Below are positions 1 to 64,000 of a stretch of DNA of 64,000 nucleotides, one piece after another; positions within the stretch are counted from its first letter, which is position 1, and every line of letters begins with the position of its first letter. The notes under the pieces were generated by a model. That model did no database searches and was not told the DNA's origin. It was given only the letters and a program-made list of their open reading frames with translations. Both the position numbers and the translations under genes were made by a program. Origin of the DNA: Chloroflexota bacterium (GTDB lineage: Bacteria > Chloroflexota > Anaerolineae > Anaerolineales > DRMV01); the NCBI GenBank assembly GCA_011322445.1, contig DRMV01000020.1, forward strand, positions 64,157 to 128,156, read 5' to 3'.

Positions 1-652
1 CCTCAACCTCCTCGCCTGCCTGCCAGAACAGCAAGTAGGGCGAGATGGTCGTGCCCAGAAGCCCCAGGGAAGCCATCGTCCACGCTTTATGGCCGCCGAT
101 ATGGGGCGCGAAAGTGGCCTGCAGAAGCGCCGCCCAATCGGGCTTTGCCATGATAGCAGCGGCCACATAAGCCAAAAGCACCGCCGTGAGGAACACCAAA
201 ATGCGCTTGATTTGGGTATAACCACGGTGAAGCACCACCAACAGCGAGACCAAAATGAGGGGGACAAAAAACTCCCAGCGAACCCCCGTGGCAATCTGAA
301 GCGCAGAAGCCACCCCGGCAGCATCGGCAGCAATGGTAGCAATGTTGGCGATGGCTAAAACCAGCACAATGATTAGTGCCGCCGCCCGCCCGTACCGCTT
401 CCTCACCACCGCGGCAAGGCCATCATGGGCAGCAACCGCAATCCGCGCGGCCATACTGTTCGCTGCGGCCAGCATGGGCGTCGAAAGCACCAACAGCCAC
501 AACTGGCTGAACCCGGTGGTCGCGCCCACCACCGTATAGGTCAACACCCCTGCCGGGTCATCCCCCGCGCCCCCTGTGATCAAGGCCGGCAGCGACTCTT
601 TCAACAGTTCTTTCGCCCTGGCTTCCTCGCTTTCCAGGCGCTTATTTGCCAT
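1..652 (-). CDS. Nramp-family divalent metal cation transporter (N-terminal part; gene runs off the window start)
   Basis: Absent from the ORF track because it has no stop inside the window. Manual reverse translation from ATG at 652 gives MANKRLESEEARAKELLKESLPALITGGAGDDPAGVLTYTVVGATTGFSQLWLLVLSTPML..., followed by hydrophobic helices. This is the GxDDPxGxxTY / FxxLW N-terminal signature of Nramp/MntH-like transporters. The frame stays open to position 1. Confidence 0.7.
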   Translation of the reverse strand, partial: MANKRLESEEARAKELLKESLPALITGGAGDDPAGVLTYTVVGATTGFSQLWLLVLSTPMLAAANSMAARIAVAAHDGLAAVVRKRYGRAAALIIVLVLAIANIATIAADAAGVASALQIATGVRWEFFVPLILVSLLVVLHRGYTQIKRILVFLTAVLLAYVAAAIMAKPDWAALLQATFAPHIGGHKAWTMASLGLLGTTISPYLLFWQAGEEVE

Positions 653-656
653 CAGC

Positions 657-1970
657 TCACCTTGGTGCCGCTCGTGAGAGCAAAGAGGCTTTCAACTGCC
701 GCTTTCGCCGATAGTACAGCACCTCTAACGCATAACTCAGCACGAAAAGGCCGAGGGAAGTGAAAAACAAAGGCTTGTCTTGGTGCCATTGGTTGATCAC
801 CAACTCAATCGCCACCAGCGAGATGACCATCAGGTTGAAAAAGACAATGCCGCGGTGCCCCCCTACTTCCTCAGCCAACAAGAGGTGCGCATAAAGCACG
901 AAAATGTAAATGACCGTCATAATCAAACTGGTCATAGAAGCAATTTCGCCAATGTCAAAAAACAGGGCGAAAACCATACCCAGCACCGCCGTAAGATACA
1001 ACCCCAAATGCTCACTAAACCACTCTTTCCGCGAATACTCCTCGGGCAAAGGCAGTTCACCATCTTTCATCAAAGCGTACGCGACGTTGGCCCCCCCGTA
1101 AAGGGTGGCATTCAAGGCTGAGGATATCGAGAAAAGGGCACCAATGCTAAGAAGCAGGAAGCCAAACTGCCCCAGCGCCGGTTCAGCAGCCACGGCGAGG
1201 GCATTCTCCCCAAATTTTTGCAGTTCACCCATGGGCAAAGCGCCCACAGCCGCCACCGAGACGCCAATATAGACAATCATCACAATGACGATACTGATAT
1301 AAATCGCCCGGGGCACGTTGCGCTGCGGGTCTTTCATGTTTTCGCTGGCATTGGTCACCAAACCAAAGCCCATGTAAGAGAGGAAGAAAATAATCGAAGC
1401 CGCGAGTACGCCGTTCAGGCCAGTCGGTGAGGCATCGGGCTTGAGATATCCGGGGTGGAGCACGGTGAAGCCAGCGACAATAAACACGCCCAACACCGTG
1501 AGTTTGACCATCACAATCCAAAACTCCGCTTTGCCCACGGCCTTTGCCCCGCCGAAATAATTCAACGAGCCGAACAAAGCAATCACCAGCACTTCAACCC
1601 CCATCTTCACCACCGGTGCACTCAAGCCAATCAAAGGCAAAAAATAGCCAGCAAAGCCCGACGCAAAAAGCGAAATCGAGACCACAAAACTAAGCCACAT
1701 GAGGATGCTCAAAGTCCCCACAAGAGGGGAGTCGCCCAGCCCTTTCAAGATAAAGGCAATCGGCCCCGCGTTCGAGACAATTTTGCTTCCCATCTTGCCG
1801 TAGGAATATGCCACCATGGCCGCATAGACCCCCGAGACGACAAACGCCCAGGGGAGATCTCGGCCTGCAATTTGAACGCCCACCCCGAAAATCGAAAAGA
1901 TACTGGCGCCAATCATGGTGCCCACGGCCATAGCGATGGCTTCGACTAACGAAATTTTGCCTTTACGCAT
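657..1970 (-). CDS. APC-superfamily amino acid permease
   Basis: 437-aa polytopic membrane ORF. The N-terminus SLVEAIAMAVGTMIGASIFSIFG is typical of amino acid/polyamine/organocation permeases. The stop lies 4 nt from the Nramp start. Confidence 0.85.
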   Translation of the reverse strand: MRKGKISLVEAIAMAVGTMIGASIFSIFGVGVQIAGRDLPWAFVVSGVYAAMVAYSYGKMGSKIVSNAGPIAFILKGLGDSPLVGTLSILMWLSFVVSISLFASGFAGYFLPLIGLSAPVVKMGVEVLVIALFGSLNYFGGAKAVGKAEFWIVMVKLTVLGVFIVAGFTVLHPGYLKPDASPTGLNGVLAASIIFFLSYMGFGLVTNASENMKDPQRNVPRAIYISIVIVMIVYIGVSVAAVGALPMGELQKFGENALAVAAEPALGQFGFLLLSIGALFSISSALNATLYGGANVAYALMKDGELPLPEEYSRKEWFSEHLGLYLTAVLGMVFALFFDIGEIASMTSLIMTVIYIFVLYAHLLLAEEVGGHRGIVFFNLMVISLVAIELVINQWHQDKPLFFTSLGLFVLSYALEVLYYRRKRQLKASLLSRAAPR

Positions 1971-2024
1971 GTCTTCCGCCTCCTCGCGAGTACACCTTCC
2001 ACTTCCTCAGAGCACAACGCCCTA

Positions 2025-2564
2025 TCATCGTCCACGCCGCAGCACCAACACCACCGCGCCGACCAACACAAAAGCCAAACCCAGACCCACCAGCGCGAAC
2101 TTAACCGTGGCACAACCTGCCGCCAGGGAAGGCCAGAACTCCGCGCGCGAGCCCAACAGCCAGCGAATCAAGGCCCAGTTCTCCACAGCATCCAGCACAG
2201 CAGCCAAAACCTGCCCCCAGGCCAGCCCCACCGCCATCCGTGCAGCCGCGCCCCCTAACTTCTCCCCCACCAGCACACAACCCAGCCCGATGGTCAGAGC
2301 ATAGAGCACCATGAAAAGATAATCAACCCCCAGGCTCAAGCCCGCGGCAATACGCGCCGTCGCATCCCACGACGCCAAAATCGCCTGCGCCTGCTCAGGA
2401 CCGCCGGCAAACTCAAAAGAGACAATGCCATTCGGCGCGGCCGCGGTGTGCAAAGGCACATCCAGGGCGCTGATGGCAGCGAACACCACCAGCGTAGCGA
2501 TCAATAACACCCCAAAAGCCGCACGGCGGTGCATCGGGGCCAGCCAACTCAAAGGGTGGGGCAT
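2025..2564 (-). CDS. hypothetical integral membrane protein
   Basis: Start re-assigned to ATG 2564 (MPHPLSW...), 7 nt downstream of AAGGAGGT. About 4-5 hydrophobic helices. No recognisable family motif. Confidence 0.55.
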   Translation of the reverse strand: MPHPLSWLAPMHRRAAFGVLLIATLVVFAAISALDVPLHTAAAPNGIVSFEFAGGPEQAQAILASWDATARIAAGLSLGVDYLFMVLYALTIGLGCVLVGEKLGGAAARMAVGLAWGQVLAAVLDAVENWALIRWLLGSRAEFWPSLAAGCATVKFALVGLGLAFVLVGAVVLVLRRGR

Positions 2565-2765
2565 CGTGAGACCTCCTTGGCGGGACAAACTTCACACACT
2601 GCTTCCATTGGTTTCGACAAAATACAGCCACAGGAAAGCGCTTCAGCGCGACTCCGCAAAGCACTACCGCCTGCGCAGCGCCATCGCGACGCGCTATGGT
2701 TATGATACCATGTTGCGCTGAATGCTCGCCTGCCCCCTATCAGCAGCCCCCCAGGCCCAGCGTGC

Positions 2766-4499
2766 TCAGGCACGGCGGGCTTTTTCCAGCCGTTCACGCA
2801 CCTCTGCCGGAGAAGCCAGCGAAAGCACCTCTGTCGCGAGGGCCTGCGCCTCGGCAAGCGGCCATGCTCGCACCGCGGCTTTCACCGCCGGAATCGAAGG
2901 CGCGGCCATGCTCAGTTCATCCACACCCAGGCCCAAAAGCACCGGAGCAGCCAGCGGGTCACCGCCGAGTTCCCCGCACACCCCTACCCAAACATCGTGG
3001 GCATGGGCAGCCTCCACCACCTGCTTGATCAGCCGCAACACCGCAGGATGCAACGCGTCGGCCATCGGCCCCACCGCCGGGTGCGTGCGGTCGGCGGCCA
3101 GGGTATATTGCGAGAGGTCGTTGGTGCCAATGCTGAAGAAATCCACTTCGCGCGCGAGCACATCGGCCAGCACCGCCGCGGAGGGTATCTCGATCATCAC
3201 TCCCACTTCCACGTTTTGCGCGTAAGGCAAGCCTTCTGCTTCCAACGCCTGACGAACAGCCGCCAGGTGGGTTTTAGCCGCGCACACTTCATCTACCGAC
3301 GCCACCATGGGGAACATGATTTTGACGCCCTCGGCATTCGCGCCAGCGCGCAAAATCGCGCGCAGTTGGGTGCGGAACATTTCCGGATGCGCCAGAGAAA
3401 GGCGAATGCCCCGCTGGCCGAGGAAGGGATTGGCTTCGGCGGGCAGGTGCAGATACGGAATGTCTTTGTCGCCGCCAATGTCGGCGGTGCGGAAGATGAC
3501 CGGCCGCCCGGCCATGACTTCCAGGTAAGGTGCATAAGCCGCCATTTGCTCTTCTTCGTCCGGCGGCGACGTCCGCTCCATGTAAAGGAATTCCGTGCGC
3601 AAGAGGCCTACGCCCTCGGCCCCGAAAGCCAGGGCCTGCTCGGCCTCCTCCCGGCCACCGCCGCCCAAATTAGCGCCAATTTCCACCCGGTGGCCGTCAG
3701 GCGTAATCGCGGGCGCGCCGGCCTCGGCCTGCGCGCTGCGGCGCGCCCGCGCCAGCGCGGTTTCCCGTTCCCGGTAGGCAGCCAGGGTGGCTTCCTCAGG
3801 GGAAACAATGACCTCGCCCGCCTCGCCATCGACGATCATCAAGACGCCTTCCCGTGCAGTTTCCAGCACGGCAGCATCAACCCCCACCACGGCAGGCAAC
3901 CCCAAACCGCGCGCCAAAATGGCGACATGCGAGGTTTTGCTGCCCTGCACCGTGCAAAAACCGCGCACGAGTTCGTGAGGAAGCAAAATCGTCTGAGAAG
4001 GGGTGAGTTCCTGCGCCACAATCACAGAAGGCTTTTCGGGCTGGGCAATGGCCCCTGCCGTGCCGCTCAGATGAGCCGCGACCCGCGCACCGACGTCGCG
4101 CAAATCCACCGCGCGGGCGCTGAACACCGGGTCGTTCAACGCTTCAAGCATGGCCGCCTGGGCCTCAATGGCCTGCTGCCAGGCTGTGAGGGCGCTTGTG
4201 CCCTCGCGAATGGCCGCTTCGACCTGCTGCGTCAAGGTCGGGTCATCCAAAAACATGGCGTGGACTTTGAAAATCTCGGCCTCTTGCCCCCCCACACGAC
4301 GCTGGGCTTCCTCATAGAGCCTTTGAATTTCTTCACGGGCGGCTTGCAAGGCGCGCTTCAGGCGGGCAAGTTCTTCTTCGGGGCTTCCCACCGATGCCGA
4401 GGCCCCCTGCCCCTTTGTGGAAGCAGCCGCAAACAAAAACGCCGGGGCAATTGCCACCCCGCCGGAAGCCGCAATGCCGCGAAATCGTCGTTCAGTCAT
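2766..4499 (-). CDS. ptsI: phosphoenolpyruvate-protein phosphotransferase (PTS enzyme I)
   Basis: The full-length architecture matches EI: MTERRFRGIAASGGVAIA N-terminus, the phosphohistidine region CTVQGSKTSHVAILARGLGLPAVVG, and a PEP-utilising C-domain (GLLRTEFLYM, FFSIGTNDLSQY). Start taken at ATG 4499, overlapping the SorC stop by 8 nt. Confidence 0.9.
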   Translation of the reverse strand: MTERRFRGIAASGGVAIAPAFLFAAASTKGQGASASVGSPEEELARLKRALQAAREEIQRLYEEAQRRVGGQEAEIFKVHAMFLDDPTLTQQVEAAIREGTSALTAWQQAIEAQAAMLEALNDPVFSARAVDLRDVGARVAAHLSGTAGAIAQPEKPSVIVAQELTPSQTILLPHELVRGFCTVQGSKTSHVAILARGLGLPAVVGVDAAVLETAREGVLMIVDGEAGEVIVSPEEATLAAYRERETALARARRSAQAEAGAPAITPDGHRVEIGANLGGGGREEAEQALAFGAEGVGLLRTEFLYMERTSPPDEEEQMAAYAPYLEVMAGRPVIFRTADIGGDKDIPYLHLPAEANPFLGQRGIRLSLAHPEMFRTQLRAILRAGANAEGVKIMFPMVASVDEVCAAKTHLAAVRQALEAEGLPYAQNVEVGVMIEIPSAAVLADVLAREVDFFSIGTNDLSQYTLAADRTHPAVGPMADALHPAVLRLIKQVVEAAHAHDVWVGVCGELGGDPLAAPVLLGLGVDELSMAAPSIPAVKAAVRAWPLAEAQALATEVLSLASPAEVRERLEKARRA

Positions 4500-5478
4500 G
4501 GTTTTGTCCTTGAGGCGTTGTGGCATCCAGGGAAAGGATCAATTCTGCGGCTTCGCTATCGGTCACCAGGTAATCAATGACACCGCTGCGCAACGCACCG
4601 AGGATGGCCGGGGCCTTTCTGCGTCCCCCAGCCACGCCCACCACCACGGGGATGCGCGTCAATCCTTCCCACGAGATGCCAATCAGCCGACGATGGAGGT
4701 CCAAATCGAGCAGTTCGCCATGCTGGTTATAGAAATAACCGCAGACATCCCCCACGCCGCCCAAGGCGGTAATCTGCTCCAGGTCGGCTTCCGAGAGCAG
4801 TTGCGCATTGAACATGCTGGAAAGCGTCGGCGGGGAAACCGCGCCAATGCCCACCAGGGCGATATCGGCCTGCTCGGCCAGCGCGATGGCATCGCGCACC
4901 GCTGGCGCGCTGACGATGGCCTCACGGGCTTCGGGGGTGCTGGCAAGCAAAGGGGCTGGCAGGTAACGGTATTGCCCAGAAAGCGTCTGCGCCAGCCAGC
5001 GGGTGAGGTCAGGGCCATCCAGCAAGGGGTTTACCGAGCCTACGGTGCCCATCAATTGCACCACGGTCACGCCTTTTTGGCGCGCCGAGCGCAAGGCGCT
5101 CACCACCTGATACACCCCGGTGCTCCAGGCAATGCCGAGTACCGACTTGCCTTCCAGCAACTCGGCCAGGCGGTTCGCGGCCAACACACCTAACGCCTGC
5201 ACCACCTGCATATAGCCGCGCCCGCCCCGGTCCATCACCAGCGCTTCCTGCAAGGGGAAACGCCGTTCTAACCGTGATTGCAGTTCCGCCACCCGGCTCC
5301 ACGGCCCTTGAATGCGAATTTCCACAATGCCAAGGTCGCGAGCCTCTGCCAACCAGCGCGAAACCTGCGAGCGGGAAACCCCCATCTCGCGCGCAATCTG
5401 CGCCTGTGTCAGATCTTGCTCATAATACAGGCGAGCCACGCGCGCCAGTTTCAGGTGATAGGGATCGGTGGTCGGCAT
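4492..5478 (-). CDS. SorC/DeoR-type sugar-binding transcriptional regulator
   Basis: N-terminal HTH LTQAQIAREMGVSRSQVSRWLAEARDLGIVEIRI followed by a sugar-phosphate-binding domain of the SorC/CggR type. 328 aa. Confidence 0.85.
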   Translation of the reverse strand: MPTTDPYHLKLARVARLYYEQDLTQAQIAREMGVSRSQVSRWLAEARDLGIVEIRIQGPWSRVAELQSRLERRFPLQEALVMDRGGRGYMQVVQALGVLAANRLAELLEGKSVLGIAWSTGVYQVVSALRSARQKGVTVVQLMGTVGSVNPLLDGPDLTRWLAQTLSGQYRYLPAPLLASTPEAREAIVSAPAVRDAIALAEQADIALVGIGAVSPPTLSSMFNAQLLSEADLEQITALGGVGDVCGYFYNQHGELLDLDLHRRLIGISWEGLTRIPVVVGVAGGRRKAPAILGALRSGVIDYLVTDSEAAELILSLDATTPQGQNHD

Positions 5479-5502
5479 ACAATTTCACCCATCGGCGAGG
5501 TG

Positions 5503-5829
5503 TCAGCCCTTGCTTTCGGTTTTGCTTTCAGTTTCGGTTTCGCCTTCGCCAAAATTGCTTTCTGCCAACGCCTTCAGGGCTTGCAGCGCCTCCGCAGCAT
5601 CTTCTCCCGAAGCGACGATCTCGATTTCGTGCCCCTGCGCCACACCAATGCTCATCACACCCAAGATGCTTTTGGCATCAACGAAGGGCGTGCCGCGGGT
5701 GATATTGCGGACCTGCACGTTGGCCTGGAACTCACCAGCCGTTTGGACAAACAACGCTGCGGGGCGCGCGTGTAGCCCTACGGGGTTATTGATTTGCAAC
5801 ACCAGGGATAAACTTTCGCCTTCGCTCAT
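5503..5829 (-). CDS. ptsH: HPr-family phosphocarrier protein
   Basis: NPVGLHARPAALFV active-site His motif and the SILGVMSIG region. It carries an acidic E/T/S-rich C-terminal tail. The start (ATG 5829 or GTG 5832) overlaps the dhaM stop. Confidence 0.85.
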   Translation of the reverse strand: MSEGESLSLVLQINNPVGLHARPAALFVQTAGEFQANVQVRNITRGTPFVDAKSILGVMSIGVAQGHEIEIVASGEDAAEALQALKALAESNFGEGETETESKTESKG

Positions 5830-6224
5830 CACAAAATTTTCCTCATCGTGCTGGCAGCCTCGGCGGCCTTTTTGACTTCGTCTAACCCACGCCCCAGCGA
5901 GGCTTCCACAGCAGCCACAATGGCACCCTCGACCAGCGGGGCATCAGTCATTTGAATTTTTTCCTGTTGGTCGGCATCCATCATCTCGATGGCCATTTGG
6001 GCACTCATCACTGCACTGCCCAAATCCATCAGCACCAACACCCCATCGGGGGAATATGCGGCCTGCAAGGCTGCGAAAATCCGCTCGGCGTTGGTGCCCA
6101 GGGTTTCATCATCCACACCACCAGCGGCGGCAATTGCCACGCGCCCCTGGCTCATCTGTTCAGCCATTTCCTTGACGCCCTCGGCCACCTTGGCGCTGTG
6201 TGAAACAACAACGATTCCAATCAT
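5829..6224 (-). CDS. dhaM: dihydroxyacetone kinase phosphotransfer subunit (EIIA-Man-like single domain)
   Basis: MIGIVVVSHSAKVAEGVKEMAEQM... has the EIIA(Man)/DhaM N-terminal His motif (VSHS). Start ATG 6224 has an AAGGAG SD and an ATGA overlap with the preceding methyltransferase stop. dhaK and dhaL lie in the same operon. Confidence 0.8.
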   Translation of the reverse strand: MIGIVVVSHSAKVAEGVKEMAEQMSQGRVAIAAAGGVDDETLGTNAERIFAALQAAYSPDGVLVLMDLGSAVMSAQMAIEMMDADQQEKIQMTDAPLVEGAIVAAVEASLGRGLDEVKKAAEAASTMRKIL

Positions 6225-6859
6225 CTGCTTTGCTCCTTCGACGCGCGGCACCGAGGGCAAGTGGCAACTTCATGAACCGTCTCTTCTGTCCAGGGGTCAT
6301 CCCAAGAAGGCGGCTCTTTGAACCCCACCGCGCCGCACGCACAAGCATACCATCCCGGCGGGGCCGCGTCAAGACTCATCCTCGGCGCCTGCAAATCCAC
6401 GAGTTCGACGCCCATGTGCCAACGGGCGTTGGTAAACAAACGCTGCGCCCCCACGGCTTGCAGCCGTGAGAAAAAAACGGCGAAATGTTCCGAATGACGC
6501 ACCAACAAGATCCCCGTGGTCACATCATGGGGAAAGGGGAAATCCAGTGCGTTGGCGCAAATAACTTGCAAATTGGGCGGTAGCCCGGCGCCCATGCGAT
6601 GTAAAAAGTCGGCCACCAACGTCGGATGCACCTCTACCGCATAGACCTTGCGCACACGCCGGGCAGCCGCGACAGCCAGCCGGAAATCGCCTGCCCCAAT
6701 GTCCAGCACGACGTCTTCGGGTTTCAAGTGCTCTAACACAAAAGCATACACCGAAGGATCGTAAGGGGCGTACCACACTTCCCAGGGGCTCAATCCCCGT
6801 TGCGCCGCAAACGCGGCCACGTCGCCCTGGAACTGCGGGGCCTTGGCTTCCCACTTCAT
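6221..6859 (-). CDS. class I SAM-dependent methyltransferase with a Cys-rich C-terminal tail
   Basis: Motif I VVLDIGAGDFRLAVAAA, then RKVYAVEV. The C-terminal part contains YACACGAVG ... ATCPRCR (four Cys, zinc-ribbon-like). Start ATG 6859 overlaps the upstream stop (ATGA). Confidence 0.7.
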   Translation of the reverse strand: MKWEAKAPQFQGDVAAFAAQRGLSPWEVWYAPYDPSVYAFVLEHLKPEDVVLDIGAGDFRLAVAAARRVRKVYAVEVHPTLVADFLHRMGAGLPPNLQVICANALDFPFPHDVTTGILLVRHSEHFAVFFSRLQAVGAQRLFTNARWHMGVELVDLQAPRMSLDAAPPGWYACACGAVGFKEPPSWDDPWTEETVHEVATCPRCRASKEQSR

Positions 6860-7119
6860 CGTGAATGTAACCAACGGCTCAAAGTGAAAACGAACAGGAA
6901 CACCAACCACATGGCAGCGGTCATCACGGCCGCGACTTTCAAACTCACCTGCCAGTCAGCCCCCGGAGGAGCAGACAGCCACACCAGCACAAACACCGCC
7001 AGGGTCAAAAGCACCATCAACACCGTGCCTGTCCGGCGGCTTATCCAGGGCTTTGCCGTGCTCTTCGTCGTGCTGACTTCTACGGCTTCTTGCTCTTGTG
7101 CATCCCGTTTTTTGCTCAA
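6856..7119 (-). CDS. small two-TM membrane protein (87 aa)
   Basis: TTG start at 7119 lies 5 nt downstream of GGAGG. MSKKRDAQEQEAVEV... is followed by two hydrophobic helices (VLMVLLTLAVFVLVWL, AAVMTAAMWLVFLFVFTL). The track ORF start at 7194 would overlap the upstream anchor gene. Confidence 0.5.
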   Translation of the reverse strand: MSKKRDAQEQEAVEVSTTKSTAKPWISRRTGTVLMVLLTLAVFVLVWLSAPPGADWQVSLKVAAVMTAAMWLVFLFVFTLSRWLHSR

Positions 7120-7141
7120 AACAACCTCCGGAAATCGGTTT

Positions 7142-7474
7142 TCACACAATGGCGGCGAACAACCAAAGCCCATAGCCAAACAACAACAGCCCAAGCAGGG
7201 TCAACGCGACGGTCACGCCTCGCGCGGTTTTGGCCGAGACACCGCTATCGAGCACAAGGGCACGCACACCAGCCAGCGCGTGGAAAATCACCGTGGCAAG
7301 AAACAGGATTTCCAGCGTCAGCACCCACGGGTTGGAAAGATAATCCACCACCTGCTGGTAAGTCAGCAGCCCTCCCGCGGCAAAGTGGTTGACAATCAGG
7401 TGCACCGCCAACAGCACCACCAGCAGCAATCCACTCAAAGCCTGCCAAACCCAGGTGTTCAGGCGTCGTGACAT
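7142..7474 (-). CDS. succinate dehydrogenase/fumarate reductase-type membrane anchor subunit (SdhD-like)
   Basis: 110 aa with three TM helices. His-containing helices (LLAVHLIVNH, VIFHALAGVRA) are typical of small Sdh/Frd anchor subunits. It follows the SdhC-like gene by 10 nt. Confidence 0.7.
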   Translation of the reverse strand: MSRRLNTWVWQALSGLLLVVLLAVHLIVNHFAAGGLLTYQQVVDYLSNPWVLTLEILFLATVIFHALAGVRALVLDSGVSAKTARGVTVALTLLGLLLFGYGLWLFAAIV

Positions 7475-7484
7475 TGCGGTCTCC

Positions 7485-7886
7485 TTAGAGCATCAGCACG
7501 GCAGCAACGAGCGTCAACAGCGCCGAAAGCACCACCGTGCCCCAGAACATGGCTTCGTGCCGCTCCACGCCCACGTTGAGGCCCATGAGCATCAAGCGCA
7601 AGCCATTCAAGCCGTGGAAAAGTGTTGCGGCGATCAGCCCTACCTCAAGCACCGTAATCCAGAGGCTTTTCATGGCCGCCACCATGGCAGCGTATGCTTC
7701 TGGTCCACGAGCCAGATAACTCAAAAAGTAAAAATGGAGGAACAGGTAAAACACCAGCACCAAGCCGGTCAAACGGTGGAGTACGAAAGCCCAACCACCC
7801 ACACTGCGTCCTCGCAGGCGGAACCAGTCGCCAAAACGGCGCTTCGGTTGACGCGGCTCAGGTCGTTGGTAAGTATCAGAAACCAT
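7485..7886 (-). CDS. succinate dehydrogenase-type cytochrome b subunit (SdhC-like)
   Basis: 133 aa. HRLTGLVLVFYLFLHF and LFHGLNGLRLM motifs, three TM helices. Confidence 0.7.
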   Translation of the reverse strand: MVSDTYQRPEPRQPKRRFGDWFRLRGRSVGGWAFVLHRLTGLVLVFYLFLHFYFLSYLARGPEAYAAMVAAMKSLWITVLEVGLIAATLFHGLNGLRLMLMGLNVGVERHEAMFWGTVVLSALLTLVAAVLML

Positions 7887-7904
7887 GACGTCCTCCTCCA
7901 GCGC

Positions 7905-8603
7905 CTATTTGTGCTTGCCCGCGAGCAGTGTTTCCCGCAGGTACATGATCATGCTGCCCGGGTTGACGTCGTTGGGGCATGCCGCCGAACATTCCATGGC
8001 AGCATGGCAACGCCAGCACCCAGACTCGTTGTCTACCATCGCCAACACCGTGGGGACGCTCTGGCCGCGCGGCTCTTGCACTACTCGCGCTGCCGCAGCC
8101 AGGGCGGCCGGGCCCAGGTAGTCGGGGTCTGTCGCGACCACGGGGCACGCCGAGAGACACAAACCACACTCCAGACAGCTCTCAAAGCGCATGTAGGTGC
8201 CAACGGCTTCCGGCGGGGTGGCTTCCGGCCAATATTCGCTCTGGCGGATGTAAGGCATGCCCACCGGTTCGTATTTCTCGAAGAACGGCGTCATGTCTAC
8301 CACCAGGTCGCTCACCAGCGGCGCGTTGCGGAGCGGCTCCACGACGACCGTCTTGGTTTTCAGCGCCAGGACATTGGTTACACAGGCCAACACCTCTTTG
8401 CCGTTGACCAGCATACCGCACGTGCCGCAGGAACCGTGGTGACACGAATGGCGGTAGGTCAGCGTGGGGTCATCCAGCCGCAGCATTTCCAACACATCGA
8501 GCACGGTGGTGTGGTCTTCCACTTCCACCTGGAAAGTATCGTAACGCGGCGGGTCGATTTCACCGGGCTTGTAGCGAAAGATTTTGAAGGTCACCGTTGC
8601 CAT
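7905..8603 (-). CDS. succinate dehydrogenase/fumarate reductase-type iron-sulfur subunit (SdhB-like)
   Basis: Carries the 2Fe-2S motif SCHHGSCGTCGMLVNGKEVLAC, the 4Fe-4S motif CLECGLCLSACP and the 3Fe-4S motif CWRCHAAMECSAACP. Start ATG 8603 (MATVTFKIFRY) lies 1 nt after the GlpA-like stop. Confidence 0.85.
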   Translation of the reverse strand: MATVTFKIFRYKPGEIDPPRYDTFQVEVEDHTTVLDVLEMLRLDDPTLTYRHSCHHGSCGTCGMLVNGKEVLACVTNVLALKTKTVVVEPLRNAPLVSDLVVDMTPFFEKYEPVGMPYIRQSEYWPEATPPEAVGTYMRFESCLECGLCLSACPVVATDPDYLGPAALAAAARVVQEPRGQSVPTVLAMVDNESGCWRCHAAMECSAACPNDVNPGSMIMYLRETLLAGKHK

Positions 8604-8604
8604 G

Positions 8605-9777
8605 TCACCACCTCCGCCGGTAGTAAGCGGTGTGCGGCAGCAAGACGACCTCACGGGTGCGGCACGGGGCGTCGAGACCCAATTTACGCACCACGACGTT
8701 GGCCGTCACTTCAGCCATGCCGCGGGCCGTGGTTGCCTTGCCTCCGGCGATGGTGACAAAGCCCTCGACCCCATCGCGGTCGGCGTGGTCGAAGCATTTG
8801 AAGGTACGGCTGAGTTCGCGGCCGGTGTGCGCGCCACCGGAACCGATCAGCGGCCTTGCCGCCGCCCATGCTGCGCGCATTTTCGCGTTTTTGATCGCCG
8901 GCACCAACACTGCCCCATATTCATACATCAGTTGGATGTGTTCTTTCTTCATCTCCAGGCGGTCAGGGTCTTCCACAACCCACGAGCTGGTGCCGATGAC
9001 CGAAAGGGTGCGTTGAGGCACAATAATGTCGCCATCGCCCGAGCGGTGCATCCGGTTGAGGACCATGTTGTTCCACCGGCCGTACACGGCCACCAACACA
9101 CCCGGGGAAGGCTGTAAGGGCACATGCACGCCTGCCATGGCCGCGATCTTCCCCGACCAGGCCCCGCCAGCGTTGACCACGATGTCGGCGCCAATGGTGT
9201 AGGTTTTTTCGGTCACATGGTCGCGCACCCGGACGCCCACCACGGTCTTGCCTTGCATGAGAAGTTCTTCGACTTCGGTATAGGTTTTGATGACCGCACC
9301 ATTGCTTTGGGCCGTCGCCAAAAAGCGCAGGGGAAGCCGCATGGCATCCATCGTGCCGTCGGGCACTTCCACAGCGGCTTTGACTTCCGGGTTGAGGTTA
9401 GGCTCACGGGCCAGGGCTTCCTGAGGTGTGATTTCTTTATAAGGGATGCCGCAAGTTTCCAACCCCTCAAGGAAGGCCGGGCGGTAGGCCATATCTTCGT
9501 CGGTGATGGCAACAAAGAGGCCGTTGTTGAGTTCAAAGGAACCCGGTGCAATTTTGCGAAGGATGGTGTTTTCCTGGATACATTCTTTGGCGGATTCCTG
9601 GTCTTTGACCGCATAGCGCGCGCCGCTGTGAAGCAGGCCGTGGTGTCGGCCGCTGGTGCCCGAGGTAACCTCGCCGCGCTCCACAACGGTGACCTGCACG
9701 CCGCGCAGGCTCAGATCGTGCGCCAGCGCCGCGCCCGTCGCCCCGCCGCCGATAATGACCACATGGGGTTTGCTCAT
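8605..9777 (-). CDS. FAD-dependent glycerol-3-phosphate dehydrogenase, GlpA-like core without the C-terminal BFD-type 2Fe-2S domain
   Basis: VVIIGGGATGAALAHDLSLRG dinucleotide fold. GRHHGLLHSGARYAV, VPDGTMDAMRL, VVNAGGAWSG and FVTIAGGKATTARGMAE are colinear with E. coli GlpA as recalled from memory. The protein ends at 390 aa, whereas E. coli GlpA is about 540 aa. Confidence 0.8.
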   Translation of the reverse strand: MSKPHVVIIGGGATGAALAHDLSLRGVQVTVVERGEVTSGTSGRHHGLLHSGARYAVKDQESAKECIQENTILRKIAPGSFELNNGLFVAITDEDMAYRPAFLEGLETCGIPYKEITPQEALAREPNLNPEVKAAVEVPDGTMDAMRLPLRFLATAQSNGAVIKTYTEVEELLMQGKTVVGVRVRDHVTEKTYTIGADIVVNAGGAWSGKIAAMAGVHVPLQPSPGVLVAVYGRWNNMVLNRMHRSGDGDIIVPQRTLSVIGTSSWVVEDPDRLEMKKEHIQLMYEYGAVLVPAIKNAKMRAAWAAARPLIGSGGAHTGRELSRTFKCFDHADRDGVEGFVTIAGGKATTARGMAEVTANVVVRKLGLDAPCRTREVVLLPHTAYYRRRW

Positions 9778-9813
9778 ATCAGTGCTCCGGTATGCCTATG
9801 CGCCAGTACCCCC

Positions 9814-9842
9814 GTAGGGGCGACCGCGAGGGCCGCCCCTAC
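9814..9842. repeat. GC-rich REP-like hairpin, GTAGGGGCGACC...GGCCGCCCCTAC
   Basis: Near-perfect 12-bp stem (one A/C mismatch) with loop GCGAG, between glpK and the GlpA-like gene. Related copies at 19814..19838 and 26992..27022. Confidence 0.75.
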
Positions 9843-9860
9843 GGACTGGAGGAGCTGGGT

Positions 9861-11369
<1,509 letters not shown>

Positions 11370-11388
11370 CTCAACACTCCTTTCTTAC

Positions 11389-12027
11389 TCAGGCGTCCGC
11401 ATGGTTCCACACTTCGGCTGCGGACTTAAAGAGCAGATACGAGGAAGTCGCGCCGGGGTCTTGATGTCCGGCGCTGCGCTCGCCCAGGTAGCTGGCACGC
11501 CCTCGACGGGCCACAAGGGGAATGGTGGCTTTCATGCCTTCTTCGGCCGCAGCGGTGGCCTTTTCCAGCGCCGTGTGCAGGTCTTCACCGGCTTCCACGG
11601 CCTTTTGAAGGGCTTCCACTGCGGGGGTGAGAGCGTCCACCATAGTTTTATCGCCAGGCTCTGCTTTGCCGCGCTGTTTGACGCCTTCCAGCGCAGCCTG
11701 GAACATCTTCACGACGTCTTCAGGGCTCAGCGCGTCTTTGTTGCCTACCGCCATCCCCATGCGCATGAAAAGGGTACCATACAAGGGGCCCCCTGCGCCT
11801 CCCACGGTGGACACCAGCACCATCCCCACTTTCTTGAGGATGGTGCCGATGTCCTTGTCTTCCACGGTGGGGAGTTGGGCCATCACAGCCTCAAACCCTC
11901 GCTGCATGTTGATGCCGTGGTCGGCGTCCCCGATGGCAGCATCCAGCTGGGTGAGGTATTCCTTCTGCTCGTCAATGACGTGGGCGTAATGCTTGAGCCA
12001 GTTTAGCACATCGGCTTTGGTTACCAT
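11389..12027 (-). CDS. dhaL: dihydroxyacetone kinase ADP-binding subunit
   Basis: 212 aa. LDAAIGDADHGINMQRGF motif typical of the DhaL/Dak2 domain. Confidence 0.9.
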   Translation of the reverse strand: MVTKADVLNWLKHYAHVIDEQKEYLTQLDAAIGDADHGINMQRGFEAVMAQLPTVEDKDIGTILKKVGMVLVSTVGGAGGPLYGTLFMRMGMAVGNKDALSPEDVVKMFQAALEGVKQRGKAEPGDKTMVDALTPAVEALQKAVEAGEDLHTALEKATAAAEEGMKATIPLVARRGRASYLGERSAGHQDPGATSSYLLFKSAAEVWNHADA

Positions 12028-12061
12028 ACCTCATCTCCCGCGTTCAAGGCATCGGGGTTGA

Positions 12062-13063
12062 TTACATGCCCCACCGGAGGGCTGGCGTCTTCACCGGCGC
12101 GTCCCAGAACTTCAGGAGTTCGTCATCAACTCGCAAGAGGGTAATCGAGGTGCCTGCCATTTCCAGCGAGGTGATGTAGTTGCCGATGAGGTTGCGCTCA
12201 ATCTTGATGCCTTTGGCATCGCAGATTTGCGCCAGGCGGCGATAGACGATGTAGAGTTCGATGAGCGGGGTACCGCCCATGCCGTTGACCATCGCAATGA
12301 CGCGATCGCCGGACTTGAAGGGCAGGTCTTCCAGGATGGCTTCGGCGAGCATATCGACGATTTCGTCGGCGGGTTTGATCTTCATGCGGGTGCGGCCCGG
12401 TTCGCCGTGAATGCCGATGCCGATTTCCATCTCATCGTCGCCAATATCGAAGGTGGGCTTGCCGGCAACCGGCACGGTGCAGGAAGTCAGGGCCATGCCC
12501 ATGCTGCGGCCGTTTTCGTTGACGCGCTTGGCAATTTCAGCCACTTTTGCCAGCGGAAGCCCGGCCTCAGCGGCGGCGCCGGCGATCTTTTCCACAAACA
12601 CCGTCACACCCACACCGCGGCGCCCCTGCGTGTAGAGGCTGTCTTCCACCGCGACGTCGTCGTTGGTGATCACCGTCGCGACTTCAATGCCCTCGCTCTG
12701 CGCCATCTCAGCGGCCATTTCAAAGTTCATCACATCGCCGCTGTAGTTCTTGACGATGTGAAGCACGCCCGCGCCGCCGCTCACGGCCTTGGTGGCTTCA
12801 TAAATCTGATCAGGGGTCGGCGAAGTGAACACTTCACCAGGGCAGGCCGCATCCAGCATGCCAACGCCCACATAGCCGCCGTGCAGGGGCTCGTGCCCGC
12901 TGCCGCCGCCGGAAACCAATGCGACTTTGCCTTTCACCGGCGCATCGGCGCGCACGATGTAGTGAGGGCTAATGTGCACCTTCACCAGGTCGGGGTGCGC
13001 AAGAGCGATGCCTTCCAGTTCTTCTTTTACGACATCTTCGGGCTTGTTAATCAGCTTTTTCAT
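12062..13063 (-). CDS. dhaK: dihydroxyacetone kinase DHA-binding subunit
   Basis: Start re-assigned to [26 protein letters not shown] (ATG 13063). Dak1 domain motifs include [15 protein letters not shown]. Confidence 0.9.
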
Positions 13064-13141
13064 GGGTGTTGCCTCCTTGCAACATGAAGCGGGGGAAAGC
13101 GCGCGGCCTGACGGTCCTGCGCCTTCCCCCGACAAACGACT

Positions 13142-13942
13142 TTACGATTCCTCAGCGGGCAGGAACGGCGTAATGAACCAATCGTAGGTGTACGCGCCCA
13201 ACACGCCACCGACGAGCGGCCCTATGATGGGTGCGACGAGCCAGTACCAGCCATCGAACAAGCCCTTGGTGCCGACCAGGGTACCAAACACACGCGGACC
13301 AAAGTCACGCGCCGGGTTGATGGCGTATCCGCTGGGGCCGCCCAGCGACAAGCCAATGGCGATCACCACGAAGCCAATCAGGAAAGGCCACAGGTTGGCG
13401 CCCACCGGCACGTTCCTGCTGTCGATCAGGGCGTAGATGCCCCAGATCAGCATCGCCGTGCCGATAATCTCTGCCGCCGTCGCATTCCAGAGGGAATAAT
13501 GCCCCACCGCGGCGGCGCCTTGCGCGCTGCCCCAGAAGGCCTTGCCGAACACCGAGCCCCAGCCCGTGCACCAAACGTTCGGCATGCCAGCAGCCTTCAG
13601 GCCGTCATAATAGACAATGTACACGCCCAGGGCGCCCAGGAAAGCGCCAATCACCTGCGCTACCCAGTACACCAGCACCTTCGACCAGGCGAACCCACGC
13701 TTGACAGCCGCCGCCAGGGTCACGGCGGGGTTAATGTGGGCGCCCGTAATGCCGCCGGCCACATACACAGCAACGGCTACGGCCAAACCCCATCCCCAGG
13801 CGATGGTGTTCCAGTCGTAGCCGGGAGCGGCCAGGCGCGGCGCCAAACCAACATTAGCCACTACGCCGTCGCCAAAAAGAATAAGGACAAACGTGCCGAC
13901 GAGTTCGGCAACAAACTCACCCCATAAACCTTTCTCCTTCAT
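13142..13942 (-). CDS. glpF: MIP-family glycerol uptake facilitator / aquaglyceroporin
   Basis: Two NPA boxes (HINPAVTLA, AINPARDFGPR) and six TM helices. Start ATG 13942 (MKEKGLWGEF) lies 8 nt after AAGGAG. Confidence 0.9.
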   Translation of the reverse strand: MKEKGLWGEFVAELVGTFVLILFGDGVVANVGLAPRLAAPGYDWNTIAWGWGLAVAVAVYVAGGITGAHINPAVTLAAAVKRGFAWSKVLVYWVAQVIGAFLGALGVYIVYYDGLKAAGMPNVWCTGWGSVFGKAFWGSAQGAAAVGHYSLWNATAAEIIGTAMLIWGIYALIDSRNVPVGANLWPFLIGFVVIAIGLSLGGPSGYAINPARDFGPRVFGTLVGTKGLFDGWYWLVAPIIGPLVGGVLGAYTYDWFITPFLPAEES

Positions 13943-14137
13943 CTTTTCATCTCCTTGTGAGACGTGGAAAAACGGACGAATAAGAGAAGACAAAACTTGC
14001 AGGAGCGTTTATTCATTTGTCGCTATCTTGGCTGCCCGTCACCTCCTTCCCAGCGCACAAGTTTCACACAGCGGTCACGACGATCATTTCTCCGCGTTCG
14101 CGCACAGATGTGCACGCATTGCACAAATGACACAAAC

Positions 14138-14166
14138 ACTATAGCAAATTTTAAAGGCAATGTCAA
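14138..14166 (-). promoter_or_regulatory. sigma70-type promoter of the glycerol operon
   Basis: In the minus sense it reads TTGACA (14166..14161), a 17-nt spacer, then TATAGT (14143..14138). It sits in the only AT-rich patch of the 400-nt glpF / response-regulator intergenic region and implies a ~190-nt 5' UTR. Confidence 0.55.
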
Positions 14167-14345
14167 TAGGAAAATGCCACAAAATGACATTTTGCCCCTG
14201 CGAATTTTCGTTTCCTGCGTCCCTTGGCAGCAGCATCACTTGCCATGCGAAAGGCGCGCTTAAACCACCTTTCCCCGCAGGCCCGGGGAACCCAACCGCC
14301 CCAACGCCAATGGTACAATCGTTCCATCCCTTTCCCTGGAGCGAA

Positions 14346-15032
14346 ATGATGGACAGAGCCAAAGTATTGGTCGTGGATGACGAGCCCCCTATCGTGCGCG
14401 CCGTTCAAGCCTACCTCGAAAAAGAAGGCTTCCAGGTTTACACCGCGACCGACGGCCCGGGGGCGCTGAAAGCAGCCCGTGCCTTCCGCCCCGACGTCAT
14501 TGTGCTGGATATCATGCTCCCCGGCATGGACGGGCTGGAAGTGCTCACCACCCTGCGGCGGGAATCTGACGTCTACATCATTTTGCTAACCGCGCGCGTG
14601 GACGAAACCGACCGCGTGGTGGGTCTCACGCTGGGGGCCGACGATTATGTCACCAAGCCCTTCAGCCCGCGCGAGTTGGCCGCCCGCATCCGGGCAGCCC
14701 TGCGGCGGCTGGGCAAAACCGGTGAAAACAAATCCTCCCTGCTCTTCCGCGGCTTGCGCATCGACCCATCCGCCCGGCGCGTGTGGCTGCACGACGAAGA
14801 GCTGCACCTCACCCCCCGGGAATTCGAATTGCTCCAGGCCTTAGCCGAACACAACGGCATGGTGCTCAGCCGGGCCCAACTGCTGGAACGCGTCTGGGGC
14901 ACCTACTACGGCGACGACCGCGTGGTCGATGTGCACATTGGCAACCTGCGCCGCAAACTCGGGCCGTTAGGCGCGTGGATTGCCACCGTGCGCGGCGTCG
15001 GTTACCGCTTCGATGGAGAACCTGCCCTATGA
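14346..15032 (+). CDS. OmpR/PhoB-family response regulator
   Basis: Start re-assigned to MMDRAKVLVVDDEPPIV. Receiver domain plus a winged-helix C-terminus (LTPREFELLQALAEH, VRGVGYRF). TGgTACAAT extended -10 at 14311..14319. Confidence 0.9.
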   Translation: MMDRAKVLVVDDEPPIVRAVQAYLEKEGFQVYTATDGPGALKAARAFRPDVIVLDIMLPGMDGLEVLTTLRRESDVYIILLTARVDETDRVVGLTLGADDYVTKPFSPRELAARIRAALRRLGKTGENKSSLLFRGLRIDPSARRVWLHDEELHLTPREFELLQALAEHNGMVLSRAQLLERVWGTYYGDDRVVDVHIGNLRRKLGPLGAWIATVRGVGYRFDGEPAL

Positions 15033-16213
15033 ACCGTCTCTTGGCGTGGTGGCATCGCCACCTGGCTGCTAAACTGTTCCTCGCTCACCTGCTCGTCATC
15101 GCCGTGGGCGGGGTCGTGCTGCTGGCCGCGGGAGAGTCAATCGCGCCCAAAGCCTTCGACCGCCATCTGGCCGCGATGGCGCAAATGATGCAAAGGATGA
15201 TGCGGCACGGCGCCGCCTGGGGGAACACCACCGACCTGAACGCCGACCTCTTTCAAAATTTTCGCGCCGCTCTCAACGAAGCCATGCTCATGGCCATGCT
15301 GGCCGCAGGAAGCCTCGCGGCCGTCGCCAGCTGGTTTGTCAGCCGCCGCATCGTCGCGCCCATCCAGGCCATGTCGCGCGCCAGCCGCCGCATCGCCGAA
15401 GGGCACTACGACGAGCGCGTGAGCGTGCCTTCCCACACCCTGGAACACACCGACGAACTGGGGGAACTGGCCTTAAACTTCAACCGTATGGCCGCTCAAC
15501 TGGCCCACACCGAAGAAGCCCGCCGCCAATGGCTGGCCGACATTTCTCACGAAATGCGCACCCCGCTGGCATCCATCCTTGCTTACGCGGAAGGCCTGCA
15601 AGACGAAGTGCTGCCCCAGGAGCCGGAAACCTATGCCCAAATTGTGCGCGAGGCCCGTCGCCTACAACGGCTGGTTGACGATTTACACGAATTGAGCCGC
15701 CTGGAAGCAGGGGCGTTCACGCTGGAACGCCGGGCCCTGCCGCCCAAACAACTGGTTGACAACATCCTCCAGCGCTTTGCCCCCACGGCAGCCGCCAAAG
15801 GAGTCACACTCGCGGCCGAAGTGCCAGCCCACACCCCCGCTGTGTGGGCCGACGAAGAGCGCATCACCCAAGTGCTCAGCAACCTGGTTGACAACGCCCT
15901 GCGCCATACCCCACCCGGCGGGCAGGTGACTGTGCGCATCGTGCCGCCAAACGCCTCAGACGGGGAAAAGAAGATGGTGCGCTTTGAAGTGCGCGACACA
16001 GGGGAAGGCATTCCCCAGGAACACCTGCCGCATCTGTTCAAGCGCTTTTACCGGGTTGACCCTTCGCGATCGCGCACGCGCGGCGGCAGCGGCATCGGCC
16101 TGACCATCGCGCGCCTGTTGGTGGAAGCCCACGGGGGGCGCATTTGGGCCGAAAGCGGCGGTCAGGGGCAGGGGAGCACTTTTCTCTTCACCCTGCCCGT
16201 GGCAAGCCATTAA
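15029..16213 (+). CDS. sensor histidine kinase (TM-HAMP-HisKA-HATPase)
   Basis: ATGA overlap with the regulator stop. H-box ADISHEMRTPLASI, N-box LVDNALRHT, and G-boxes DTGEGI and GGSGIGLTIA. Confidence 0.9.
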   Translation: MNRLLAWWHRHLAAKLFLAHLLVIAVGGVVLLAAGESIAPKAFDRHLAAMAQMMQRMMRHGAAWGNTTDLNADLFQNFRAALNEAMLMAMLAAGSLAAVASWFVSRRIVAPIQAMSRASRRIAEGHYDERVSVPSHTLEHTDELGELALNFNRMAAQLAHTEEARRQWLADISHEMRTPLASILAYAEGLQDEVLPQEPETYAQIVREARRLQRLVDDLHELSRLEAGAFTLERRALPPKQLVDNILQRFAPTAAAKGVTLAAEVPAHTPAVWADEERITQVLSNLVDNALRHTPPGGQVTVRIVPPNASDGEKKMVRFEVRDTGEGIPQEHLPHLFKRFYRVDPSRSRTRGGSGIGLTIARLLVEAHGGRIWAESGGQGQGSTFLFTLPVASH

Positions 16214-16291
16214 CCTTCCCCTTCAGCCTCCACTTTTCCCCTTGCGCTGCCCCTAACACCTCAGTCCAGGCCTTCCCCCAGGCAAGCAAGC

Positions 16292-17902
16292 TCAGCCCCT
16301 TTGCCGCAGCCACAGAAAGCCATAAGGCCCGAAAGTGTAGGGGGTTCCCCCGCTCAAGGCGCGGTGGGCGAAAAGGTCCATGTATTCGCCCGGGGGCAGG
16401 GTAATGGTTTGGCTTTCGTGGCTCAGGTTGTTGATGATGAACAGGGTTTCACCGCGGTGACGGCGACGATAGGCCGCGATGTGCTCTGCGCCGAAATCTA
16501 CCCAGGCGAGGTCACCCCAGCCCAGGGCCGGGTGGGCTTTGCGCACCGCGATCATCGTGCGGATGGTGTTGAGCAAGGAATGGGGGTCCGCCTGCTGGGC
16601 GGCCACGTTGACCCGCTGGTAACCGTATTCTGGGTCGTCAATCACGGGCAAATAAGGCTGAACATCGGACGCGGTGAAGCCCCCCTGGGGGGCGGCCGTC
16701 CACTGCATGGGGGTGCGCACGCCGTCGCGGTCTTCCAGCCAGATATTGTCGCCCATGCCGATTTCATCACCGTAATAGATGATGGGGGTGCCCGGCAGGG
16801 TGAAGAGCAGGGAATTGGCCAGCGCGATTTTGGCGCGGTTGTTATCCAGCAAGGGGGCCAGGCGGCGGCGGATGCCCAGGTTGAGGCGCATTCGCGGATG
16901 CGGGGCATACTGCGCCCACATCCATTGGCGCTCTTCCTCGGTCACCATTTCCAGGGTGAGTTCGTCGTGGTTGCGTAAAAAAGTGCACCACTGGCAATTG
17001 GGCGGAATAGGCGGGGTGGCTTCCAGAATGCTCACTAAATCGCCGCGTGCTTCCTTTTTAAGGGCCATAAAAATGCGCGGCATGAGAGGAAAATGAAAGG
17101 CCATGTGGAACTCATCACCCGGAACCGAGGAGTCATGAAGGTCCCCGCCGAAGTAAGCGCGCACTGCTTCGGGCGGCTGGTTGGCTTCGCAGAGGAGCAC
17201 GCGCTCGGGGTCGTAGGCATCCACAAAACGGCGCAGGCGCTTGAGGAAGGTGTGGGTTTCGGGCAGGTTTTCGCAGTTGGTGCCTTCCCGCTCGAAAAGG
17301 TAAGGCACCGCGTCGGCTCGGAAGCCATCAAGGCCCATTTCCAGCCAAAAGCGCACCACACGGAGCATTTCTTCCTGCACCGCGGGGTTGTCGTAGTTCA
17401 AGTCGGGCTGGCAACTGTAAAACCGGTGCCAGTAATATTGCCCGGCTACCGGGTCCCAGGCCCAGTTGGATTTTTCGGTATCCAGAAAGATAATGCGGGC
17501 GTCGCGATATTTCTGGTCGGTATCGCTCCAAACGTAATAATCCCGATAGCGCGAGTGGGGGTTGCGGCGGGCTTCCTGAAACCAGGGGTGCTGGTCGGAG
17601 GTGTGATTGAGCACCAGGTCGGCAATGACCCGCATGCCGCGCTTGTGGGCTTCCCGGATGAGTTGGCGAAAGTCGTCTAAGGTGCCGTAATCGGGATGGA
17701 TGTTGTAGTAATCCGCGATGTCGTAGCCGTCGTCTTTGAGCGGCGAAGGGTAAATCGGCAGCAGCCAGATGCAATCCACCCCAAGCCACTGCAGATAATC
17801 CAGTTTTTGGATAACGCCTTGCAGGTCGCCGCGGCCGTCGTGGTTGCTATCGTAGAATGCCCGGACGTAGAGTTCGTAGAAAACGGCGTTTTTGTACCAC
17901 AT
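16292..17902 (-). CDS. treS: GH13 alpha-amylase-family enzyme, trehalose synthase (maltose alpha-D-glucosyltransferase)-like
   Basis: [60 protein letters not shown] and [11 protein letters not shown] are GH13 regions I-IV with a TreS-type N-terminus. It is the last gene of the sugar ABC operon. Confidence 0.75.
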
Positions 17903-17911
17903 ATGCCCTCG

Positions 17912-18772
17912 TTAGCCTTTGACCGACCCGGCAAGGATACCACGCACAAAGTAGCGCTGCAAGGCGAGGAAGACCACCAGCGGGAAGGCCATGGAAACAA
18001 AGGCCGCCGCGGTCAGCAGGTGCCAGTTTTGCCCCAGCGAGTTGATCAAACTACTCAGTTTGAGGGTCAGCGGTGCGACCTTTTCTGTGCCGCCGAGGTA
18101 AATCAGGGCCACCAGCAGGTCGTTCCACACCCACAAAAACTGGAAGATAGCCAGCGAGGCCAACGCCGGGATGGAAAGCGGCAGCACCAGTCGGAAGAAC
18201 GCCGTAAAGTCAGAAGCGCCATCCAGATAGGCGGATTCCAGCAAATCGCGCGGCAGGGCACCAAAGAAGTTGCGGAGCAAATAAATAGCAAAGGGCAGGC
18301 CGTAACCAGTGTGGGCCAGCCAAACTCCTAAATAGGTGCCAGCCAGGCCCAAATGGTTGTAAACCTTGAGCAAGGGAATCAGCGTCATTTGGAGCGGCAC
18401 CACCATCAGGCCAACCACAATGCCAAAGAGCGCGTCGCGGCCGCGGAAGTCCATCCAGGCAAAGGCATAGGCCGCGAACGCAGCCACGCTGATGGGGATG
18501 ATCGTCGCGGGAATGGTAATAATCAGGCTGTTGAGGAAGGCCCGCCCCATGCCCTGCGCGGTGAGGATATCAATGTAGTTCTTCAAGGTGAACTGGGTGA
18601 AATCAAAGGGATGGGCGAAAACGGTCCACCACCCCGTGCGCACAACAGCATCGGCGGGGCGCAGGGAACTGACAAACAGGCCGACGGTGGGAATCATCCA
18701 GACCACCGCGGCAGCAATCAAGATCACGTGGAGGGGCAGACGAGAAAGCCAGCGGAGCGCACGGGTCATCAT
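17912..18772 (-). CDS. carbohydrate ABC transporter permease (MalG-like)
   Basis: 286 aa, 6 TM helices, EAA-loop region ESAYLDGASDFTAFFRLVLPL. Confidence 0.9.
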   Translation of the reverse strand: MMTRALRWLSRLPLHVILIAAAVVWMIPTVGLFVSSLRPADAVVRTGWWTVFAHPFDFTQFTLKNYIDILTAQGMGRAFLNSLIITIPATIIPISVAAFAAYAFAWMDFRGRDALFGIVVGLMVVPLQMTLIPLLKVYNHLGLAGTYLGVWLAHTGYGLPFAIYLLRNFFGALPRDLLESAYLDGASDFTAFFRLVLPLSIPALASLAIFQFLWVWNDLLVALIYLGGTEKVAPLTLKLSSLINSLGQNWHLLTAAAFVSMAFPLVVFLALQRYFVRGILAGSVKG

Positions 18773-19641
18773 TACATCGCCTCCTGTTCTCGGAAGCGGC
18801 GGTTGTTCACCAGCATCACCGGAACAATAGCCAGCAGGAGAATCACGGCAATTGCGCTGGCCCGGCCGAAGTTATAGTAGTGGAACATCTCTTTGTACAT
18901 GCGATTCGCCATAACTTCGGTGCCGTAATTCCCGTTGGTCATCACATACACAATGTCGAAGACCTTGAGGACGTTGATGATCATGGTGGTGACCACCACG
19001 GCCAGGGTGGGCTTCATCAGGGGCAGCACGATTTTCCAAAAGATAATCCACTCATTCGCGCCGTCCACCCTGGCGGCTTCCAGCAGCTCTTTGGGAATGT
19101 TCTTGTAAGCCGCGGAAAGGATGACCATGTTGAAACCCGTCCAGATCCAGACCCCCACGGCGATGAGCGCAAAGTTGTTGATGGCACGATTGGTCAGCCA
19201 GCCCACGGGATGATGATGCAACAGTTCCACCCAAATGGCGTTGAGCACGCCAATTTGAGGCACGTGGATAGGGCGATAGGCGTACATGAACAGCCAAATG
19301 ACACCAGCGCCCACAAAGGAAATCGCCATCGGCAGGAAGATAGCCGACTTGACAATCGATTCATAGCGCACCCGGTCGGCCATCACAGCCAGCACAAGCC
19401 CAAGGCCAACGGTCGCGCTGGTGAAGACCACAATCCACAACAAGTTGTTGCGGAAAGCAACGTGCATTGCGTTAGAAGTGAATACCCATTTGTAGTTTTC
19501 CAGCCCTACAAAGTGCTCTGAATGGGCATCCAGGAAACTGTAATAGGCCGTTGCCAGCGTAGGATAAACCAGGTAAGCCGTCACGATGAGCAACGCTGGG
19601 GCGAGATACAGCCAAGCCACCCACGACTTTCGCCAGTGCAT
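18772..19641 (-). CDS. carbohydrate ABC transporter permease (MalF-like)
   Basis: 289 aa, EAA loop EAARVDGANEWIIFWKIVLPL. 1-nt overlap with the downstream permease gene. Confidence 0.9.
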   Translation of the reverse strand: MHWRKSWVAWLYLAPALLIVTAYLVYPTLATAYYSFLDAHSEHFVGLENYKWVFTSNAMHVAFRNNLLWIVVFTSATVGLGLVLAVMADRVRYESIVKSAIFLPMAISFVGAGVIWLFMYAYRPIHVPQIGVLNAIWVELLHHHPVGWLTNRAINNFALIAVGVWIWTGFNMVILSAAYKNIPKELLEAARVDGANEWIIFWKIVLPLMKPTLAVVVTTMIINVLKVFDIVYVMTNGNYGTEVMANRMYKEMFHYYNFGRASAIAVILLLAIVPVMLVNNRRFREQEAM

Positions 19642-19807
19642 GGATCTCTCCTCAAATGGCGCCGTTCAAAACGAGCGTTGAGACACACCCTCCCCCGAAG
19701 CCGCCCGCGCTGCTTTCCCCGAATGGGGAAGGAAGAAAGATGGGGGTTGAGGCAGGTGGGGCTTTGCCGGAGGGCGGCGCACAGACCGCCTTCCGGCCAC
19801 CACCGGC

Positions 19808-19838
19808 AAAAAAGGGGCGACCCCCGCGGGGCCGCCCC
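19808..19838 (-). terminator. intrinsic terminator/attenuator between the binding-protein gene and the permease genes; member of the GGGGCGACC hairpin family
   Basis: The minus sense reads GGGGCGGCCCCGCGGGGGTCGCCCC followed by TTTTTT. The stem is 10 bp of GC pairs with one A/C mismatch. Confidence 0.65.
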
Positions 19839-19854
19839 TTCGGGTTTCAAGGCG

Positions 19855-21222
19855 TCACTGCTTGTACGCGTCTTTCGCCGCGGCTTCAATGTCTTGCAAC
19901 ACGGTATCCAAATCAGTGCCGCCGACGTAATCCAAGATGCCGGTCCAAAATGCGCCGGCGCCCACCGCGGGCGGCATCATATCCGAGCCGTCAAAGCGGG
20001 CAACTTTGGCGTTGATGATGGCTTCGGCCATCTTGCGGGTCAGCGCGTCGGGGTAAGCATCCAGGCTGACTTGTTTGTTAGCCGAGATGAAGCCACCCTT
20101 GGCAGCCCAGATTTCCTGCGGCTTGGCGCTGGCAAGGTATTCCACAAACTGGCGCACTTCGGGCGTGTCGTTGAGCATCACGATGACGTCGCCCGCAATC
20201 AGCGCCGGGGTGCCCCATTTTTCGTCGATGGGCGGCAGAACGAAGAAATCATAGTCTTCACCCGGCTTCAGCCCCTTGGGGAAGAAGCTGGTGATGAACG
20301 AAGCCTGGCGGTGCATGTAGCAGCCCGGCGGGTTGTCGAACAAGGGGCGCGGGGCGTCGCCAAAGTTGGTGTTCAGTTCACCTTGCGTGCCGCCCCAGAC
20401 GTATTTGTCGTTGAGCGCGATTTTGCCGAAGATTTCCCACGCGTTCTTGACGGCAGGGTCGGTCCAGGGGATTTCGTGGCGCACCCACTTGTCGTACGTT
20501 TCAGGCCCGGCAGTGCGGAGCATGATGTCTTCAATCCAGTCGGTGCCAGGCCAGCCGCTGGCCGCGCCGCTTTCCAGCCCAATGCACCAGGGCGTGCCGC
20601 CGTCGGCCACGATTTGGTCCGAGAGGGCCATCATTTCATCCCACGTCTTGGGAATTTGATAGCCTTTGGCCTCAAAGGCCTTGGGGTCGTACCACACCAG
20701 GCTCTTGATGGCCACTTTGTAGAAAATGCCATAAAGGTGGCCGTCGTAGCTCGCCAGGTCAACCCACGATTGACCGTAGTCTTGCTTGACCTTGTTGACA
20801 TCCATGAAGGAATCCAACGCCACGAGATGACCACCTTTGGCCAGCTCGTAAAGCAAGCCGGGGTTGGGCAAAATGGCGATGTCGGGCGGGTTCCCGGCCT
20901 GCACACGCGTGGTCAACACCGCGGACAGGTCACGCGTGCCTTCGAAAGCCACGCCGATGCCGGTTTTCTCGGTGAAGGGTTGCACAGCATCCTGGAAGGC
21001 CACGCGCTCGTCACCACCCCACACGCCCATCACGGTGATGGTCCCTTTGTGGGCCTGGACGGGCACGGTGACTTCAACCGTGCGTTCCACGGGCACGGTG
21101 ACTTCGACGGTGCGCTCTACGGGCACGGTGACGGTGACGGTTTTTTGACCGCAGGCCACCAGCACCATGCTCAACGCAACCAAAAGGCTTAAAACAACCA
21201 TCGCTTTGCGATAGCGAAACAT
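19855..21222 (-). CDS. extracellular solute-binding lipoprotein of the sugar ABC transporter
   Basis: Signal peptide with lipobox LVACGQ, followed by a family-1 sugar-binding fold. 455 aa. Confidence 0.9.
   Translation of the reverse strand: MFRYRKAMVVLSLLVALSMVLVACGQKTVTVTVPVERTVEVTVPVERTVEVTVPVQAHKGTITVMGVWGGDERVAFQDAVQPFTEKTGIGVAFEGTRDLSAVLTTRVQAGNPPDIAILPNPGLLYELAKGGHLVALDSFMDVNKVKQDYGQSWVDLASYDGHLYGIFYKVAIKSLVWYDPKAFEAKGYQIPKTWDEMMALSDQIVADGGTPWCIGLESGAASGWPGTDWIEDIMLRTAGPETYDKWVRHEIPWTDPAVKNAWEIFGKIALNDKYVWGGTQGELNTNFGDAPRPLFDNPPGCYMHRQASFITSFFPKGLKPGEDYDFFVLPPIDEKWGTPALIAGDVIVMLNDTPEVRQFVEYLASAKPQEIWAAKGGFISANKQVSLDAYPDALTRKMAEAIINAKVARFDGSDMMPPAVGAGAFWTGILDYVGGTDLDTVLQDIEAAAKDAYKQ
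21061..21138 (-). repeat. in-frame 30-nt tandem repeat (2.6 copies) inside the binding-protein gene
   Basis: gggcacggtgacttcaaccgtgcgttccac / gggcacggtgacttcgacggtgcgctctac / gggcacggtgacggtgac. It encodes VTVPVERTVE VTVPVERTVE VTVPV directly after the lipobox Cys. Confidence 0.9.
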
Positions 21223-21286
21223 GGACCTCCTCCTTAAAAATCATGCGCAAGGAACGAACGGGACAAAAGAGAGGGAATGCAAATCA

Positions 21287-22351
21287 CTATTGGGCCGACT
21301 CACCTCCTTTTGGGGTTATGGCCGCGCCACACGAGGCGCGCACGATGAGTGAAGTTTGAAGTAAGATATGAGGTTGGAACGCTTTGCCGCGAGTAATGAT
21401 TTCAATCAGCAGGTTGCCCGCTTCTTGCCCCAAACGAAAAGCCGGCACCCGAACAGTAGTCAGTGGTGGAATGGTAAAGCGGGTCGTCGTCAGGTCGTCG
21501 AAGCCCACAATGGCGACATCCTGGGGCACGCGTAGGCCGGCATCCCACACGGCCTTCAAGGCACCTAAGGCCACCATGTCGCTGGCAACGAAGACGGCCG
21601 TGGGACGGGGCAAGCACGCCAGGAGTTTCTGCATTGCGCGATAGCCGCTTTCCTCATCGAAGTTCCCCCACTGCACCCAGGCTTCGTCAGGCGTCACCCC
21701 CGCTTCTGCCAGCGCCTGGCGATAGCCTTCCAACCGCTGGCGGCTGGCGACATAATCGAGGGGGGCGTTGGTAATCATGCCAATGCGCCGATGCCCCAGA
21801 CTCAGAAGATGCTCTGTGGCCTGGCGAGCGCCCTGGCGGTTATCCACGTCTACCCAGGGAATGTCGCTATCGGGCAACTGGCCGTGCAGCACCAGGGGAA
21901 AGCCTTGCTGGTGAAGGGCTTCCAGATAAGGGGAATCAGCCCGCGGCCCAGAGAGGATCAGCCCATCAGCATGGCGCCCCTGGGCAAGTTCCAGGAAGGC
22001 ATCGTCGGGCTCATCGGGCTCCAGCGGGCGGAAGATGAGATGATAGCCATGTTGCCGCAGAGCGCGGGTGATGCCTTGAAGCAAGGCTGGCAGAAAGGCG
22101 TCACGATAGTCGGCATCGGGGCCGCGATGCCACACCAGCGCGACGGTAGCCGTTCTGCCCTGAGCCAGGCGTCGCGCTGAGGCGTGGGGGTAGTAGTGCA
22201 ATTTGTGGGCAGCCTCGAGGACCCGCTGGCGGGTTTCGGGGCTGATGTGGGCATTCGGCGCGTTATTGAGCACCAGGGAAACCGTGGTGCGCGAGACGCC
22301 CGCGAGGCGAGCCACGTCGTAAGAAGTGGAACGTTTGGGGGAAGAAGCCAT
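21287..22351 (-). CDS. LacI-family transcriptional repressor
   Basis: Start re-assigned to MASSPKRSTSYDVARLAGVSRTTVSLVLNN (HTH). Periplasmic-binding-protein-like effector domain. Confidence 0.9.
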   Translation of the reverse strand: MASSPKRSTSYDVARLAGVSRTTVSLVLNNAPNAHISPETRQRVLEAAHKLHYYPHASARRLAQGRTATVALVWHRGPDADYRDAFLPALLQGITRALRQHGYHLIFRPLEPDEPDDAFLELAQGRHADGLILSGPRADSPYLEALHQQGFPLVLHGQLPDSDIPWVDVDNRQGARQATEHLLSLGHRRIGMITNAPLDYVASRQRLEGYRQALAEAGVTPDEAWVQWGNFDEESGYRAMQKLLACLPRPTAVFVASDMVALGALKAVWDAGLRVPQDVAIVGFDDLTTTRFTIPPLTTVRVPAFRLGQEAGNLLIEIITRGKAFQPHILLQTSLIVRASCGAAITPKGGESAQ

Positions 22352-22369
22352 ACACCGGACCTTTACCTG

Positions 22370-22383
22370 GTAACGCGCGTTAC
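22370..22383. promoter_or_regulatory. candidate LacI-family operator O1
   Basis: Perfect 14-bp palindrome GTAACGCGCGTTAC with a central CG, 19 nt upstream of the lacI-type start codon. Confidence 0.6.
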
Positions 22384-22444
22384 TTATCACACTTAGCGGA
22401 AGGAACGTCCCTCAGGGGCCTCACTTCCGCCTGTTTTCTTTTTT

Positions 22445-22460
22445 AGTAACACGCGTTACT
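22445..22460. promoter_or_regulatory. candidate LacI-family operator O2
   Basis: AGTAAC-ACGC-GTTACT carries the same half-sites as O1, 75 nt further upstream. It abuts the truncated end of the IS256 relic. Confidence 0.5.
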
Positions 22461-22522
22461 AACGCCTGGGAACACGAACCGACCTTACTTCCTCTTTTAT
22501 TATAGCCATGTTGGGGAAAAAG

Positions 22523-23278
22523 TCAACTGCCACTGCCTGGGCGTTTTGCTGCAGGTGGAACTGGCAACGCTGCCACGGAATGCCGCCAAACACCGCGTGC
22601 GGCTCGTAAACCGGCATAGTCGTCGCTGATGATGAGTTCCACACCCCGCAAGCCCCGTTGCGCCAGGCTCTGCAGGAAGGTGCGCCAGTGTACTTCCTGC
22701 TCGCTCAGAGCCACAGAAACCCCTAAAACGGTGCGTTTGCCGTCTTCTCGCACACCGACGGCCTTCACAAAACGGCCACATCTCGCACCTGACCACTCAC
22801 CCGAACATGCTCGTAGTGGGCATCCAGATAGAGATAGGGTGTCGCCTGGGCGCTCAGGCTGCGCTCCCGCCAGCCCTGGAGCGTTTCGTCCAGGGCTTGT
22901 GCAACCTGGCTGACGGCTGTGGAAGGAATTTTCACGCCCAGGATCTTTTCCACGAGGACAGCCACTTTGCGGGTGGCCACACCGAGGACATACATCTCTG
23001 CAGGCGCCAGCATCATGGCCCGTTCACTACGCTGGCCTTTGGCGAGCACGGAGGGGTATGCGCACCTGGGACACCCGGAGTTCAATGGGGCCAAGGCGGG
23101 TTTCGAGGGCTTTGGGCTTGAAGCCATTGGCGTAATTCTGGCGGTCTGGGGTACGTTGGTAAGGTGCGGCTTGAAGGTCTTCCTGGCGCTCGGCGAGCAT
23201 GGCGGCGTTGAGAAAGGCTTGGACAAGTGCAGGGAGCGCATCCAGACCTCGCTGAATCAGATCCTCCACCGGCCCCAT
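22523..23278 (-). pseudogene. IS256-family (Mutator-type) transposase relic, frameshifted and 3'-truncated
   Basis: Transposase-like pieces lie in different frames: LNAAMLAERQEDLQAAPYQRTPDRQNYANGFKPKALETRLGPIELRV (23027..23278); EMYVLGVATRKV...YLYLDAHYEHVRVSGQVRDVAVL (to 22765); AVGVREDGKRTVLGVSVALSEQEVHWRTFLQSLAQRGLRGVELIISDD (22523..22768); and PWQRCQFHLQQNA (about 22530..22600). The region carrying the catalytic E is missing and no terminal inverted repeats were identified. Confidence 0.8.
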
Positions 23279-23352
23279 CCTTTTTTACAGAAAAAAGTTT
23301 ACACTACTGGCGCAGGGTAGGCTGCTGCAAACCGTAACGGGTTGGGGGCTTA

Positions 23353-23382
23353 GGGATGGACGCGCTGCAACGCGCCCATCCC
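23353..23382. terminator. GC-rich hairpin just downstream of the 651-aa lipoprotein gene
   Basis: GGGATGG-aCGCG-ctgcaa-CGCGc-CCATCCC. A T-tract follows only in the plus sense, so any terminator role for the minus-strand gene is uncertain. Confidence 0.35.
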
Positions 23383-23395
23383 TTTTCAACCTCGA

Positions 23396-25351
23396 TTACG
23401 GGCAATAGCGCAATTGTGTTTGCTGCAACGTGCTTTCCGCACCGTTGCCCGCGTCGTCCACGGCTTTGATGTAGAATTCCACATAGCCGTCCCGTTGCTT
23501 CATCCAGCCTGCGGCTTCTTTGGTATTGACCAACACCTCAAAACCTACCTGACCGCCCATGGCCGCATCGTGTACCGGCGCGGTGTGCCAGGCGCTGGGT
23601 TTCCCGCCCTTGGGGGTGAAGCGGTAGACCAAGGTGATGTTGCTCTGGCTGATGCCGCCGTCATCCGTCACCCGCGCGGTCACGTGGAGGATGGTCGAGC
23701 CGCACAACCCCGGCCCGTAGAACACCTGGGATTCCAACGCCCGCACATCGCGGATGGTGGGCGGCGTGGTGTCCGAAGCCGGGGGCGGGGTGGGTGTCGG
23801 CGTAGGGGTTGGGGTAGGCGTGGGCGGTGGCGGCGGGGTGACAACGGGCACGGCTTCCAGACCCTCGATTTCGCCCAGGTAGGTCGCCACCCAGCAGTGC
23901 ACCTGGTAAGGCTCCCAATATACATACAGCCACGAGTTGTCGGCCAGCCGTCCCTCGACGGGAACCTCACTGCCCGCCATCAGCGTGGCCACCGCGGCGT
24001 AAACCCGACTGGGGCCCTGGCGGCAGAAGGCGTTTTGCGTGGGATGGAAGACCAGCGGCACCGGGCTGGGCGGGGTGGGCGAGCCGTCCACCGGGTGCAC
24101 CGTCAGAAACTGAAAGTCCCAGCCGAAGTCGGCGCTCACGCTGGTCTCCAGCGCGGCGGCGACGGGTTGGGCCGCCACGCCCTCGGTGGTCGCCGGGTGC
24201 GTCCACCGACCGGGGGGCAGGATGCCGTCGTTGGGCGTCTCGCCAGCGTCCACCTGGACGCAGAACGAACCCTCGGGAACGCCAAAGGCGTAGTGCCCCT
24301 CGCTGTCGGTGAGGGCGCTGTCGAAGAGCACCCCATCGCAACCGCCGACATACAGGTTCACCTTCACCCCTGCGATGCCCGGCTCGTCGGCCTGGCGGAT
24401 GCCATCGCCGTGGACGCTGCCGTCGGCGTCCACTACACAGCCTTCCGGCGGCGGGTCGGGCAGGGGGCCGTCGGGCACGTCGCATAGGTCGTTCCAGACC
24501 ACACCTTCGATCCGTCCCCAGGGCGCGCAGTCGCTGCCGGTGGGTGGGTTGACCAGAAAATGCCGCGTCTCGGAGTAGGGGCCCACGGTGCCGTCGGCCC
24601 GTACCGCGGCCACGCGCCAGTAGTAAATCTGGCAGGCTGACGGCTCATGCCCCAGGCCCCAGACGGTGGAGGGGTCGCCGGTGCCACCGTTCAGCCCCAC
24701 GTCGACTGAAAAATCCGCTGCGGTGGATACCTCGATGCGATAGCCGTCCGGCAGGCAGGGCTCCGGATAGTCCCAAACGAAGGCATCTGCGGGGTAGTCG
24801 AAGGCCGCCCCGTTTTCGGGGGCGAGCAGCACCGGCGCGGCCAGGGCGGTGCCCGCGTCGCACATGGGGCCGGTGAAGAAAACGATTCGCCCGGCCGAGG
24901 CACCGGCCCGGCCATCGGAGCCCACCGCGTGGATGGACCAGGCGTAAGCCGTGGCGGGCTGGAGCGCGGTGGGAGGCGTCCAGCGCCGCGCGGTGGCGGG
25001 CAGGGCTTCGCGGACGACCGTGGCGTCGTCGAAGGTGGGGCCGGTGTAGAAGTACAGTTCGAAGTGGTCGGGCACGCAGGGGGTGGTCGCGTCGCCGTAC
25101 TGCCAGGTGAGTTCCGGCGTCAGGGTGTCCACCACCGCCCGGTCGCCTGGGCTGGTTTGGGTCAGGGCGCCCATGTGCGCGGAATCGCACACGGGCAGGG
25201 GCAGCCCTGGGGCCGCCGTGGTGCCACCGGGAGCTATCGGCGTGGCTTGAGGCGCAGGCGTGGTCGGGAGGTTACAGGCGGCCAGCCCAAAGGTCAGCAG
25301 CAAGGCCGCGGTGAAAGGCCAAAAGCGGAAGAAAGATGAAATACGGCGCAT
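23396..25351 (-). CDS. secreted multidomain lipoprotein, function unknown (FN3-like repeats, SdrD-B/Cna-B-like, SH3b-like, PT linker, Ig-like)
   Basis: Lipobox LTFGLAACN. Two FN3-like modules (LTPELTWQYG...YAWSIHAV and FVWDYPEP...YYWRVAAV). GIAGVKVNLY...TDSEGHYAFGVPEG module. PPPPPTPTPTPTPTPTPPP linker. Confidence 0.7.
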   Translation of the reverse strand: MRRISSFFRFWPFTAALLLTFGLAACNLPTTPAPQATPIAPGGTTAAPGLPLPVCDSAHMGALTQTSPGDRAVVDTLTPELTWQYGDATTPCVPDHFELYFYTGPTFDDATVVREALPATARRWTPPTALQPATAYAWSIHAVGSDGRAGASAGRIVFFTGPMCDAGTALAAPVLLAPENGAAFDYPADAFVWDYPEPCLPDGYRIEVSTAADFSVDVGLNGGTGDPSTVWGLGHEPSACQIYYWRVAAVRADGTVGPYSETRHFLVNPPTGSDCAPWGRIEGVVWNDLCDVPDGPLPDPPPEGCVVDADGSVHGDGIRQADEPGIAGVKVNLYVGGCDGVLFDSALTDSEGHYAFGVPEGSFCVQVDAGETPNDGILPPGRWTHPATTEGVAAQPVAAALETSVSADFGWDFQFLTVHPVDGSPTPPSPVPLVFHPTQNAFCRQGPSRVYAAVATLMAGSEVPVEGRLADNSWLYVYWEPYQVHCWVATYLGEIEGLEAVPVVTPPPPPTPTPTPTPTPTPPPASDTTPPTIRDVRALESQVFYGPGLCGSTILHVTARVTDDGGISQSNITLVYRFTPKGGKPSAWHTAPVHDAAMGGQVGFEVLVNTKEAAGWMKQRDGYVEFYIKAVDDAGNGAESTLQQTQLRYCP

Positions 25352-25401
25352 GAGGTTCTCCTTTTGTATTCAGTGATGGGTAGGGGCAGCAGTGCCGTCC
25401 C

Positions 25402-26829
25402 CTACCCGTTCTCCATTCGCGGCTGCACGCGGAACACATGCACCACCGACTTGTCCTCGTCGGCCAGGCGCTCGATGATGTAAATCAGCCCCCGCTCGCG
25501 GTCGAAGGCCATGGCGCCCACCAGGTCGCGTTTGTACGCTTCCAGGTGGATGTGCGGGTCGAAGAGGACGTCGTCCAGCACCAGGGTGGCGTAAGGCTGG
25601 GGTTCCCAGGTTTCCTTTTCGCCGCGGGCCACCGCGACCAGGTCGGCGGGGTCGTAGAAGATGAGTTGCGCCTGGTAGCCCTCGGCCCAGTAGCCCCGGT
25701 CGTCGTAGGGCCAGTCGGGCACTTCGGGGCAGGTGGGCGGGTTTTGCTCCGCGCATTCGTAGGGCCACACCACGCCGTTGGCGAAGCCGTACCAGGACTG
25801 GCCCACGGCTTTGGTGCCCACGAAGACCACCGCGGCTTTGTCCCCGGCCGTGAGCCACGCGCCGCCCCACCAGTGATCCGCGTCGCCGTAGCCCTGCATG
25901 GCCGTGGTCTCGTCGCTGACGATGTCCGTAGCGCCGGGTTCCTGCCGGCCGTAGAGCAGCAGGGGCTGCACGGTGTGCAGCGTGGCGCCGGGCGCGGGCG
26001 GGTTGCCTTCCTGCCAGGGGGCTAAGGCGAAGAGGGCCGGGCCGCGGCCGCTCCAGGGGCCTTCGCGGGCCCGCCCCACCGCCAAGGCGCGGCCACCTAA
26101 AGCCGCAGCCCATGCCGGGGGAATGGCGAACATGTAGTCGTCGGTGACATAGGGGGAATACCCGTCGCACACCCACAGCCCATCGGCCGCGCCCTGGCTC
26201 AGGTTCAGCCCCCGCCGCCCCAAGGAGGGCTCGCCGAACTCCTGGAAGTGGGCGCCGAAGGTGAAGTACAGGTGGGCCTCCTGCTGGCCTTCCTGGGGCG
26301 GCAGGTAGGCCAGGCCCGCGCGGGGCAGGTCCACGGCCTGGGGGTCGAACAGGCCGCCGCTGAGGTCGGCGAAGGGCTGCAAGGTGGTGGCGGTGGGCAG
26401 GTCGTCCAGGTTGCGGGAGCGCACCGGCGCGGGGATGCTGATTTCCGAGACCTGCATCTCCTGGTCGTGGCCGAAGCCCATCAGCGAGCCGGGAAAGCCG
26501 TCGTCCGGGCCGTTGGGGTCGCCGCCGGGGATGTAGGTGAGCCCCTGGCCGCTGTAGGCCCAACTGGAGCCGCCCGAAGCATCGGGCAGGCGAAAAGCGC
26601 CTAAGTATTCCAGGTCTTGGGGCCGGATGCGCGCCGCGGTGGGTGCCGGGCCGCCCTCCTGGCCGGAAGGCGGGGCGGTAGCCGCCTCGAGGGCCGCGGT
26701 CATCGGGGGCGCGGTGGCCGGGCTTTGGGCCGGGTTCTGCGCCGGGGCTGCCGTGAGGGGCGTGCGGCCCAGGTTGCAACTCAGCAGGATGCCCAGGGTC
26801 AGCAGTACAAGGAAGTGGGGTTTGTTCAT
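25402..26829 (-). CDS. secreted lipoprotein, function unknown
   Basis: Start re-assigned to ATG 26829 (MNKPHFLVLLTLGILLSCN lipobox), 7 nt after AAGGAGG. Normal amino acid composition, in contrast to the overlapping R/P/G-rich 572-aa alternate-frame ORF. Confidence 0.7.
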   Translation of the reverse strand: MNKPHFLVLLTLGILLSCNLGRTPLTAAPAQNPAQSPATAPPMTAALEAATAPPSGQEGGPAPTAARIRPQDLEYLGAFRLPDASGGSSWAYSGQGLTYIPGGDPNGPDDGFPGSLMGFGHDQEMQVSEISIPAPVRSRNLDDLPTATTLQPFADLSGGLFDPQAVDLPRAGLAYLPPQEGQQEAHLYFTFGAHFQEFGEPSLGRRGLNLSQGAADGLWVCDGYSPYVTDDYMFAIPPAWAAALGGRALAVGRAREGPWSGRGPALFALAPWQEGNPPAPGATLHTVQPLLLYGRQEPGATDIVSDETTAMQGYGDADHWWGGAWLTAGDKAAVVFVGTKAVGQSWYGFANGVVWPYECAEQNPPTCPEVPDWPYDDRGYWAEGYQAQLIFYDPADLVAVARGEKETWEPQPYATLVLDDVLFDPHIHLEAYKRDLVGAMAFDRERGLIYIIERLADEDKSVVHVFRVQPRMENG

Positions 26830-26991
26830 AAAACCTCCTTGGGCCGACAGATTTTCTGTAATTACCTGCGTGGTGGCAAAACGCCTCTGTCGGCGGTTTT
26901 TCTTTGGAGTGCGGCGACGAGTTGCCTGTCCTGAGTGCATCGAAGGGCCGCTTTCCAAAGCGGTGCCAAGGCACCGCACTCCGAAAAGGGC

Positions 26992-27022
26992 GTAGGGGCG
27001 ACCCCGGCGGGGTCGCCCCTAC
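26992..27022. repeat. GC-rich REP-like hairpin, perfect copy
   Basis: GTAGGGGCGACCCC-ggc-GGGGTCGCCCCTAC forms a 14-bp perfect stem. A second hairpin, CGGTGCC-aa-GGCACCG, lies at 26961..26976. Both are in the gap between two lipoprotein genes. Confidence 0.8.
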
Positions 27023-27050
27023 GGGTGGGGGGAGGCCGCCGGGCATTCCC

Positions 27051-29198
27051 TTACGGGTACCGCGAAGGGCGCACGAGGAAATGCACATCGAGGTAAGGCC
27101 CGCGGATAACGCCTTGCTGGGGGGAACTCAAATCTCGCAGCATGGCAGGGGTGAAGGTAAAGACGGTGTAGGTATGCAACAGGGAATCGGCAAGTGTCCA
27201 GCAATCCCAGTCTGCCATCATGGCGCCGATAAAGATGGGTTGGCCGGGCTCGTAGGGCAAAACGATGGTGGTGGAATCGGGCATTTCGTAGTGGGGACAC
27301 CCTTGACCGATGCAACTCTCGTTTTGGGTTTGCATCCAGCCGAAGATGTCGCGTTCGATGCTGAAAGTACCCCGCGTGAGGCGCGGCCCCAGGCGACATG
27401 CCCGGCCATGAGGCCTAAGGTGCCACAAGAAGTATTGGTGTTGCCCTCCGGTCTCAGCCCAGAATTCAGCGAATCCGACCGGCCCTACCGAATCACGGTT
27501 CCCTTCGTCGTTGGGCAGGTCGTGCACGCTTATGCCGGTGAAAGTGATGTGAACGCTGCTGATGCAGGGGAGGCCGTCCCATACCAAACGGTTGCTCCAG
27601 GGCGAGCAGATGAGCGCGCCGCCGTCGGGCGCGTTCCGGCAGGCCCGCATTTGCAGGGTGAGGTGCTCGTCGCAGGCGGGCTGCAAATCGCTCACGTCCA
27701 GCGAGCGCCAGGTAGGGTGAGAAATCGCCAAGGTCCAGCCCCAGTCGCTGTTCGAGGAATCCACCTTCAGTTCGAAGTGATTCAGCGCCTCTTCCTGCCC
27801 CTCCCACTGCCAGTGCAACTGGAAGGGACCGTCGCCTCGGGGGCCGAAGGTGAGGGACTCAAGCATGGGCGGCGGCAACGCGGCTTCCTCACAACTGGGG
27901 TGGCACACCCGATAGGTGCCCCACGCGCCGCCCAAGGTGATATCGTGGACGCGGCCATCCCAGGTCTCCGGCGCGTGGCGGCCGGTGACTACGCCCATCA
28001 ACAGCGGGGGACGGCCTGCCTGGTGGGCCAAGCACTCCAGGCGCAGCCCCAGGGGTTCCCGCAGGTCGTGGCGGAAGCGCAAACTGAGAGTGTCGGAAGC
28101 GGTGCCGGGGCCGAAGACCTCGGCCGGCGACCAGACTTCCTCGCCTTCCCGGGCCATGGTGCGCTCAAACTCAAAGCGCACCGGTGGGTCGTCGTCCACA
28201 CGCAGGTAGCAGAACAGGTCCACATACGGGGTGCCGTCGGTGTGCAGGGGCTGGAGGTCAATCTCCACCTGGCCGACCATGGGCGTGTCGGGGGAGAAGA
28301 AGCGCCCGGGGCCGGGATCCAGGGCAGGCTCGGCATCCGCGGGCGGGGGTTCGGCCGGCGGGCCGTCGCCGCCGGGGGGAATGCCGCCGTCACCACCGCC
28401 GGGCGGCTCCGCGGGTGGGCTGTCACCGTCTGGAGGCATGCCGCCCTCTCCGCCGGGGGGAACCACAGCGCCCGGTTCACCCGCAGGGGCGTCGTCGGCC
28501 AGGGCTTCTTCGGGCACAGGGCAGCCATCCATGCCCGCTCCCCACTCGGCGGGGCAGGCGTCGCGGGGGTCGGCCACGCCGTCAGCGTCGGCATCGGGGC
28601 AGCCGTCGGTGGTGGGGGCCGCCGGGGTATCAGGGCAGAGGTCGGCGGTGTCCAGCAAGCCGTCGCCATCGCGGTCGGCGGCGCTGGGGGCCGGGCAGCC
28701 GTCGCCCAGGCCGGCCTGGTCGGGGCAGGCGTCCGCCGCGTCGGCGATGCCGTCGTCGTCGCGGTCGGAGGAGGTCGTGGTGGTTGCGGTCACATGCACG
28801 CTGGCCAGGAAGGCTTTCCCCTGGGTGTTGTAGGCCCGTACCACCAGGGCGTGGGCCCCTTCTGCGGGAATCCAGACCGTTTCGATGGGCAAGGCGGTGG
28901 GGTGGGTGCCCGCCGGAGGGGTGATGGTGTGAAACAGGCGGCTATCCACCCAGAGTTCCACCCGGCCCACACCCTGGGATGAGCGGGCCATGGCCCGCAC
29001 GGGGACCGTGTCGCCGGCGGTGAGTTGGGCGCCTTCCAGCGGGCTTTGGAAGAGCACTAAGCCGGGGGTGGTGGGGCGGCGGTTGAGTTGATAAAGCACG
29101 TACCCCCCGCCAAGGAGCACCAGGCCCCAAAGGAACAGCGCCAGACATCCCAGAGCCAGCAGCCCGGCTTTGTGTTTGGAAACTGTGGCGTTACCCAT
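27051..29198 (-). CDS. membrane-anchored protein with an Ig-like domain, thrombospondin type-3-like Ca-binding repeats and a ~420-aa Cys/Trp-rich C-terminal domain of unknown function
   Basis: N-terminal TM helix LLALGCLALFLWGLVLLGGGYVL. Repeats DRDDDGIADAADACPD, DRDGDGLLDTADLCPD and DADADGVADPRDACP. P/G-rich linker PPGGEGGMPPDGDSPPAEPPGGGDGG. Confidence 0.7.
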   Translation of the reverse strand: MGNATVSKHKAGLLALGCLALFLWGLVLLGGGYVLYQLNRRPTTPGLVLFQSPLEGAQLTAGDTVPVRAMARSSQGVGRVELWVDSRLFHTITPPAGTHPTALPIETVWIPAEGAHALVVRAYNTQGKAFLASVHVTATTTTSSDRDDDGIADAADACPDQAGLGDGCPAPSAADRDGDGLLDTADLCPDTPAAPTTDGCPDADADGVADPRDACPAEWGAGMDGCPVPEEALADDAPAGEPGAVVPPGGEGGMPPDGDSPPAEPPGGGDGGIPPGGDGPPAEPPPADAEPALDPGPGRFFSPDTPMVGQVEIDLQPLHTDGTPYVDLFCYLRVDDDPPVRFEFERTMAREGEEVWSPAEVFGPGTASDTLSLRFRHDLREPLGLRLECLAHQAGRPPLLMGVVTGRHAPETWDGRVHDITLGGAWGTYRVCHPSCEEAALPPPMLESLTFGPRGDGPFQLHWQWEGQEEALNHFELKVDSSNSDWGWTLAISHPTWRSLDVSDLQPACDEHLTLQMRACRNAPDGGALICSPWSNRLVWDGLPCISSVHITFTGISVHDLPNDEGNRDSVGPVGFAEFWAETGGQHQYFLWHLRPHGRACRLGPRLTRGTFSIERDIFGWMQTQNESCIGQGCPHYEMPDSTTIVLPYEPGQPIFIGAMMADWDCWTLADSLLHTYTVFTFTPAMLRDLSSPQQGVIRGPYLDVHFLVRPSRYP

Positions 29199-29210
29199 GA
29201 TTGTCCTCCG

Positions 29211-30050
29211 TCAGGGGAGTTGGATGGTGAAATACCAGGGGGTGGACCAATTGCTGAAGTTGCCGGCGCCGTCTTGCGCCCGCACCATCCAGCGATAATG
29301 ACCGCCGCATTGCACCTGCACGGCGACCTGGCGTTCTTTCAAGGGGCCATACCCGGCAACCGGTTGCCATTGGTTGGCCTGGGTTTCCATTTCCAGTTTG
29401 ACATAGTAGCCTGCTACGCCACTGGGGTCGTCCACCGGAAGCCAGACTAAGGTCTGCTCGGAGCGGCAGGCGAAGGTGGAGCCGTCCATAGGCGCAAAGG
29501 GTTGCGGTGCGGGTGGCGGCGTGGTGTCCGGCGTTGGGGTGAAGGTGGGCGTGGCGGTGGGGGTGGGAGTGAAAGTGGGCGTGGGGGTGAGAGTGAGGGT
29601 AGGCGTTGGAGTCAGTGTGGGCGTGATGGAAGTTGGAGTAGGCGGCAGGGTGGTCGCCGTAGCCACGGTGGGCACCGGCGTTGGCCCGGTGACTTCAATG
29701 GTGACCGAGGCTGCCGGGCCGCGTTGCCCCTGGGCATCGGTGAGATACACGGCCAGGGTGTACGTGCCAGGAGCGGGGGGCACCCACGCCTGCTCCAGGG
29801 AGCCAAAATCATCGCCGGGCGTGGGGAAGGCATCGCGGCGATAGGCCACCCCGTTGACCAGCAGGGTGATTTCGGCCACCCCGGCAGGCGCGTAATGGTG
29901 GGAAAGCACGGTCACGGCCTCGCCCACGGCAAAGGTGTCGCCGGATAGGGGATAATCCATCCACGATTGCGGGCCGGGGGCCGCTGTGCGGCTACACGCG
30001 GTCACCGCGAAGACGAGCATCACGAGCCATAGCCAACGGTATCGGTTCAT
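29211..30050 (-). CDS. secreted lipoprotein (Ig-like, PT linker, FN3-like)
   Basis: Lipobox VFAVTACS. The N-terminal domain resembles the Ig-like domain of the preceding protein. Linker PTPTSITPTLTPTPTLTLTPTPTFTPTPTATPTFTPTP. C-terminal module LVWLPVDDPSGVAGYYV...HYRWMVRAQD. Confidence 0.7.
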   Translation of the reverse strand: MNRYRWLWLVMLVFAVTACSRTAAPGPQSWMDYPLSGDTFAVGEAVTVLSHHYAPAGVAEITLLVNGVAYRRDAFPTPGDDFGSLEQAWVPPAPGTYTLAVYLTDAQGQRGPAASVTIEVTGPTPVPTVATATTLPPTPTSITPTLTPTPTLTLTPTPTFTPTPTATPTFTPTPDTTPPPAPQPFAPMDGSTFACRSEQTLVWLPVDDPSGVAGYYVKLEMETQANQWQPVAGYGPLKERQVAVQVQCGGHYRWMVRAQDGAGNFSNWSTPWYFTIQLP

Positions 30051-30134
30051 GGGTTTTCCTCCTTGGGGGAAGGGTGAGATCCATCTTCCACGCTGGCCGA
30101 AAAGAGGGATCGCTTCGCTCCAGCGGGGGTGTCC

Positions 30135-30488
30135 TCACCTCTCCTCTCGCAGCCAGCCGCGCACGGCCGCCAGGTCCAGGTCATCTTTGGCGTAGAAGGC
30201 TTCGGCCCCGACCGCAGCCGCTGCGGCCGCGAATTGCGGGTAGGCGCTCACCAGCACGATCCGCAGGCCGGGGCAGCGTTCCCGCAGCAGGCGCCCGCCT
30301 TCCAGGCCGTTGGTGCCGGGCAGCAGAACATCCACCACGGCCAGGTCGTAAGCGCAGCCAGCCATCCGCGCTAAGGCCTGGGGAATGTCGGCGGCGGTGT
30401 GCACCCGCGCCGCACCGGCCCGGCGCAACAGGTCAGCCAGTTGATTGCGAAAGGCAGGGTTGTCGTCGATGATGAGCACCTGAGACAT
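30135..30488 (-). CDS. single-domain (CheY-like) response regulator receiver
   Basis: MSQVLIIDDNPAF..., phospho-acceptor context LAVVDVLLPG, then LVSAY and YAKDD. Start ATG 30488. Confidence 0.8.
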   Translation of the reverse strand: MSQVLIIDDNPAFRNQLADLLRRAGAARVHTAADIPQALARMAGCAYDLAVVDVLLPGTNGLEGGRLLRERCPGLRIVLVSAYPQFAAAAAAVGAEAFYAKDDLDLAAVRGWLREER

Positions 30489-30619
30489 AAGGACTCCGGG
30501 CAAGGCGGTCACGACACTTGCCCTTTTACCTTAGCCTTTTCCCCCTGAAAGCGCATCGGCGCGGCGTACCGTTTGAGGTACTAACTTGAGAACGAGAACA
30601 TGGTACCGGGGTACCGGCA

Positions 30620-32614
30620 TCACGTGGCGTCTGGCCAGGGCCATTGCACCCGCAGGTGGGTGCCTTCGCCGGGAGCCGTGGTGAGGGTGAGGCGCCCGCC
30701 GATGAGTTCTACCCGCTCACGGATGCCCGCTAAGCCAAAGTGCCCCTGGGTGGTCAGGTCGTTCAGGGCTGCGGGCGGCGCAAAACCCTGCCCGTCGTCG
30801 GCGATGGTCATCTCCAGCCGCCGGCCGTCCCAGCGCAGGGCCAGGGAAGCGTGGGCGGCCTGGGCATGGCGGGCGATGTTGGTCAGGGCCTCCTGGGCAA
30901 TGCGGAAGAGGTTGACGGCCACCTCGTCGGGGAGGGCGCGCAGCCCGATTTCATCCTCCGGCAGGTGCAGGGTCAGGGGAAGGCCGTACTGCTGCTCCCA
31001 GGCTGCACCGTAAGTCCGCAGGGAAGCGGCCAGCCCTAACGTATCCAGCATGGGCGGCCGCAGTTCGGTGCACACTAAGCGCAGTTCATGGATGAGTTCG
31101 CGCACTTCCCCGCGGAGGTGATCCACTGCCGAGACCATGCCCGGCGGCAGGTCGCCTGTCTCGCGCAGCAGACCCAGGCGCAGGTTGAGGCTCACCAGGG
31201 CCTGGATGGGGCCGTCGTGGATGTCGCGGGCCAGGCGGGCCCGCTCGGCTTCCCGCGAGCGCAGCAGTTGGTGTTGCAGCCGCTGCTGGGCCTGCTGGCT
31301 GGCGCGGATTTCCTCCAGTTGGCGCTCCAGGGTTTCGATGAGCGCCACATTGCTCAGCGCGATTTCAGCCTGGGCGGCCACGGTGTGCAGGATGCGTATG
31401 TCCAGGGCCGAAAGGGGTTCGCCGTCGCCGTGGCTGCCTACCCACCAGCGCGCCGGGAGGTGGAAGGCATACTCGAATTCGGCCCACGCTGGCTGCGGGG
31501 GAGTGCTTTGCGTGGCTTCCCCCAGCCACAGGTGAGCGTGGCGCACCTTCATGGCCGCGGGCACCTGCCGGGCGAGGATGTCCACCACCGCGGCCCGCGT
31601 GCTGGCCCGCTGCAAGGCCGCGCTGGCTCCCTCGACCACCGTAGGGAAGTCGTACCAGCCGCCGTAGAGCAGGCGGTCTACCTTCTGCTGTACATAGCGG
31701 CGCGCGGTCTGAAACGATGCCCCCACCAGCAGCGTCAGGGCCGAGACCAGCACCAGTTGCAGCGGCTGGGTCAGGGGATGCCAGAGGGAAAAGAGGATGA
31801 AGGGTACCAGGTAGATGGTCAGGATGGTCAGGGAGAGGACCAGGTACACTAAGGCCCGGTTGACCCATTGCCTCAACCCCAGCAGGCGGCCGCGGGTGAT
31901 GGCGTAGGCGTAACTCAAGGGCGTGACGGCCAGCAGGGCCGCCAGCCCCCAGGTGGGCAAGCGGGAAGGTTGCTGGGCCAGGGTGGGCAACAGGTCGCCC
32001 AGGAGCACTGTCAAGGCCGGAAGGGCGGTTCCCACGACGATGATGCGCTGGTGGCGTTGTTCCGCCGGAGTGTTCCCACGGCGATAGCGCCCGATGAGCA
32101 CGCCGTTGGCGACCAGCAGCATCCCCACGGTGAGCAGGATGCCGCCTGCCCACCAGGGCGCCACCTGGGGCAGCCAGGCCAATGCGTTCACCGCAGCCAG
32201 GCCATAGGCCGCACCCAGCACCCGGCGGCGCTGGACGACTGCTCCCCACAGGCGGGGGAAACTCAGGTGCAGGTGCAGCAGCAGGGGGGCGGTGGCGTGA
32301 AGGGCGAACACGCTGATGGTCATGGTGCGGAAGGGGGCTTGGTGCGGGTCGGGGAAGGCAAAGGGTGCCCAGAGGGTCAGGCCCAGGGTTTGGGAGGCAA
32401 GAAAGAGCAGGCGGGCGTCTAAGCGGTGGGCGTAGAAGAGCAGGGTCACGCTGCCCGAAAGCCAGTACACCAGCGCCAGCAGCGTGGCGGGGAGCCAGTA
32501 AGCGGTGCGCACCGCCGGGGGGAGCAGCAGCCACGCGGCGCGCCCCTCCGTGAGCAGAAACAGAGGAATGCCCAGCATCGCGAAGGCATACAGCACCCGC
32601 GTTGGGCCGCGCAT
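30620..32614 (-). CDS. polytopic sensor histidine kinase (HisKA_3 / HATPase)
   Basis: About 10 N-terminal TM helices, a GAF-like linker, H-box ERARLARDIHDGPIQAL, and an ATPase domain with DDGQGF and GHFGLAGIRER. Confidence 0.85.
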   Translation of the reverse strand: MRGPTRVLYAFAMLGIPLFLLTEGRAAWLLLPPAVRTAYWLPATLLALVYWLSGSVTLLFYAHRLDARLLFLASQTLGLTLWAPFAFPDPHQAPFRTMTISVFALHATAPLLLHLHLSFPRLWGAVVQRRRVLGAAYGLAAVNALAWLPQVAPWWAGGILLTVGMLLVANGVLIGRYRRGNTPAEQRHQRIIVVGTALPALTVLLGDLLPTLAQQPSRLPTWGLAALLAVTPLSYAYAITRGRLLGLRQWVNRALVYLVLSLTILTIYLVPFILFSLWHPLTQPLQLVLVSALTLLVGASFQTARRYVQQKVDRLLYGGWYDFPTVVEGASAALQRASTRAAVVDILARQVPAAMKVRHAHLWLGEATQSTPPQPAWAEFEYAFHLPARWWVGSHGDGEPLSALDIRILHTVAAQAEIALSNVALIETLERQLEEIRASQQAQQRLQHQLLRSREAERARLARDIHDGPIQALVSLNLRLGLLRETGDLPPGMVSAVDHLRGEVRELIHELRLVCTELRPPMLDTLGLAASLRTYGAAWEQQYGLPLTLHLPEDEIGLRALPDEVAVNLFRIAQEALTNIARHAQAAHASLALRWDGRRLEMTIADDGQGFAPPAALNDLTTQGHFGLAGIRERVELIGGRLTLTTAPGEGTHLRVQWPWPDAT

Positions 32615-32615
32615 G

Positions 32616-33296
32616 TCAGGATTCCCCCAGGCTGACCCAGCCCCGCTCGATGGCCAGGCGCATGGCCTCGGTGCGGGAACGCACCCCCAGTTTGGCGTAG
32701 ATGGCGCTGATGTGGTTCTGCACGGTGCGTTTGGTGATGACCAGCCGCGCGGCGATGGCGGCGTTGTCCAGCCCCTGGGCCAGCAGGCGCAGCACCTCAG
32801 CCTCGCGCCGGGTCAGCGGCGGCACGGGCCCGGAGGACGACGGCGAGGATGGGGCCGCGGCCTCGGCGCGCAGGCGGCGCACCACCTGGGTGGCGACCGA
32901 GGGACTGAGCCAGGTTTCCCCCCGGGCTACGGCGCGCACCGCGTGGGGCAGCACTTCCAGGGCCTCGTCTTTGAGCACATAGCCCTGGGCACCTTCGCGC
33001 AGCAGGGTGAGCATCAGCGTTTCGTCGCGCGCCGCGGTGAGCACCAGCACGGCCACGGGGTAGCCCAGATGGCGCAATCGCCGGAGCACTTCCAGGCCGT
33101 TCATGTCGGGCAAATGCAGGTCGAGCACCAGCACCTCGGGCCGGTGGTCGGACACCAAGCGCAGGGCCTCGGCCCCGGTGGTTCCCGCGGCTACTACTTC
33201 CACCTCGGTGGCCCTTTCCAGCACGCTCTTCAGACCGGCCAGCACCACGGGGTGGTCGTCCACCAGCACGGCCCGCACTCGAGGAGATTTGTTCAT
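32616..33296 (-). CDS. NarL/LuxR-family response regulator
   Basis: Start re-assigned to MNKSPRVRAVLVDDHPVV. C-terminal HTH LTRREAEVLRLLAQGLDNAAIAARLVITKRTVQNHISAIYAKLG. Its stop lies 1 nt before the kinase start. Confidence 0.9.
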   Translation of the reverse strand: MNKSPRVRAVLVDDHPVVLAGLKSVLERATEVEVVAAGTTGAEALRLVSDHRPEVLVLDLHLPDMNGLEVLRRLRHLGYPVAVLVLTAARDETLMLTLLREGAQGYVLKDEALEVLPHAVRAVARGETWLSPSVATQVVRRLRAEAAAPSSPSSSGPVPPLTRREAEVLRLLAQGLDNAAIAARLVITKRTVQNHISAIYAKLGVRSRTEAMRLAIERGWVSLGES

Positions 33297-33529
33297 AATC
33301 TCATCATAGCATAAAGGCGGCCTTCCTGCACGCGCGTGGGCAAGTAGTGACCGTGCCAAATCGGGTGGAAAAGTTCTGTATGTGGCCAAACGCTGATAGT
33401 GCCCCCGTACATCTTCTTTTTAGAGCAAGTAAACCACCCCCTCGCGCCGGGCGCGAGCATCCAGCGCCAGCGCCAAGTTTAGAAAGCGTATCCGATTGTC
33501 TTCCCGCTTGAACCCCCTCATTTTTTCTC

Positions 33530-33575
33530 TTGACCTTTCTCTTTGTTCAATATATACTGAGTATGCAGTACATAC
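33530..33575 (+). promoter_or_regulatory. padR promoter with overlapping palindromes
   Basis: TTGACC (33530..33535), a 17-nt spacer, then TATACT (33553..33558). Palindromes ATACT-g-AGTAT (33554..33564) and GTATG-cagta-CATAC (33561..33575) overlap the -10 and the transcription start region. Confidence 0.55.
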
Positions 33576-33586
33576 GGAGTAGGCAT

Positions 33587-34093
33587 ATGCTTAAATACGC
33601 CCTTTTAGGATTACTGGACGAAGCGCCGCGCCACGGATATGACCTCAAGCAGGCCTTCGAGGCCATGTTAGGCCATACCTGGTCGGTCAACATTGGCCAG
33701 ATTTACAGCACGTTAGCCCGCTTAGAGCGCGATGGCCTGGTAACCTGCCACGAGGTGCCACAGGAACTGCTGCCCAACCGCAAGGTATGCTCGCTCACCG
33801 AGCAGGGGCGCGCCGCCCTCGCCCGCTGGCTGGCTGAACCCGCGCGGCCTTCCGCCCGCCTGCGGGTGGATTTTTACCTCAAACTACTCCTCGCCCGCCG
33901 CTCCGGCGCGGCTGATCTGCAAACCCTCATTTGGCAGCAGCGCCAAACCCTCCTGCAGGCCATGGCCGACCTCACCCCCTTGCTCACCGACCCCGACGAG
34001 GAGCGCCGCCTCCTGGCCGAGGGCTTACAGTTGCACTTGGAGGCTGATTTGAAATGGTTGGAACGATGTGAGGAAGAGTTGTTGAGGGAGTGA
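33587..34093 (+). CDS. PadR-family transcriptional regulator
   Basis: MLKYALLGLLDEAPRHGYDLKQAFEAMLGHTWSVNIGQIYSTLARLERDGLV is the canonical PadR winged helix. The SD GGAG lies 7 nt upstream. Confidence 0.9.
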   Translation: MLKYALLGLLDEAPRHGYDLKQAFEAMLGHTWSVNIGQIYSTLARLERDGLVTCHEVPQELLPNRKVCSLTEQGRAALARWLAEPARPSARLRVDFYLKLLLARRSGAADLQTLIWQQRQTLLQAMADLTPLLTDPDEERRLLAEGLQLHLEADLKWLERCEEELLRE

Positions 34094-34137
34094 GGTACTG
34101 AGGGATTGAGGGATTGAGGGATTAAGGTGCTGAGGTG
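34082..34137 (+). repeat. 8-nt periodic array, seven units of NTGAGGNN (core TGAGGGAT x3)
   Basis: ttgaggga gtgaggta ctgaggga ttgaggga ttgaggga ttaaggtg ctgaggtg. The array spans the padR stop codon at 34091. Confidence 0.85.
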
Positions 34138-34186
34138 AATGGGCTGTGGTGGCTCTTAATCTCCTCTGCGCCCTTGGCGTCATCAT

Positions 34187-34217
34187 CCACCGATTGACAC
34201 AGATTTACACCGATTGA
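34187..34217 (+). repeat. 31-nt word repeat CACCGATTGA/CACAGATTTA/CACCGATTGA, shared with 38562..38592
   Basis: ccaccgattgacacagatttacaccgattga matches the reverse complement of 38562..38592 at 27 of 31 positions. It is followed by CACAGA-type words and then the inverted words TCTCTGCG and TCTTTGCG, up to about 34310. Confidence 0.85.
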
Positions 34218-34419
34218 GCAAGAAAACCACAGAGGACACAGAAATTTACAGAGAACACAGAAAAAACTTTTCTTTGCGTTCTTTGCTTTCTCTGCGTCTC
34301 TGCGTTTCCCTTGGCGTCCTTTGTGCCCTTGGCGCCCTTGGCGACCCCTTGACACACAAAAAAATCCACAATCGTCCACCATCATCCGCGCCCAACTTTC
34401 CCATTCAGGAGGTATCACC

Positions 34420-35154
34420 ATGCCGGTACTGGAAGCCCATAACCTGCAAAAGACCTACCGCAACGACGGCGTTGCCGTGCCCGCGCTGCGCGGCGTCGAC
34501 CTGAGCGTGGAACCCGGTGAATTCGTGGCCGTGATGGGGCCTTCGGGCTGCGGCAAGTCCACCCTGCTGCACCTGCTGGCCGGGCTGGACATCCCCACCG
34601 GGGGCGAGGTGGTGCTGGACGGCCATCGGCTGAACGACTTGAACGAATCGCAGCGGGCTATCTTGCGCCGCCGCACCGTGGGGTTCGTGTTCCAGGCCTA
34701 CAACCTGATCCCCAACCTCACCGTGGCCGACAACGTGGACTTGCCCGGCCTGCTGGCGGGGCGCCCGGCCGCTGAGGTGGCCCACAGGCGGGACGAGTTG
34801 CTGGCGGCCTTGGGCCTGGCCGACAAGGCGGACGCCTTCCCCAGCCAACTCTCCGGCGGGCAGCAGCAGCGGGCGGCTATCGCCCGCGCGCTCATCAACA
34901 CTCCCACCGTCCTCTTAGCCGATGAGCCCACGGGCAACCTGGACTCCCGCAGCGGCAACGAGGTGCTCGCGCTCTTCCGCCGCTTCAACACCGAAGGCCA
35001 GACCATCTTGCTGGTGACCCACGACCCCAAAGTCGCCAGTTTCGCCCGACGGGTGATTTTCATGCGCGACGGCCGCTTCGTCTCCGAAATGCACACCGCG
35101 GGCGGCGGCGACCCCGCGCAGGTCATCGCCAAACTGGTGGAGGTGGAACGATGA
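34420..35154 (+). CDS. ABC transporter ATP-binding protein (MacB/LolD type)
   Basis: Start ATG 34420 (MPVLEAHNLQKTY) after AGGAGG. Walker A GPSGCGKST, signature LSGGQQQRAAIARAL, Walker B LLADEPTGNLD. Confidence 0.9.
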   Translation: MPVLEAHNLQKTYRNDGVAVPALRGVDLSVEPGEFVAVMGPSGCGKSTLLHLLAGLDIPTGGEVVLDGHRLNDLNESQRAILRRRTVGFVFQAYNLIPNLTVADNVDLPGLLAGRPAAEVAHRRDELLAALGLADKADAFPSQLSGGQQQRAAIARALINTPTVLLADEPTGNLDSRSGNEVLALFRRFNTEGQTILLVTHDPKVASFARRVIFMRDGRFVSEMHTAGGGDPAQVIAKLVEVER

Positions 35155-37469
35155 AAGCCGTATGGCGTGCCATCCGCGCCAATTTGCGCTCGCGCAAAGG
35201 CCAGCACCTGCTGGTTTTCCTCACCTTAGCCGCGGCGGCCTTGCTGCTGGTGGTGGCCGTGTTCGGCTACTTTTCCGGCTATCGGATCTACGACCGCCTG
35301 ATGGCCTCCACCAACGGCGCGCACATCTGGCTCAGCGTTGATGGCAAGACGGTCTCGGCGGAGGAAGTGCGCCGCGCCGTCCACGCCAACCCCGAAGTCA
35401 CCGCCGCCACCGAGCCGATGGCAACCTTCCGCGCCACGGTGGAGGCGGCAAACGGCAAAAAAGCCGGGGTGTTGCTGCGCGACCTGAACCCCAACCGCAA
35501 AATCGCCCGCCTGCTGTGGGTGAAAGGCCGCGCGCCCAAGCCTGCTTCCGCCGAAATCGCGCTGGATAACAACCTCGCCCGCGCCTTGGGCGTGCATGTG
35601 GGCGACACGGTGAAAGTGTGGCTTGGCAAAACGCCCAACACTTTCACCGTGAGCGGCACCTTCATCACCTCAGAATTCTGCGATTATCCCAACTGCAAGC
35701 CCGCCCGCGCTTACACGGGGGAAGGGACGTTGGCCGCGGCCATGAAGGCGCACGGGGTGAGGCCTGACTCGTGGGATGTAGGCCTGCAAATTCGCCAGCC
35801 TGAGCGCGCGGAGGCGGTTTTGGAAGCCCTGCGCCACGCCTTCCCTGCAGACGCAACGGTGGAAGGCTACACCTGGCTCCTGATACGCCGCTTGGCGGGC
35901 TTTGGGCAACAAATGCAGTCGGTGTTTGTGCTGGCCTTTGCCGTGATGGCCCTCGTGGTGGCCGGTTTTCTGATTGCCAACGCGGTGGCCGGCGCGCTCC
36001 GCTCGCAGACCCGGCAGATCGGCCTGCTACGGGCGGTGGGCTTCACCAACGGGCAACTGTCGCTGATGTACTTGGGCGAATATCTGCTCATTGCGCTGAG
36101 CGCGGCGGCCGTGGGCATGGCTGCGGGCATCCCCATTTCCCGCGGGGTGTTTGCCCAACTGGCCGAGACCTACGCGGTGGGCACGCCTTTGCCGCCGCTG
36201 GGAGCGCTTTTGGCCGTGCTGGCCGCGATTTTGGCGCTGGTGGGGCTGGCCGCGGCCTTCCCCCTGCGGCGCATCGCCCGCTTGGACACGGTGACCGCCA
36301 TCCGCCAAGGCATGGAGCCGCCGCGCCGCCGTCCGGTGCGCCTGCCCCGCCTGCCTTTCCCCATTGCCTATGGCCTGACCAGCCTGTTCGCGACGCCCAC
36401 CCGCACCGCGCTCACCTCGTTGGGGCTGGCCGTGGGCGCGCTGGCCATCGCGGTAGCCCTTTCCCTCGGCGCAACCGTTGCCGAGTTCACCCGCGACCCT
36501 ATGGGGATGGGCATCGTCCCCAACGCCGACCTCGCGATCTGGGCGGAGAATGGCATTTCGTCCAGCAAGGTGATCGCGGCAGTGGAAGGGCGCGACGATG
36601 TGCTGGCATACGCGTGTCAGGCCATGACCGGCGTGCGGTTGAAGGGCGGGAAGCGCGACCTCTACCCCCGATTAATTTGCGGCGATTGGGACCTGTTTGC
36701 CAACATGCTGCTGGAAGGGCGGCTGCCGCAGGCAGAAGACGAAGCCGTAGCGGCCTACACCATCTTCCATCAGCACGGCTGGCATTTGGGCGACAAGGTG
36801 GTCATCGTGGCAAAGGGGCAGGAACACACCTTCCGCATTGTGGGCGTTTACCGCGATATAAACAACCTCGGGCAGATGTTCCTGCTTCCACTGCGTGCTT
36901 TCCCGCAAGAGGCGCCCAACCTGATTTACATCAAACTCAAACCCAACGCTGACCCCAATGCGGTGCTGGCCGACCTCAAAAGCCAATTCGGCGAAAGGCT
37001 TGACGGCGAAGTGTTGCAAAACATTTTCAAAAATGACGACTCGGGAAGAGATATCGGGAAAATCTTGAAGACCACGGTGATCGTGCTTTCGGTGTTGCTG
37101 GGGCTGCTGACCGCGGTGGGGGTGCTGAGCAGTTTGAGCCTGAGCGTGGCCGAAGAGCGGCGCACGGTGGGCATTTTGAAAGCGTTAGGCATGACGCGAG
37201 GGCAGGTGCTGCTGACGCTGCTCAGTGCGGCGGCCGCGATGGCGGTGGTTGGCTACGGGGTGGGCGCGCCCCTGGGCGTGGCAGCGGCCAAAGCGCTGTT
37301 CGACGCGCTGGCGCGAATGACGGGGCTGGGGCCCATCCCTGTGCCTGCCGACGCGGTGGGGCTGGCATTGCTGCTGCCGGGCATGGTGGCGGTGGCCGCG
37401 CTAGGGGCCTACCTGCCCGCGCGGCGGGCTTCCCGCCTGCCGGTGGTTGAAGTGCTGCGGGAGGAGTAA
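35151..37469 (+). CDS. ABC transporter permease with two FtsX/MacB-type domains
   Basis: 772 aa with two blocks of four TM helices, each block preceded by an extracytoplasmic domain. ATGA overlap with the ATPase gene. Confidence 0.85.
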   Translation: MKAVWRAIRANLRSRKGQHLLVFLTLAAAALLLVVAVFGYFSGYRIYDRLMASTNGAHIWLSVDGKTVSAEEVRRAVHANPEVTAATEPMATFRATVEAANGKKAGVLLRDLNPNRKIARLLWVKGRAPKPASAEIALDNNLARALGVHVGDTVKVWLGKTPNTFTVSGTFITSEFCDYPNCKPARAYTGEGTLAAAMKAHGVRPDSWDVGLQIRQPERAEAVLEALRHAFPADATVEGYTWLLIRRLAGFGQQMQSVFVLAFAVMALVVAGFLIANAVAGALRSQTRQIGLLRAVGFTNGQLSLMYLGEYLLIALSAAAVGMAAGIPISRGVFAQLAETYAVGTPLPPLGALLAVLAAILALVGLAAAFPLRRIARLDTVTAIRQGMEPPRRRPVRLPRLPFPIAYGLTSLFATPTRTALTSLGLAVGALAIAVALSLGATVAEFTRDPMGMGIVPNADLAIWAENGISSSKVIAAVEGRDDVLAYACQAMTGVRLKGGKRDLYPRLICGDWDLFANMLLEGRLPQAEDEAVAAYTIFHQHGWHLGDKVVIVAKGQEHTFRIVGVYRDINNLGQMFLLPLRAFPQEAPNLIYIKLKPNADPNAVLADLKSQFGERLDGEVLQNIFKNDDSGRDIGKILKTTVIVLSVLLGLLTAVGVLSSLSLSVAEERRTVGILKALGMTRGQVLLTLLSAAAAMAVVGYGVGAPLGVAAAKALFDALARMTGLGPIPVPADAVGLALLLPGMVAVAALGAYLPARRASRLPVVEVLREE

Positions 37470-37522
37470 GGAGGCAGAAAAAAGGCCTCTGGGCATTTCC
37501 AGAGGCCAGTGTGTTTATGCCC

Positions 37523-38473
37523 TCAGGGCACAATCCAGGTGCCGGTCTCGCCACGCAACGCCGCGGGGATGTGTTCGGGGTCGGTAATCAGCGCCTTGCC
37601 GTTGGGTACGGCCTTCAGGTAGCGCAAAATGGCCTCGATTTTCGGCTTCATGCTGCCGGGCTTGAAATGGCCCTCGGCCAGGTACTTTTCGGCCTCGGCC
37701 ACGGTCATCTTGTCCAGCCACTGCTGGTTGGGCTTGCCAAAGTTGAGCGCCACTTTTTCCACGGCGGTGGAAATCAGGAACAGGTCCACCTTCATGGAAA
37801 TTGCCAGCAGCGCCGAGGCAAAGTCCTTGTCGATGACCGCTTCCACGCCTTCCAGTTCGCCCTTTTCGTTCTCGACGACCGGAATGCCGCCGCCGCCCAC
37901 GGCAACCACGGTGAACTTGTTTTCCACTAAGGTGCGGATGGCATCCAGTTCGATGATTTTCTTGGGGTTGGGGGAAGGCACCACCCGCCGCCAGCCGCGG
38001 CCGGCGTCTTCCATCACGTGCCAGCCCTGCGCCATGCGCTGTTTGGCGGTTTCCTCGTCCATGAACGAGCCGATGGGCTTGCTGGGGTGCTCGAAAGCCG
38101 GGTCGTCCTTGTCCACCAGCACCTGGGTGACCACGGTAGCAGCCTGGTTGCTCATGCCGCGGCGCTTGAATTCGTTGTGCAGCGCCTTCTGGAACATGTA
38201 GCCGATCGCGCCCTGGGTGTCGGCACCGCAGGAATCCAGCGGCACGGTATGCAGTTCGTGGGCGGCCAGTTCGGCGCGCCGCAAAATGAAGCCCACCTGC
38301 GGCCCGTTGCCGTGCGTGATGACCACGTCCCAGCCGCTGGCAATCATCTCGGTGATGTGGTGCATGGTCTCTTTGGCCGCAGCATACTGGTCGGGGATGG
38401 TCTTGTGCTGCTTGTCTTTGATGAGAGCATTGCCGCCAACGGCAACAACGGCAACTTTACGCTCGGTGCTCAT
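37523..38473 (-). CDS. arcC: carbamate kinase
   Basis: Start re-assigned to MSTERKVAVVAVGGNALIKD (ATG 38473, SD AAAGGAGG). Motifs ITHGNGPQVG, VVAVGGGGIPV and a GHFKPGSMKPKIEA C-terminus. Confidence 0.9.
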   Translation of the reverse strand: MSTERKVAVVAVGGNALIKDKQHKTIPDQYAAAKETMHHITEMIASGWDVVITHGNGPQVGFILRRAELAAHELHTVPLDSCGADTQGAIGYMFQKALHNEFKRRGMSNQAATVVTQVLVDKDDPAFEHPSKPIGSFMDEETAKQRMAQGWHVMEDAGRGWRRVVPSPNPKKIIELDAIRTLVENKFTVVAVGGGGIPVVENEKGELEGVEAVIDKDFASALLAISMKVDLFLISTAVEKVALNFGKPNQQWLDKMTVAEAEKYLAEGHFKPGSMKPKIEAILRYLKAVPNGKALITDPEHIPAALRGETGTWIVP

Positions 38474-38596
38474 GAAACCTCCTTTGGGGAAAGCAATCCA
38501 CAAATTTCACAGATCAGCACAGATTTTTCTGTGGAATCTGCGTAATCTGCGGTTTCAAAATCCAATCGGTGAAAATCTGTGCCAATCTGTGGATGC
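38474..38596 (-). repeat. word-repeat 5' UTR element upstream of arcC (CACAGATT / CGCAGATT units followed by inverted TCTGTG units)
   Basis: The minus sense reads ccacagattggcacagattttcaccgattgg attttgaaac cgcagatta cgcagattc CACAGAaaaaTCTGTG ctgatctgtgaaatttgtgg. The 31-nt core (38562..38592) is shared with 34187..34217, in the same orientation relative to the downstream gene. Confidence 0.8.
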
Positions 38597-39586
38597 CTAT
38601 CGCATGGTCAGCGCCATCACGGCCTTCTGGACGTGCAGGCGGTTTTCGGCCTCGTCGAAGACCACCGAGTGCGGGCCATCCAGCACCTCGCTGGTGACCT
38701 CAATGTCACGGTCGGCGGGCAAGGGGTGCATGTAAATGGCGTCGTCTTTCGCCAGCGCCATCTTCCGCGCATCCATAATCCAGTGCTTGTACTGATCCTG
38801 AATGCGCTTGCCTTCGTCGGGGTCGGTGGTGGTCATCAGCGGGCCCCACGATTTGGCATACACCACGTCGGCGTCTTTCATCGCCTCTTCCATGCCGTTG
38901 GGGTCGGAAATCACCTCAAACGACGAGCCGTACTTGGCCGCCTGCGCCTTGGCCTGCTCGACGATGTCGGGCATCAGGCCAAATTCCGGCGGGTGCGCCA
39001 GGGTCACATCCATGCCGAAGCGGGTCATCTGCAAAATCAGCGATTGCGGCACGGAAATCGGCTTGAGGTACGACGAGGCGTAAGCCCAGGAAACCACCAG
39101 TTTCTTGCGCCGCAGGTCACGCCCCTTCTTTTCCATCATGGTCATCAGGTCGGCCAAGATCTGGAAGGGGTGATAGATTTCGCACTGCATGTTGAACACC
39201 GGCACGCGGGAAGCCTCGGCAACATGGTTGATGTAGCGGTTGCCCACGCCCCAGGTCACATGGCGGATGGCGATGCCGTCGAAGTAGCGGCCAAAGATCT
39301 CGCCGAGTTCGCGCTCGGTGTCGCCGTGGGAAATCTGGGTGGTACGGCTTTCAATGAAGGCCGCATGGCCGCCCAACTGGTCAATGCCAGCCTCGAAAGA
39401 GCCACGGGTGCGGGTGCTGGGGAAGAAGAACAACATCGCCAGCACCTTGTCGCGCAGGTAAGCATGGGGTTCGCCCAAAGCGCGCTTGCGCTTCAGGTCC
39501 CAGGCCACCTCGAGAACGGTTTCCACTTCCTCTTTGCTGAAGTCCAGGTCGCCAATCAGGTCGCGACCGCGCAGATCGGTTTGCAT
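38597..39586 (-). CDS. YgeW-like (knotted) carbamoyltransferase
   Basis: STRTR carbamoyl-phosphate motif. Blocks TQISHGDTERE, FNMQCEIYHPFQILADL, KKLVVSWAYASSYLKPISVPQSLILQMTRFGMDVTLAHP, DADVVYAKSWGP and YMHPLPADR are colinear with E. coli YgeW as recalled from memory. The OTCase SMG and HCLP signatures are absent. Confidence 0.75.
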   Translation of the reverse strand: MQTDLRGRDLIGDLDFSKEEVETVLEVAWDLKRKRALGEPHAYLRDKVLAMLFFFPSTRTRGSFEAGIDQLGGHAAFIESRTTQISHGDTERELGEIFGRYFDGIAIRHVTWGVGNRYINHVAEASRVPVFNMQCEIYHPFQILADLMTMMEKKGRDLRRKKLVVSWAYASSYLKPISVPQSLILQMTRFGMDVTLAHPPEFGLMPDIVEQAKAQAAKYGSSFEVISDPNGMEEAMKDADVVYAKSWGPLMTTTDPDEGKRIQDQYKHWIMDARKMALAKDDAIYMHPLPADRDIEVTSEVLDGPHSVVFDEAENRLHVQKAVMALTMR

Positions 39587-39596
39587 GATAGTCTCC

Positions 39597-39724
39597 TTAG
39601 TCAGTTAGTCAGGTAGTCGTTTAGTCGAGTAGTCGGTTAGTCAGGTAGTCGTTTAGTCGGGTAGTCGGCACCAGGCGACTACCCGACTATCAGACTACCG
39701 GACTGTCAGACTATTTGACTATTT
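39597..39724 (-). repeat. 8-nt periodic TAGTC/GACTA array forming a long hairpin; it fills the whole intergenic gap
   Basis: On the plus strand there are nine units of (T/G)TAGTCNN (39597..39668), the loop caccaggc, then six units of GACTANNN (39677..39724). A perfect 14-bp stem pairs 39654..39667 with 39676..39689. The outermost units abut the SD of the YgeW-like gene and overlap the stop codon of the PyrB-like gene. Confidence 0.9.
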
Positions 39725-40676
39725 ATTCCATCGCCCCGAGCACCAATGCCAGCAATGCCATGCGCATCACCACGCCGTTGAAGGCTTCCTGCCAGTAGCG
39801 AGCCCAGCGGGTGCCATCCACATCGGTGGGGATTTCATCCATCCGCGGGAAGGAGTGCAGCAAGATGGCGTCGGGCTTGGCTTTGGTTTCCAGCAGTTCT
39901 TTGGTGATTTTGTAGTTGGGCGGTGTCAGGCCCACATCGCCGGTGCGCTCGTCGCGCGGCTTGGTGTAGTCGGGCTGCACCACGGGCTCGACCAGAATCA
40001 CATCGGCCTCGTGAATCACCTGCTCGATGTGTTCGGCTTCCTTGAAGTTGAGCCCCATTTCCTTGATTTCGGCCTTGAACTCGTCGGTGAGGCTCATTTC
40101 GGGCGGGGCGATGAAAGTGATGGGGCAGTCGAACTTGGTGAGGGCATAGGCGAGGGAGTGCATGGTGCGCATGCGCATATCGCCTACGGCCACCCAGGTG
40201 AGGCCATCGATGCGGCCTTTTTCGCGGTAAACGGTGTAGAGGTCGGTCAGGATCTGGGTGGGGTGTTCGCCCCAGCCGTCGCCGCCGTTGATAATCGGAA
40301 TGGAAGCCCACTTGGCGGCTTCGGCGGGTGCGCCCTGCTGGAAGTGGCGCATCACGATGACGTCGCCGTAGTATTCCAGCATGCGGACAGTGTCTTTGAT
40401 AGACTCGCGGTAGAAGTCGCCGGCGCGAGTCATCTTGGGGTCGGCAAAGCCGGTGACCTTGCCGCCCAGGCGCAGCATCGCGGCTTCGTGCGCCAGGCGG
40501 GTGCGGGTGGAGGGCTGATAGAAAGCGGTGACCAGTGTCTTGTCTTTGAGCAGATCCACATTCTTGCGATTGCGAGCAATCGGCTCCAACTGTTCGGCGA
40601 CCTCGAACGTGCGGAAGAACTCGCTCCGCTCGAAGTCTTTCAAAGAAAGGATGTCACGGCCGAGGAAACTGCGCAT
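39723..40676 (-). CDS. aspartate carbamoyltransferase-like (PyrB-type) carbamoyltransferase with a divergent second-substrate site
   Basis: Start ATG 40676 (MRSFLGRDILSLKDF) lies 7 nt after GGAGGT. It keeps STRTR, VMRH, GEHPTQ, the GDMRMRTMHSL region and LHSFPRMDEIPTDVD. It is colinear with E. coli PyrB, but HPLPR is HSFPR and the TRVQKER segment reads EPVVQPD. Confidence 0.75.
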   Translation of the reverse strand: MRSFLGRDILSLKDFERSEFFRTFEVAEQLEPIARNRKNVDLLKDKTLVTAFYQPSTRTRLAHEAAMLRLGGKVTGFADPKMTRAGDFYRESIKDTVRMLEYYGDVIVMRHFQQGAPAEAAKWASIPIINGGDGWGEHPTQILTDLYTVYREKGRIDGLTWVAVGDMRMRTMHSLAYALTKFDCPITFIAPPEMSLTDEFKAEIKEMGLNFKEAEHIEQVIHEADVILVEPVVQPDYTKPRDERTGDVGLTPPNYKITKELLETKAKPDAILLHSFPRMDEIPTDVDGTRWARYWQEAFNGVVMRMALLALVLGAME

Positions 40677-40819
40677 AGGATTACCTCCAAAAAACAATAG
40701 AATCGCCCTTCTGGGTCGTGGTTTAGTCTACCACTACCTTCATTGGGAGGGAAGGGTAGCCAGCGATAAAAAATGGGAGGATTGCGCCAGGCCACCCACC
40801 CCCACGTGGCCTTTCCATC

Positions 40820-41656
40820 GTGTATAATTCCTCTGTGCACACCCCCAATTACCTCGCCATCGGGCACATCAGCCGCGACCTGACGCCGGAAGGCCCTCGC
40901 TTAGGCGGCAGTGTGGCCTACGCCGCCCGCACAGCCCAGGCTTTCGGGTTGCAGTCCGCCATCGTCACGGCCTGCGGCCCCGACACCTCCCTCAGCGGTG
41001 CCCTGGAAGGCATCGCCGTCCACTGCGTGCCCTCAAACGCCACCACCACCTTTGTGCTGGAAAGCACACCGCAAGGGCGGCGACTGGCGCTCCAGGCACA
41101 GGCAGCGCCACTGAAGTGGGAAAGCATCCCTGCGGCGTGGCAGCGTGCCCCGCTGGTGCATCTGGCCCCGGTGGCCGCCGAGTTGCCCCCAGGGCTGGCC
41201 GCCCGCTTCGCCGGCCGCTTCGTGGGCGTCACCCCCCAGGGCTGGCTGCGCGCCTGGGGAGATGACGGTATCATCCGCCCCACGGCATGGCCCGAAGCCA
41301 AAACCGTACTCGCCCAAGCCACCGCTGCCGTCCTCAGCCTGGAAGACCTGGGCGGTGACGAAAGCCGCATTCCCCCTTTGGCCGAGATGGTGCCGGTGCT
41401 GGTGGTCACGCGGGGGGCGGCTGGCGCCACCCTCCACTGGCAGGGCCAAGCCCACACCATCCCGGCCCCACCCGCGCGCCCCACCGACACCACCGGCGCG
41501 GGCGACATCTTCGCTGCGGCCTTCTTCATCCGTCTGTACCACACCCGCGACCCGCTGGCCGCGGCTCGCTTTGCCAGCCAGGTGGCCGCCCTCTCGGTGC
41601 AGCGCCCTGGCCTTGCCGCCCCCCCTACCCCCGATGAAATCCGCGCCCTGCTGTAA
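40820..41656 (+). CDS. PfkB/ribokinase-family carbohydrate kinase
   Basis: NYLAIGHISRDL N-terminus and the TDTTGAGDIFAAAFF anion-hole motif. The start is uncertain: GTG 40820 or GTG 40835. Confidence 0.75.
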   Translation: MYNSSVHTPNYLAIGHISRDLTPEGPRLGGSVAYAARTAQAFGLQSAIVTACGPDTSLSGALEGIAVHCVPSNATTTFVLESTPQGRRLALQAQAAPLKWESIPAAWQRAPLVHLAPVAAELPPGLAARFAGRFVGVTPQGWLRAWGDDGIIRPTAWPEAKTVLAQATAAVLSLEDLGGDESRIPPLAEMVPVLVVTRGAAGATLHWQGQAHTIPAPPARPTDTTGAGDIFAAAFFIRLYHTRDPLAAARFASQVAALSVQRPGLAAPPTPDEIRALL

Positions 41657-41691
41657 GGCATCCAAAACCTGAGGTTCCACTCGGAGTGCCT

Positions 41692-42525
41692 ATGTCTCGT
41701 ATTTACACCCTTGTCAACCAAAAAGGCGGCGTCGGCAAGACCACCACCGCCATCAACCTCGGCGCCTACCTGGCCTACTACGGCCAGCGGGTGCTGCTGG
41801 TGGATCTGGACCCGCAAGGCAATGCCACCTCCAGCCTGGGAGTGGACAAATACCGCCTGCGCGGCGGCACCTACGAAGTGCTGCTGGGCGCCTCCCCGGC
41901 CGCGCCGCTTGTGCTGCACAACCCGCGCCTCAAAATGTCGCTGCTGCCCGCCTCGCCCGCCCTGGCAGGCGCCGAGGTGGAACTGGTCAACGAACTGGGG
42001 CGGGAAACCCGCCTGCGCCGGGCGCTGGAGCCCATTGCCGACCGCTACGATTACATCCTCATCGACTGCCCGCCTTCCCTCGGGCTGTTGACCATCAACG
42101 GGCTGGTCGCCGCGCAAGATGGCGTCATCATTCCGGTGCAGTGTGAGTACCTGGCGCTGGAAGGGCTGGGGCTGCTGACGCAAACCTTAGACAAGGTGCG
42201 CTCGGCGCTCTTCCCCGAACTGGCGGTGCGGGGCGTGGTGCTGACGATGTACGACGGGCGCACCAACCTTGCAGGCGATGTCGTGGCCGAAGTGCAAAAA
42301 CACTTCCCCGACAAGGTCTTTCACGCCATCATCCCCCGCAGCGTGCGGCTGGCCGAAGCGCCATCCTACGGCGTGCCGGTTTCGGCCTATGCGCCCCAAT
42401 CGCGGGGGGCACGCGCCTATGCCGCCTTAGCACGGGAACTTCTGGAAGGCGACGGGCTGACCGTACCCACTTTAGCCGAACCCACGGCCGATAGCCGCGC
42501 CGCCGATGCCTTCCGCGGGGAGTAA
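41692..42525 (+). CDS. parA: ParA/Soj chromosome-partitioning ATPase
   Basis: MSRIYTLVNQKGGVGKTTTAINLG deviant Walker A. Start ATG 41692 lies 5 nt after GGAG. Confidence 0.9.
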   Translation: MSRIYTLVNQKGGVGKTTTAINLGAYLAYYGQRVLLVDLDPQGNATSSLGVDKYRLRGGTYEVLLGASPAAPLVLHNPRLKMSLLPASPALAGAEVELVNELGRETRLRRALEPIADRYDYILIDCPPSLGLLTINGLVAAQDGVIIPVQCEYLALEGLGLLTQTLDKVRSALFPELAVRGVVLTMYDGRTNLAGDVVAEVQKHFPDKVFHAIIPRSVRLAEAPSYGVPVSAYAPQSRGARAYAALARELLEGDGLTVPTLAEPTADSRAADAFRGE

Positions 42526-42528
42526 ACC

Positions 42529-43383
42529 ATGGCACGCAAACGTTCCGGACTCGGCAAAGGGCTGGACGCCCTCATCCCCGGCGGGGAAAGCCGCCTGCCG
42601 GGTAACAGCGTGGCGCTGCTGCCGGTGGACGCCATCCGCCCCAACCCGCGTCAGCCGCGCAGCCACTTTTCAGAAGAGGCGCTGGACGAACTGGCGGCCT
42701 CCATTCGCGAGCATGGCGTCATCCAGCCCCTCATCGTGGCACAGGCGCCCGAGGGCGAGGGCTATGTGCTCATCGCCGGCGAGCGGCGGCTGCAGGCAGC
42801 CAAACGCGCCGGACTGACGCGCGTGCCGGCGCTGGTGCGGGAAGCCAGTGAGCAGCAGTTGCTGGAACTGGCGCTCATCGAAAACGTCCAGCGCGCCGAC
42901 CTCAACCCCCTGGAAACCGCCGAAGCCTACCGCCAGTTGCACGAGGAATTTGGCCTTTCGCACGAAGAAATTGCCCGCCGGGTGGGCAAAAGCCGGGTCG
43001 CGGTCAGCAACACCCTCCGGCTGCTGAAACTGCCCCCCGCGGTGCAGAAGGCCCTGCTGGAAGGGCGCATCACAGAGGGCCACGCCCGCGCCCTGTTGGG
43101 GCTGGCTTCCCCCGAAGCCCAGGAAGCCGCCTTGCGCACCGTCGAAAACAAACGCCTGACCGTGCGGCAAACCGAAGAACTCGTGCGCCGCCTGCAAGGG
43201 GAACGCCCCAGCGCCCGCCCCCGCCAAACTGCAGCCCCCGAACTGCGCGACCTGGAAGCCCGCCTGGAAACCACCCTCGGCACGCGTGTGCGCCTGACCC
43301 GCACGCGCAAAGGGGGGGCAATTACGATTTACTACTACTCCGACGAAGAACTGGAAGCCTTGCTCCACAAACTGGGGGGATAA
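42529..43383 (+). CDS. parB: ParB/Spo0J partition protein
   Basis: LLPVDAIRPNPRQPR, the GERRLQAAKRAGL ParB box, and the HTH SHEEIARRVGKSRVAVSNTLRLL. Confidence 0.9.
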   Translation: MARKRSGLGKGLDALIPGGESRLPGNSVALLPVDAIRPNPRQPRSHFSEEALDELAASIREHGVIQPLIVAQAPEGEGYVLIAGERRLQAAKRAGLTRVPALVREASEQQLLELALIENVQRADLNPLETAEAYRQLHEEFGLSHEEIARRVGKSRVAVSNTLRLLKLPPAVQKALLEGRITEGHARALLGLASPEAQEAALRTVENKRLTVRQTEELVRRLQGERPSARPRQTAAPELRDLEARLETTLGTRVRLTRTRKGGAITIYYYSDEELEALLHKLGG

Positions 43384-43452
43384 CAGGGAAACGCAAAGAT
43401 GCCAAAAAGCGCTGTCCTTTGACGACACACACCCCACCATTAGAAAAAATGC

Positions 43453-43479
43453 AAAAAAGGGCGAGTCGGCGACTCGCCC
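43453..43479 (-). terminator. intrinsic terminator (strong in the minus sense, weak in the plus sense)
   Basis: GGGCGAGTC-ggc-GACTCGCCC forms a 9-bp stem. In the minus sense it is followed by TTTTTT. It lies 255 nt downstream of the trpS stop and 70 nt downstream of the parB stop. Confidence 0.6.
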
Positions 43480-43733
43480 TTGCCCTTACAAACATGGGCT
43501 TCAGGTCACGCGTTTCGACTGCGATTGCTCCGCAATCTCCGCTCAACGCGTTGTTCGTGGCGTTTCGTGCTGAGCGGAGCGTCCTTCGACTTCAGCGCTC
43601 GCACTGAGCCGCGTCGAAGTGCTCACGCTTCCACTCAGGGCGGGAGCGAGGACGAAGGACCAAACGCTGCCGGAGCGGTTATCCGAAACTGGGGTTTATT
43701 GTGCTATCGGCGCCTGGGGAAGTCTCGCGCTCA

Positions 43734-44813
<1,080 letters not shown>

Positions 44814-45230
44814 GAAGGAACCTCCAAAGGGGAAAAATCAACGAGGGGTGTTGCAGTATTCCGGTGTCAGGCGCTTCAGTGGCAAGGGCTGCGGTGTCGA
44901 ACCATCTACGGCGCGGGCGCTGGGGGCTCAGGGGAAACAAAAACACGCCCGCCCCACTGGGGACGAACGCGTAACCGTCCGCGGTGCCACCCCGCTTGGC
45001 GCGCATCGGCGCCCACTCGCAGCCCGATAACGGGGGCCAACCGGCACGCCCTACTGCCCCGTGCGGGGTTCAGGCGGCGGCTCCCAGGCCCACTCGGCGC
45101 TGCTGCTACGGTTGGGCTTCCAGCCAGGACCCAACTCTCTGGACGCGCGGGGCAGCGCCTACCCATCCTGTTCACAGCCGTTGAACAATGTGGCAGGATG
45201 AGTGTACCACGGCGCGCGAAGGGGTGTCAA
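44814..45230 (-). promoter_or_regulatory. T-box leader (Trp) with its promoter and intrinsic terminator upstream of trpS
   Basis: All elements read in the minus sense. Promoter: TTGACA (45230..45225), an 18-nt spacer, then TACACT (45206..45201). Stem-I-like AGAGAG element with UGG codon candidates (CCUGGCUGGAAG, GAGUGGG). T-box sequence AGCGGGGTGGCACCGCGG (44979..44996). Terminator: an 11-bp stem GCGUUCGUCCC-CAGU-GGGGCGGGCGU (44945..44970) followed by GUUUUUGUUU. Confidence 0.7.
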
Positions 45231-45447
45231 GCGCGCGATGCGCTCCAGCGTCGGCTTCCCCGACCAGTCGCCCGGCCTTTCCCTTCTACCCCACCCGGCG
45301 CGCTCGACGCCTTCCGCTTTCATGGCTATACGAAAACCTCATCCCGCACTCATCTAAATATATAAAAACCTGCATAGCCCCCACCACACAAGAGGACTAC
45401 AATGGACCCGCCTCGGTCTTCCTCTCGCCCGTTGCAGGGGTGCAACC

Positions 45448-45570
45448 ATGAGCGAAAAACGCAATCCTCTTCATTTCGAGCACAGTTGGGCCACACGCTG
45501 GCTGGTGCCAGCGGTCATCGGCATCCTGCTGGTGGCGTTGCTTGCCGTGATCGTGCTCAGTCTCATCTGA
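45448..45570 (+). CDS. small single-TM protein (40 aa), below the ORF-track size cutoff
   Basis: ATG 45448 gives MSEKRNPLHFEHSWATRWLVPAVIGILLVALLAVIVLSLI, then stop. It ends 15 nt before the next membrane-protein gene. Confidence 0.4.
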   Translation: MSEKRNPLHFEHSWATRWLVPAVIGILLVALLAVIVLSLI

Positions 45571-45585
45571 ACGCAGGAGTCTGCC

Positions 45586-46281
45586 ATGAACTTCATTTCC
45601 CTGCTTTCCACGCTGGTCACGCTTGCTTTTGCCGTCTCGGTGCTCAACCGCTACCGCCTGAAAGGCGGCAACCACCTGCTCTGGTGGGGCATGGGGTTGG
45701 GCTGGTATGGCCTGGGCACGCTTTCGGAAGTCATCCTCGGCGCGGCGTTCAACCCCTGGGTGCTCAAATTGTGGTATCTCAGCGGCGCCATGCTCACCGC
45801 TGCGTGGTTAGGCCAGGGCACGGTGTTCCTGCTGGTGCGGCGGAAGGGCTGGGCAAAGTGGAGCGCGTGGGTGCTGCTGGCGGTTTCGGCGCTGGCCGCG
45901 GTGCTGGTTTTCTCGGCGAGCATCTTGCCCGCGGCGGCGCACTTCCGCCCCGACCTGCCGGTATCTTCGCAATACCGCACCATGATGAGCCGCCCCGCGC
46001 TGATGATTGTGCTCACCATTTTGCTCAACATCTATGGCAGCCTCACGCTGATCGGCGGCGCGTTGTATTCCGCTTACCTGTTCTGGCGCAAGCAGGTGCT
46101 GGCTTCCCGCATGTGGGGGAACATTTTGATCGCCGCGGGAGCGATGAGCCCCGCCATCGGAGGGTCACTGCTGCGCGCCGGCCTGGGCGATTGGCTCTAC
46201 GTGAGCGAATTCCTGGGCGCGGTGGTGATGTACCTCGGTTTCTGGCTGGCCGTCAAAGACCGCCCGGTAAAACAGCGTTGA
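45586..46281 (+). CDS. hypothetical polytopic membrane protein
   Basis: 231 aa, about 7 TM helices, no recognisable motif. The overlapping 328-aa ORF at 45402..46388 is R/P/G-rich and was rejected. Confidence 0.6.
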   Translation: MNFISLLSTLVTLAFAVSVLNRYRLKGGNHLLWWGMGLGWYGLGTLSEVILGAAFNPWVLKLWYLSGAMLTAAWLGQGTVFLLVRRKGWAKWSAWVLLAVSALAAVLVFSASILPAAAHFRPDLPVSSQYRTMMSRPALMIVLTILLNIYGSLTLIGGALYSAYLFWRKQVLASRMWGNILIAAGAMSPAIGGSLLRAGLGDWLYVSEFLGAVVMYLGFWLAVKDRPVKQR

Positions 46282-46312
46282 GCAGCGCCATCGCCTACCC
46301 ACCCCAACCAAA

Positions 46313-46337
46313 ACCGCCCCCTCAACACAGGGGCGGT
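46313..46337. terminator. hairpin between convergent genes (likely copA terminator)
   Basis: ACCGCCCC-ctcaacaca-GGGGCGGT forms an 8-bp stem. In the minus sense it is followed by TTTTGGTT. Confidence 0.5.
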
Positions 46338-46369
46338 TCGTCGTTTACGGCAACTGCGGGCGCGCGGGG

Positions 46370-48790
46370 CTACAACAGCGGCCGATAGCGCCGCAAACGC
46401 AGGCTGTTGCTGACCACGAAGACGCTGGAAAAGCCCATCGCCCCCGCGGCAAGGATGGGGTGCAGCAGCCCGGCCGCGGCAGCAGGGATGAGCACCACGT
46501 TGTAGAAGAATGCCCAGAACAGGTTTTGCTTGATGGTGCGCACGGTGCGGCGGGAAAGGTGAATGGCCCGCGGCACACCCCGCAGGTCGCCGCTGATGAG
46601 GGTCACGGGGGCGGTGGCCATGGCTACATCGGTGCCGGTGCCAATCGCCAGCCCCACATCGGCTTGCGCCAGCGCCGGGGCATCGTTGATGCCGTCGCCG
46701 ACCATCGCCACCACCTCCCCCTCGGCCTGCAACCGCTTCACCTCGTCGGCTTTGCCGTCGGGCAGCACCTCGGCCAGCACGCGGTCAATGCCAATTTGCC
46801 GGGCAATGGCTTCAGCCGTGCGCTGATTGTCGCCCGTCATCATCGCGACTTTCAGCCCCAGGCGGTGCAACGCTTCCACGGCTTCGGCGGAATGCGCTTT
46901 GACGGTGTCGGCCACAGCAATCACGCCGCGCGCGACGCCATCCACCGCCACGAACATCGCAGTCCTGGCTTCCTCTTCCAGTCGCTGCGCTGCTTCGGCC
47001 AGCCCTTCCAGCGGAATGCCGTGGGCTTCCATCATGCGGCGGTTGCCGACCATCACCGCCCGACCGTCCACTTCAGCAGCCACCCCGCGCCCCACCTCGG
47101 CACGGAAGCCGCCCACTTCGCCTAATGCCAGGCCGCGGTTGCCCGCCTCGGCCCAGATGGCTTCCCCGAGGGGGTGCTCACTGCCCTGCTCCACCGAGGC
47201 AGCCAGGCGCAGGAGTTCGTCTTCCTCGATGCCTTCCGCCACAATGTCGGTCACGGCGGGCTGACCGCGGGTGACGGTGCCGGTTTTGTCGAGCACAACC
47301 ATCGTCAAGCGCCCGGCGCGTTCCAGGGCTTCCCCAGATTTGAAAAGAATGCCATGCTCGGCGCCCTTGCCCGCGCCGACCATCACGGCGGTGGGCGTCG
47401 CCAGCCCCATCGCACAGGGGCAGGCAATCACCAGCACGGCCACCATGTTCACCAGGGCGCGGGTGAAGGCGTTGGTGGCAGCGTCAGCAGGCAGGGGAAT
47501 GAAGAAGTACCAGACCACAAAGGTCAGCACCGCCAGGCCAATGACCGTGGGCACGAAAACAGCCGAAACCCTGTCGGCGAGTTGCTGGATGGGCGCTTTG
47601 GAGCCCTGGGCTTCTTCCACCAGGCGGACGATTTGCGCCAGCGCGGTGTCGCGCCCCACTTTGGTGGTTTCGATTTTGAGGCGGCCGAGTTTGTTGAGGG
47701 TCGCGCCGACCACCGGGTCGCCGGCGGCCTTTTCCACCGGCAGCGATTCGCCGGTAATCATGGATTCATCTACCGCGGAGCGGCCTTCAATCACCACGCC
47801 ATCGACCGGAATTTTCTCGCCCGGGCGCACGATGACCACATCGCCCACACGCACTTCGTCCACCGGCACGTCCACCTCGCGGCCTTCCCGCACCACACGG
47901 GCAGTTTTGGCCTGCAGGCTCATCAGTTTCTGGATGGCCTCGGAAGTGCGGCCTTTGGCTTTGGCTTCCAGGTATTTGCCGATGCGAATGAGGGTGATGA
48001 TGGTGGCCGAGGTTTCGAAGTAAAGGTGGCCAGGGAGCAGGTTCAGCAAGACGGCCACCGAGTAGAAGTAGGCCACGGACGAGCCCAGGGCTACGAGCAC
48101 ATCCATGTTGGGCGCGCCGTTGCGGAGCGCCTTGTAGCCGCCTTCGTAGTATTGCCAGCCGACGTAAAACTGCACCGGCGTGGCGAGGGCAAAGAACACC
48201 CAGCCCCACCAGGGGGCCTGCGCCACAGCCGCTGGAAGCAAACCGAAGTCACGCCCCATGGAAAGCAGGAAAAGGGGCAGGGTGAGAAAGACGCCCGTCC
48301 ACAGCAGGCGGCGCTGGCGGGCAATTTCTTCCCGACGGACACGGGCTTCGACGTCTTCATCGGCGCTTTCGGCCGTCGCCACCCGAAAACCGGCACCGGC
48401 GACGGCTTCCCGCAGTTCGGCCTGGCTGACCACCGTGGGAATGTAGCGGATGAGCACCCGCTCACTGGCAAGGTTGGCGCTGACTTCCAGCACCCCGTCG
48501 ATGGCGCGCAGGGCTTTTTCGAGGCGGCGGGCGTCGTTGTCGTCGCCGATACCCTGCACCAGCCAGTTGGCTTCGCCGGTAGCCACATCGTAACCGGCGC
48601 GCCGAATGCGGTGGACCAGGTCGTCCAGGCCCGCGGCGGCAGGGTCGAAGGCCACGGTGGCGCGTTCCGAGGCCAGATTGACCACGGCATTGGCCACACC
48701 GGGGACTTTCTTCAAATTGCGCTCCACGGTAGCCACGCAGTTCGCGCAGGTCATGCCCGTGATGGGCAAAACCACTTGAGTTTCGGTCAT
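46370..48790 (-). CDS. copA: copper-translocating P1B-type ATPase
   Basis: N-terminal HMA domain with [10 protein letters not shown] motif [27 protein letters not shown] and [12 protein letters not shown]. The second HMA-like domain lacks CxxC. Confidence 0.95.
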
Positions 48791-48853
48791 ACGTGCTTCC
48801 TCCTGGAAGGCCAGAGGCCGCCCACCAGAGCGGCCTCATGTTTTTTGAGCGGC

Positions 48854-49057
48854 TTACTCTGCCACGGGGTAATTGATTTCCGCCAGCAGCGCCTTGAGGC
48901 GCGCTTCGTCGGCGGGGGCCTCGAAAGTGATGGTGACGCGCTTTTCGGCCACGTCGCCTTCCACCGCAGCCACGCCTTCCAGTTCGGTCAGTTCCGACTT
49001 GATGGTATGGATGCAGTGGTGGCAGGTGATGTTGGGAATGTGATAAGTGACCTTCAC
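48854..49057 (-). CDS. copZ: copper chaperone (HMA domain)
   Basis: 67 aa with a CxxC metal site (NITCHHCIHT). Confidence 0.85.
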   Translation of the reverse strand: MKVTYHIPNITCHHCIHTIKSELTELEGVAAVEGDVAEKRVTITFEAPADEARLKALLAEINYPVAE

Positions 49058-49069
49058 AGCAAACGCTCC

Positions 49070-49339
49070 TTATAGTTTCTGGAATGCCTCGAAAATGTCG
49101 AGAATTTCATTCAGCACGCGTTCGCGCTCTTCGACATCATCGCTGCGGATGGCTGAAATCACGCAGGTGTGCAAGTGCTCATCCAGAATCAGGGCACTGA
49201 TCTTGTTCAGTGCTGCCTGCACGGCCTGGATTTGCCGCAAGACGTCAATGCAATAGGCGTCTTCTTCCAACATGCGCTCGATGCCGCGAATGTGGCCTTC
49301 CACGGTTTTCAGCCGCCGATAAGCTGCTTCGTGCTTCAT
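49070..49339 (-). CDS. csoR: CsoR-family copper-sensing repressor
   Basis: 89 aa. HIRGIERMLEEDAYCIDVLRQI...DEHLHTCV carries the C-H-C ligand pattern. Confidence 0.9.
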   Translation of the reverse strand: MKHEAAYRRLKTVEGHIRGIERMLEEDAYCIDVLRQIQAVQAALNKISALILDEHLHTCVISAIRSDDVEERERVLNEILDIFEAFQKL

Positions 49340-49349
49340 GTCACACCTC

Positions 49350-49392
49350 CGTTACCCCCCCCCCAGGGGGGTGGGGTGCGGTCAGTATAATG
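49350..49392 (-). promoter_or_regulatory. csoR-copZ-copA promoter/operator: G/C-tract pseudo-palindrome
   Basis: ACCCCCC-cccca-GGGGGGT (49354..49372) contains a C10 homopolymer. It lies between a minus-sense TATACT -10 element (49389..49384) and the SD GGAGGTG. This resembles the GC-rich pseudo-palindromes known to bind CsoR. Confidence 0.6.
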
Positions 49393-49598
49393 CATTTTCA
49401 GGAAGGCGTCAAGCCCCTCCACACGCCCTTTTGCAGGAAAGCAGCCCGCTGTCGGCCTTCTCCCGAAGGCCAGCAGCCCGCGTTACGCGCGAACAGCCCG
49501 CGCCTTCATGCCCCCGTAGTACAATCTAAAACATGCTGCCGAGCGCCCCGCCCGCCTTTGTGCAAGTAGGCCGGGTGGGGGCTCTTTTGAGGCCCTCC

Positions 49599-51398
49599 AT
49601 GCAGATCCTCATTTTCTCGCTCATCGTTCTGGTCACCATGGCGCTGTTGCTCACCGATGCACTGCGCCCGGAAATCATCGGGCTGGGCGTGCTGTTCACG
49701 CTGGGCGCGACTGGCCTCGTCTCGTGGAAAGAAGCCTTTGCCGGCTTCAGCAGCAACGCGGTCATGGCAATGTTCGGGCTGTTCATCATCGGGGGCGCGC
49801 TGCAGCGCAGCGGTGCCGCTGGCTGGCTCGGCGACCAACTGGTAGGGCTCGCCAGGGGGAACGAATCCGTCCTCATCGCCATCCTCATGGGCACAGCAGC
49901 AGCCCTTTCGGCCATCATGGTCAACATCGGCACCGCGGCCGTGCTCTTGCCCGCCGTCATGAGCGCCAGCCGCAAAACCAAAATTCCGCCCAGCCGCCTG
50001 GTGTTTCCCCTGGGCGTCGGTACCATCATCGGCGGCATGCTGACCCTCATCGGTGCAACACCCACCATCATCATGAACGAGTTTTTAGGGGCGGCCTCAC
50101 TGCAGCCGTTCAAAATTTTCGAGCAAGCCCCCCTCATCCTTCCCGCGGTCATCTCGGCGGTAGCCCTGATGGTCGTGCTCAAAAACGTGCTCCTGCCCCA
50201 CCGACCGCCGGAATACGAAGACCTGCTGCAAAAGAGCGACGCCCTCATTCGCTCTTACCTGCTGGATAAAGTGCTCCACGAAGCCATTGTAAGGCCCGAT
50301 TCGTCGCTGGTCGGGCTCAGTCTGCGGGAATGCGGCTTACGCGCCCGCCACGGCGTGTACGTCATCGGCATTCGCCGCGACGGGCAGTTCCTTCCACCCC
50401 CCACCGCCGACACAGTATTGCTCGCGGGCGACCGCCTGCTTGTGCGCGGCGACGACCAGGCCATGCTCGCGGCAGCCGCATCCTGCGGTCTGGATGTCCT
50501 GCCCGAGGTCGAAGCCTTCCCCCCGAACTTGCTGCGCGAGGGCTTCCAGATGGCCGAAGTGACCTTAGCACCGCGTGCGTGGTTACAGGGCAAAACAGTC
50601 GCCGAAGCCGACTTCTTCAACCGCTATGGCCTGCGTATCCTCGCCATCGACCACAAAGGGCACCCCCTGCACCACCACCTTGCCGAGCACAAACTGGAAT
50701 TCGGCGACACCCTGCTGGTGCACGGCCGCACCGATCGGCTGGCCGCGCTGGAAGAAGACGACAACTTCATCGTGCTGGAGAAAACCGCGCCGGAAGAAGC
50801 CGGCAGCGCGCTTTCCATCCCCAAGGCAGTTACCACCATTGTGGTCACCGTGCTGGCGTTGGGTGCGGTGGGCTTCCACCTTTTGCCGCTGGGCGCAGCC
50901 TCGGTGGGGGGCGCCACCTTACTCCTGCTGCTCGGCGTGCTTACTATGGAAGAGGCCTACCGCGCCATCTCGTGGAAAGTGCTCATCTTCATCAGCGGCA
51001 TGTTGCCCCTGGGCGCGGCGATGATGCACAGCGGCACTTCGGCAGCCATCGGCCACATGCTGGGCCGTCTGCTGGGGGGGCACAGCACCTTCTGGCTTTA
51101 CCTGCTCATCGCGGTCGTTGCCACGGTGATTGCCCACCTGACCTCAAACGTGACCGCTGCCGTTGTCACCATCCCCCTGGCCCTGCAAACCGCGATGCAT
51201 CTGGGTGCCAACCCCCGCGCCGCAGCCGTCGTGGCCGCGTTGGGAGCCTCGAACGTCTTCAGTTCCCCCACCTATCAGGTCAACGTCTTTCTCATGGGGC
51301 CCGGCGAATACAAACCGCTGGATTTCGTAAAGAAGGGGGCTTTGTTCACCGTCCTGGTCATCCTCACCATCGCCACAGGGGCCTATTTAGGGCTGTAA
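49599..51398 (+). CDS. SLC13/DASS-family permease with two central TrkA-C (RCK C) domains
   Basis: Start re-assigned to MQILIFSLIVLVTMALLLTDALRPE. Two TM bundles flank LVGLSLRECGLRARHGVYVIGIRRDG and LQGKTVAEADFFNRYGLRILAIDHKG. Confidence 0.85.
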   Translation: MQILIFSLIVLVTMALLLTDALRPEIIGLGVLFTLGATGLVSWKEAFAGFSSNAVMAMFGLFIIGGALQRSGAAGWLGDQLVGLARGNESVLIAILMGTAAALSAIMVNIGTAAVLLPAVMSASRKTKIPPSRLVFPLGVGTIIGGMLTLIGATPTIIMNEFLGAASLQPFKIFEQAPLILPAVISAVALMVVLKNVLLPHRPPEYEDLLQKSDALIRSYLLDKVLHEAIVRPDSSLVGLSLRECGLRARHGVYVIGIRRDGQFLPPPTADTVLLAGDRLLVRGDDQAMLAAAASCGLDVLPEVEAFPPNLLREGFQMAEVTLAPRAWLQGKTVAEADFFNRYGLRILAIDHKGHPLHHHLAEHKLEFGDTLLVHGRTDRLAALEEDDNFIVLEKTAPEEAGSALSIPKAVTTIVVTVLALGAVGFHLLPLGAASVGGATLLLLLGVLTMEEAYRAISWKVLIFISGMLPLGAAMMHSGTSAAIGHMLGRLLGGHSTFWLYLLIAVVATVIAHLTSNVTAAVVTIPLALQTAMHLGANPRAAAVVAALGASNVFSSPTYQVNVFLMGPGEYKPLDFVKKGALFTVLVILTIATGAYLGL

Positions 51399-51617
51399 CA
51401 GGAAGGCATCCGCGCGGCCGCCCTTCACTTGCGCCGGTACACACTCACCAGGCACTGCAGGTTTCGGGGGTCGCCCGATGCGCTGACATCGTAGGTCACG
51501 AATATTGCGACACGACGCGGGGGGTGTCATGGCCGCCCGGGGCGCAGCGCAGGCCGCCAGTAAGAGCCATAGCGTCAGCAACGCAACCACGAGCGAAAGC
51601 CTGCCCTCAGGTTTCAT
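51387..51617 (-). CDS. possible small lipoprotein (76 aa)
   Basis: ATG 51617 with AAAGGAG upstream and lipobox LLLAACAAP. The mature part is R/P-rich and the 3' end overlaps the convergent permease gene by 12 nt, so this call is weak. Confidence 0.3.
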   Translation of the reverse strand: MKPEGRLSLVVALLTLWLLLAACAAPRAAMTPPASCRNIRDLRCQRIGRPPKPAVPGECVPAQVKGGRADAFLLQP

Positions 51618-52236
51618 TGTCTTCTCTTCTCCTTTTTGCCGTCAGCACCGGGACGCCTGCCACCCGCGCCATTTCTTCGGCCCAGGCGCGAGCGCGCGTT
51701 TGCAGGCGATGAGAGTGCCGCCATGCTATTTGGGCACGGCCATCTTTCAGTACGACCACAATTTCCAACCACGTGCCCACGGTCGGCGAATCGGCAAAAA
51801 AGGCGTTCGGGCCAATCCCTTGAGCGTGCCACTGGCGGGTGCGAAAGCGCAAGCCACGCAAATCTTCTCGCCGCCAGAGCCTGCGGCCAAAACGCAGCCA
51901 GCCGGGGCGGGCTTCCCAAACCTGATGCCGCGGCCACAGCGCGTCAGTCAACATCACCCACGCCAACACCAGCGCGGCCTGAAGCAAGGATTCCCGCACC
52001 GAGAGACGCCCGCCGCCCGCCCATCGTGCCAGTTTGCCTGCCAGATCAAAACCCGCAGCCATTGCCAGCCCACTGAAACCCAGGTAAAGCAAGAGCCCCA
52101 ATGCGACCAGCCCCTTCGTATCGGCGTCGGCTGTCCGGAGCGACAGGCGTCGCACCGCGCGGAAATGGTCGGGGCGCCGGGAAGTCACTTCCCACCGGAA
52201 GAGACCATAGGCCAGGGTGGTAGGAAGAGGCTTCAT
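51607..52236 (-). CDS. hypothetical membrane protein (two TM helices plus a C-terminal soluble domain)
   Basis: Start re-assigned to ATG 52236 (MKPLPTTLAYGLFRWEV), with an ATGA overlap onto the upstream gene. The track ORF extended to 52617 overlaps another coding frame. Confidence 0.5.
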   Translation of the reverse strand: MKPLPTTLAYGLFRWEVTSRRPDHFRAVRRLSLRTADADTKGLVALGLLLYLGFSGLAMAAGFDLAGKLARWAGGGRLSVRESLLQAALVLAWVMLTDALWPRHQVWEARPGWLRFGRRLWRREDLRGLRFRTRQWHAQGIGPNAFFADSPTVGTWLEIVVVLKDGRAQIAWRHSHRLQTRARAWAEEMARVAGVPVLTAKRRREDNET

Positions 52237-52556
52237 GAGCGTGCGCGACGGTTGAGCCACGCTGTCAGATAACCATAGCCAAAGCCAAGGATCAGCGTGA
52301 ACATCATGACGAGGCTGCTCGCCAGCAGGGTGCCGAAAGCCAGACGCCCCAAGGTTTGCACCAGCGCTGCGGGGTCGGCACCGCCCATACCAAAGACGTT
52401 CAGGGAAAGCAGCGTTTCCATCTGGTGATACACGCGCCAGGCCAGGTACAGGCTGGCCGCGGCGAAAGCCGTCCCTGCGGCCACAAGGGCGGTCATCAGC
52501 AGCGAGACGAAGCGTTGCGAGCCGCCTTTCGGGGGAAGCGTTGGCGTTTCGGTCAT
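52233..52556 (-). CDS. hypothetical small membrane protein (three TM helices)
   Basis: Start ATG 52556 (MTETPTLPPKGG), with an ATGA overlap onto the stop of the 714-aa lipoprotein gene. Confidence 0.5.
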   Translation of the reverse strand: MTETPTLPPKGGSQRFVSLLMTALVAAGTAFAAASLYLAWRVYHQMETLLSLNVFGMGGADPAALVQTLGRLAFGTLLASSLVMMFTLILGFGYGYLTAWLNRRARS

Positions 52557-54697
52557 GGCTGCTGCTCGACGAAAATGACCGAGGGGCTGGCGACGGCCCA
52601 CGTGCTGCCGAGGCCAATGCTTTGGCCGCTGAACACGGTCACGAAGTCAGATGCGCTGAGCGACCGTTTCAGGCCGGGCACGCGCGCCAGGCGAATGACG
52701 GTGGGCGTTTGCAGGTTGGGGCTGTAGTGGACGTAAATCCAGTAGCGTTGGCTTTGGGGGTCGTAATAGCCGCTCGGAACGCCGCCCTGGCCGCGGCTGA
52801 GCACGCTTATCAGGCTGTAAGCGCCATGCAGGTTCGGCGATTCCCAGGCCTGCACCGAAAGGCCGTGGCTGGTCAGCAGCACCATCCGCTGGCCATCGGA
52901 AAACACATCGGGGTCGGAAAGCGAGCGGAACGCCTGCCCCTGGCCCACTGTGACGGTGACGCGCGCTCCCTCGACGGGCTGGAAACGCGTGCCATCGCTG
53001 CCGCTGACTTCCACCGCCGAGCGCACCGTGCGTTCGCATTGCGCCTCGCCGTTGCAGCCGCCCGGGTCGCCGCCGATCACTCCCTGCACGAAGAACAGCA
53101 CCAGCCGCCCCTGGTCGTCCAGCATGAGCGAAGGGTCAACGAACCCCTGGGGGAGACCTTCCACCGTTACCCGCTGCGTGGCTTCCAGCACGCCGGTGTC
53201 GAAATGATAGCGCGTCACCGCGCCGGGGGTATAGATGTAGAGCGTATCGCCGCGGCGGATGAGGTCCGGCACCGAACCCGAGAAGGGTTGCCAGCCGGGC
53301 ACCAACTGCCACGCCACGCCGTCGGCGCTCTGGGCGAGATAAACGTGGTGTGTGCTGGGGGTGTCGCAGGCGCTTTGAGCGGTATCGCAGGCATGGAACG
53401 CCATCAGATAGGGCTGGGTGATTTGCAAGTGCAGCGTGATGTCGCGCGGGTTGCCCTGCGCGGTGACGCCCCCTTCCGGTGCGGCGCTTTGGCCGCCTGG
53501 GGGCGGCGGGCCGCCAGGAGGCAGGGTCAGCCCGCAGGCTTCCATGGCGGGTTCTTCTTCCTGCGTGGGCGGGCGCTGGAAGCCGGTGATGGCCGTGAAG
53601 GCCTCCTCGCCCCAGGCTTCCTTGAGGCAGGCCTCCTGCGCAGCGGTGAGGTTAGCGAAAGGATTGAAGTCCGGCTGGTTGCCCTGGGGGTTGCCGGGGC
53701 CTGCCCCGCTGGGCTTCCCGGCCTGGCCGGTCACGATTTTGTAGGCAAAGGCGTAGCCCCCCTCGGGCAGCGCCGTCAGGCTGGGGTCGCTGCCGCTTCC
53801 CGGCACCTGGACGTCATCCAGCCGCTGCCAGGTTCGCCCGCCGTCGGTAGAGCGGTACATGTGGGCCAGATACAGCCCCACGCTGCCGTCAGGGAAAACG
53901 GCCAGTTCGGGAATGCCCTTGTCGCGCACCGGTTCGCCGAACTCGGTGAAATGGCTGCCGTCGTCGCTGCGGGCAAAGACCGTTTGGTCGCCCACGGTCA
54001 CGGCCAGCAGCCAGGTGCCATCGGGAAGTTGCACCAGGGTGGGGTCGGTGGCGTGCTGGATGGCGATGAGTTGGCCCTCCACGGTAAAGTGCAGGCCATC
54101 GTCGGAAACCGCGCTGAAAATGGGGTTGGGATCGCCGGGTTGCAGGGTTTGGCTCACGAAATTGCCCTGGAAATAGACCAGCCGGAAGCGGCCATCGGGC
54201 AGGCGGACGACGTTGGGGTCCACCGCGTTGCCGTTGAACTGGCCATCCAGCGTCACGCAGCCCACGGTTTCCCAGGTGCCGTTATCGGTCTGGCGGGCGG
54301 CAAAAATGCCGTGATGCCCCGGCTCGCCGTTGACGAAATACACCCACAGGTGGCCGTCGGGGCCGAGCACCAGGTCGGGCACCGAGGCGTGTTCCAGAAT
54401 CAACTTGCCTTCTTCGGGGAAGGTGCGGCCGTCTGAGGTGGTGGTGAGGTACACCTGGTGGTTGTAGAGGGGCGACGGCTGGTCGCCCGCGGAGGCTTCG
54501 CCAGCCTGACATTGCCCGCTCGCTGCCTTCCCAGTGGCAGCAGGCTGGGGCTGCGCCGTGGCGGTGGGCGCGGGGGGCTGCGTGGGGCGCGCCTGAGGCG
54601 TGCGGGGGGACGGTGTGCCCGCCGGACGGGGCGCAGGCCTGGGGGCGCAGGCCGCCAGCAAGCCCAGGAACAGCACGAAAAGCACGGTTTTCTTCAT
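52553..54697 (-). CDS. secreted lipoprotein with two beta-propeller-like (sialidase/GH43-like) halves
   Basis: Lipobox LGLLAACAP and a P/T-rich linker. Two ~300-aa halves carry recurring blade-like motifs (TSDGRTF, SDDGLHF, SDDGSHF, STDGGRTW; then SADGVAW, GSDGTRF). Confidence 0.6.
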   Translation of the reverse strand: MKKTVLFVLFLGLLAACAPRPAPRPAGTPSPRTPQARPTQPPAPTATAQPQPAATGKAASGQCQAGEASAGDQPSPLYNHQVYLTTTSDGRTFPEEGKLILEHASVPDLVLGPDGHLWVYFVNGEPGHHGIFAARQTDNGTWETVGCVTLDGQFNGNAVDPNVVRLPDGRFRLVYFQGNFVSQTLQPGDPNPIFSAVSDDGLHFTVEGQLIAIQHATDPTLVQLPDGTWLLAVTVGDQTVFARSDDGSHFTEFGEPVRDKGIPELAVFPDGSVGLYLAHMYRSTDGGRTWQRLDDVQVPGSGSDPSLTALPEGGYAFAYKIVTGQAGKPSGAGPGNPQGNQPDFNPFANLTAAQEACLKEAWGEEAFTAITGFQRPPTQEEEPAMEACGLTLPPGGPPPPGGQSAAPEGGVTAQGNPRDITLHLQITQPYLMAFHACDTAQSACDTPSTHHVYLAQSADGVAWQLVPGWQPFSGSVPDLIRRGDTLYIYTPGAVTRYHFDTGVLEATQRVTVEGLPQGFVDPSLMLDDQGRLVLFFVQGVIGGDPGGCNGEAQCERTVRSAVEVSGSDGTRFQPVEGARVTVTVGQGQAFRSLSDPDVFSDGQRMVLLTSHGLSVQAWESPNLHGAYSLISVLSRGQGGVPSGYYDPQSQRYWIYVHYSPNLQTPTVIRLARVPGLKRSLSASDFVTVFSGQSIGLGSTWAVASPSVIFVEQQP

Positions 54698-54782
54698 GTA
54701 AGGGCTCCAGCAAGATAAAGGAAGGGAAACCCGGGGAAGGCAAGGCTTTCCCCAACGACGGAAAATCGCTAAAAGCGCCTCT

Positions 54783-55220
54783 TCAGCCCGCCGGGCGGAC
54801 GCGCCAGGTTGCTTCGCCTTCCAGCGCCAGCATCAGCCCCTGGGCGCGCAGGGCGTCTTCCAGCACGCCTAACCATTGCTGCCGCTGCTTTTTGTTCATC
54901 ACCATCCGCAGCGTGGTGCCGTCGCCTAAGGGGATGTCTACCGATTGGTTGAGACCATATTTGGAAAACGAGATGCGCGTCAGCCCTTTCAGGGCGATCT
55001 CCTGGCGGCGGGTGCCGAGTTGGGCGCTCTTGCGCAGCAGGGTACGGGCAATGATGGAAACCGCCGCCGCGGCCCCGGCAACCACCGACTCCGAAAGCAC
55101 CACGATGCGGTGGCTGGTCAGGTAGCATACGCCGGTGCGCGCGGCGATGCGGCCTTCCACCAGGGAAACCCGGTCTTTGCGCAGGAGCGTTTCGTGGGGG
55201 GAAAGGGTAATCTGGGGCAT
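54783..55220 (-). CDS. hypothetical cytoplasmic protein, PH/GRAM-like fold suspected
   Basis: 145 aa. GVCYLTSHRIVVLSE and a central hydrophobic stretch. No catalytic motif. Confidence 0.45.
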   Translation of the reverse strand: MPQITLSPHETLLRKDRVSLVEGRIAARTGVCYLTSHRIVVLSESVVAGAAAAVSIIARTLLRKSAQLGTRRQEIALKGLTRISFSKYGLNQSVDIPLGDGTTLRMVMNKKQRQQWLGVLEDALRAQGLMLALEGEATWRVRPAG

Positions 55221-55270
55221 GGGTCTCTCCGAAAAAGGGGGAAGGCAGCGCCTCGGAGCGAAAAATCTGC

Positions 55271-57409
55271 CTATCGGGAAGCCAGCGCCAGCAGGTCTTC
55301 TGCCGTGACCACGCGCAGGTTTTGGGCCGCGTAGGCCACCAGGTCTTCGTAAGCCTGCCAGATGGCGGCCTGCTCTTCGGCGGTGCGGGGGGTGGAGGGG
55401 TCAGGCGCGGTCAGGTCAAAGGGCGGCGAGAGAGGGTCCTGTTTGTTGCCGTGGGCGTCGATGGTGTAGTAAAACGAACCCCAGGCCGCGGAGCCGCGGC
55501 GGTAGAAGTTGTTTTCGTGAATCAGGACGTTGACAAACGGCGGGCGGGGCGGCGAAGCCCGCCACCAGTCGTTCAGGCCATTTTGCAACAAATTCACGGG
55601 AAGATACTGCTCGCCGCCGGCGCGGGTAATCAGATTCCACCAGAAGTTGCCGCCCTCGACGCGCGCAATGCTGAAATCGGCGGGGCGGATAAGCAGCCCC
55701 TCGTCGGTGAACACCAGGGGGTGCGCGAGGTCAGCGCCTGATTCGTGGTAAACGACCACGGCCTTCGCCCCCAGGTCGGCGTACACTTTGCGCGCCGCGG
55801 CGATCACCCGCCGCGAGCCGCTTCCGCCGGTCGCCACCGTGACGGGCAGTTTCCCGAAAATTTGGGCGACGTAGGTGTAGCCCCCCGGCTGGTCACGTAG
55901 CAACTGGCCGGTGCGCATGTCCAGGCGGTAGGTTTCGTAATCACGCAGGGTCTGGTAAAGTTGCGCCTCGTCCAGGCCGTCGAGCCAGTCGCCAAAGCCT
56001 TTCACCAGGGGGTGTGGGGCACGGACGTGGTAACTGATGGTCATGCCCGAATCTTTGAGCCGCTGGATGACTTCGGGGTAGTGTTCCACGTAGGCTCGCA
56101 CCACCGGCGCGGTGACGTAAAACTCCCCCCGCGCATGGTACTTCTCGAAAAGGTTGATCAGGCGCAGCAGGGTGGCCGCGCTTTCGTCGCTGTGCACCCA
56201 GTCGTGGGTGTTGACGATGAAGGCGATGTAGCCGCGGGGGGCGGCTTCCGTGGCGGGGGCGGCGGTGGGGGAAGCCGCGGCCGGGGCGGCTTCCGCATGG
56301 CGGGGGTCGACGCCGGGGTGCGCGGCTTCCCACTGGCGGAAGGCCGCGGCCATTTGGGAATACGTCGCCCACTGCACCCGCCCCGCGGCGACCAGCGGGT
56401 CCACCACCTCGGTGAGGAAGCGGTCGATGACCTCGAAAGGGTGCTCAGGGTCGCCGCGGAATTCCCCCGGATGCACGGTAAAGTGGAAGACATTGACCTG
56501 CCCGTCCTCGGCGGCGTCCAGCGAGGCCAGCAGGCTCTTTTTCAGGAAGGCAAAATAGGCTTCATCGCCGCCGCTGTTCTGGCTGCGGCGCATGGAGGCA
56601 AAATCGGTACGGTCGTAAAGCCCCTCGGGCAGGAAAATGATCGGGCCGTTGGGGTCGTGGGTGGCAAAGGCGGTCAGGTCGTGGCCGTCGGTGCCGCCCG
56701 CTGGCCGCCAGGGGTGAATGCCGATCAGTGCCTCGTCGGTGCTCTGGGTGGCGGGGTTCTTCCAGTCGCTGTTGATTTCCAGCCCCGCGCAGGCGGCGGC
56801 TTCGTAGAGGTGGGGGTAAAGGTTGCCGCCGCTCCAGTAGCGCACCGCGTCCACCCCGCTGGCCTGCTTGATGAGACGGATTTCTTCTCTGAAGACTTCG
56901 CACCACTTTTCCGGGGGCAGTGATTCGGGGTTGTTGCCGAGGTGGGCGTCTTCGTGAAAGTGCAGGCCGATTTCATGGCCGCGGGAAGCCAGGTCGGCGA
57001 GCACGGTTTCGCCGCGCTGGACGGCCACCACGGTGAAGGGCGACTGCGCCTGCACGGTCAGATGCCCGCCGTGCTTCTCCACCACCTCGGCAAGGGTGCG
57101 CAGGTCATCCACCTGGCGGGCGAAAAAGCGGCTGTTGGCATAATCGCTCTTGCCGTTGCCCTGGAAGCCCTGGGCGGTGACGCCAAAAGGCTCGATGTGG
57201 ACGCCCATGCCAAAAAGCAGCACGCCGGGGCGGTGGGCTGCTGCGGTGGGGGCGTGGGTTAGTTGTGGGGAGGCGGGGGCAGTCGGCGCGGGGGGCTGCG
57301 TGGGACGCGCTTGAGGCGTGCGGCGGGGCGGCGGACGTCGCGGCCCGCCGGGCGCACAGCCAGCCAGCAGCAATGCCACCAACACGGCGAACCACACGAC
57401 GCGTTTCAC
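55271..57409 (-). CDS. secreted lipoprotein with two tandem polysaccharide-deacetylase-like (CE4-like) domains
   Basis: Start re-assigned to GTG 57409 (VKRVVWFAVLVALLLAGCAP, lipobox), 6 nt after AGGAGG. His-rich metal-site-like motifs LHFHEDAH and NTHDW...ISYHVRAPH. Domain assignment is tentative. Confidence 0.6.
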   Translation of the reverse strand: MKRVVWFAVLVALLLAGCAPGGPRRPPPRRTPQARPTQPPAPTAPASPQLTHAPTAAAHRPGVLLFGMGVHIEPFGVTAQGFQGNGKSDYANSRFFARQVDDLRTLAEVVEKHGGHLTVQAQSPFTVVAVQRGETVLADLASRGHEIGLHFHEDAHLGNNPESLPPEKWCEVFREEIRLIKQASGVDAVRYWSGGNLYPHLYEAAACAGLEINSDWKNPATQSTDEALIGIHPWRPAGGTDGHDLTAFATHDPNGPIIFLPEGLYDRTDFASMRRSQNSGGDEAYFAFLKKSLLASLDAAEDGQVNVFHFTVHPGEFRGDPEHPFEVIDRFLTEVVDPLVAAGRVQWATYSQMAAAFRQWEAAHPGVDPRHAEAAPAAASPTAAPATEAAPRGYIAFIVNTHDWVHSDESAATLLRLINLFEKYHARGEFYVTAPVVRAYVEHYPEVIQRLKDSGMTISYHVRAPHPLVKGFGDWLDGLDEAQLYQTLRDYETYRLDMRTGQLLRDQPGGYTYVAQIFGKLPVTVATGGSGSRRVIAAARKVYADLGAKAVVVYHESGADLAHPLVFTDEGLLIRPADFSIARVEGGNFWWNLITRAGGEQYLPVNLLQNGLNDWWRASPPRPPFVNVLIHENNFYRRGSAAWGSFYYTIDAHGNKQDPLSPPFDLTAPDPSTPRTAEEQAAIWQAYEDLVAYAAQNLRVVTAEDLLALASR

Positions 57410-57591
57410 TGCAACCTCCTGTTTCAGGCTCAACATGTGCCACGGGGAAAGATCTGAAAAGCAGTGCGTTTCTCCCCCTCGAGCAGACCACGCGCTGCCC
57501 GCACACCTGGCTTGCAGAGTCTTCACCGCGCATGTCGGGTTGTCAAATTATGCGTGTATGAGTATAGCCGAAATTCCCAAAGAGGGCAAAC

Positions 57592-57626
57592 AAAAAAAAA
57601 CCTGCACCCCCTCCTCGGAGTGCAGG
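57592..57626 (-). terminator. intrinsic terminator of the M48 peptidase gene
   Basis: The minus sense reads CCTGCAC-tccgaggagggg-GTGCAGG followed by TTTTTTTTT. Confidence 0.75.
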
Positions 57627-57652
57627 TCATCGGCATCACACCCTGGCAGCGC

Positions 57653-58816
57653 TTACGCCGCCGTGCGTTGCCAGCGCCGGGCCATCAGCACCCGGCGGGC
57701 AATGCTGGGATGATTATAGAAGAAGAATTCCACGCCTCGCGGCGGCAACGGCAGGCTCTTGTTCTGCTGCGCCAACAACACCATCACCTTCTCAAACGCT
57801 TCGGGGGCGTCGGTCATCTGCAACGCATACGCATCGGCTGCCCGCTCCACCCGACGGCTGTAAACATTGAGCAGCACTTGCAGCGCCGCCGAGAGCCACG
57901 CGACCGTCAGCGCCAGCAGGGGGAAAGTCGCCACATCCGCAGGGCCGCCGAGGCCATCCCACGTCCCCAGCGTTTGCAGCACGCCGTAGCCCACCGCCAG
58001 CATCACCACAAAGGCCACCCCCATCAGCACCATCAACTTGAGCAGGTCGTGATGCACCTTGTGCCCCAACTCGTGGGCAATGACCACCTCCACCTGCACA
58101 GGATCCGCCTCTTCCAGCAAAGTATCCGAAATAACCACCTCGTTGCCCGCCCCCTTGGGCACCACGGCCGCGTTCCCCCGGCTGCTCTTCTCGCCCGACT
58201 TGAGCACCGCGAGCCTTCCAAAACGCACCCCCGCCCGGGCGAACAGGTCACGCAGGCGCGCTTCCAGGTCAGGGTCATCCAACGGTTCGGTTTTGTAGCG
58301 CATCCGCAGGAAAACCGGCGAAAGCAAGTAAAACACCACCATAAACACCACGACCACCGCGATCAACCCCGGCAACCAGCGGTCCGGCCAGCGACGAAAG
58401 ATAAGATACAGCCCCAAAAAGAGCGCACTCTGCAAAGGAATATTCAGCGCGGTCTCTTTGATTTCATCCCACAACCAGCCGCCAAAAGACTGACGGTTGG
58501 TGCCCAGGCGCTCTTCCAGCCGGAAGCCAAAATACCAGGCCACGGGCAGATCGACCACCACCGAAACCAGCATGAACACGATGAGCGCCAGCCAGGTTGC
58601 CCACCAATGCTCGTTGGCGTGCAAGGCGTTGCGCAGCGCCACCGCCCACCCGGTGGGCAGCCAGAGCACGGCCAGCACCAAGGGAATGAGCAGGCCGACG
58701 ACAAATTGCGTCAACTGCATGCGCATCTGGTAGCGCGCTTTGGCAAGGTCTTCCCCACCCAGCGCGGCTTCCAGTTCACGCGCCACGGCTTCCAGTTCCG
58801 AGTCATAGGCTGACAT
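57653..58816 (-). CDS. M48-family (Ste24/HtpX-like) zinc metallopeptidase
   Basis: HELGHKVHHD HExxH motif in a polytopic membrane protein. Start ATG 58816 (MSAYDSELEAV) follows AGGAGG. Confidence 0.85.
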   Translation of the reverse strand: MSAYDSELEAVARELEAALGGEDLAKARYQMRMQLTQFVVGLLIPLVLAVLWLPTGWAVALRNALHANEHWWATWLALIVFMLVSVVVDLPVAWYFGFRLEERLGTNRQSFGGWLWDEIKETALNIPLQSALFLGLYLIFRRWPDRWLPGLIAVVVVFMVVFYLLSPVFLRMRYKTEPLDDPDLEARLRDLFARAGVRFGRLAVLKSGEKSSRGNAAVVPKGAGNEVVISDTLLEEADPVQVEVVIAHELGHKVHHDLLKLMVLMGVAFVVMLAVGYGVLQTLGTWDGLGGPADVATFPLLALTVAWLSAALQVLLNVYSRRVERAADAYALQMTDAPEAFEKVMVLLAQQNKSLPLPPRGVEFFFYNHPSIARRVLMARRWQRTAA

Positions 58817-59041
58817 GATTTCTTCCTCCTGAGAAAATGAGCGGCTTGGTTCGCGCTGCTGCAAGCATACCGCAATTCAAGCGCCTTGTCCTCCGTCGGG
58901 AGAATGAAACCTGCGCGAAAACGAAATCCTCCCCCAGGACAGGGCCCAACCCGTCCCCAGACCGATGCGCTCCCCGCCAAAAGGTGCGACAATGGGCGCA
59001 CAGCAAGCACCCGCTGGTGCTCATGAGAGGAGATTGCCGCG

Positions 59042-59767
59042 ATGAAAGAACCCGTGCTTCGATTACACCACCTGAGCAAGCATTTCAAAGACATCAAAGC
59101 CGTGGACAACCTGACACTGGAAGTGCATGCCGGGGAATGCTTTGGCTTTTTAGGCCCCAACGGTGCAGGAAAGACCACCACCATCGGCATGATTTTGGGG
59201 CTACTGCACCCTACAAGCGGGCACGTAGAAGTGTTTAGCCGTCCCGTGACCCCAACACACACCGCGCCCCTGCGAGAAGTGGGCGCGCTGGTTGGCTCGC
59301 CCGGATTTTACCCCTACCTTTCAGGGCGCGTCAACCTGCGCCTGCTGGCACGCCTTTACCCCTCGGCGGACGAAGCGCGCGTCGAAGCCGTGTTAGCCCA
59401 TGTAGGGCTGGAAGCCGCCGCCCACCGGAAAGTCAGAACCTACTCCACCGGCATGAAGCAACGGCTGGGGCTGGCCGCCGCCCTGCTGCACCAGCCCCGC
59501 CTGCTCATTCTGGACGAGCCCACCAACGGCCTCGACCCCGTAGGCATGGCCGAAATGCGGCAACTGCTGCGGGAACTCACTCACGACGGTGTGACCGTTT
59601 TCCTCAGTAGCCACCTGCTGCACGAAGTGGAACAGGTTTGCGATCGTGTGGCTGTGCTGAATCGCGGCCAACTGCTGGCCCACGGCCCTGTGGCCGATTT
59701 GCTCCACGGCCACCAGGACCTGGAAGCCTTTTTCATGGAAGCGATTACTCCCCATCCCCCTGCGTGA
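59042..59767 (+). CDS. ABC transporter ATP-binding protein (ABC-2 type)
   Basis: Walker A GPNGAGKTTT, signature YSTGMKQRLGLA, Walker B LLILDEPTNGLD. Confidence 0.9.
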   Translation: MKEPVLRLHHLSKHFKDIKAVDNLTLEVHAGECFGFLGPNGAGKTTTIGMILGLLHPTSGHVEVFSRPVTPTHTAPLREVGALVGSPGFYPYLSGRVNLRLLARLYPSADEARVEAVLAHVGLEAAAHRKVRTYSTGMKQRLGLAAALLHQPRLLILDEPTNGLDPVGMAEMRQLLRELTHDGVTVFLSSHLLHEVEQVCDRVAVLNRGQLLAHGPVADLLHGHQDLEAFFMEAITPHPPA

Positions 59768-59776
59768 GAGGAAACC

Positions 59777-60661
59777 ATGACCACCCTGCAGACTTTCATT
59801 CACCTGACCAGCGCCGAAAGCCGCAAACTTAGCGGCCGCGCCCTACTGTGGGCCGAAGCAGGCATCTTCGCCCTGCTGGTCGCGGGGCTGCATCTGGCCC
59901 TCATCGCCGCGTTGGCAGCGCCCCAACAGCAAGGCCTGCCGCCAGAGGCCATTGCTGCCCTCAAAGCCTCCCTGCGGTGGCCGCAGGGCTTCCTCGGTGG
60001 TCTGGCGTTTGTCGGGGGCAGCGGGCTGGGCGGCCTGTTTGTCGTGGTCCTCGCAGCCGCCCTCTCGGGGCAGGAATACACCTGGCGGACGGTGCACCTC
60101 TGGCTCAGTCGCGGCGTCGGGCGCGGCGCCTATCTGCTGAGCAAAGTGGTGGTACTCAGCGCGGCGTTGCTTTTGCTGGCACTAACCGCCTTCCTCGCCG
60201 GCGCGGCAGCCACCGGCGCTTACACCCTTCATGCCAGCGGCAGCCTGCCGTGGCACGCCCTGCCCTGGGGAAAGGCCGCCGTCGGCGTGCTGGCCGCAAC
60301 CCTGAGCCTCGCCCCCTACGCCGCGCTGGCACTGCTCACCGCCATCCTCACCCGTTCCACCCTCGCAGCCGTAGGCTTTGGCGTAGGCTACAACCTGCTG
60401 GTAGAAAACATGGCGGCCAAAGTGCTCATGCTGGCTTCCCCTCAGGCAGCGCGCATCACCCGCTACCTGCCCGCCATGCTGGGGCAAAGCCTGCTGCAAG
60501 GCGTTGCGCCGGGAACCGAGGTAAGCGTCGGCGTCACCGGCCAGTCGGGTGCCACAGCCTTGCTTTCCCCCGCGGCTGCCGCCCTGCTGCTGGCAGCCTA
60601 CACCCTCGCCGCCCTCGCCATCGCGTGGTGGGCCTTCCGCCGGCAGGATATCAGCGCCTGA
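59777..60661 (+). CDS. ABC-2-family transporter permease
   Basis: 294 aa with 6 TM helices, immediately downstream of the ATPase gene. Confidence 0.75.
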   Translation: MTTLQTFIHLTSAESRKLSGRALLWAEAGIFALLVAGLHLALIAALAAPQQQGLPPEAIAALKASLRWPQGFLGGLAFVGGSGLGGLFVVVLAAALSGQEYTWRTVHLWLSRGVGRGAYLLSKVVVLSAALLLLALTAFLAGAAATGAYTLHASGSLPWHALPWGKAAVGVLAATLSLAPYAALALLTAILTRSTLAAVGFGVGYNLLVENMAAKVLMLASPQAARITRYLPAMLGQSLLQGVAPGTEVSVGVTGQSGATALLSPAAAALLLAAYTLAALAIAWWAFRRQDISA

Positions 60662-60757
60662 CCCGCGCCGCCGTAGGGTACAATGAACCCACAGCACTGA
60701 CCGCCCACCTTTCTTCCTCGATGCCCCGCCCCTTGCTCTCACCAGGCCGCCCTGCTC

Positions 60758-62203
60758 ATGCGACTACGCTGGAAACTCACCCTTTCCTATACCCTGGTTA
60801 CGGCCGGCGCTATCCTGCTGATCGAAATTGGGCTGCTGGCCGTCGCCGCCTTCCTGCTGACCCGCGCCGATGCCCTGCCGCGCATCCTGGTGCCTATCCT
60901 GAGCGACGCCACGGCAGAACTGGCCCCTGCCCTGGAAGCCACGCCCCCTCACCGCGCCGCGCTGGAAACCTGGCTGGAAGTTCTGGTCAAAGAAGGGCGC
61001 CTGGCGCGGCCAGACCAGGACGGCCTCAAACTCAACCTGAACCCCGCCAGCCTGCAATGGGCCGTTGTCACCGACGCGCAAGGGGAATTTGTCGCTGCCT
61101 ATCCCCAACCACCCTGCGGCCAGGGGAAAGCGTTGGCCGCCTGCCTGCCCCCGGAAGCCCTGACGCTGACGGGGCGCGCCCTGGCAGGGGAGCGAAACAG
61201 CGGGCAACTCAGTTTTGCCGACGAGCAGGGATTATACGCCGCGGCCCCCATCACCGACGCCGCCGGCCATACAGTGGGTGTGCTTTTGCTACGCATCGCC
61301 TGGCCGGCCTCGCTGCGGCAATGGCCGCGCGAGGTGGTGGGCACCTTGTTACCCAGCGCGGCGCTCATCACCCTGTTTGCCGCGCTCATCGGCACGCTGT
61401 TCGGCTTCCTCACCGCCCGCGGCCTGACTCGCCGCCTGACCGCCCTCACCGCCGCAGCCGACGCCTGGAGCCGCGGCGACTTTTCCGCCCAGGTGCGCGA
61501 CCCTTCCCCCGACGAACTCGGCGCGCTGGCACGGCGGCTCAACCGCATGGCCGAGCAACTGGAAAACCTCGTCCACAGCCGGCAGGCGCTGGCCGCCCTG
61601 GAAGAACGCAACCGCCTGGCGCGTGACCTTCACGACGCGGTCAAGCAACAAGTGTTCGCTGCGGGCATGCAACTGGCCGCGGCCCGCCGCTTGCTTCCCC
61701 AGCAGCCCGAAGCCGCCCAAGACGCGGTAGCCCAGGCCGACGCGCTCATCCGGCAGGCCCAGCAGGAACTGACCGCGCTGATTCAAGAACTCCGCCCTGC
61801 CGCCCTGCAAAACAAAGGGCTGGTCGCCACCCTGCGGGAGCACCTCGAAGCGTGGGCAAGCCAAACGGGCATCGCCGCCGACTTCCGGGTGCAGCACGAA
61901 CAACGGCTGCCGCTGGAAACCGCGCAGGCGCTGCTGCGAGTGGCTCAGGAAGCCCTTGCCAACACAGCCAGGCACAGCCGCGCGCGGCACGTGCGGGTGC
62001 GCCTCACATGGAGCGAGAACGCCGTGCGCCTGACGGTGGAAGACGACGGGCAAGGCTTCGACGCGGCCGCAGTGCAGGGGCAGGGCCTGGGGCTGACCAG
62101 CATGGCCGAACGCGTCCAGACCCTCGGCGGGCACCTGGAAGTCGTTACCCGCCCCGGCGGCGGCACTCGCATCGAAGCCACCATTCCCCTGACGCCACCC
62201 TGA
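60758..62203 (+). CDS. sensor histidine kinase (2 TM - HAMP - HisKA_3 - HATPase)
   Basis: H-box ERNRLARDLHDAVKQQVF. ATPase motifs DDGQGF and GLGLTSMAERV. Confidence 0.9.
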   Translation: MRLRWKLTLSYTLVTAGAILLIEIGLLAVAAFLLTRADALPRILVPILSDATAELAPALEATPPHRAALETWLEVLVKEGRLARPDQDGLKLNLNPASLQWAVVTDAQGEFVAAYPQPPCGQGKALAACLPPEALTLTGRALAGERNSGQLSFADEQGLYAAAPITDAAGHTVGVLLLRIAWPASLRQWPREVVGTLLPSAALITLFAALIGTLFGFLTARGLTRRLTALTAAADAWSRGDFSAQVRDPSPDELGALARRLNRMAEQLENLVHSRQALAALEERNRLARDLHDAVKQQVFAAGMQLAAARRLLPQQPEAAQDAVAQADALIRQAQQELTALIQELRPAALQNKGLVATLREHLEAWASQTGIAADFRVQHEQRLPLETAQALLRVAQEALANTARHSRARHVRVRLTWSENAVRLTVEDDGQGFDAAAVQGQGLGLTSMAERVQTLGGHLEVVTRPGGGTRIEATIPLTPP

Positions 62204-62287
62204 CCTTGCTCTGGCGCGCAAACGCACGGCGCCGCCATGCCACCGCCACACTCTGGCTATACGAAGCGCCCCCAAAGGAGAATGCCC

Positions 62288-62968
62288 ATGCCCGAACCCA
62301 TCACCGTGATTATCGTGGACGACCACCGCGTGGTGCGCCAGGGCGTGCGCGCCTTCCTGGAAACCTACCCCGACATCACCGTCGTTGCCGAGGCCGCCTC
62401 GGGACAAGAAGCCGTGCAACTCGCCGCCCGCCATGCCCCCGACGTCATGCTGATGGACCTGGTCATGCCGGGCATGGATGGCGTCGAAGCCACCCGCGCC
62501 GTCAAACGCATAAGCCCGCGCACGCAGGTGATCGTGCTCACCTCCTACCACGAAGACGAGCACATCTTCCCTGCAATTCGCGGCGGGGCCATCTCGTACC
62601 TGCTCAAAGACGTCGCGCCGGAAGATCTGGCCGATGCCGTGCGCAAAGCCGCGCGAGGGGAAGCCGTGCTGCACCCCCGCGTGGCCGCCCGTTTGGTCCA
62701 GGAACTCCACGCCGCTCGCGAAACGCCTTCTTCCCTCATCCCCTCCCCTTTTGCCGAACTGACCGAACGGGAACTGGAAGTCCTCCGCCTGGTGGCGCAG
62801 GGCATGAGCAACGCGGCCATCGCCGAGCAACTGGTCATCAGCGAGCGCACGGTCAAGAGCCACGTCAGCAACATTCTGAGCAAACTGCACCTTTCCGACC
62901 GCACGCAGGCGGCGGTTTACGCCTGGCGAAAAGGGTTGATGACCGACCCGCCCGCCGGCGAAAGTTGA
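62288..62968 (+). CDS. NarL/LuxR-family response regulator
   Basis: MPEPITVIIVDDHRVVRQG receiver domain. HTH LTERELEVLRLVAQGMSNAAIAEQLVISERTVKSHVSNILSKL. Start ATG 62288 lies 8 nt after GGAG. Confidence 0.9.
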   Translation: MPEPITVIIVDDHRVVRQGVRAFLETYPDITVVAEAASGQEAVQLAARHAPDVMLMDLVMPGMDGVEATRAVKRISPRTQVIVLTSYHEDEHIFPAIRGGAISYLLKDVAPEDLADAVRKAARGEAVLHPRVAARLVQELHAARETPSSLIPSPFAELTERELEVLRLVAQGMSNAAIAEQLVISERTVKSHVSNILSKLHLSDRTQAAVYAWRKGLMTDPPAGES

Positions 62969-62987
62969 CCGCCCAGCCTTTCCCCCT

Positions 62988-64000
62988 TTAGCAAATGCGC
63001 GGCAATAAATTGCCGCCCAAAGGCGGCAGCAAACGGCGCGCGCCCAGCCGCGTTTCCAGCACAACCTGCCCCACCGGCTCGGCCAGCACCTCGCCAACGG
63101 CGCGCGCCTGCCGCCCCAGGGGATGGGCATGCAGGGCGACGAGGGCAGCCTCTGCCTCAGCAGGGGGCACAAAGGCCACAAACACCCCTTCATTGGCAAC
63201 ATAGAGCGGGTCCAGCCCCAAGAGCGCACAGGCATCGGCGGCCGCGGGGTTCACCGGCACGTCGGCCTCGCGCAACAAGATGCCCACCCCCGCCGCGCGC
63301 GCAATCTCGTGGAGCACCGTGGCAAGGCCGCCGCGCGTGGCATCGCGCAGCGTATGGGTGTGCGGGGCGGCATCCAGCAAAGCCATCACGATCTCATTCA
63401 AAGGGGCAGCGTCGCTCTCCAAATCGCTTTCCAGGTGCAGGCCTTCCCGCTGCAACATCACCGCCATACCGTGGGCGGCAATGGGGGCATTGACCAACAC
63501 CACGTCGCCGGGGCTTGCCTGCCCTGCTTCCACAGTCACCCCAGCCGGAATCCACCCCACGCCGGCCACACTGATATAAAGCCCATCGGCCTTGCCTTTT
63601 TCCACGACTTTGGTGTCGCCAGCCACCAGTTGCACACCGGCGCGTGCTGCAGCGCGCGCCATGCTTTCCGCCACCCGCCGCAGGTCGGCCACGGGGAAAC
63701 CTGCCTCGATAATGAAAGAAGCCGCCAGCCACAGCGGCCGCGCGCCCATCATTGCCAGGTCGTTGACCGTGCCAAAAACGGCCAGTTCACCAATATCGCC
63801 GCCGGGGAAGAAAAGCGGCTGCACCACGTGGCCGTCCGTACTGAAAGCCAGTCGCCCCTCCCCGTGGGGCAGCGACAACACCGCCGCGTCGTTGAGCCGC
63901 GCCAGCGTTTCATTGTGGAACGCATCCGCAAACACTTCACGAATCAAACGGGCTGTCATCTGTCCCCCAGCACCGTGGGCCAGGGTGATGTGCTCTTGGC
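62988..64000 (-). CDS. hypE: hydrogenase maturation protein HypE (gene continues past the window end)
   Basis: PurM-like fold ending in the HypE-specific C-terminus LLPRIC. The frame stays open upstream of the track start (..ITLAHGAGGQMTARLIREVF), so the true start lies beyond 64000. Confidence 0.85.
   Translation of the reverse strand, partial: QEHITLAHGAGGQMTARLIREVFADAFHNETLARLNDAAVLSLPHGEGRLAFSTDGHVVQPLFFPGGDIGELAVFGTVNDLAMMGARPLWLAASFIIEAGFPVADLRRVAESMARAAARAGVQLVAGDTKVVEKGKADGLYISVAGVGWIPAGVTVEAGQASPGDVVLVNAPIAAHGMAVMLQREGLHLESDLESDAAPLNEIVMALLDAAPHTHTLRDATRGGLATVLHEIARAAGVGILLREADVPVNPAAADACALLGLDPLYVANEGVFVAFVPPAEAEAALVALHAHPLGRQARAVGEVLAEPVGQVVLETRLGARRLLPPLGGNLLPRIC

Follow-up and report, generated by a model that had tools for sequence, protein, structure and literature searches.

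A four-gene module within the glycerol operon of a hydrothermal-vent Anaerolineales bacterium probably encodes one membrane-bound respiratory glycerol-3-phosphate (G3P):menaquinone oxidoreductase, as judged from sequence comparison and structure prediction. The design as such is real and common in bacteria; the idea behind it is not new, since it was printed for an archaeon in 2025 on the basis of gene order. According to the proposed mechanism, GlpK would supply G3P, which a short GlpA would oxidise to DHAP on non-covalently bound FAD. As its own BFD 2Fe-2S domain has been lost, this GlpA would bind with no intermediary to the 2Fe-2S domain of an SdhB paralogue that is dedicated to it, and electrons would then travel from the 2Fe-2S via the 4Fe-4S to the 3Fe-4S cluster and further to an SdhC/SdhD-type anchor, probably of di-haem type, at which menaquinone would be reduced. 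Gene anatomy, domain content, conserved cofactor ligands, recurrent synteny, separate clades and the lack of any further G3P dehydrogenase among the genes found are what the sequences show; the substrate, the assembly of the complex, the sequence of electron transfer steps, the haem number and the quinone acceptor are what we infer here.

All four genes are located on the minus strand of the window (the whole stretch of 64,000 nucleotides that was analysed), exactly where the initial annotation had placed them. The first one, glpA-short (8605..9777), encodes the core of an FAD-dependent G3P dehydrogenase of 390 amino acids that lacks the BFD 2Fe-2S domain. It is followed by sdhB-like (7905..8603), coding for an iron-sulfur subunit of 232 amino acids with 2Fe-2S-, 4Fe-4S- and 3Fe-4S-type cysteine motifs, and by the genes of two membrane anchors with about three transmembrane helices each, sdhC-like (7485..7886; 133 amino acids) and sdhD-like (7142..7474; 110 amino acids). 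Intergenic gaps amount to only 1, 18 and 10 nt, and a GGAGG-like site precedes each next gene. The glpA-sdhB junction reads TGG TGA C ATG, with a single C at 8604 between the stop (8607-8605) and the ATG (8603-8601), so that the spacing of one nucleotide claimed for it is exact; GGAGG is found 7-11 nt 5' of this ATG, and the ribosome binding site of sdhB-like hence falls inside the end of glpA-short. Upstream on the same strand, glpK (9861..11369; FGGY_N 5.3e-84, FGGY_C 7.2e-50), the glycerol kinase gene as source of the G3P substrate, ends 83 nt before glpA-short starts, and is itself preceded by dhaL (11389..12027; Dak2 9.3e-62), dhaK (12062..13135; Dak1 3.3e-139; an internal ATG is probably the true start) and the glycerol facilitator gene glpF (13142..13993; MIP 2.5e-51). 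Profile scans of the cluster's reading frames yielded no glpB, glpC or sdhA/frdA, as had been noted before, and an Rfam scan of the whole window returned no match.

The arrangement recurs widely. In a synteny survey of 80 related loci, labelled chiefly as Chloroflexota and Actinomycetota and also as Desulfobacterota and Spirochaetota, an sdhB-like gene directly follows short glpA in 56, and sdhC- and/or sdhD-like genes then follow in 39, while glpK is found directly upstream of short glpA in most of them. Seventeen loci, from Desulfobacterota, Spirochaetota and others, have the GlpA-SdhB pair but no SdhC/D-like gene behind it. Not every such module thus carries a membrane anchor, and the GlpA-SdhB heterodimer appears to be the conserved core. 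Downstream of the sdhB-like gene in a Desulfovibrio- and a Spirochaeta-type locus (L075, of Nitratidesulfovibrio sp. HK-II, and L086, respectively), no alternative anchor was identified; the plus-strand reading frames present there are probably not genes, given that they show no Pfam match, no transmembrane helix and a biased composition. The SdhB of another locus (L039) carries a fused CCG domain, a feature shared with TfrB and GlpC.

Phylogenetic analysis agrees with such a specialised partnership. In two GlpA trees, the short GlpAs linked to SdhB fall into a single clade that contains no long form (74 rows with FastTree support 99, 48 rows with SH-aLRT 99), and a single change on the tree accounts for their label; at the same time, glpA-short branches among long GlpA forms in each of the trees. 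Likewise, one branch with a support of 99 splits GlpA-linked from SdhA-linked SdhBs of the same class, and the examined SdhBs of the GlpA-linked clade all adjoin a short GlpA and none an SdhA. When the class was sampled at one genome per family (41 genomes), all five examined loci with a low-scoring second SdhB had it beside a short GlpA, while a high-scoring SdhB had an adjacent SdhA in 21 of 23 loci examined, the other two being short loci. Bacterial SdhB-linked short GlpAs likely constitute a monophyletic, widespread and as yet uncharacterised group of respiratory G3P dehydrogenases, with a DAAO-fold flavoprotein in place of SdhA on a complex-II chassis, the GlpA-SdhB heterodimer as conserved core and a membrane or electron-exit module that has been repeatedly swapped (di-haem SdhCD, CCG-domain fusion, no adjacent anchor).

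The remainder of the genome, which is 96% complete, was searched for canonical counterparts. A complete icd-sdhC-sdhD-sdhA-sdhB locus is present on a separate contig, and the single Succ_DH_flav_C match of the genome lies on contig C11, the flavoprotein of the cluster being of the DAO family. With canonical sdhCDAB complete, there is no orphan SdhA in need of the glpA-linked SdhBCD, and their assignment as partners of such an SdhA is thus ruled out. Neither GlpB (best match 23 bits) nor GlpC (none above cut-off) nor GlpD (top match glpA-short itself) was found in this 96%-complete genome, which leaves glpA-short as its sole GlpA/GlpD-family gene and the sole G3P dehydrogenase found.

Direct contact between the two subunits was addressed by complex prediction, the kind of check that had been suggested earlier for a GlpA-core/SdhB interface. 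For GlpA-short and the SdhB-like subunit, a score of 0.94, which is the model's own confidence, was obtained in three of three runs, compared with 0.00 for the best of three controls. Of 80 solved complexes, 58 attained this mark, as did 2 of 110 mismatched pairs, counts that apply only roughly here because custom alignments and riding ligands were used in the runs. Contact agreement between runs reached at least 96%, with a pLDDT of at least 92 for the partner chain. On the SdhB side, the predicted interface comprises the 2Fe-2S loop (residues 51-61 and 74-75), and on the GlpA side residues 35-44, 146, 230 and 300-306 as well as the C-terminal tail 381-390. Neither of two PDB searches with GlpA-short brought up an SdhB-containing complex with a chain of DAAO fold, which makes it less likely that the high score stems from the model's memory. 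The prediction thus supports binding of GlpA to SdhB through the 2Fe-2S loop.

As an alternative, short GlpA might need no partner and oxidise G3P as a peripheral or monotopic dehydrogenase or oxidase, similar to GlpD, GlpO or the short GlpA of Sulfolobus, with SdhBCD working separately, e.g., as a second anchor set for canonical SdhA. In line with this, the clade nearest to the SdhB-linked one in the FastTree analysis (node support 88) consists of archaeal, CoxG-linked short GlpAs of 420-434 amino acids, whose membrane attachment is by the small CoxG only, and at some of the loci examined (e.g., L051) a short GlpA stands without an SdhB. A solitary GlpA is nevertheless quite improbable in view of the junction of one nucleotide with its ribosome binding site inside glpA, the pairing across several phyla, the exclusive association of the clade's examined SdhBs with short GlpA next to a complete canonical sdhCDAB, and the predicted placement of C-terminal tail and FAD-proximal loops on the 2Fe-2S loop. 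The complex-II-like electron wire suggested by the initial annotation is backed by recurrent synteny, a separate GlpA-linked SdhB clade and complex prediction, its function being that of a putative quinone reductase.

The SdhB-like protein matches Fer2_3 (3.5e-30), Fer4_8 (2.1e-9) and TIGR00384 (196.8 bits at a cut-off of 88), and 46 orthologues all retain its cysteine motifs C54/C59/C62/C74, C143/C146/C149/C153-P and C199/C205/C209-P, in agreement with its description as a complete SdhB-type subunit with three Fe-S clusters. Its identity to the canonical SdhB of the same genome is 38%. The two small proteins, described earlier as His-containing anchors of Sdh/Frd type, both match Sdh_cyt, SdhC-like with 1.3e-19 (and TIGR02970 with 79 bits at a cut-off of 52.3) and SdhD-like with 5.8e-12, the latter staying under NCBIfam cut-offs. 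Among 39 orthologues, H51, H91 and R38 of SdhC-like as well as H25, H30, H65 and D76 of SdhD-like are conserved to at least 95%. The His positions of SdhC-like recur in canonical SdhC, and H25, H65 and D76 of SdhD-like are the same in canonical SdhD. Four His residues are hence both invariant and matched in the canonical anchors (H51 and H91 of SdhC-like, H25 and H65 of SdhD-like), a pattern that probably fits two haems; haem number and quinone site are read from these conserved residues.

Slightly less probable than a solitary GlpA is a G3P dehydrogenase with a different acceptor or direction, that is, a quinol:DHAP reductase or an enzyme with a partner other than menaquinone. Such variation is hinted at by the 17 loci with the GlpA-SdhB pair only, by the SdhB-CCG fusion at L039 and by a separate clade of short GlpAs linked to EtfAB. 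Here, however, both anchors are present with conserved haem-ligand His residues, R38 and D76, MenA is found in the genome (219 bits at a cut-off of 102), and the catabolic operon setting with glpF and glpK favours oxidation. Moreover, the G3P/DHAP couple lies at about -190 mV, which renders menaquinone reduction exergonic.

With regard to the flavoprotein, its description as a GlpA-like protein of 390 amino acids without C-terminal BFD domain proved accurate. Residues 5-351 match Pfam DAO (E 3.3e-49), and the NCBIfam GlpA profile TIGR03377 is matched with 460.7 bits over positions 1-378 of 530 only, compared with 640.8 bits for the positive control, a canonical GlpA from Chloroflexota. The score falls under the full-length equivalog cut-off of 552.8 bits because 150 C-terminal profile positions are missing. 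No Fer2_BFD and no DAO_C match was obtained in the Pfam scan of glpA-short, and its residues 6-381 align with 46% identity to a canonical Chloroflexota GlpA of 538 amino acids, which extends about 156 residues beyond, whereas glpA-short stops 9 residues past the core alignment. An assembly or frameshift artefact as cause of the truncation is ruled out, as 46 orthologues measure 380-402 amino acids and the sdhB start follows directly after the stop. Competing profiles score far lower on glpA-short than GlpA does (GlpD 97.9, ThiO 74.5 and LhgO 42.9 bits), and the 97.9 bits for GlpD profile NF008899 compare with a cut-off of 360, so that the protein does not belong to GlpD. A grouping with non-G3P oxidases such as the L-2-hydroxyglutarate type, which would have spoken against the original reading, is thus seen neither in the profile scores nor in the two trees, where the protein falls within the GlpA radiation. 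The AlphaFold2 model of glpA-short (pLDDT 92) has GlpD and GlpO as its closest PDB folds (TM 0.80-0.84). Furthermore, R54, R308 and R324 are kept in all of 46 orthologues and K347 in nearly all, and these four residues match identical residues of the G3P dehydrogenase 3da1 in the alignment. Least probable of the alternatives is that the flavoprotein converts another 2-hydroxy or amino acid, as part of a different quinone reductase merely located within the glycerol operon: the functional diversity of the DAAO superfamily and the score under the equivalog cut-off are compatible with it, but the latter is explained by the missing profile positions, the match to the GlpA core far exceeds that to other families, the gene directly follows glpK in most related loci as the only GlpA/GlpD-family gene of this genome, and the four residues are conserved with solved G3P enzymes.

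Several known systems invite comparison with the proposed oxidoreductase. Of the same design is a G3P dehydrogenase of the 'GlpA-SdhBCD' type, a prediction based on gene order for Thermofilum pendens and other Thermofilales, where a short GlpA that lacks the BFD domain precedes counterparts of the b, c and d subunits of succinate dehydrogenase, with a link to glycerol kinase (Schmerling et al., Commun Biol 2025, PMC11962113, Fig. 9b). Both share a short glpA directly followed by sdhB-, sdhC- and sdhD-like genes next to glycerol kinase or catabolism genes. While the Thermofilum type is archaeal and known by synteny alone, the one described here occurs in bacteria, with a wide distribution across Chloroflexota, Actinomycetota and further phyla; the likeness lies in gene order. 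Another archaeal enzyme, GlpA-CoxG of Sulfolobus acidocaldarius, has been characterised biochemically and also contains a truncated GlpA without BFD domain (Schmerling et al. 2025, PMC11962113). In contrast to the module described here, it is attached to the membrane by the small CoxG, with no Fe-S/haem wire. Canonical GlpABC of E. coli and Haloferax has a homologous catalytic core and the same substrate and pathway position, and other Chloroflexota have glpABC at the corresponding site of their glycerol operon (L105). Here, in contrast, the BFD domain is missing, neither GlpB nor GlpC is found in the genome, and electrons would leave via paralogues of SdhB, SdhC and SdhD. With complex II of the two-anchor di-haem type, as encoded by the organism's own sdhCDAB, the module shares a three-cluster SdhB and the His pattern of SdhC and SdhD, whereas its flavoprotein is a DAAO-fold GlpA instead of SdhA/FrdA and its SdhB belongs to a separate clade. 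To our knowledge, this would be the first flavoprotein of DAAO fold to take the place of SdhA on a complex-II chassis.

Should the complex work as proposed, the SdhB/SdhCD wire would represent a reusable chassis that accepts a flavoprotein of unrelated fold and is thus not tied to SdhA/FrdA. In many Chloroflexota and Actinomycetota, electrons from glycerol would then reach the menaquinone pool mainly through this complex. Bacterial glpA has been said to co-occur consistently with glpB and glpC (PMC11962113), a claim that would be contradicted and need correction. Genes of this kind are currently annotated as an 'FAD-dependent oxidoreductase' and a 'succinate dehydrogenase iron-sulfur subunit', labels that would mislead metabolic reconstructions and may lead to overcounting of complex II.

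Two short-GlpA representatives (P0144 and P0157) are each preceded by a protein of about 406 amino acids without Pfam match. Within the operon, which reads glpF-dhaK-dhaL-glpK-[glpA-sdhBCD]-MT-dhaM and is adjoined by a SorC-type regulator and PtsI, the module is followed on the minus strand by a SAM-methyltransferase-like gene (MT, 6221..6910; Methyltransf_25 2.5e-6, RrnaAD 6.4e-7) and by dhaM with its PTS EIIA-Man-type domain (5829..6260; EIIA-man 4.3e-31). The methyltransferase-like gene is conserved in such operons, and its homologues share the operon in many loci irrespective of the type of G3P dehydrogenase.

The window's minus strand carries 12 closely packed genes, from glpF (MIP; 13142-13993) through dhaK (12062-13135), dhaL (11389-12027), glpK (9861-11369), the gene for a 390-aa DAO-family flavoprotein (GlpA-short; 8605-9777), an SdhB-type protein (7905-8603), two Sdh_cyt-type membrane proteins, SdhC-like (7485-7886) and SdhD-like (7142-7474), a methyltransferase-like gene (6221-6910), dhaM (5829-6260) and a SorC-type regulator (4492-5478) to ptsI (2766-4526). 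The glpA/sdhB-like boundary reads TGG TGA C ATG with GGAGG preceding the ATG, which places the sdhB-like start one base past the glpA stop, exactly the spacing reported in the initial annotation of the cluster. Further along, 18 nt separate the sdhB- and sdhC-like genes and 10 nt the sdhC- and sdhD-like genes, and a Shine-Dalgarno-like site precedes both sdhC-like and sdhD-like.

GlpA-short matches the GlpA equivalog model with 460.7 bits, remaining below the cut-off of 552.8 bits because the match is limited to model positions 1-378 of 530, and scores far lower against GlpD (97.9), ThiO (74.5) and L-2-hydroxyglutarate oxidase (42.9), so that its placement in the GlpA family stands. It is 46% identical to a 538-aa canonical Chloroflexota GlpA across residues 6-381 and then ends, the canonical protein extending about 156 residues beyond the alignment; in the canonical GlpA of L085, a related locus from another genome, Pfam locates a BFD-like domain at 433-477, though the match is weak (21.7 bits; cut-off 26). 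The AlphaFold2 model of GlpA-short (pLDDT 92) finds its closest solved folds in GlpD and GlpO (TM 0.80-0.84). Residues R54, R308, R324 and K347 align with the same residues in the glycerol-3-phosphate (G3P) dehydrogenase 3da1, are invariant or almost so in 46 orthologues, and would correspond to the residues that bind substrate in E. coli GlpD.

The SdhB-like protein shares 38% identity with the canonical SdhB of this genome and contains all three Cys motifs, invariant among 46 orthologues. When GlpA-short and SdhB-like (46-row alignments each) were predicted together with FAD and a 2Fe-2S cluster, the pair scored 0.94 in three of three runs as opposed to 0.00 for the best of three controls. 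Among solved complexes, 58 of 80 attained this mark, as did 2 of 110 mismatched pairs; both counts are only approximate here because the alignments were custom-made and ligands were included. Contacts agreed by at least 96% between runs, partner pLDDT was at least 92, and the predicted interface joins the 2Fe-2S loop of SdhB-like (residues 51-61 and 74-75) to residues 35-44, 146, 230, 300-306 and the C-terminal tail 381-390 of GlpA-short. PDB searches with GlpA-short brought up no DAAO-fold protein solved together with SdhB, which makes it less likely that the score reflects a memorised structure; the model supports binding of GlpA-short to SdhB-like. In the putative anchors, H51, H91 and R38 of SdhC-like and H25, H30, H65 and D76 of SdhD-like are at least 95% conserved among 39 orthologues. 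H51/H91 and H25/H65 align with histidines in canonical SdhC and SdhD, and these four histidines, located at the two ends of helices 1 and 2 in each subunit, would fit a di-haem anchor like those that work with menaquinone; MenA was found in the genome.

That an SdhA encoded elsewhere draws on the SdhBCD-like set is contradicted by a complete icd-sdhC-sdhD-sdhA-sdhB locus on another contig of the 96% complete assembly, and the set is therefore not required by SdhA. Within the same assembly, neither GlpB nor GlpD was found and nothing exceeded the cut-off for GlpC, leaving GlpA-short as the sole GlpA/GlpD-family enzyme found for G3P from the adjacent GlpK. Overall, the observed gene arrangement is confirmed, and its reading as a complex-II-like electron route from G3P oxidation is supported.

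Species-representative genomes were scanned, and the gene content of the 80 loci obtained was read by tblastn with the window proteins. An SdhB-like gene directly follows the GlpA-like gene in 56, with SdhC- and/or SdhD-like genes next in 39 of these, mostly in the same glpF-dhaKL-glpK...dhaM operon. By label, these 39 belong to Chloroflexota (Anaerolineales, Caldilineales, Ardenticatenia, Thermoflexales, Limnocylindria and others) or Actinomycetota, besides one Planctomycetaceae-labelled MAG. The remaining 17 loci with the pair only carry the labels Desulfobacterales, Desulfovibrio/Nitratidesulfovibrio, Spirochaetota and UASB14, plus one Anaerolineales and one Solirubrobacteraceae. No recognisable anchor gene adjoins the pair in 13 Desulfobacterota and Spirochaetota loci (L066, L068, L069, L072, L073, L075, L076, L078, L079, L086, L087, L097 and L103). 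In a 41-genome sample of the window's class, with a single representative for each family, canonical SdhB occurs in 21 and a second, lower-scoring SdhB in at least eight of those; the latter adjoins a short GlpA in five of five fetched loci. The high-scoring form adjoins SdhA in 21 of 23 fetched loci, the other two being short loci with no flavoprotein gene within range. In a Streptosporangiaceae MAG (L050:8881-10032), a second GlpA-like gene, 44% identical to the window's, lies directly 3' of the module's sdhD-like gene.

In GlpA-core trees (199-row FastTree; 111-row quick IQ-TREE), all short GlpAs linked to SdhB fall into a single clade with support 99 in both and no long form within, and SdhB linkage changes once. 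This clade lies among GlpAs that bear the BFD domain, an indication that the domain was lost along with SdhB recruitment. Its nearest neighbours in FastTree (node support 88) are archaeal 420-434-aa proteins, two of which have CoxG genes beside or near them, as in the Sulfolobus type. In a 75-row SdhB tree, with canonical SdhBs from the window's class only, one branch (support 99) splits SdhA-linked from GlpA-linked forms.

The Sulfolobus GlpA-CoxG enzyme was characterised by Schmerling et al. (Commun Biol 2025, PMC11962113), who also drew a GlpA-SdhBCD type for Thermofilum pendens on the basis of synteny only and stated that bacterial glpA is consistently found with glpB and glpC. Full-text literature searches found no description of a bacterial GlpA-SdhBCD form. 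Whereas the published type is that of Thermofilum pendens, the window module is bacterial; it is a new bacterial member of a kind known on paper, a predicted G3P dehydrogenase.

In the Solirubrobacteraceae locus (L039:7177-8727, from a MAG), the gene directly after short glpA encodes a 516-aa SdhB with a fused CCG cysteine-rich domain, resembling TfrB or GlpC, and no SdhC/D comes after it; this may represent a variant module for electron exit or membrane attachment. Other Anaerolineae MAGs (L088:4089-7146, also L089 and L098) carry etfB-like and etfA-like genes and then a 386-aa short GlpA in the same glycerol-operon type as the window, without SdhB, GlpB or GlpC. Their GlpA falls in a clade other than the SdhB-linked one, suggesting a third partner type, "GlpA-EtfAB". 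In Chloroflexota MAG CFX8 (L105:3829-10321), the place that the SdhBCD-type module takes in the window's operon is filled by canonical glpA (640.8 bits), glpB and glpC, with a DhaR-type regulator ahead of them, so that the G3P dehydrogenase module has been exchanged within one phylum.

The window's methyltransferase-like gene (6221-6910, minus strand), between sdhD-like and dhaM, encodes a class-I SAM-methyltransferase-like protein with a Cys-rich C-terminus, and homologues occur in glycerol operons of many Chloroflexota with SdhBCD-, GlpBC- or Etf-type modules alike. Just 3' of sdhD-like, a small ORF (6856-7121, minus strand) predicted to encode two TM helices is matched weakly by tblastn (E 3e-5 to 0.05) at different positions in glycerol operons from a few Anaerolineae loci (L053, L034, L057, L056, L065), and may encode a small accessory membrane protein or reflect chance. 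G+C content is 0.66-0.69 at 24000-32000, compared to 0.55-0.64 in the window's first 24 kb.

Follow-up and report, generated by a model that had tools for sequence, protein, structure and literature searches.

A conserved Anaerolineae operon pairing two atypical carbamoyltransferases with a carbamate kinase: a putative ATP-harvesting step at the end of anaerobic purine degradation

The anaerobic urate pathway, with its ATP-yielding YgeW/YqeA step, was resolved only in 2025, in gut bacteria. Exactly two ureido groups have to be removed in this reductive route through 2,8-dioxopurine (bioRxiv 10.1101/2025.04.24.650524; PMC12507026), and YgeW together with YqeA yields ATP from 2,3-diureidopropanoate in vitro (bioRxiv 10.1101/2025.04.24.650524). 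In E. coli and Clostridium sporogenes the YgeW-type (proline-rich-loop) transferase adjoins the carbamate kinase and is partnered by XDH, SsnA, HyuA and YgeY. The arginine and agmatine deiminase pathways, in which a catabolic OTCase or PTCase works with ArcC, share the logic of ureido phosphorolysis followed by ATP formation from carbamoyl phosphate. In Rubrobacter xylanophilus the subgroup 1 ATCase paralogue Rxyl_2847, which has lost the RxQ aspartate motif, is encoded beside a carbamate kinase in a purine-catabolic cluster of the oxidative type (uricase, allantoinase), with no second transferase, and phosphorolyses the diureido acid allantoate (PMC4016543). The subgroup 2 pseudo-ATCase of Nocardioides sp. 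JS614 is encoded directly beside a ygeW homologue, after which come xdhABC and hyuA (PMC4016543). Finally, in the carbamate kinase-type CPS channelling of Pyrococcus the kinase is found with biosynthetic ATCase-like and OTCase-like proteins, whose aspartate and ornithine sites are complete.

The window analysed here, a 64-kb stretch of Chloroflexota DNA, carries three adjacent minus-strand ORFs at 37523-40676 in the order TC3>TC2>CK, which form a single operon (Table 1). TC3 is a pseudo-aspartate carbamoyltransferase, TC2 a YgeW-type carbamoyltransferase and CK a true carbamate kinase; the original prediction had named this three-gene set with all three identities right. The arrangement is not due to chance, since the identical gene order was seen again in dozens of species genomes.

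Table 1. Positions of the genes and intergenic features of the operon in the window
Feature	Coordinates	Strand	Details
TC3, pseudo-aspartate carbamoyltransferase	39723..40676	-	317 aa; operon's first gene; OTCace_N and OTCace domains
TC3-TC2 intergenic spacer	39587..39722	-	two opposed arrays of 8-nt units forming one long RNA hairpin, then TC2 SD AAGGAG
TC2, compact YgeW-type carbamoyltransferase (proline-rich-loop clade)	38597..39586	-	329 aa; OTCace_N and OTCace domains
TC2-CK intergenic spacer	38474..38596	-	long hairpin and CK SD AAAGGAGG; fold -39.6 kcal/mol, z = -3.8
CK, carbamate kinase (arcC/YqeA type)	37523..38473	-	316 aa; TIGR00746, NF009007, PF00696
Bidirectional terminator hairpin	37484..37507	.	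common to the CK operon and the converging FtsX gene

The kinase passes both curated models (378 bits to TIGR00746 arcC, cut-off 358; 412 bits to NF009007, cut-off 266), contains the amino-acid-kinase fold domain PF00696 and is 48% identical to E. coli YqeA. Its mechanical ORF begins at a TTG at 38503, but the ATG at 38473 is the likelier start, with the SD AAAGGAGG upstream. The terminator hairpin beyond CK (GGCCTCTGG-loop-CCAGAGGCC, with TTTTTT after it in the minus-strand reading) folds at -24.2 kcal/mol (z = -4.5). The spacer between TC3 and TC2 contains TRF repeats (TAGTCNNN in about nine copies and GACTAYCN in about six) with a predicted fold of -55.5 kcal/mol (z = -7.1). Within the window the spacer motif is confined to this site (7 matches versus 0.13 expected), and it was found in no other triad locus except the identical contig L001.

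TC2 lies under every NCBIfam cut-off (AOTCase NF003384, 259 vs 288; OTCase, 256 vs 306; YgeW NF005538, 192 vs 453), scores 180 against a cut-off of 500 on TIGR03316, and shares 35% identity with E. coli YgeW. The second-substrate residues of YgeW are Q98, D124, Q160, S200, K203, K270, D334 and E344 (PMC4581275); seven of these eight are kept in TC2 and its family, the exception being D124, which is replaced by H, so that TC2 carries the substrate residues expected of a YTCase. The proline-rich loop reads WAYASSYLKPISVPQS in TC2 and WAYSPSYGKPLSVPQG in YgeW, and the 120s region has a 4-residue extension relative to OTCase. In YTCases a proline-rich loop and a lengthened 120s loop mark the knotted fold. 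Five insertions or extensions specific to YgeW (the helices at either terminus and three internal insertions) are absent from TC2, which has 329 residues versus 396; the two additional helices of the YgeW 240s loop, a YTCase trait like a passing score on the curated model, are missing. The C-terminal domain aligns to AOTCase nearly without gaps (single one-residue gaps only), and in a Neighbor Joining tree TC2 clusters with YgeW and AOTCase (82% bootstrap). The AlphaFold model has pLDDT < 50 at residues 170-174, and Foldseek searches with it gave TM values of about 0.8 for knotted and unknotted matches alike, with no separation. The description of TC2 as YgeW-like in the original prediction fits, as judged from the retained substrate-site residues and proline-rich loop.

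Two other assignments of TC2 were rejected. It is not an OTCase, having YAKSWGP and HPLP instead of DxxxSMG and HCLP and falling below all OTCase cut-offs, nor an AOTCase, as it is without the 80s-loop insertions (E92), has E at K302 and HPLP rather than HCLP, and misses the NF003384 threshold. The earlier remark that neither transferase has OTCase signatures was accurate, TC3 having HSFPR.

TC3 starts at an ATG with GGAGG upstream, is about 40% identical to Pyrococcus abyssi ATCase and scores above one curated ATCase model (TIGR00670, 250 vs 237) and below another (NF002032, 225 vs 263). The alignment with E. coli PyrB showed that it retains the carbamoyl-phosphate site (S52-T55, STRT; R105; H134-Q137, HPTQ) as well as R167, and that the aspartate-site residues K84, R229 and Q231 are absent. 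Its 80s loop is RAGDFYRES versus KKGE, with K84 gone, EPVVQPDY replaces TRxQKER, and HSFPR replaces HPLPR. Of the roughly 45 sequences of canonical type aligned with it, nearly all have K-G-E and an RxQ-type motif, although a few vary (P0321 SVQKE, P0386 RIRPE); the pseudo-ATCases are highly diverse across the specificity region. In a Neighbor Joining tree the clade of canonical ATCases (71% bootstrap) does not include TC3, which falls among the non-canonical sequences. It therefore has the features by which Barba et al. 2013 define pseudo-ATCases, namely loss of RxQ, an altered H-P-L-P motif and a branch outside the genuine ATCases, in agreement with its first description as PyrB-like but atypical. 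We found no characterised close relative of TC3; the closest sequences of solved structure to the two transferases are P. abyssi ATCase and P. furiosus OTCase. An assignment to the ureidoglycine carbamoyltransferases (subgroup 1) was not upheld: TC3 has HSFP and PVV versus HPLA and AIA/AIS/SIA, and the allantoinase that neighbours this subgroup was found neither in the window nor in 80 related loci. The other neighbour of the subgroup, a CK gene, is adjacent.

In the window the triad is flanked by genes for a PadR regulator, an ABC/FtsX exporter, a PfkB kinase, ParA, ParB and TrpRS. When the long ORFs between 23 and 55 kb were scanned against Pfam and NCBIfam, no deiminase, amidohydrolase, antiporter, pyrI/pyrC or carAB was recovered; no pyr genes lie near TC3, and the purine genes seen around the triad in relatives have no homologues anywhere in the window. 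The prediction that no feeder genes lie near the triad in this genome was borne out by these scans. Purine genes were also not found in about 9 kb past the window start, which counts against a role in purine degradation. From the reductive urate/2,8-dioxopurine gene set the window contains the YgeW-type gene and CK only. In this lineage the triad must have become separated from the upstream purine genes, which are either located in another part of the genome or absent from it.

At least 566 GTDB species genomes carry relatives of TC3; the best 80 loci, labeled nearly all as Anaerolineae or other Chloroflexota, were surveyed. TC2 is directly downstream in 67 of these 80 and CK, adjoining TC2 as it does in the window, in 58. 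Both are present in 46 of the 51 species loci with sufficient flank, and Anaerolineae conserve the order TC3>TC2>CK; the TC3 proteins of 77 other species loci of the class are 82-88% identical to that of the window (median 84%). The triad is embedded in purine-gene neighbourhoods in most Anaerolineae loci. Counted by ORF clustering and by tblastn, respectively, the neighbours include 8-oxoguanine deaminase (NF006055, 670 bits, cut-off 532; 44 and 46 loci), adenine deaminase (TIGR01178, 508, cut-off 472; 37 and 39), a YgeY-family hydrolase (TIGR03526, 443, cut-off 321; 23 and 28), a BMP-type ABC transporter binding protein (24 and 15) and a ThrC-like PLP enzyme (27 and 29), which is the sole family in these loci resembling E. 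coli YgeX; a GntR/UTRA regulator was found in 58 loci by clustering. Among the 51 well-flanked loci, 16 have YgeY together with both transferases, and 5 more have YgeY without a complete TC2 and CK pair. This co-occurrence with both transferases indicates that TC3 is no simple replacement for YgeY. The commonest neighbours are the purine deaminases and FolD, not SsnA and HyuA: SsnA adjoins the triad in only 1 of the 80 loci, HyuA and LLM are present in 4 each and XDH subunits are present in about 5, which counts against a urate pathway. The purine deaminases are upstream feeders and not makers of ureido compounds, a further point on that side.

The full urate cluster was found in a single relative, L005, whose TC3 is 87-88% identical to that of the window (tblastn). 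Its genes run XDH, XdhB, ThrC-like, LLM F420 oxidoreductase, YgeY, TC3, TC2, CK, SsnA (523 vs 444), XDH FAD/FeS, XDH Mo and D-hydantoinase/HyuA (487 vs 393), a content equal to the E. coli ygeW-ssnA set. Everything on the list for the reductive urate/2,8-dioxopurine pathway is there but a YgeX orthologue, in whose place stands the ThrC-like PLP enzyme, and the reductase is the F420 variant reported for Chloroflexota (PMC12507026). The substrate pathway, which had been called unrecognisable, can now be read from relatives: the triad sits in purine-catabolic clusters in most other Anaerolineae and in a complete reductive urate cluster in L005.

Compared with the YgeW-YqeA system, L005 has the same partners but a different reductase and PLP enzyme; the triad differs in the ATCase-derived second transferase always upstream of TC2, and the window in lacking the upstream pathway genes. 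TC3 resembles Rxyl_2847 as an ATCase paralogue without the RxQ motif, and differs from it in HSFP and PVV. With Nocardioides sp. JS614, compared by its published description, the triad shares the two-transferase pairing in a reductive-type purine cluster, and the H[ST]LP motif there resembles HSFP; however, GX[SC] stands at the RxQ position, and the pairing is described from that one organism only. Unlike the arginine and agmatine deiminase systems, the triad has no deiminase, antiporter or OTCase/PTCase signature motifs and has two transferases per kinase; unlike the Pyrococcus enzymes, its two transferases have remodelled specificity sites and stand in a catabolic context.

We consider it probable, at roughly 0.6, that carbamoyl phosphate and ATP are harvested by the triad at the end of anaerobic purine (urate) breakdown along the reductive 2,8-dioxopurine route, a reading drawn from sequence and gene context. 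The precedents of Rxyl_2847 and Nocardioides sp. JS614, and the gene order and purine consumption of Thermoflexus hugenholtzii, speak for it too. The link between the triad and purines is well supported, and we infer the substrates, above all that of TC3. TC2 would act as E. coli YgeW does, phosphorolysing one of the two ureido groups of 2,3-diureidopropanoate, so that a mono-ureido diaminopropanoate and carbamoyl phosphate are formed. TC3, whose ancestor would have been an enzyme handling N-alpha-carbamoyl amino acids, would phosphorolyse the remaining, probably 2-ureido, group, which in E. coli is removed hydrolytically by YgeY. CK would convert both carbamoyl phosphates to ATP, giving up to 2 ATP per purine versus 1, and diaminopropanoate would go to pyruvate via a PLP enzyme. 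That TC3 has an undescribed specificity of this kind, the phosphorolysis of N-alpha-carbamoyl-2,3-diaminopropanoate (3-amino-2-ureidopropanoate) after TC2 with recovery of both purine ureido groups, we put forward tentatively, at somewhat less than even odds. The HyuA product is the (R)-isomer and the ATCase substrate is L-aspartate, which counts against this scheme, as does the conflict between two 2025 papers over which ureido group YgeW removes (PMC12507026; bioRxiv 10.1101/2025.04.24.650524). The catabolic, ATP-yielding module of the original prediction is supported as a candidate function.

It is highly improbable that the module is instead biosynthetic, with CK serving as carbamoyl-phosphate synthetase as in Pyrococcus and feeding TC3 as ATCase and TC2 as OTCase or AOTCase for pyrimidine and arginine synthesis. 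The Pyrococcus structures nearest to both transferases, the TIGR00670 score and very strong conservation of TC3, and the proposal in the Thermoflexus hugenholtzii paper that its carbamate kinase substitutes for CPS would all suit such a role. Against it, TC3 is without aspartate binders where nearly all the canonical ATCases aligned keep KKGE, YGRT and TRxQKER, TC2 is without SMG, HCLP, the AOTCase 80s loop and K302, and the neighbours (deaminases, YgeY, the GntR/UTRA regulator, an uptake transporter) are catabolic. The original prediction was to be refuted if these were the genome's only pyrB and argF homologues and acted in biosynthesis; run at the level of the class, the homologue search points away from biosynthesis, with canonical pyrB-pyrF-pyrE-pyrD-pyrK-pyrC (pyrBFEDKC) operons in Anaerolineae MAGs and a separate pyr operon and second OTCase in T. 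hugenholtzii.

Improbable too, if a little less so, is an oxidative allantoin route, in which TC3 would be a ureidoglycine carbamoyltransferase on allantoate, TC2 would use oxalurate or some other ureido acid that derives from allantoin, and CK would form ATP. Allantoate also has two ureido groups, and Rxyl_2847, the only characterised pseudo-ATCase, adjoins a carbamate kinase (PMC4016543), but uricase, HIU hydrolase, OHCU decarboxylase, allantoinase and ureidoglycolate dehydrogenase were found in 0 of the 80 loci, TC3 has none of the UGTCase subgroup 1 motifs, the oxamic transcarbamylase of E. coli is AllFGH, outside this transferase family, and L005 has the reductive-route markers SsnA, HyuA, YgeY and the LLM reductase. 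Catabolism of other ureido compounds has perhaps one chance in a handful: pyrimidine-derived N-carbamoyl-beta-alanine, a ureido-imidazole formed during purine fermentation of the clostridial type, citrulline or an unknown compound. One transferase may then be regulatory or redundant. The prevalence of purine deaminases and FolD over SsnA and HyuA, the diversity of pseudo-ATCases in the specificity region, the presence of YgeY alongside both transferases and the want of feeder genes in the window would accord with this; the substrate site of TC2, almost that of YgeW, the absence of deiminase, PydA and agmatine genes, and the direct link to the diureidopropanoate route in L005 argue against it.

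Should the assignment to reductive purine degradation be true, a class of widespread environmental fermenters would have a streamlined YgeW and a second, ATCase-derived transferase served by one kinase, and a large gene family currently mis-annotated as pyrB and argF would gain a function. TC3 would represent a new activity in the transcarbamylase superfamily, UGTCase being the sole pseudo-ATCase function found in the literature examined, and the higher-ATP-yield variant would be of use for engineering urate-degrading probiotics. In T. hugenholtzii, which has the gene order M20A peptidase, TCase, arcC, no medium compounds apart from adenine and adenosine were confidently identified as consumed; in agreement with this, purines would be an energy source for Anaerolineae.

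The three genes form an uninterrupted minus-strand series at 37523-40676, as the original prediction held and as the ORFs and their Pfam and NCBIfam matches bear out. A pseudo-aspartate carbamoyltransferase (pseudo-ATCase; TC3) is followed by a YgeW-type carbamoyltransferase (TC2) and a carbamate kinase (CK). A Shine-Dalgarno sequence precedes each gene and a hairpin with a T-run lies 3' of CK, so that TC3, TC2 and CK look like a single operon. The flanks encode a PadR regulator, an ABC/FtsX exporter, a PfkB kinase, ParA, ParB and TrpRS, and their annotation agrees with the prediction that no feeder gene lies within 10 kb. Rfam searches of the whole window and of the operon returned sub-threshold hairpin matches alone, and no riboswitch or known RNA.

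Features of the window and of related loci (positions are those of the window unless a related locus, L, is named)
Feature	Position	Strand	Content
CK	37523-38473	-	curated arcC equivalog TIGR00746, 378 bits vs cut-off 358
TC2, middle gene	38597-39586	-	both transcarbamylase Pfam domains
TC3, first gene	39723-40676	-	both transcarbamylase Pfam domains
TC3-TC2 spacer	39598-39722		two opposed 8-nt arrays, TAGTCNNN ~9x and GACTAYCN ~6x
PfkB-family kinase	40820-41656	+	divergent from TC3
PadR-ABC intergenic region	34082-34343		four short tandem arrays, TTGAGGGA x5.8, CACCGATTGA x3, TTCTCTGCG x4, CCCTTGGCG x4
High-G+C segment	24000-34000		G+C 0.66-0.69 vs about 0.60-0.65 elsewhere
L048, block downstream of CK	3606-9408
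L016, block downstream of CK	8107-13851
L014, block downstream of CK	13497-19278
L019, variant arrangement	6748-14773		LLM F420 oxidoreductase, unknown gene, YgeY, TC3, XdhB/YgfM-like FAD subunit, SerC, ThrC-like gene
L075, small ORF	11050-11517		~155 aa

The arrays of the TC3-TC2 spacer fold as one long hairpin (-55.5 kcal/mol, z = -7.1); their motif has no other site in the window and, among the related loci, was found in the identical contig L001 alone. Across species this spacer varies from ~55 bp to >1.5 kb, and in nine loci (e.g. L075, L034, L041, L044, L061, L071) the small ORF lies between TC3 and TC2 or beside them. Its product may be akin to the '23S rRNA intervening sequence' proteins, a four-helix-bundle family. 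In the PfkB-family kinase, matches to PfkB/ribokinase models are confined to the C-terminal ~85 residues, and the 190 N-terminal ones have no match. Since that match is generic and only L001 and L002, the closest relatives, keep the gene beside the triad, we treat it as unrelated. The high-G+C segment contains large ORFs without a family match, a HisKA_3/LuxR two-component pair and one protein with Big_7 and thrombospondin-type repeats.

Exact and near-exact copies occur in Chloroflexota/Anaerolineales MAGs, the window contig itself (k127_641286) coming from a hydrothermal-vent metagenome (PRJNA290104). Scanning one genome per GTDB species identified at least 566 TC3 relatives, of which the best 80 are all at least 82% identical to the window TC3 and nearly all are labelled Anaerolineae or other Chloroflexota, with the cultured Thermanaerothrix solaris among them. 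Downstream of TC3 in these 80 loci, TC2 was found in 67 and CK in 58, and both were present in 46 of the 51 loci with enough flanking DNA. This recurrence demonstrates that the arcC / ygeW-like / pyrB-like triad is a conserved unit of the Anaerolineae and not a chance adjacency. TC3 is much better conserved than TC2 and CK (median identities with the window in L005-L081: TC3 84%, TC2 79%, CK 65%) and also better than the canonical PyrB of this class; its identity remains ~84-86% over >100 database clusters (90% identity), whereas that of canonical PyrB drops to ~58-60% inside the first 25 matches. A tblastn search of plasmids with TC3 matched canonical pyrB genes only.

We grouped the ORFs from the 80 loci into clusters and annotated a representative set (paired values are bit score/curated model cut-off). 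The recurrent same-strand order is FolD, 8-oxoguanine deaminase (equivalog 670/532; in 44 loci according to clustering and 46 according to tblastn), adenine deaminase (508/472; in 37-39), a GntR/UTRA regulator (in 58), a YgeY-family M20 hydrolase that is not always present (443/321; in 23-28), TC3-TC2-CK, a BMP-type ABC transporter and a ThrC-like PLP enzyme (27-29 loci), the last being the sole family in the loci with similarity to E. coli YgeX. YgeY stands alongside both transferases in about a third of the loci. In L005, whose TC3 is 87-88% identical to that of the window, the triad lies inside a complete reductive urate cluster with two XDH sets, an F420-type LLM oxidoreductase, YgeY, SsnA (523/444) and a D-hydantoinase/HyuA (487/393), and proteins of this cluster share 36-52% identity with the products of E. 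coli ssnA, hyuA, ygeY and yqeA. HyuA-like genes, LLM genes or XDH subunits are near the triad in a few further loci; over the 80 loci, SsnA, HyuA and XDH rarely adjoin it. No homologues of these neighbours were found in the 64 kb window, whose lineage has the triad alone, and ~9 kb beyond the window start (L086) carries no purine genes; two ORFs at the other end, sought in order to extend the window, had no matching record.

Several loci have a conserved block downstream of CK, in the order ThrC-like PLP enzyme, family-2 glycosyltransferase-like protein (named by eye), 490-aa CysK-like PALP protein, a ~190-210-aa protein without a Pfam match and HyuA-type hydantoinase. The full series is present in ~4 loci and its first three members in 11-15. 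The L019 arrangement, with no TC2 or CK within 10 kb, indicates that TC3 can occur with YgeY without a nearby YgeW-type partner.

All NCBIfam scores of TC2 fell under the cut-offs (AOTCase 259/288, OTCase 256/306, YgeW 192/453). Aligned with E. coli YgeW, TC2 keeps Q98, Q160, S200, K203, K270, D334 and E344 and has H for D124, that is, seven of the eight residues placed around the second-substrate site by Shi et al. 2015 (PMC4581275). The proline-rich loop is nearly identical (WAYASSYLKPISVPQS in TC2, WAYSPSYGKPLSVPQG in YgeW). TC2 differs from YgeW in lacking three internal insertions and the helices at both termini, from AOTCase in its short 80s loop, HPLP and E at K302, and from OTCase in lacking SMG and HCLP, the two signatures whose absence had been predicted. 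In a Neighbor Joining tree, TC2 clusters with YgeW and AOTCase at 82% bootstrap; its grouping with YgeW itself is weak (56%). The AlphaFold2 model (pLDDT 81, proline-rich loop of low confidence) matched OTCase and AOTCase equally in a Foldseek search of the PDB (TM ~0.8), a tie that does not separate knotted from unknotted folds. We read TC2 as a compact YgeW-type enzyme whose substrate would be the same as that of YgeW or very similar.

TC3 scores above the cut-off of one ATCase model (250/237) and below that of another (225/263). In an alignment of TC3 with E. coli PyrB and 95 representatives taken from an exhaustive search, the motifs S-x-KKGE, K-YGRT and TRxQKER are kept by canonical ATCases. 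TC3 instead shares R-A-GD-x-Y-x-E, the deletion of one residue before R167 and the absence of RxQ with a large set of diverse paralogues; it further has EPVVQPDY and HSFPR. The carbamoyl-phosphate site is intact, as is R167, the alpha-carboxylate ligand in ATCase; the beta-carboxylate ligands are lost. Since these ligands and RxQ are gone, TC3, judged by its sequence, is not an ATCase, and it retains the look of an enzyme that acts on an N-alpha-carbamoyl amino acid. Other motifs mark the characterised UGTCase subgroup of Barba et al. 2013 (PMC4016543), who defined the pseudo-ATCases; in that work Rxyl_2847, which adjoins a CK, phosphorolyses allantoate, and a Nocardioides pseudo-ATCase adjoins a ygeW homologue, xdhABC and hyuA. 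Two distant pseudo-ATCases (P0260 and P0247, 44-46% identity) have different, uninformative neighbourhoods. P0260 (46% identical; L084, contig Ga0115863_1003725) lies near glycerate kinase, enolase, a class-III aminotransferase, an M20 peptidase and a PydA/UacX-like DHO_dh-ferredoxin protein, and this locus may represent another uncharacterised ureido-compound pathway.

That the triad serves pyrimidine and arginine synthesis, with TC3 as the ATCase, we consider very improbable. In other genomes of the group, a pyrB-pyrF-pyrE-pyrD-pyrK-pyrC operon contains a canonical ATCase (annotated in an Anaerolineae MAG), two more operons of this kind occur in Chloroflexota assemblies, and Thermoflexus hugenholtzii has, besides an M20A-TCase-arcC trio, a separate pyr operon and another OTCase. 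The 80 TC3 loci include none from the assemblies of the three canonical operons (JABLXR01, JAXGMM01, JAXHUO01), which did not supply a genome with both TC3 and canonical pyrB. The arginine/agmatine deiminase and oxalurate routes were rejected, as no deiminase, allantoin gene or signature motif was found.

The predicted catabolic, ATP-yielding role is supported by the purine-catabolic context in relatives, by a site in TC2 that resembles that of YgeW and by the missing aspartate site of TC3. Two 2025 studies describe conversion of urate to 2,8-dioxopurine, its reduction, and the action of SsnA and HyuA to give 2,3-diureidopropanoate, followed by YgeW phosphorolysis to carbamoyl phosphate and ATP via YqeA, YgeY hydrolysis and conversion to pyruvate by YgeX (PMC12507026; bioRxiv 10.1101/2025.04.24.650524); the two disagree on the regiochemistry of YgeW. 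Chloroflexota clusters use an F420-dependent luciferase-family reductase (PMC12507026). In T. hugenholtzii, adenine and adenosine were the sole medium compounds confidently identified as consumed. The statement that the triad has no recognisable feeder is true of its surroundings in the window, but the loci of relatives, L005 among them, make this reductive purine pathway the most likely feeder. We put at roughly 60% the probability that the triad is the carbamoyl-phosphate and ATP-harvesting end of anaerobic reductive purine (urate, 2,8-dioxopurine) degradation.

A specific scheme with two ureido groups and two ATP is more tentative, and we would rate it somewhat below an even chance. TC2 would phosphorolyse one ureido group of 2,3-diureidopropanoate and TC3 the remaining one, for which the 2-ureido group, hydrolysed by YgeY in E. 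coli, is the most plausible candidate; CK would convert both carbamoyl phosphates to ATP, and the ThrC-like PLP enzyme would take diaminopropanoate onward. As far as sequence comparison can tell, a compact YgeW-type enzyme that is conserved together with a pseudo-ATCase and one kinase would be a new variant of the reductive purine system.

Follow-up and report, generated by a model that had tools for sequence, protein, structure and literature searches.

Repeats that replace the Shine-Dalgarno (SD) sequence at start codons are known in Beggiatoaceae, and related repeats occur in cyanobacteria, Bacteroidetes and Geobacter; their role is unexplained. The STRR heptamers of cyanobacteria are abundant intergenic tandem 7-nt repeats of filamentous bacteria that fall into several unit families and have no known function. 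To our knowledge, neither an orientation toward start codons nor hairpin pairing has been established for STRR sequences. In enterobacteria, REP/BIME elements are dispersed hairpin repeats that lie between co-transcribed genes and can stabilise the upstream mRNA segment. A REP is a single imperfect palindrome of about 35 nt that is mobilised by RAYT, a Y1 transposase.

Three further systems bear on the locus described here. Direct repeats of the heptamer TAACTGA have been described in marine Beggiatoaceae and in some Cyanobacteria and Bacteroidetes (MacGregor, 2015, PMC4679880). The 170 repeat sets of the Beggiatoaceae are mostly forward and lie a few nucleotides from a start codon, usually with the ribosome-binding site (RBS) missing (PMC4679880). 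The downstream genes show no functional pattern and the distribution of the repeats is patchy; a translational role was proposed, by a mechanism that is unknown (PMC4679880). In Geobacter metallireducens, paired octanucleotide/heptanucleotide sites were listed as 'putative global regulator binding sites' (Aklujkar et al., 2009, PMC2700814). According to the part of that paper which deals with the sites, they consist of about four tandem octamers with the consensus GTTGCTYN, form opposite-strand pairs at variable distance and number dozens per genome (PMC2700814). Finally, ORF-bearing intervening sequences (IVS) of 23S rRNA in Coxiella, Leptospira and others have a terminal inverted-repeat stem around a PF05635 gene and are cut by RNase III (PMC4990558). 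In the Coxiella IVS, tandem heptamers of variable number are found on the 5' side at the cleavage site (PMC4990558). A literature search on Anaerolinea and intergenic tandem repeats found no paper on such arrays in Anaerolineae.

Here, an octamer-built spacer between two carbamoyltransferase genes of an Anaerolineales bacterium is described and compared with these systems. An earlier note on this DNA had been unable to assign the spacer to a known class; it is matched by the published repeat classes (PMC4679880, PMC2700814) and by the arms of gene cassettes that carry S23p (23S_rRNA_IVP, PF05635).

Operon Setting and Anatomy of the Spacer

The host genome comprises 2.63 Mb in 53 contigs with 62% GC, and its nearest relatives place it with an uncultured bacterium of the Anaerolineales. 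In the window, which is the whole stretch of 64,000 nt that was analysed, the spacer separates the first two of three minus-strand genes (Table 1). In the ORF listing, the frame of the PyrB-like gene extends to a TTG at 40697. The terminator that follows the third gene marks the end of the operon and shows the form that terminators take in this organism. A scan found no intrinsic terminator in the spacer, and no T run lies 3' of its stem. Nor does the spacer contain a credible promoter: the scan returned one sigma-70-like match, with 1.1 expected by chance, and in this single 9/12 match (CTGACT-16-TATCAT) the ATG itself is part of the -10 overlap. With neither a terminator nor a credible promoter, the spacer is most simply internal to one operon transcript, and it appears to be transcribed within a pyrB-like/ygeW-like/arcC mRNA. 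Rfam gave 0 matches in the window at gathering score, rRNA included. At E<=1 over 39400-39900, only sub-threshold hairpin models of miRNA precursors were returned (E 0.001-0.2), and these are chance resemblances to the hairpin shape.

Table 1. Features of the operon and of its octamer spacer, in window coordinates.
Feature	Position	Strand	Remarks
PyrB-like aspartate carbamoyltransferase-type gene	39723..40676	-	TIGR00670, 250 bits; stop TAA 39725-39723
5' arm, six octamers, core UAGUC (one CAGUC)	39676..39722	-	G/U-rich spacers
Central perfect 14-bp stem, 39689-39676 with 39667-39654, loop included	39654..39689	-	From the fold; core stem also in relative L003
Hairpin loop CCUGGUGC, 8 nt	39668..39675	-	All but one base kept in relative L003
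3' arm and leader, nine GACUA cores at exact 8-nt spacing	39598..39667 (cores 39666-39598)	-	
Ribosome-binding region	39587..39597	-	SD AGGAG 39597-39593, 6-nt spacer to AUG
Carbamoyltransferase gene, OTC / N-acetyl-OTC / YgeW type	38597..39586	-	AUG 39586-39584
Carbamate kinase gene, third in the operon	37523..38503	-	TIGR00746, 378 bits
Canonical intrinsic terminator after the carbamate kinase gene, 9-bp GC stem and T run	37484..37507	-	

The gap of 136 nt contains 16 pentamer cores. Both pentamers are rare in the genome (TAGTC 516 and GACTA 565 copies in 2.63 Mb), so that 16 copies in 136 nt are far beyond chance. The 5' arm begins 1 nt past the stop codon of the PyrB-like gene. In the 3' arm, the bases between the cores are C, A and U only, without G; pairing with the 5' arm takes up units 1-4, and units 5-9 are mostly open and reach into the SD. 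A tenth GACUA (39593-39589) overlaps the SD, 5' of the AUG. The earlier note had described six UAGUC octamers, an 8-nt loop and nine GACUA octamers merging into the SD, and this layout was borne out on the minus strand. Its perfect central stem of 14 bp was likewise recovered; outward of this stem, a 3x3 internal loop is followed by an extension that is 7 bp in the fold and not 6 bp as had been given.

Within the 3' arm, 0 changes fall in the 45 core positions and many in the 24 spacer positions. The octamer unit can be described as a fixed GACYA core followed by three variable, G-poor bases. Tandem Repeats Finder reported periods of 8, 16 and 32 in the spacer. The 32-nt period has 94% matches (score 128), suggesting that a block of four units was duplicated recently.

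The 3' tail of the 16S rRNA in this genome includes CCUCC and is the ordinary GAUCACCUCCUUU. GACUA as an extended SD or complement of the 16S rRNA was considered and rejected: genome-wide, GGAG continues with G and not with ACUA.

Folding and Accessibility of the Start Region

A 161-nt RNA spanning the element folds at -59.1 kcal/mol, compared with -34.0 +/- 4.1 for dinucleotide shuffles (z -6.1; 0/200 as good). In the thermodynamic ensemble, the four inner 5' units pair in register with a paired probability of 0.78-1.0. For the two outer 5' units, pairing is spread across 3' units 5-10 (0.43-0.75) with no fixed partner. The several pairing registers expected from the earlier note are therefore seen for the outer two units, and the inner four keep to one. 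The SD bases are paired in 24-46% of the ensemble.

The unequal numbers of units, six on the 5' side and nine on the 3' side, had led to the proposal that alternative pairings occlude or free the SD, by which translation of the YgeW-like gene would be coupled or tuned. The GACUA units that flank the SD are indeed open to pairing with the two outer 5' units, and in the minimum-energy fold they are so paired. The cost of opening AGGAG..AUG, however, is the same whether the 5' arm is native (4.33 kcal/mol), shuffled (4.43 +/- 0.74) or deleted (4.46), and the equality found at 37 C is similar at 55 and 70 C. Furthermore, the SD bases occupy spacer positions to which nothing in the 5' arm is complementary, unit numbers vary among close relatives (5+8 in L003 vs 6+9 here), the element is dispensable, no ligand- or protein-sensing part is evident and no Rfam family scores above threshold. 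A register-shifting switch of the SD thus finds no support in silico, with the 5' arm having no effect on SD accessibility, and is considered very improbable. For the YgeW-like gene, the start-opening energy is 5.66 vs a genome median of 7.7.

A Family of Oriented Arrays in the Genome

The genome-wide search for similar arrays that the earlier note had suggested was run with an array defined as three or more cores, GACTA or TAGTC, spaced 8 nt apart, and with reversed cores as control. The whole genome of 2.63 Mb contains 58 arrays with 324 units, and the control found 4 arrays with 12 units. Arrays were placed relative to genes from a simple self-trained caller (2376 genes, 89.5% coding), some of whose starts may be wrong. 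The arrays are strongly oriented toward start codons: 37 precede a co-oriented start by at most 60 nt in the GACUA sense, as against 2 in the UAGUC sense (binomial p 3e-9). The distance from array to start is mostly 2-27 nt. Array length is typically 4-7 units, with a maximum of 14. Many array-led genes have no GGAG or GAGG and the array reaches the ATG; the YgeW-like gene retains its AGGAG. Several arrays begin directly downstream of -10-like boxes, so that at these genes the array makes up the entire leader.

The spacer triplets of leader arrays are composed of C (59%), T (24%), A (12%) and G (4%). For the region -13..+3, the median opening energy is 3.6 kcal/mol in 33 array-led genes vs 7.6 kcal/mol in 294 others (Mann-Whitney p 7e-11). 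With an orientation of 37:2, spacers with 4% G and starts that are opened twice as easily, the PyrB-YgeW locus offers a clean case of such repeats in the Chloroflexota.

GACTA arrays are one of several unit families. When arrays of period 7-9 are merged, 279 are found in the genome, and the other families include TGCA plus 3 bases, CACAGA plus 3 bases, CCCCAATN, AACCAGGT and GGATGCCC. The genome is 10.6% intergenic, and 74 of the 97 period-7 arrays (76%) and 93 of the 113 period-8 arrays (82%) are intergenic. Among period-7 and period-8 arrays just 5' of starts, C exceeds G in 74, against 19. In the window, the 260-nt spacer at 34082-34343, upstream of the gene that starts at 34420, carries several array families consecutively: TTGAGGGA (x5.8), an inverted pair of CACAGAGAA (x3.7) and TTCTCTGCG (x4.2), and CCCTTGGCG (x4). 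This spacer is of the same element class as the PyrB-YgeW spacer.

A search with Pfam on 20 array-led genes found diverse housekeeping functions and no common pathway that would point to a single-pathway regulon. As a post hoc impression, genes for DNA repair and nucleotide sanitising seem to be enriched among GACTA-led genes; they include uvrA (C36 20965-24504), uvrC (C32 108635-110497), mutL (C43 55296-57098) and ligA (C43 50634-52658) of the host genome, together with genes for MazG, a Nudix hydrolase and a DNA methylase. These may simply be stand-alone genes of low expression.

Turnover Among Relatives

Across 80 Anaerolineales, spacers at the orthologous junction are as short as 3 nt and as long as about 500 nt. 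The same element was found in relative L003, whose flanks have 92% nucleotide identity; here whole-unit indels give 5+8 units, and the central stem is unchanged. In L002 and L004 (94% and 89% identity, respectively, over the leading 600 nt of the downstream gene), the junction has unrelated G-poor octamer arrays that come after a GC hairpin. Inverted arrays built of other units occupy it in L031, L053, L057, L060 and L078, and many relatives have only a short SD spacer of 3-21 nt. The succession of a stem, a G-poor periodic leader and a start codon recurs, and the sequence of which it is built is replaceable. The leader of mutL shows the same array turnover across five congeners. At the dnaE junction, two congeners have a loaded TAGTC/GACTA cassette and the host genome has other arrays.

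Four in-phase GACTA cores were found in 10 of 41 relatives, a distribution that is patchy even inside the genus. Of 201 sampled Chloroflexota, 6 have five in-phase cores; all six are Anaerolineales, and 0 of 180 genomes sampled outside the order have them. The unit GACTAYCY recurs in different families of Anaerolineales. Two contigs, L001 (1-61) and L010 (1-42), begin within an octamer array just upstream of the YgeW-like gene. Short-read assemblies break at such arrays, and array counts in metagenome-assembled genomes (MAGs) are therefore lower bounds.

According to the earlier note, an absence of other copies and of conservation in relatives would have suggested a neutral slippage product. 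The genome holds 58 arrays and the element is kept in a close relative. A functionless selfish or neutral repeat may still be envisaged, one that spreads by slippage, recombination or mobility, survives only at sites and in an orientation that are harmless and forms its hairpin by inverted duplication. Such an origin agrees with the fast turnover (the whole-unit indels of L003, the wholly different spacer of L002), with the patchy distribution even inside the genus and with the minimal spacers of many relatives. The 32-nt higher-order repeat is typical of recent block duplication, and an excess of 7-nt repeats has been ascribed to polymerase slippage (Mrazek et al., 2007, as summarised in PMC4679880). 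Slippage alone, however, fails to explain one core at 58 loci and the combination of a fixed core with free spacers. The bias in orientation, the depletion of G and the open start regions imply at least strong selective filtering, and in genes without an SD the array is the sole sequence on offer for ribosome landing. A purely selfish or neutral origin is considered unlikely.

Two other observations were made at this junction. A conserved spacer of 186 nt was found in four relatives (L018:2815-3000, L024:2814-3000, L028:2815-3000 and L034:834-1019). Some blocks of this spacer are invariant, and RNAalifold gives a long-range helix (-25.8 kcal/mol, 2 compensatory pairs). The spacer matches nothing in Rfam and is a candidate structured leader RNA of the carbamoyltransferase gene. 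In addition, the contigs L018 (JAIWHF010000102.1) and L052 (DASRZI010000335.1) are labelled Methanosarcinales archaeon and Zixiibacteriota, respectively. Both carry an Anaerolineales-type gene pair with 82-84% protein identity and have probably been mis-binned.

Paired Arms and S23p Cassettes

A TAGTC array directly 5' of a GACTA array on the same strand is found in 6 of the 58 arrays, the PyrB-YgeW spacer included, and among these six the order is never reversed. Five of the six lie between co-directional genes, where they start 1-6 nt past a stop codon and reach to within a few nucleotides of the next start; the sixth sits between convergent genes. Inverted pairs that enclose cargo were also seen, with a 150-aa ORF, a 355-aa ORF or 483 nt without a called gene between the arms (C52 28996-29613, C32 91793-92978 and C53 13661-14224). 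The pair at C52 28996-29613, around the 150-aa ORF, has GACTA-type arms in the opposite order, with GACTA first.

Arms of this design also flank S23p genes. The host genome (G000) has three such genes (C21:31831-32139, C38:18245-18565 and C48:13050-13280). All three have a G-rich array on the 5' side and a complementary C-rich array on the 3' side that leads into the start of the next gene. Their units differ: GATGCCCN at one, TTGAGGNA/CCCCAATN at another and GGTTAGGT/CCTAACCT at the third. In four relatives (congeners and an order-mate), 16 PF05635 genes were found, and 11 of the 13 whose flanks were read are bracketed in the same way. The arms are TAGTC/GACTA in two of those cassettes, which come from two congeners.

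The PyrB-YgeW junction itself carries a loaded form in L038 (81% protein identity), where a PF05635 gene (76.6 bits) stands between a TAGTC arm and, on the 3' side, a GACTA arm leading into the SD. This PF05635 gene (L038:2609-2960) has one in-frame TGA after codon 72 with the remainder in frame, indicating either a decaying gene or a sequencing error. In L017, both arms surround an apparent gene remnant at the same junction. No PF05635 ORF is present in the loop of the element described here, which has only 8 nt. Since the cargo is absent here and present at the L038 junction, the PyrB-YgeW copy is at best an empty form; the element has the anatomy of an S23p cassette minus its gene. Empty and loaded copies at one gene junction in two species provide a basis for experiments on the function of the repeats.

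As an alternative, the arrays may be bound by protein. Each GACUA core could be the site of one subunit of a sequence-specific, oligomeric nucleic-acid-binding protein, as TRAP and HutP bind RNA, which would unite the array-led genes in a post-transcriptional network. The protein might be pentameric S23p, a cold-shock protein, ribosomal protein S1 or Rho; the genome codes for cold-shock domain (CSD) proteins and for Rho. A binding array would account for cores that stay fixed within and between arrays as the three spacer bases vary, for the typical length of 4-7 units, for the position of S23p genes between such arrays and for a GACTAYCY unit shared by families of the order and found in 0 of the 180 genomes outside it. 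A similar proposal has been made for the TAACTGA repeats (MacGregor, 2015, PMC4679880). Against it, unit families swap or vanish among congeners at the mutL leader, the dnaE junction and the PyrB-YgeW junction, and the 20 downstream genes examined share no pathway. The genome with the most GACTA arrays, G029 (70 pattern hits), has no PF05635 match at 98% completeness, which weakens S23p in particular as an obligatory partner of the arrays. Binding of this kind is regarded as unlikely.

Proposed Role of the Element

The reading that is preferred here, with a probability of roughly 0.5, is that the spacer is a copy of a repeat family in which the 3' array serves as a ribosome landing strip and the arms pair into a stem between the cistrons, of the kind seen in S23p cassettes, that may act as an RNase III site or an exonuclease barrier. 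Of the roles listed in the earlier note, a processing or stability element and a protein-binding array are thus still candidates. The family is a dispersed, fast-turnover class of intergenic short tandem repeats of the Anaerolineales, of which the PyrB-YgeW spacer is one copy. The GACUA array on the 3' side would form the landing strip for the YgeW-like gene. As this array is nearly free of G, it would fold neither on itself nor on the SD, and the start region would stay single-stranded. At many other genes, a GACUA array may stand in for the SD entirely. The 5' UAGUC array is the complementary arm, and both arms together form a stem like that which brackets S23p cassettes, with the PyrB-YgeW copy as a cargo-less ('empty') cassette.

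Such an intercistronic stem is most likely a processing site for RNase III or a barrier to 3'-exonucleases rather than a gate for the SD, and would allow each cistron to decay at its own rate. A role in processing or stabilisation is proposed because the stems of S23p-type IVS are cut by RNase III and an RNase III gene (rnc, C33:106001-106366) is present in the genome. Transcription through the element, cleavage or stabilisation at its stem and any benefit to the cell are inferred, and what is observed are the anatomy, the orientation across the genome, the depletion of G, the open start regions, the relationship to the cassettes and the turnover among relatives. Several points count against the preferred reading. 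The 5-bp core helices between 3x3 loops are poor substrates for RNase III, and only the 14-bp stem and the 7-bp extension are continuous. The orientation bias could reflect only the purging of harmful selfish insertions, without benefit. The element is dispensable, being absent from the many relatives with spacers of 3-21 nt. The readings are partly compatible, as a 3' arm that works well enough as a leader may be what allows a selfish cassette to persist.

A more far-reaching idea would make S23p pentamers, which are four-helix bundles, the trans-acting partners of the arrays. The ring would bind about five RNA units, the cassettes would seed cognate arrays, and initiation in Anaerolineales and other repeat-rich filamentous bacteria would be SD-independent and tuned by the protein. 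The binding of TRAP to its triplets is proposed as the model for an S23p ring on tandem RNA units. This partnership is a long shot; if true, it would give a function to the S23p family and to repeats of the STRR and TAACTGA type.

The single locus in itself is unexceptional and of moderate interest, and its value lies in being a well-documented instance. The repeats are tied to the arms of S23p gene cassettes, and the S23p protein is also without known function. Repeats of this kind are relevant to gene calling and to the design of expression in uncultured lineages, and they explain why assemblies break at such spacers.

Comparison With Known Systems

Among elements that resemble the octamer spacer in part, REP/BIME sequences differ in that they are not arrays of tandem units and do not form the leader of the downstream gene. 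The STRR heptamers differ from the Anaerolineales arrays in their units and in phylum. The 23S rRNA IVS share a long terminal inverted-repeat stem, and the arms here are designed like those around PF05635 genes. The element, however, lies in an mRNA spacer between protein genes and not in helix 25 or 45 of 23S rRNA, its PyrB-YgeW copy has no ORF, its arms are tandem octamers and its cleavage by RNase III is putative.

The sites of Geobacter are similar in that their tandem octamers, conserved at the core and degenerate in the final bases, occur in pairs on opposite strands. They differ in consensus and phylum, and the part of the paper that describes them reads them as DNA sites, sometimes beside IS elements (PMC2700814). 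No relation to start codons or to S23p is reported for them in that part (PMC2700814).

Like the TAACTGA repeats, the Anaerolineales arrays are oriented tandem units at many intergenic sites, near starts and often without an RBS. The unit here is an octamer, GACYA plus NNN, rather than a fixed 7-mer, which makes it the same kind of element built from another repeat. The host belongs to the Chloroflexota, and the arrays are longer, with up to 14 units. Inverted hairpin pairs are recurrent here (6/58), whereas one inverted repeat was found among the 170 sets of Beggiatoaceae (PMC4679880). A link to S23p cassettes is undescribed for the TAACTGA repeats. The PyrB-YgeW element is real and non-random, and is a further instance of a known but unexplained class of repeats.
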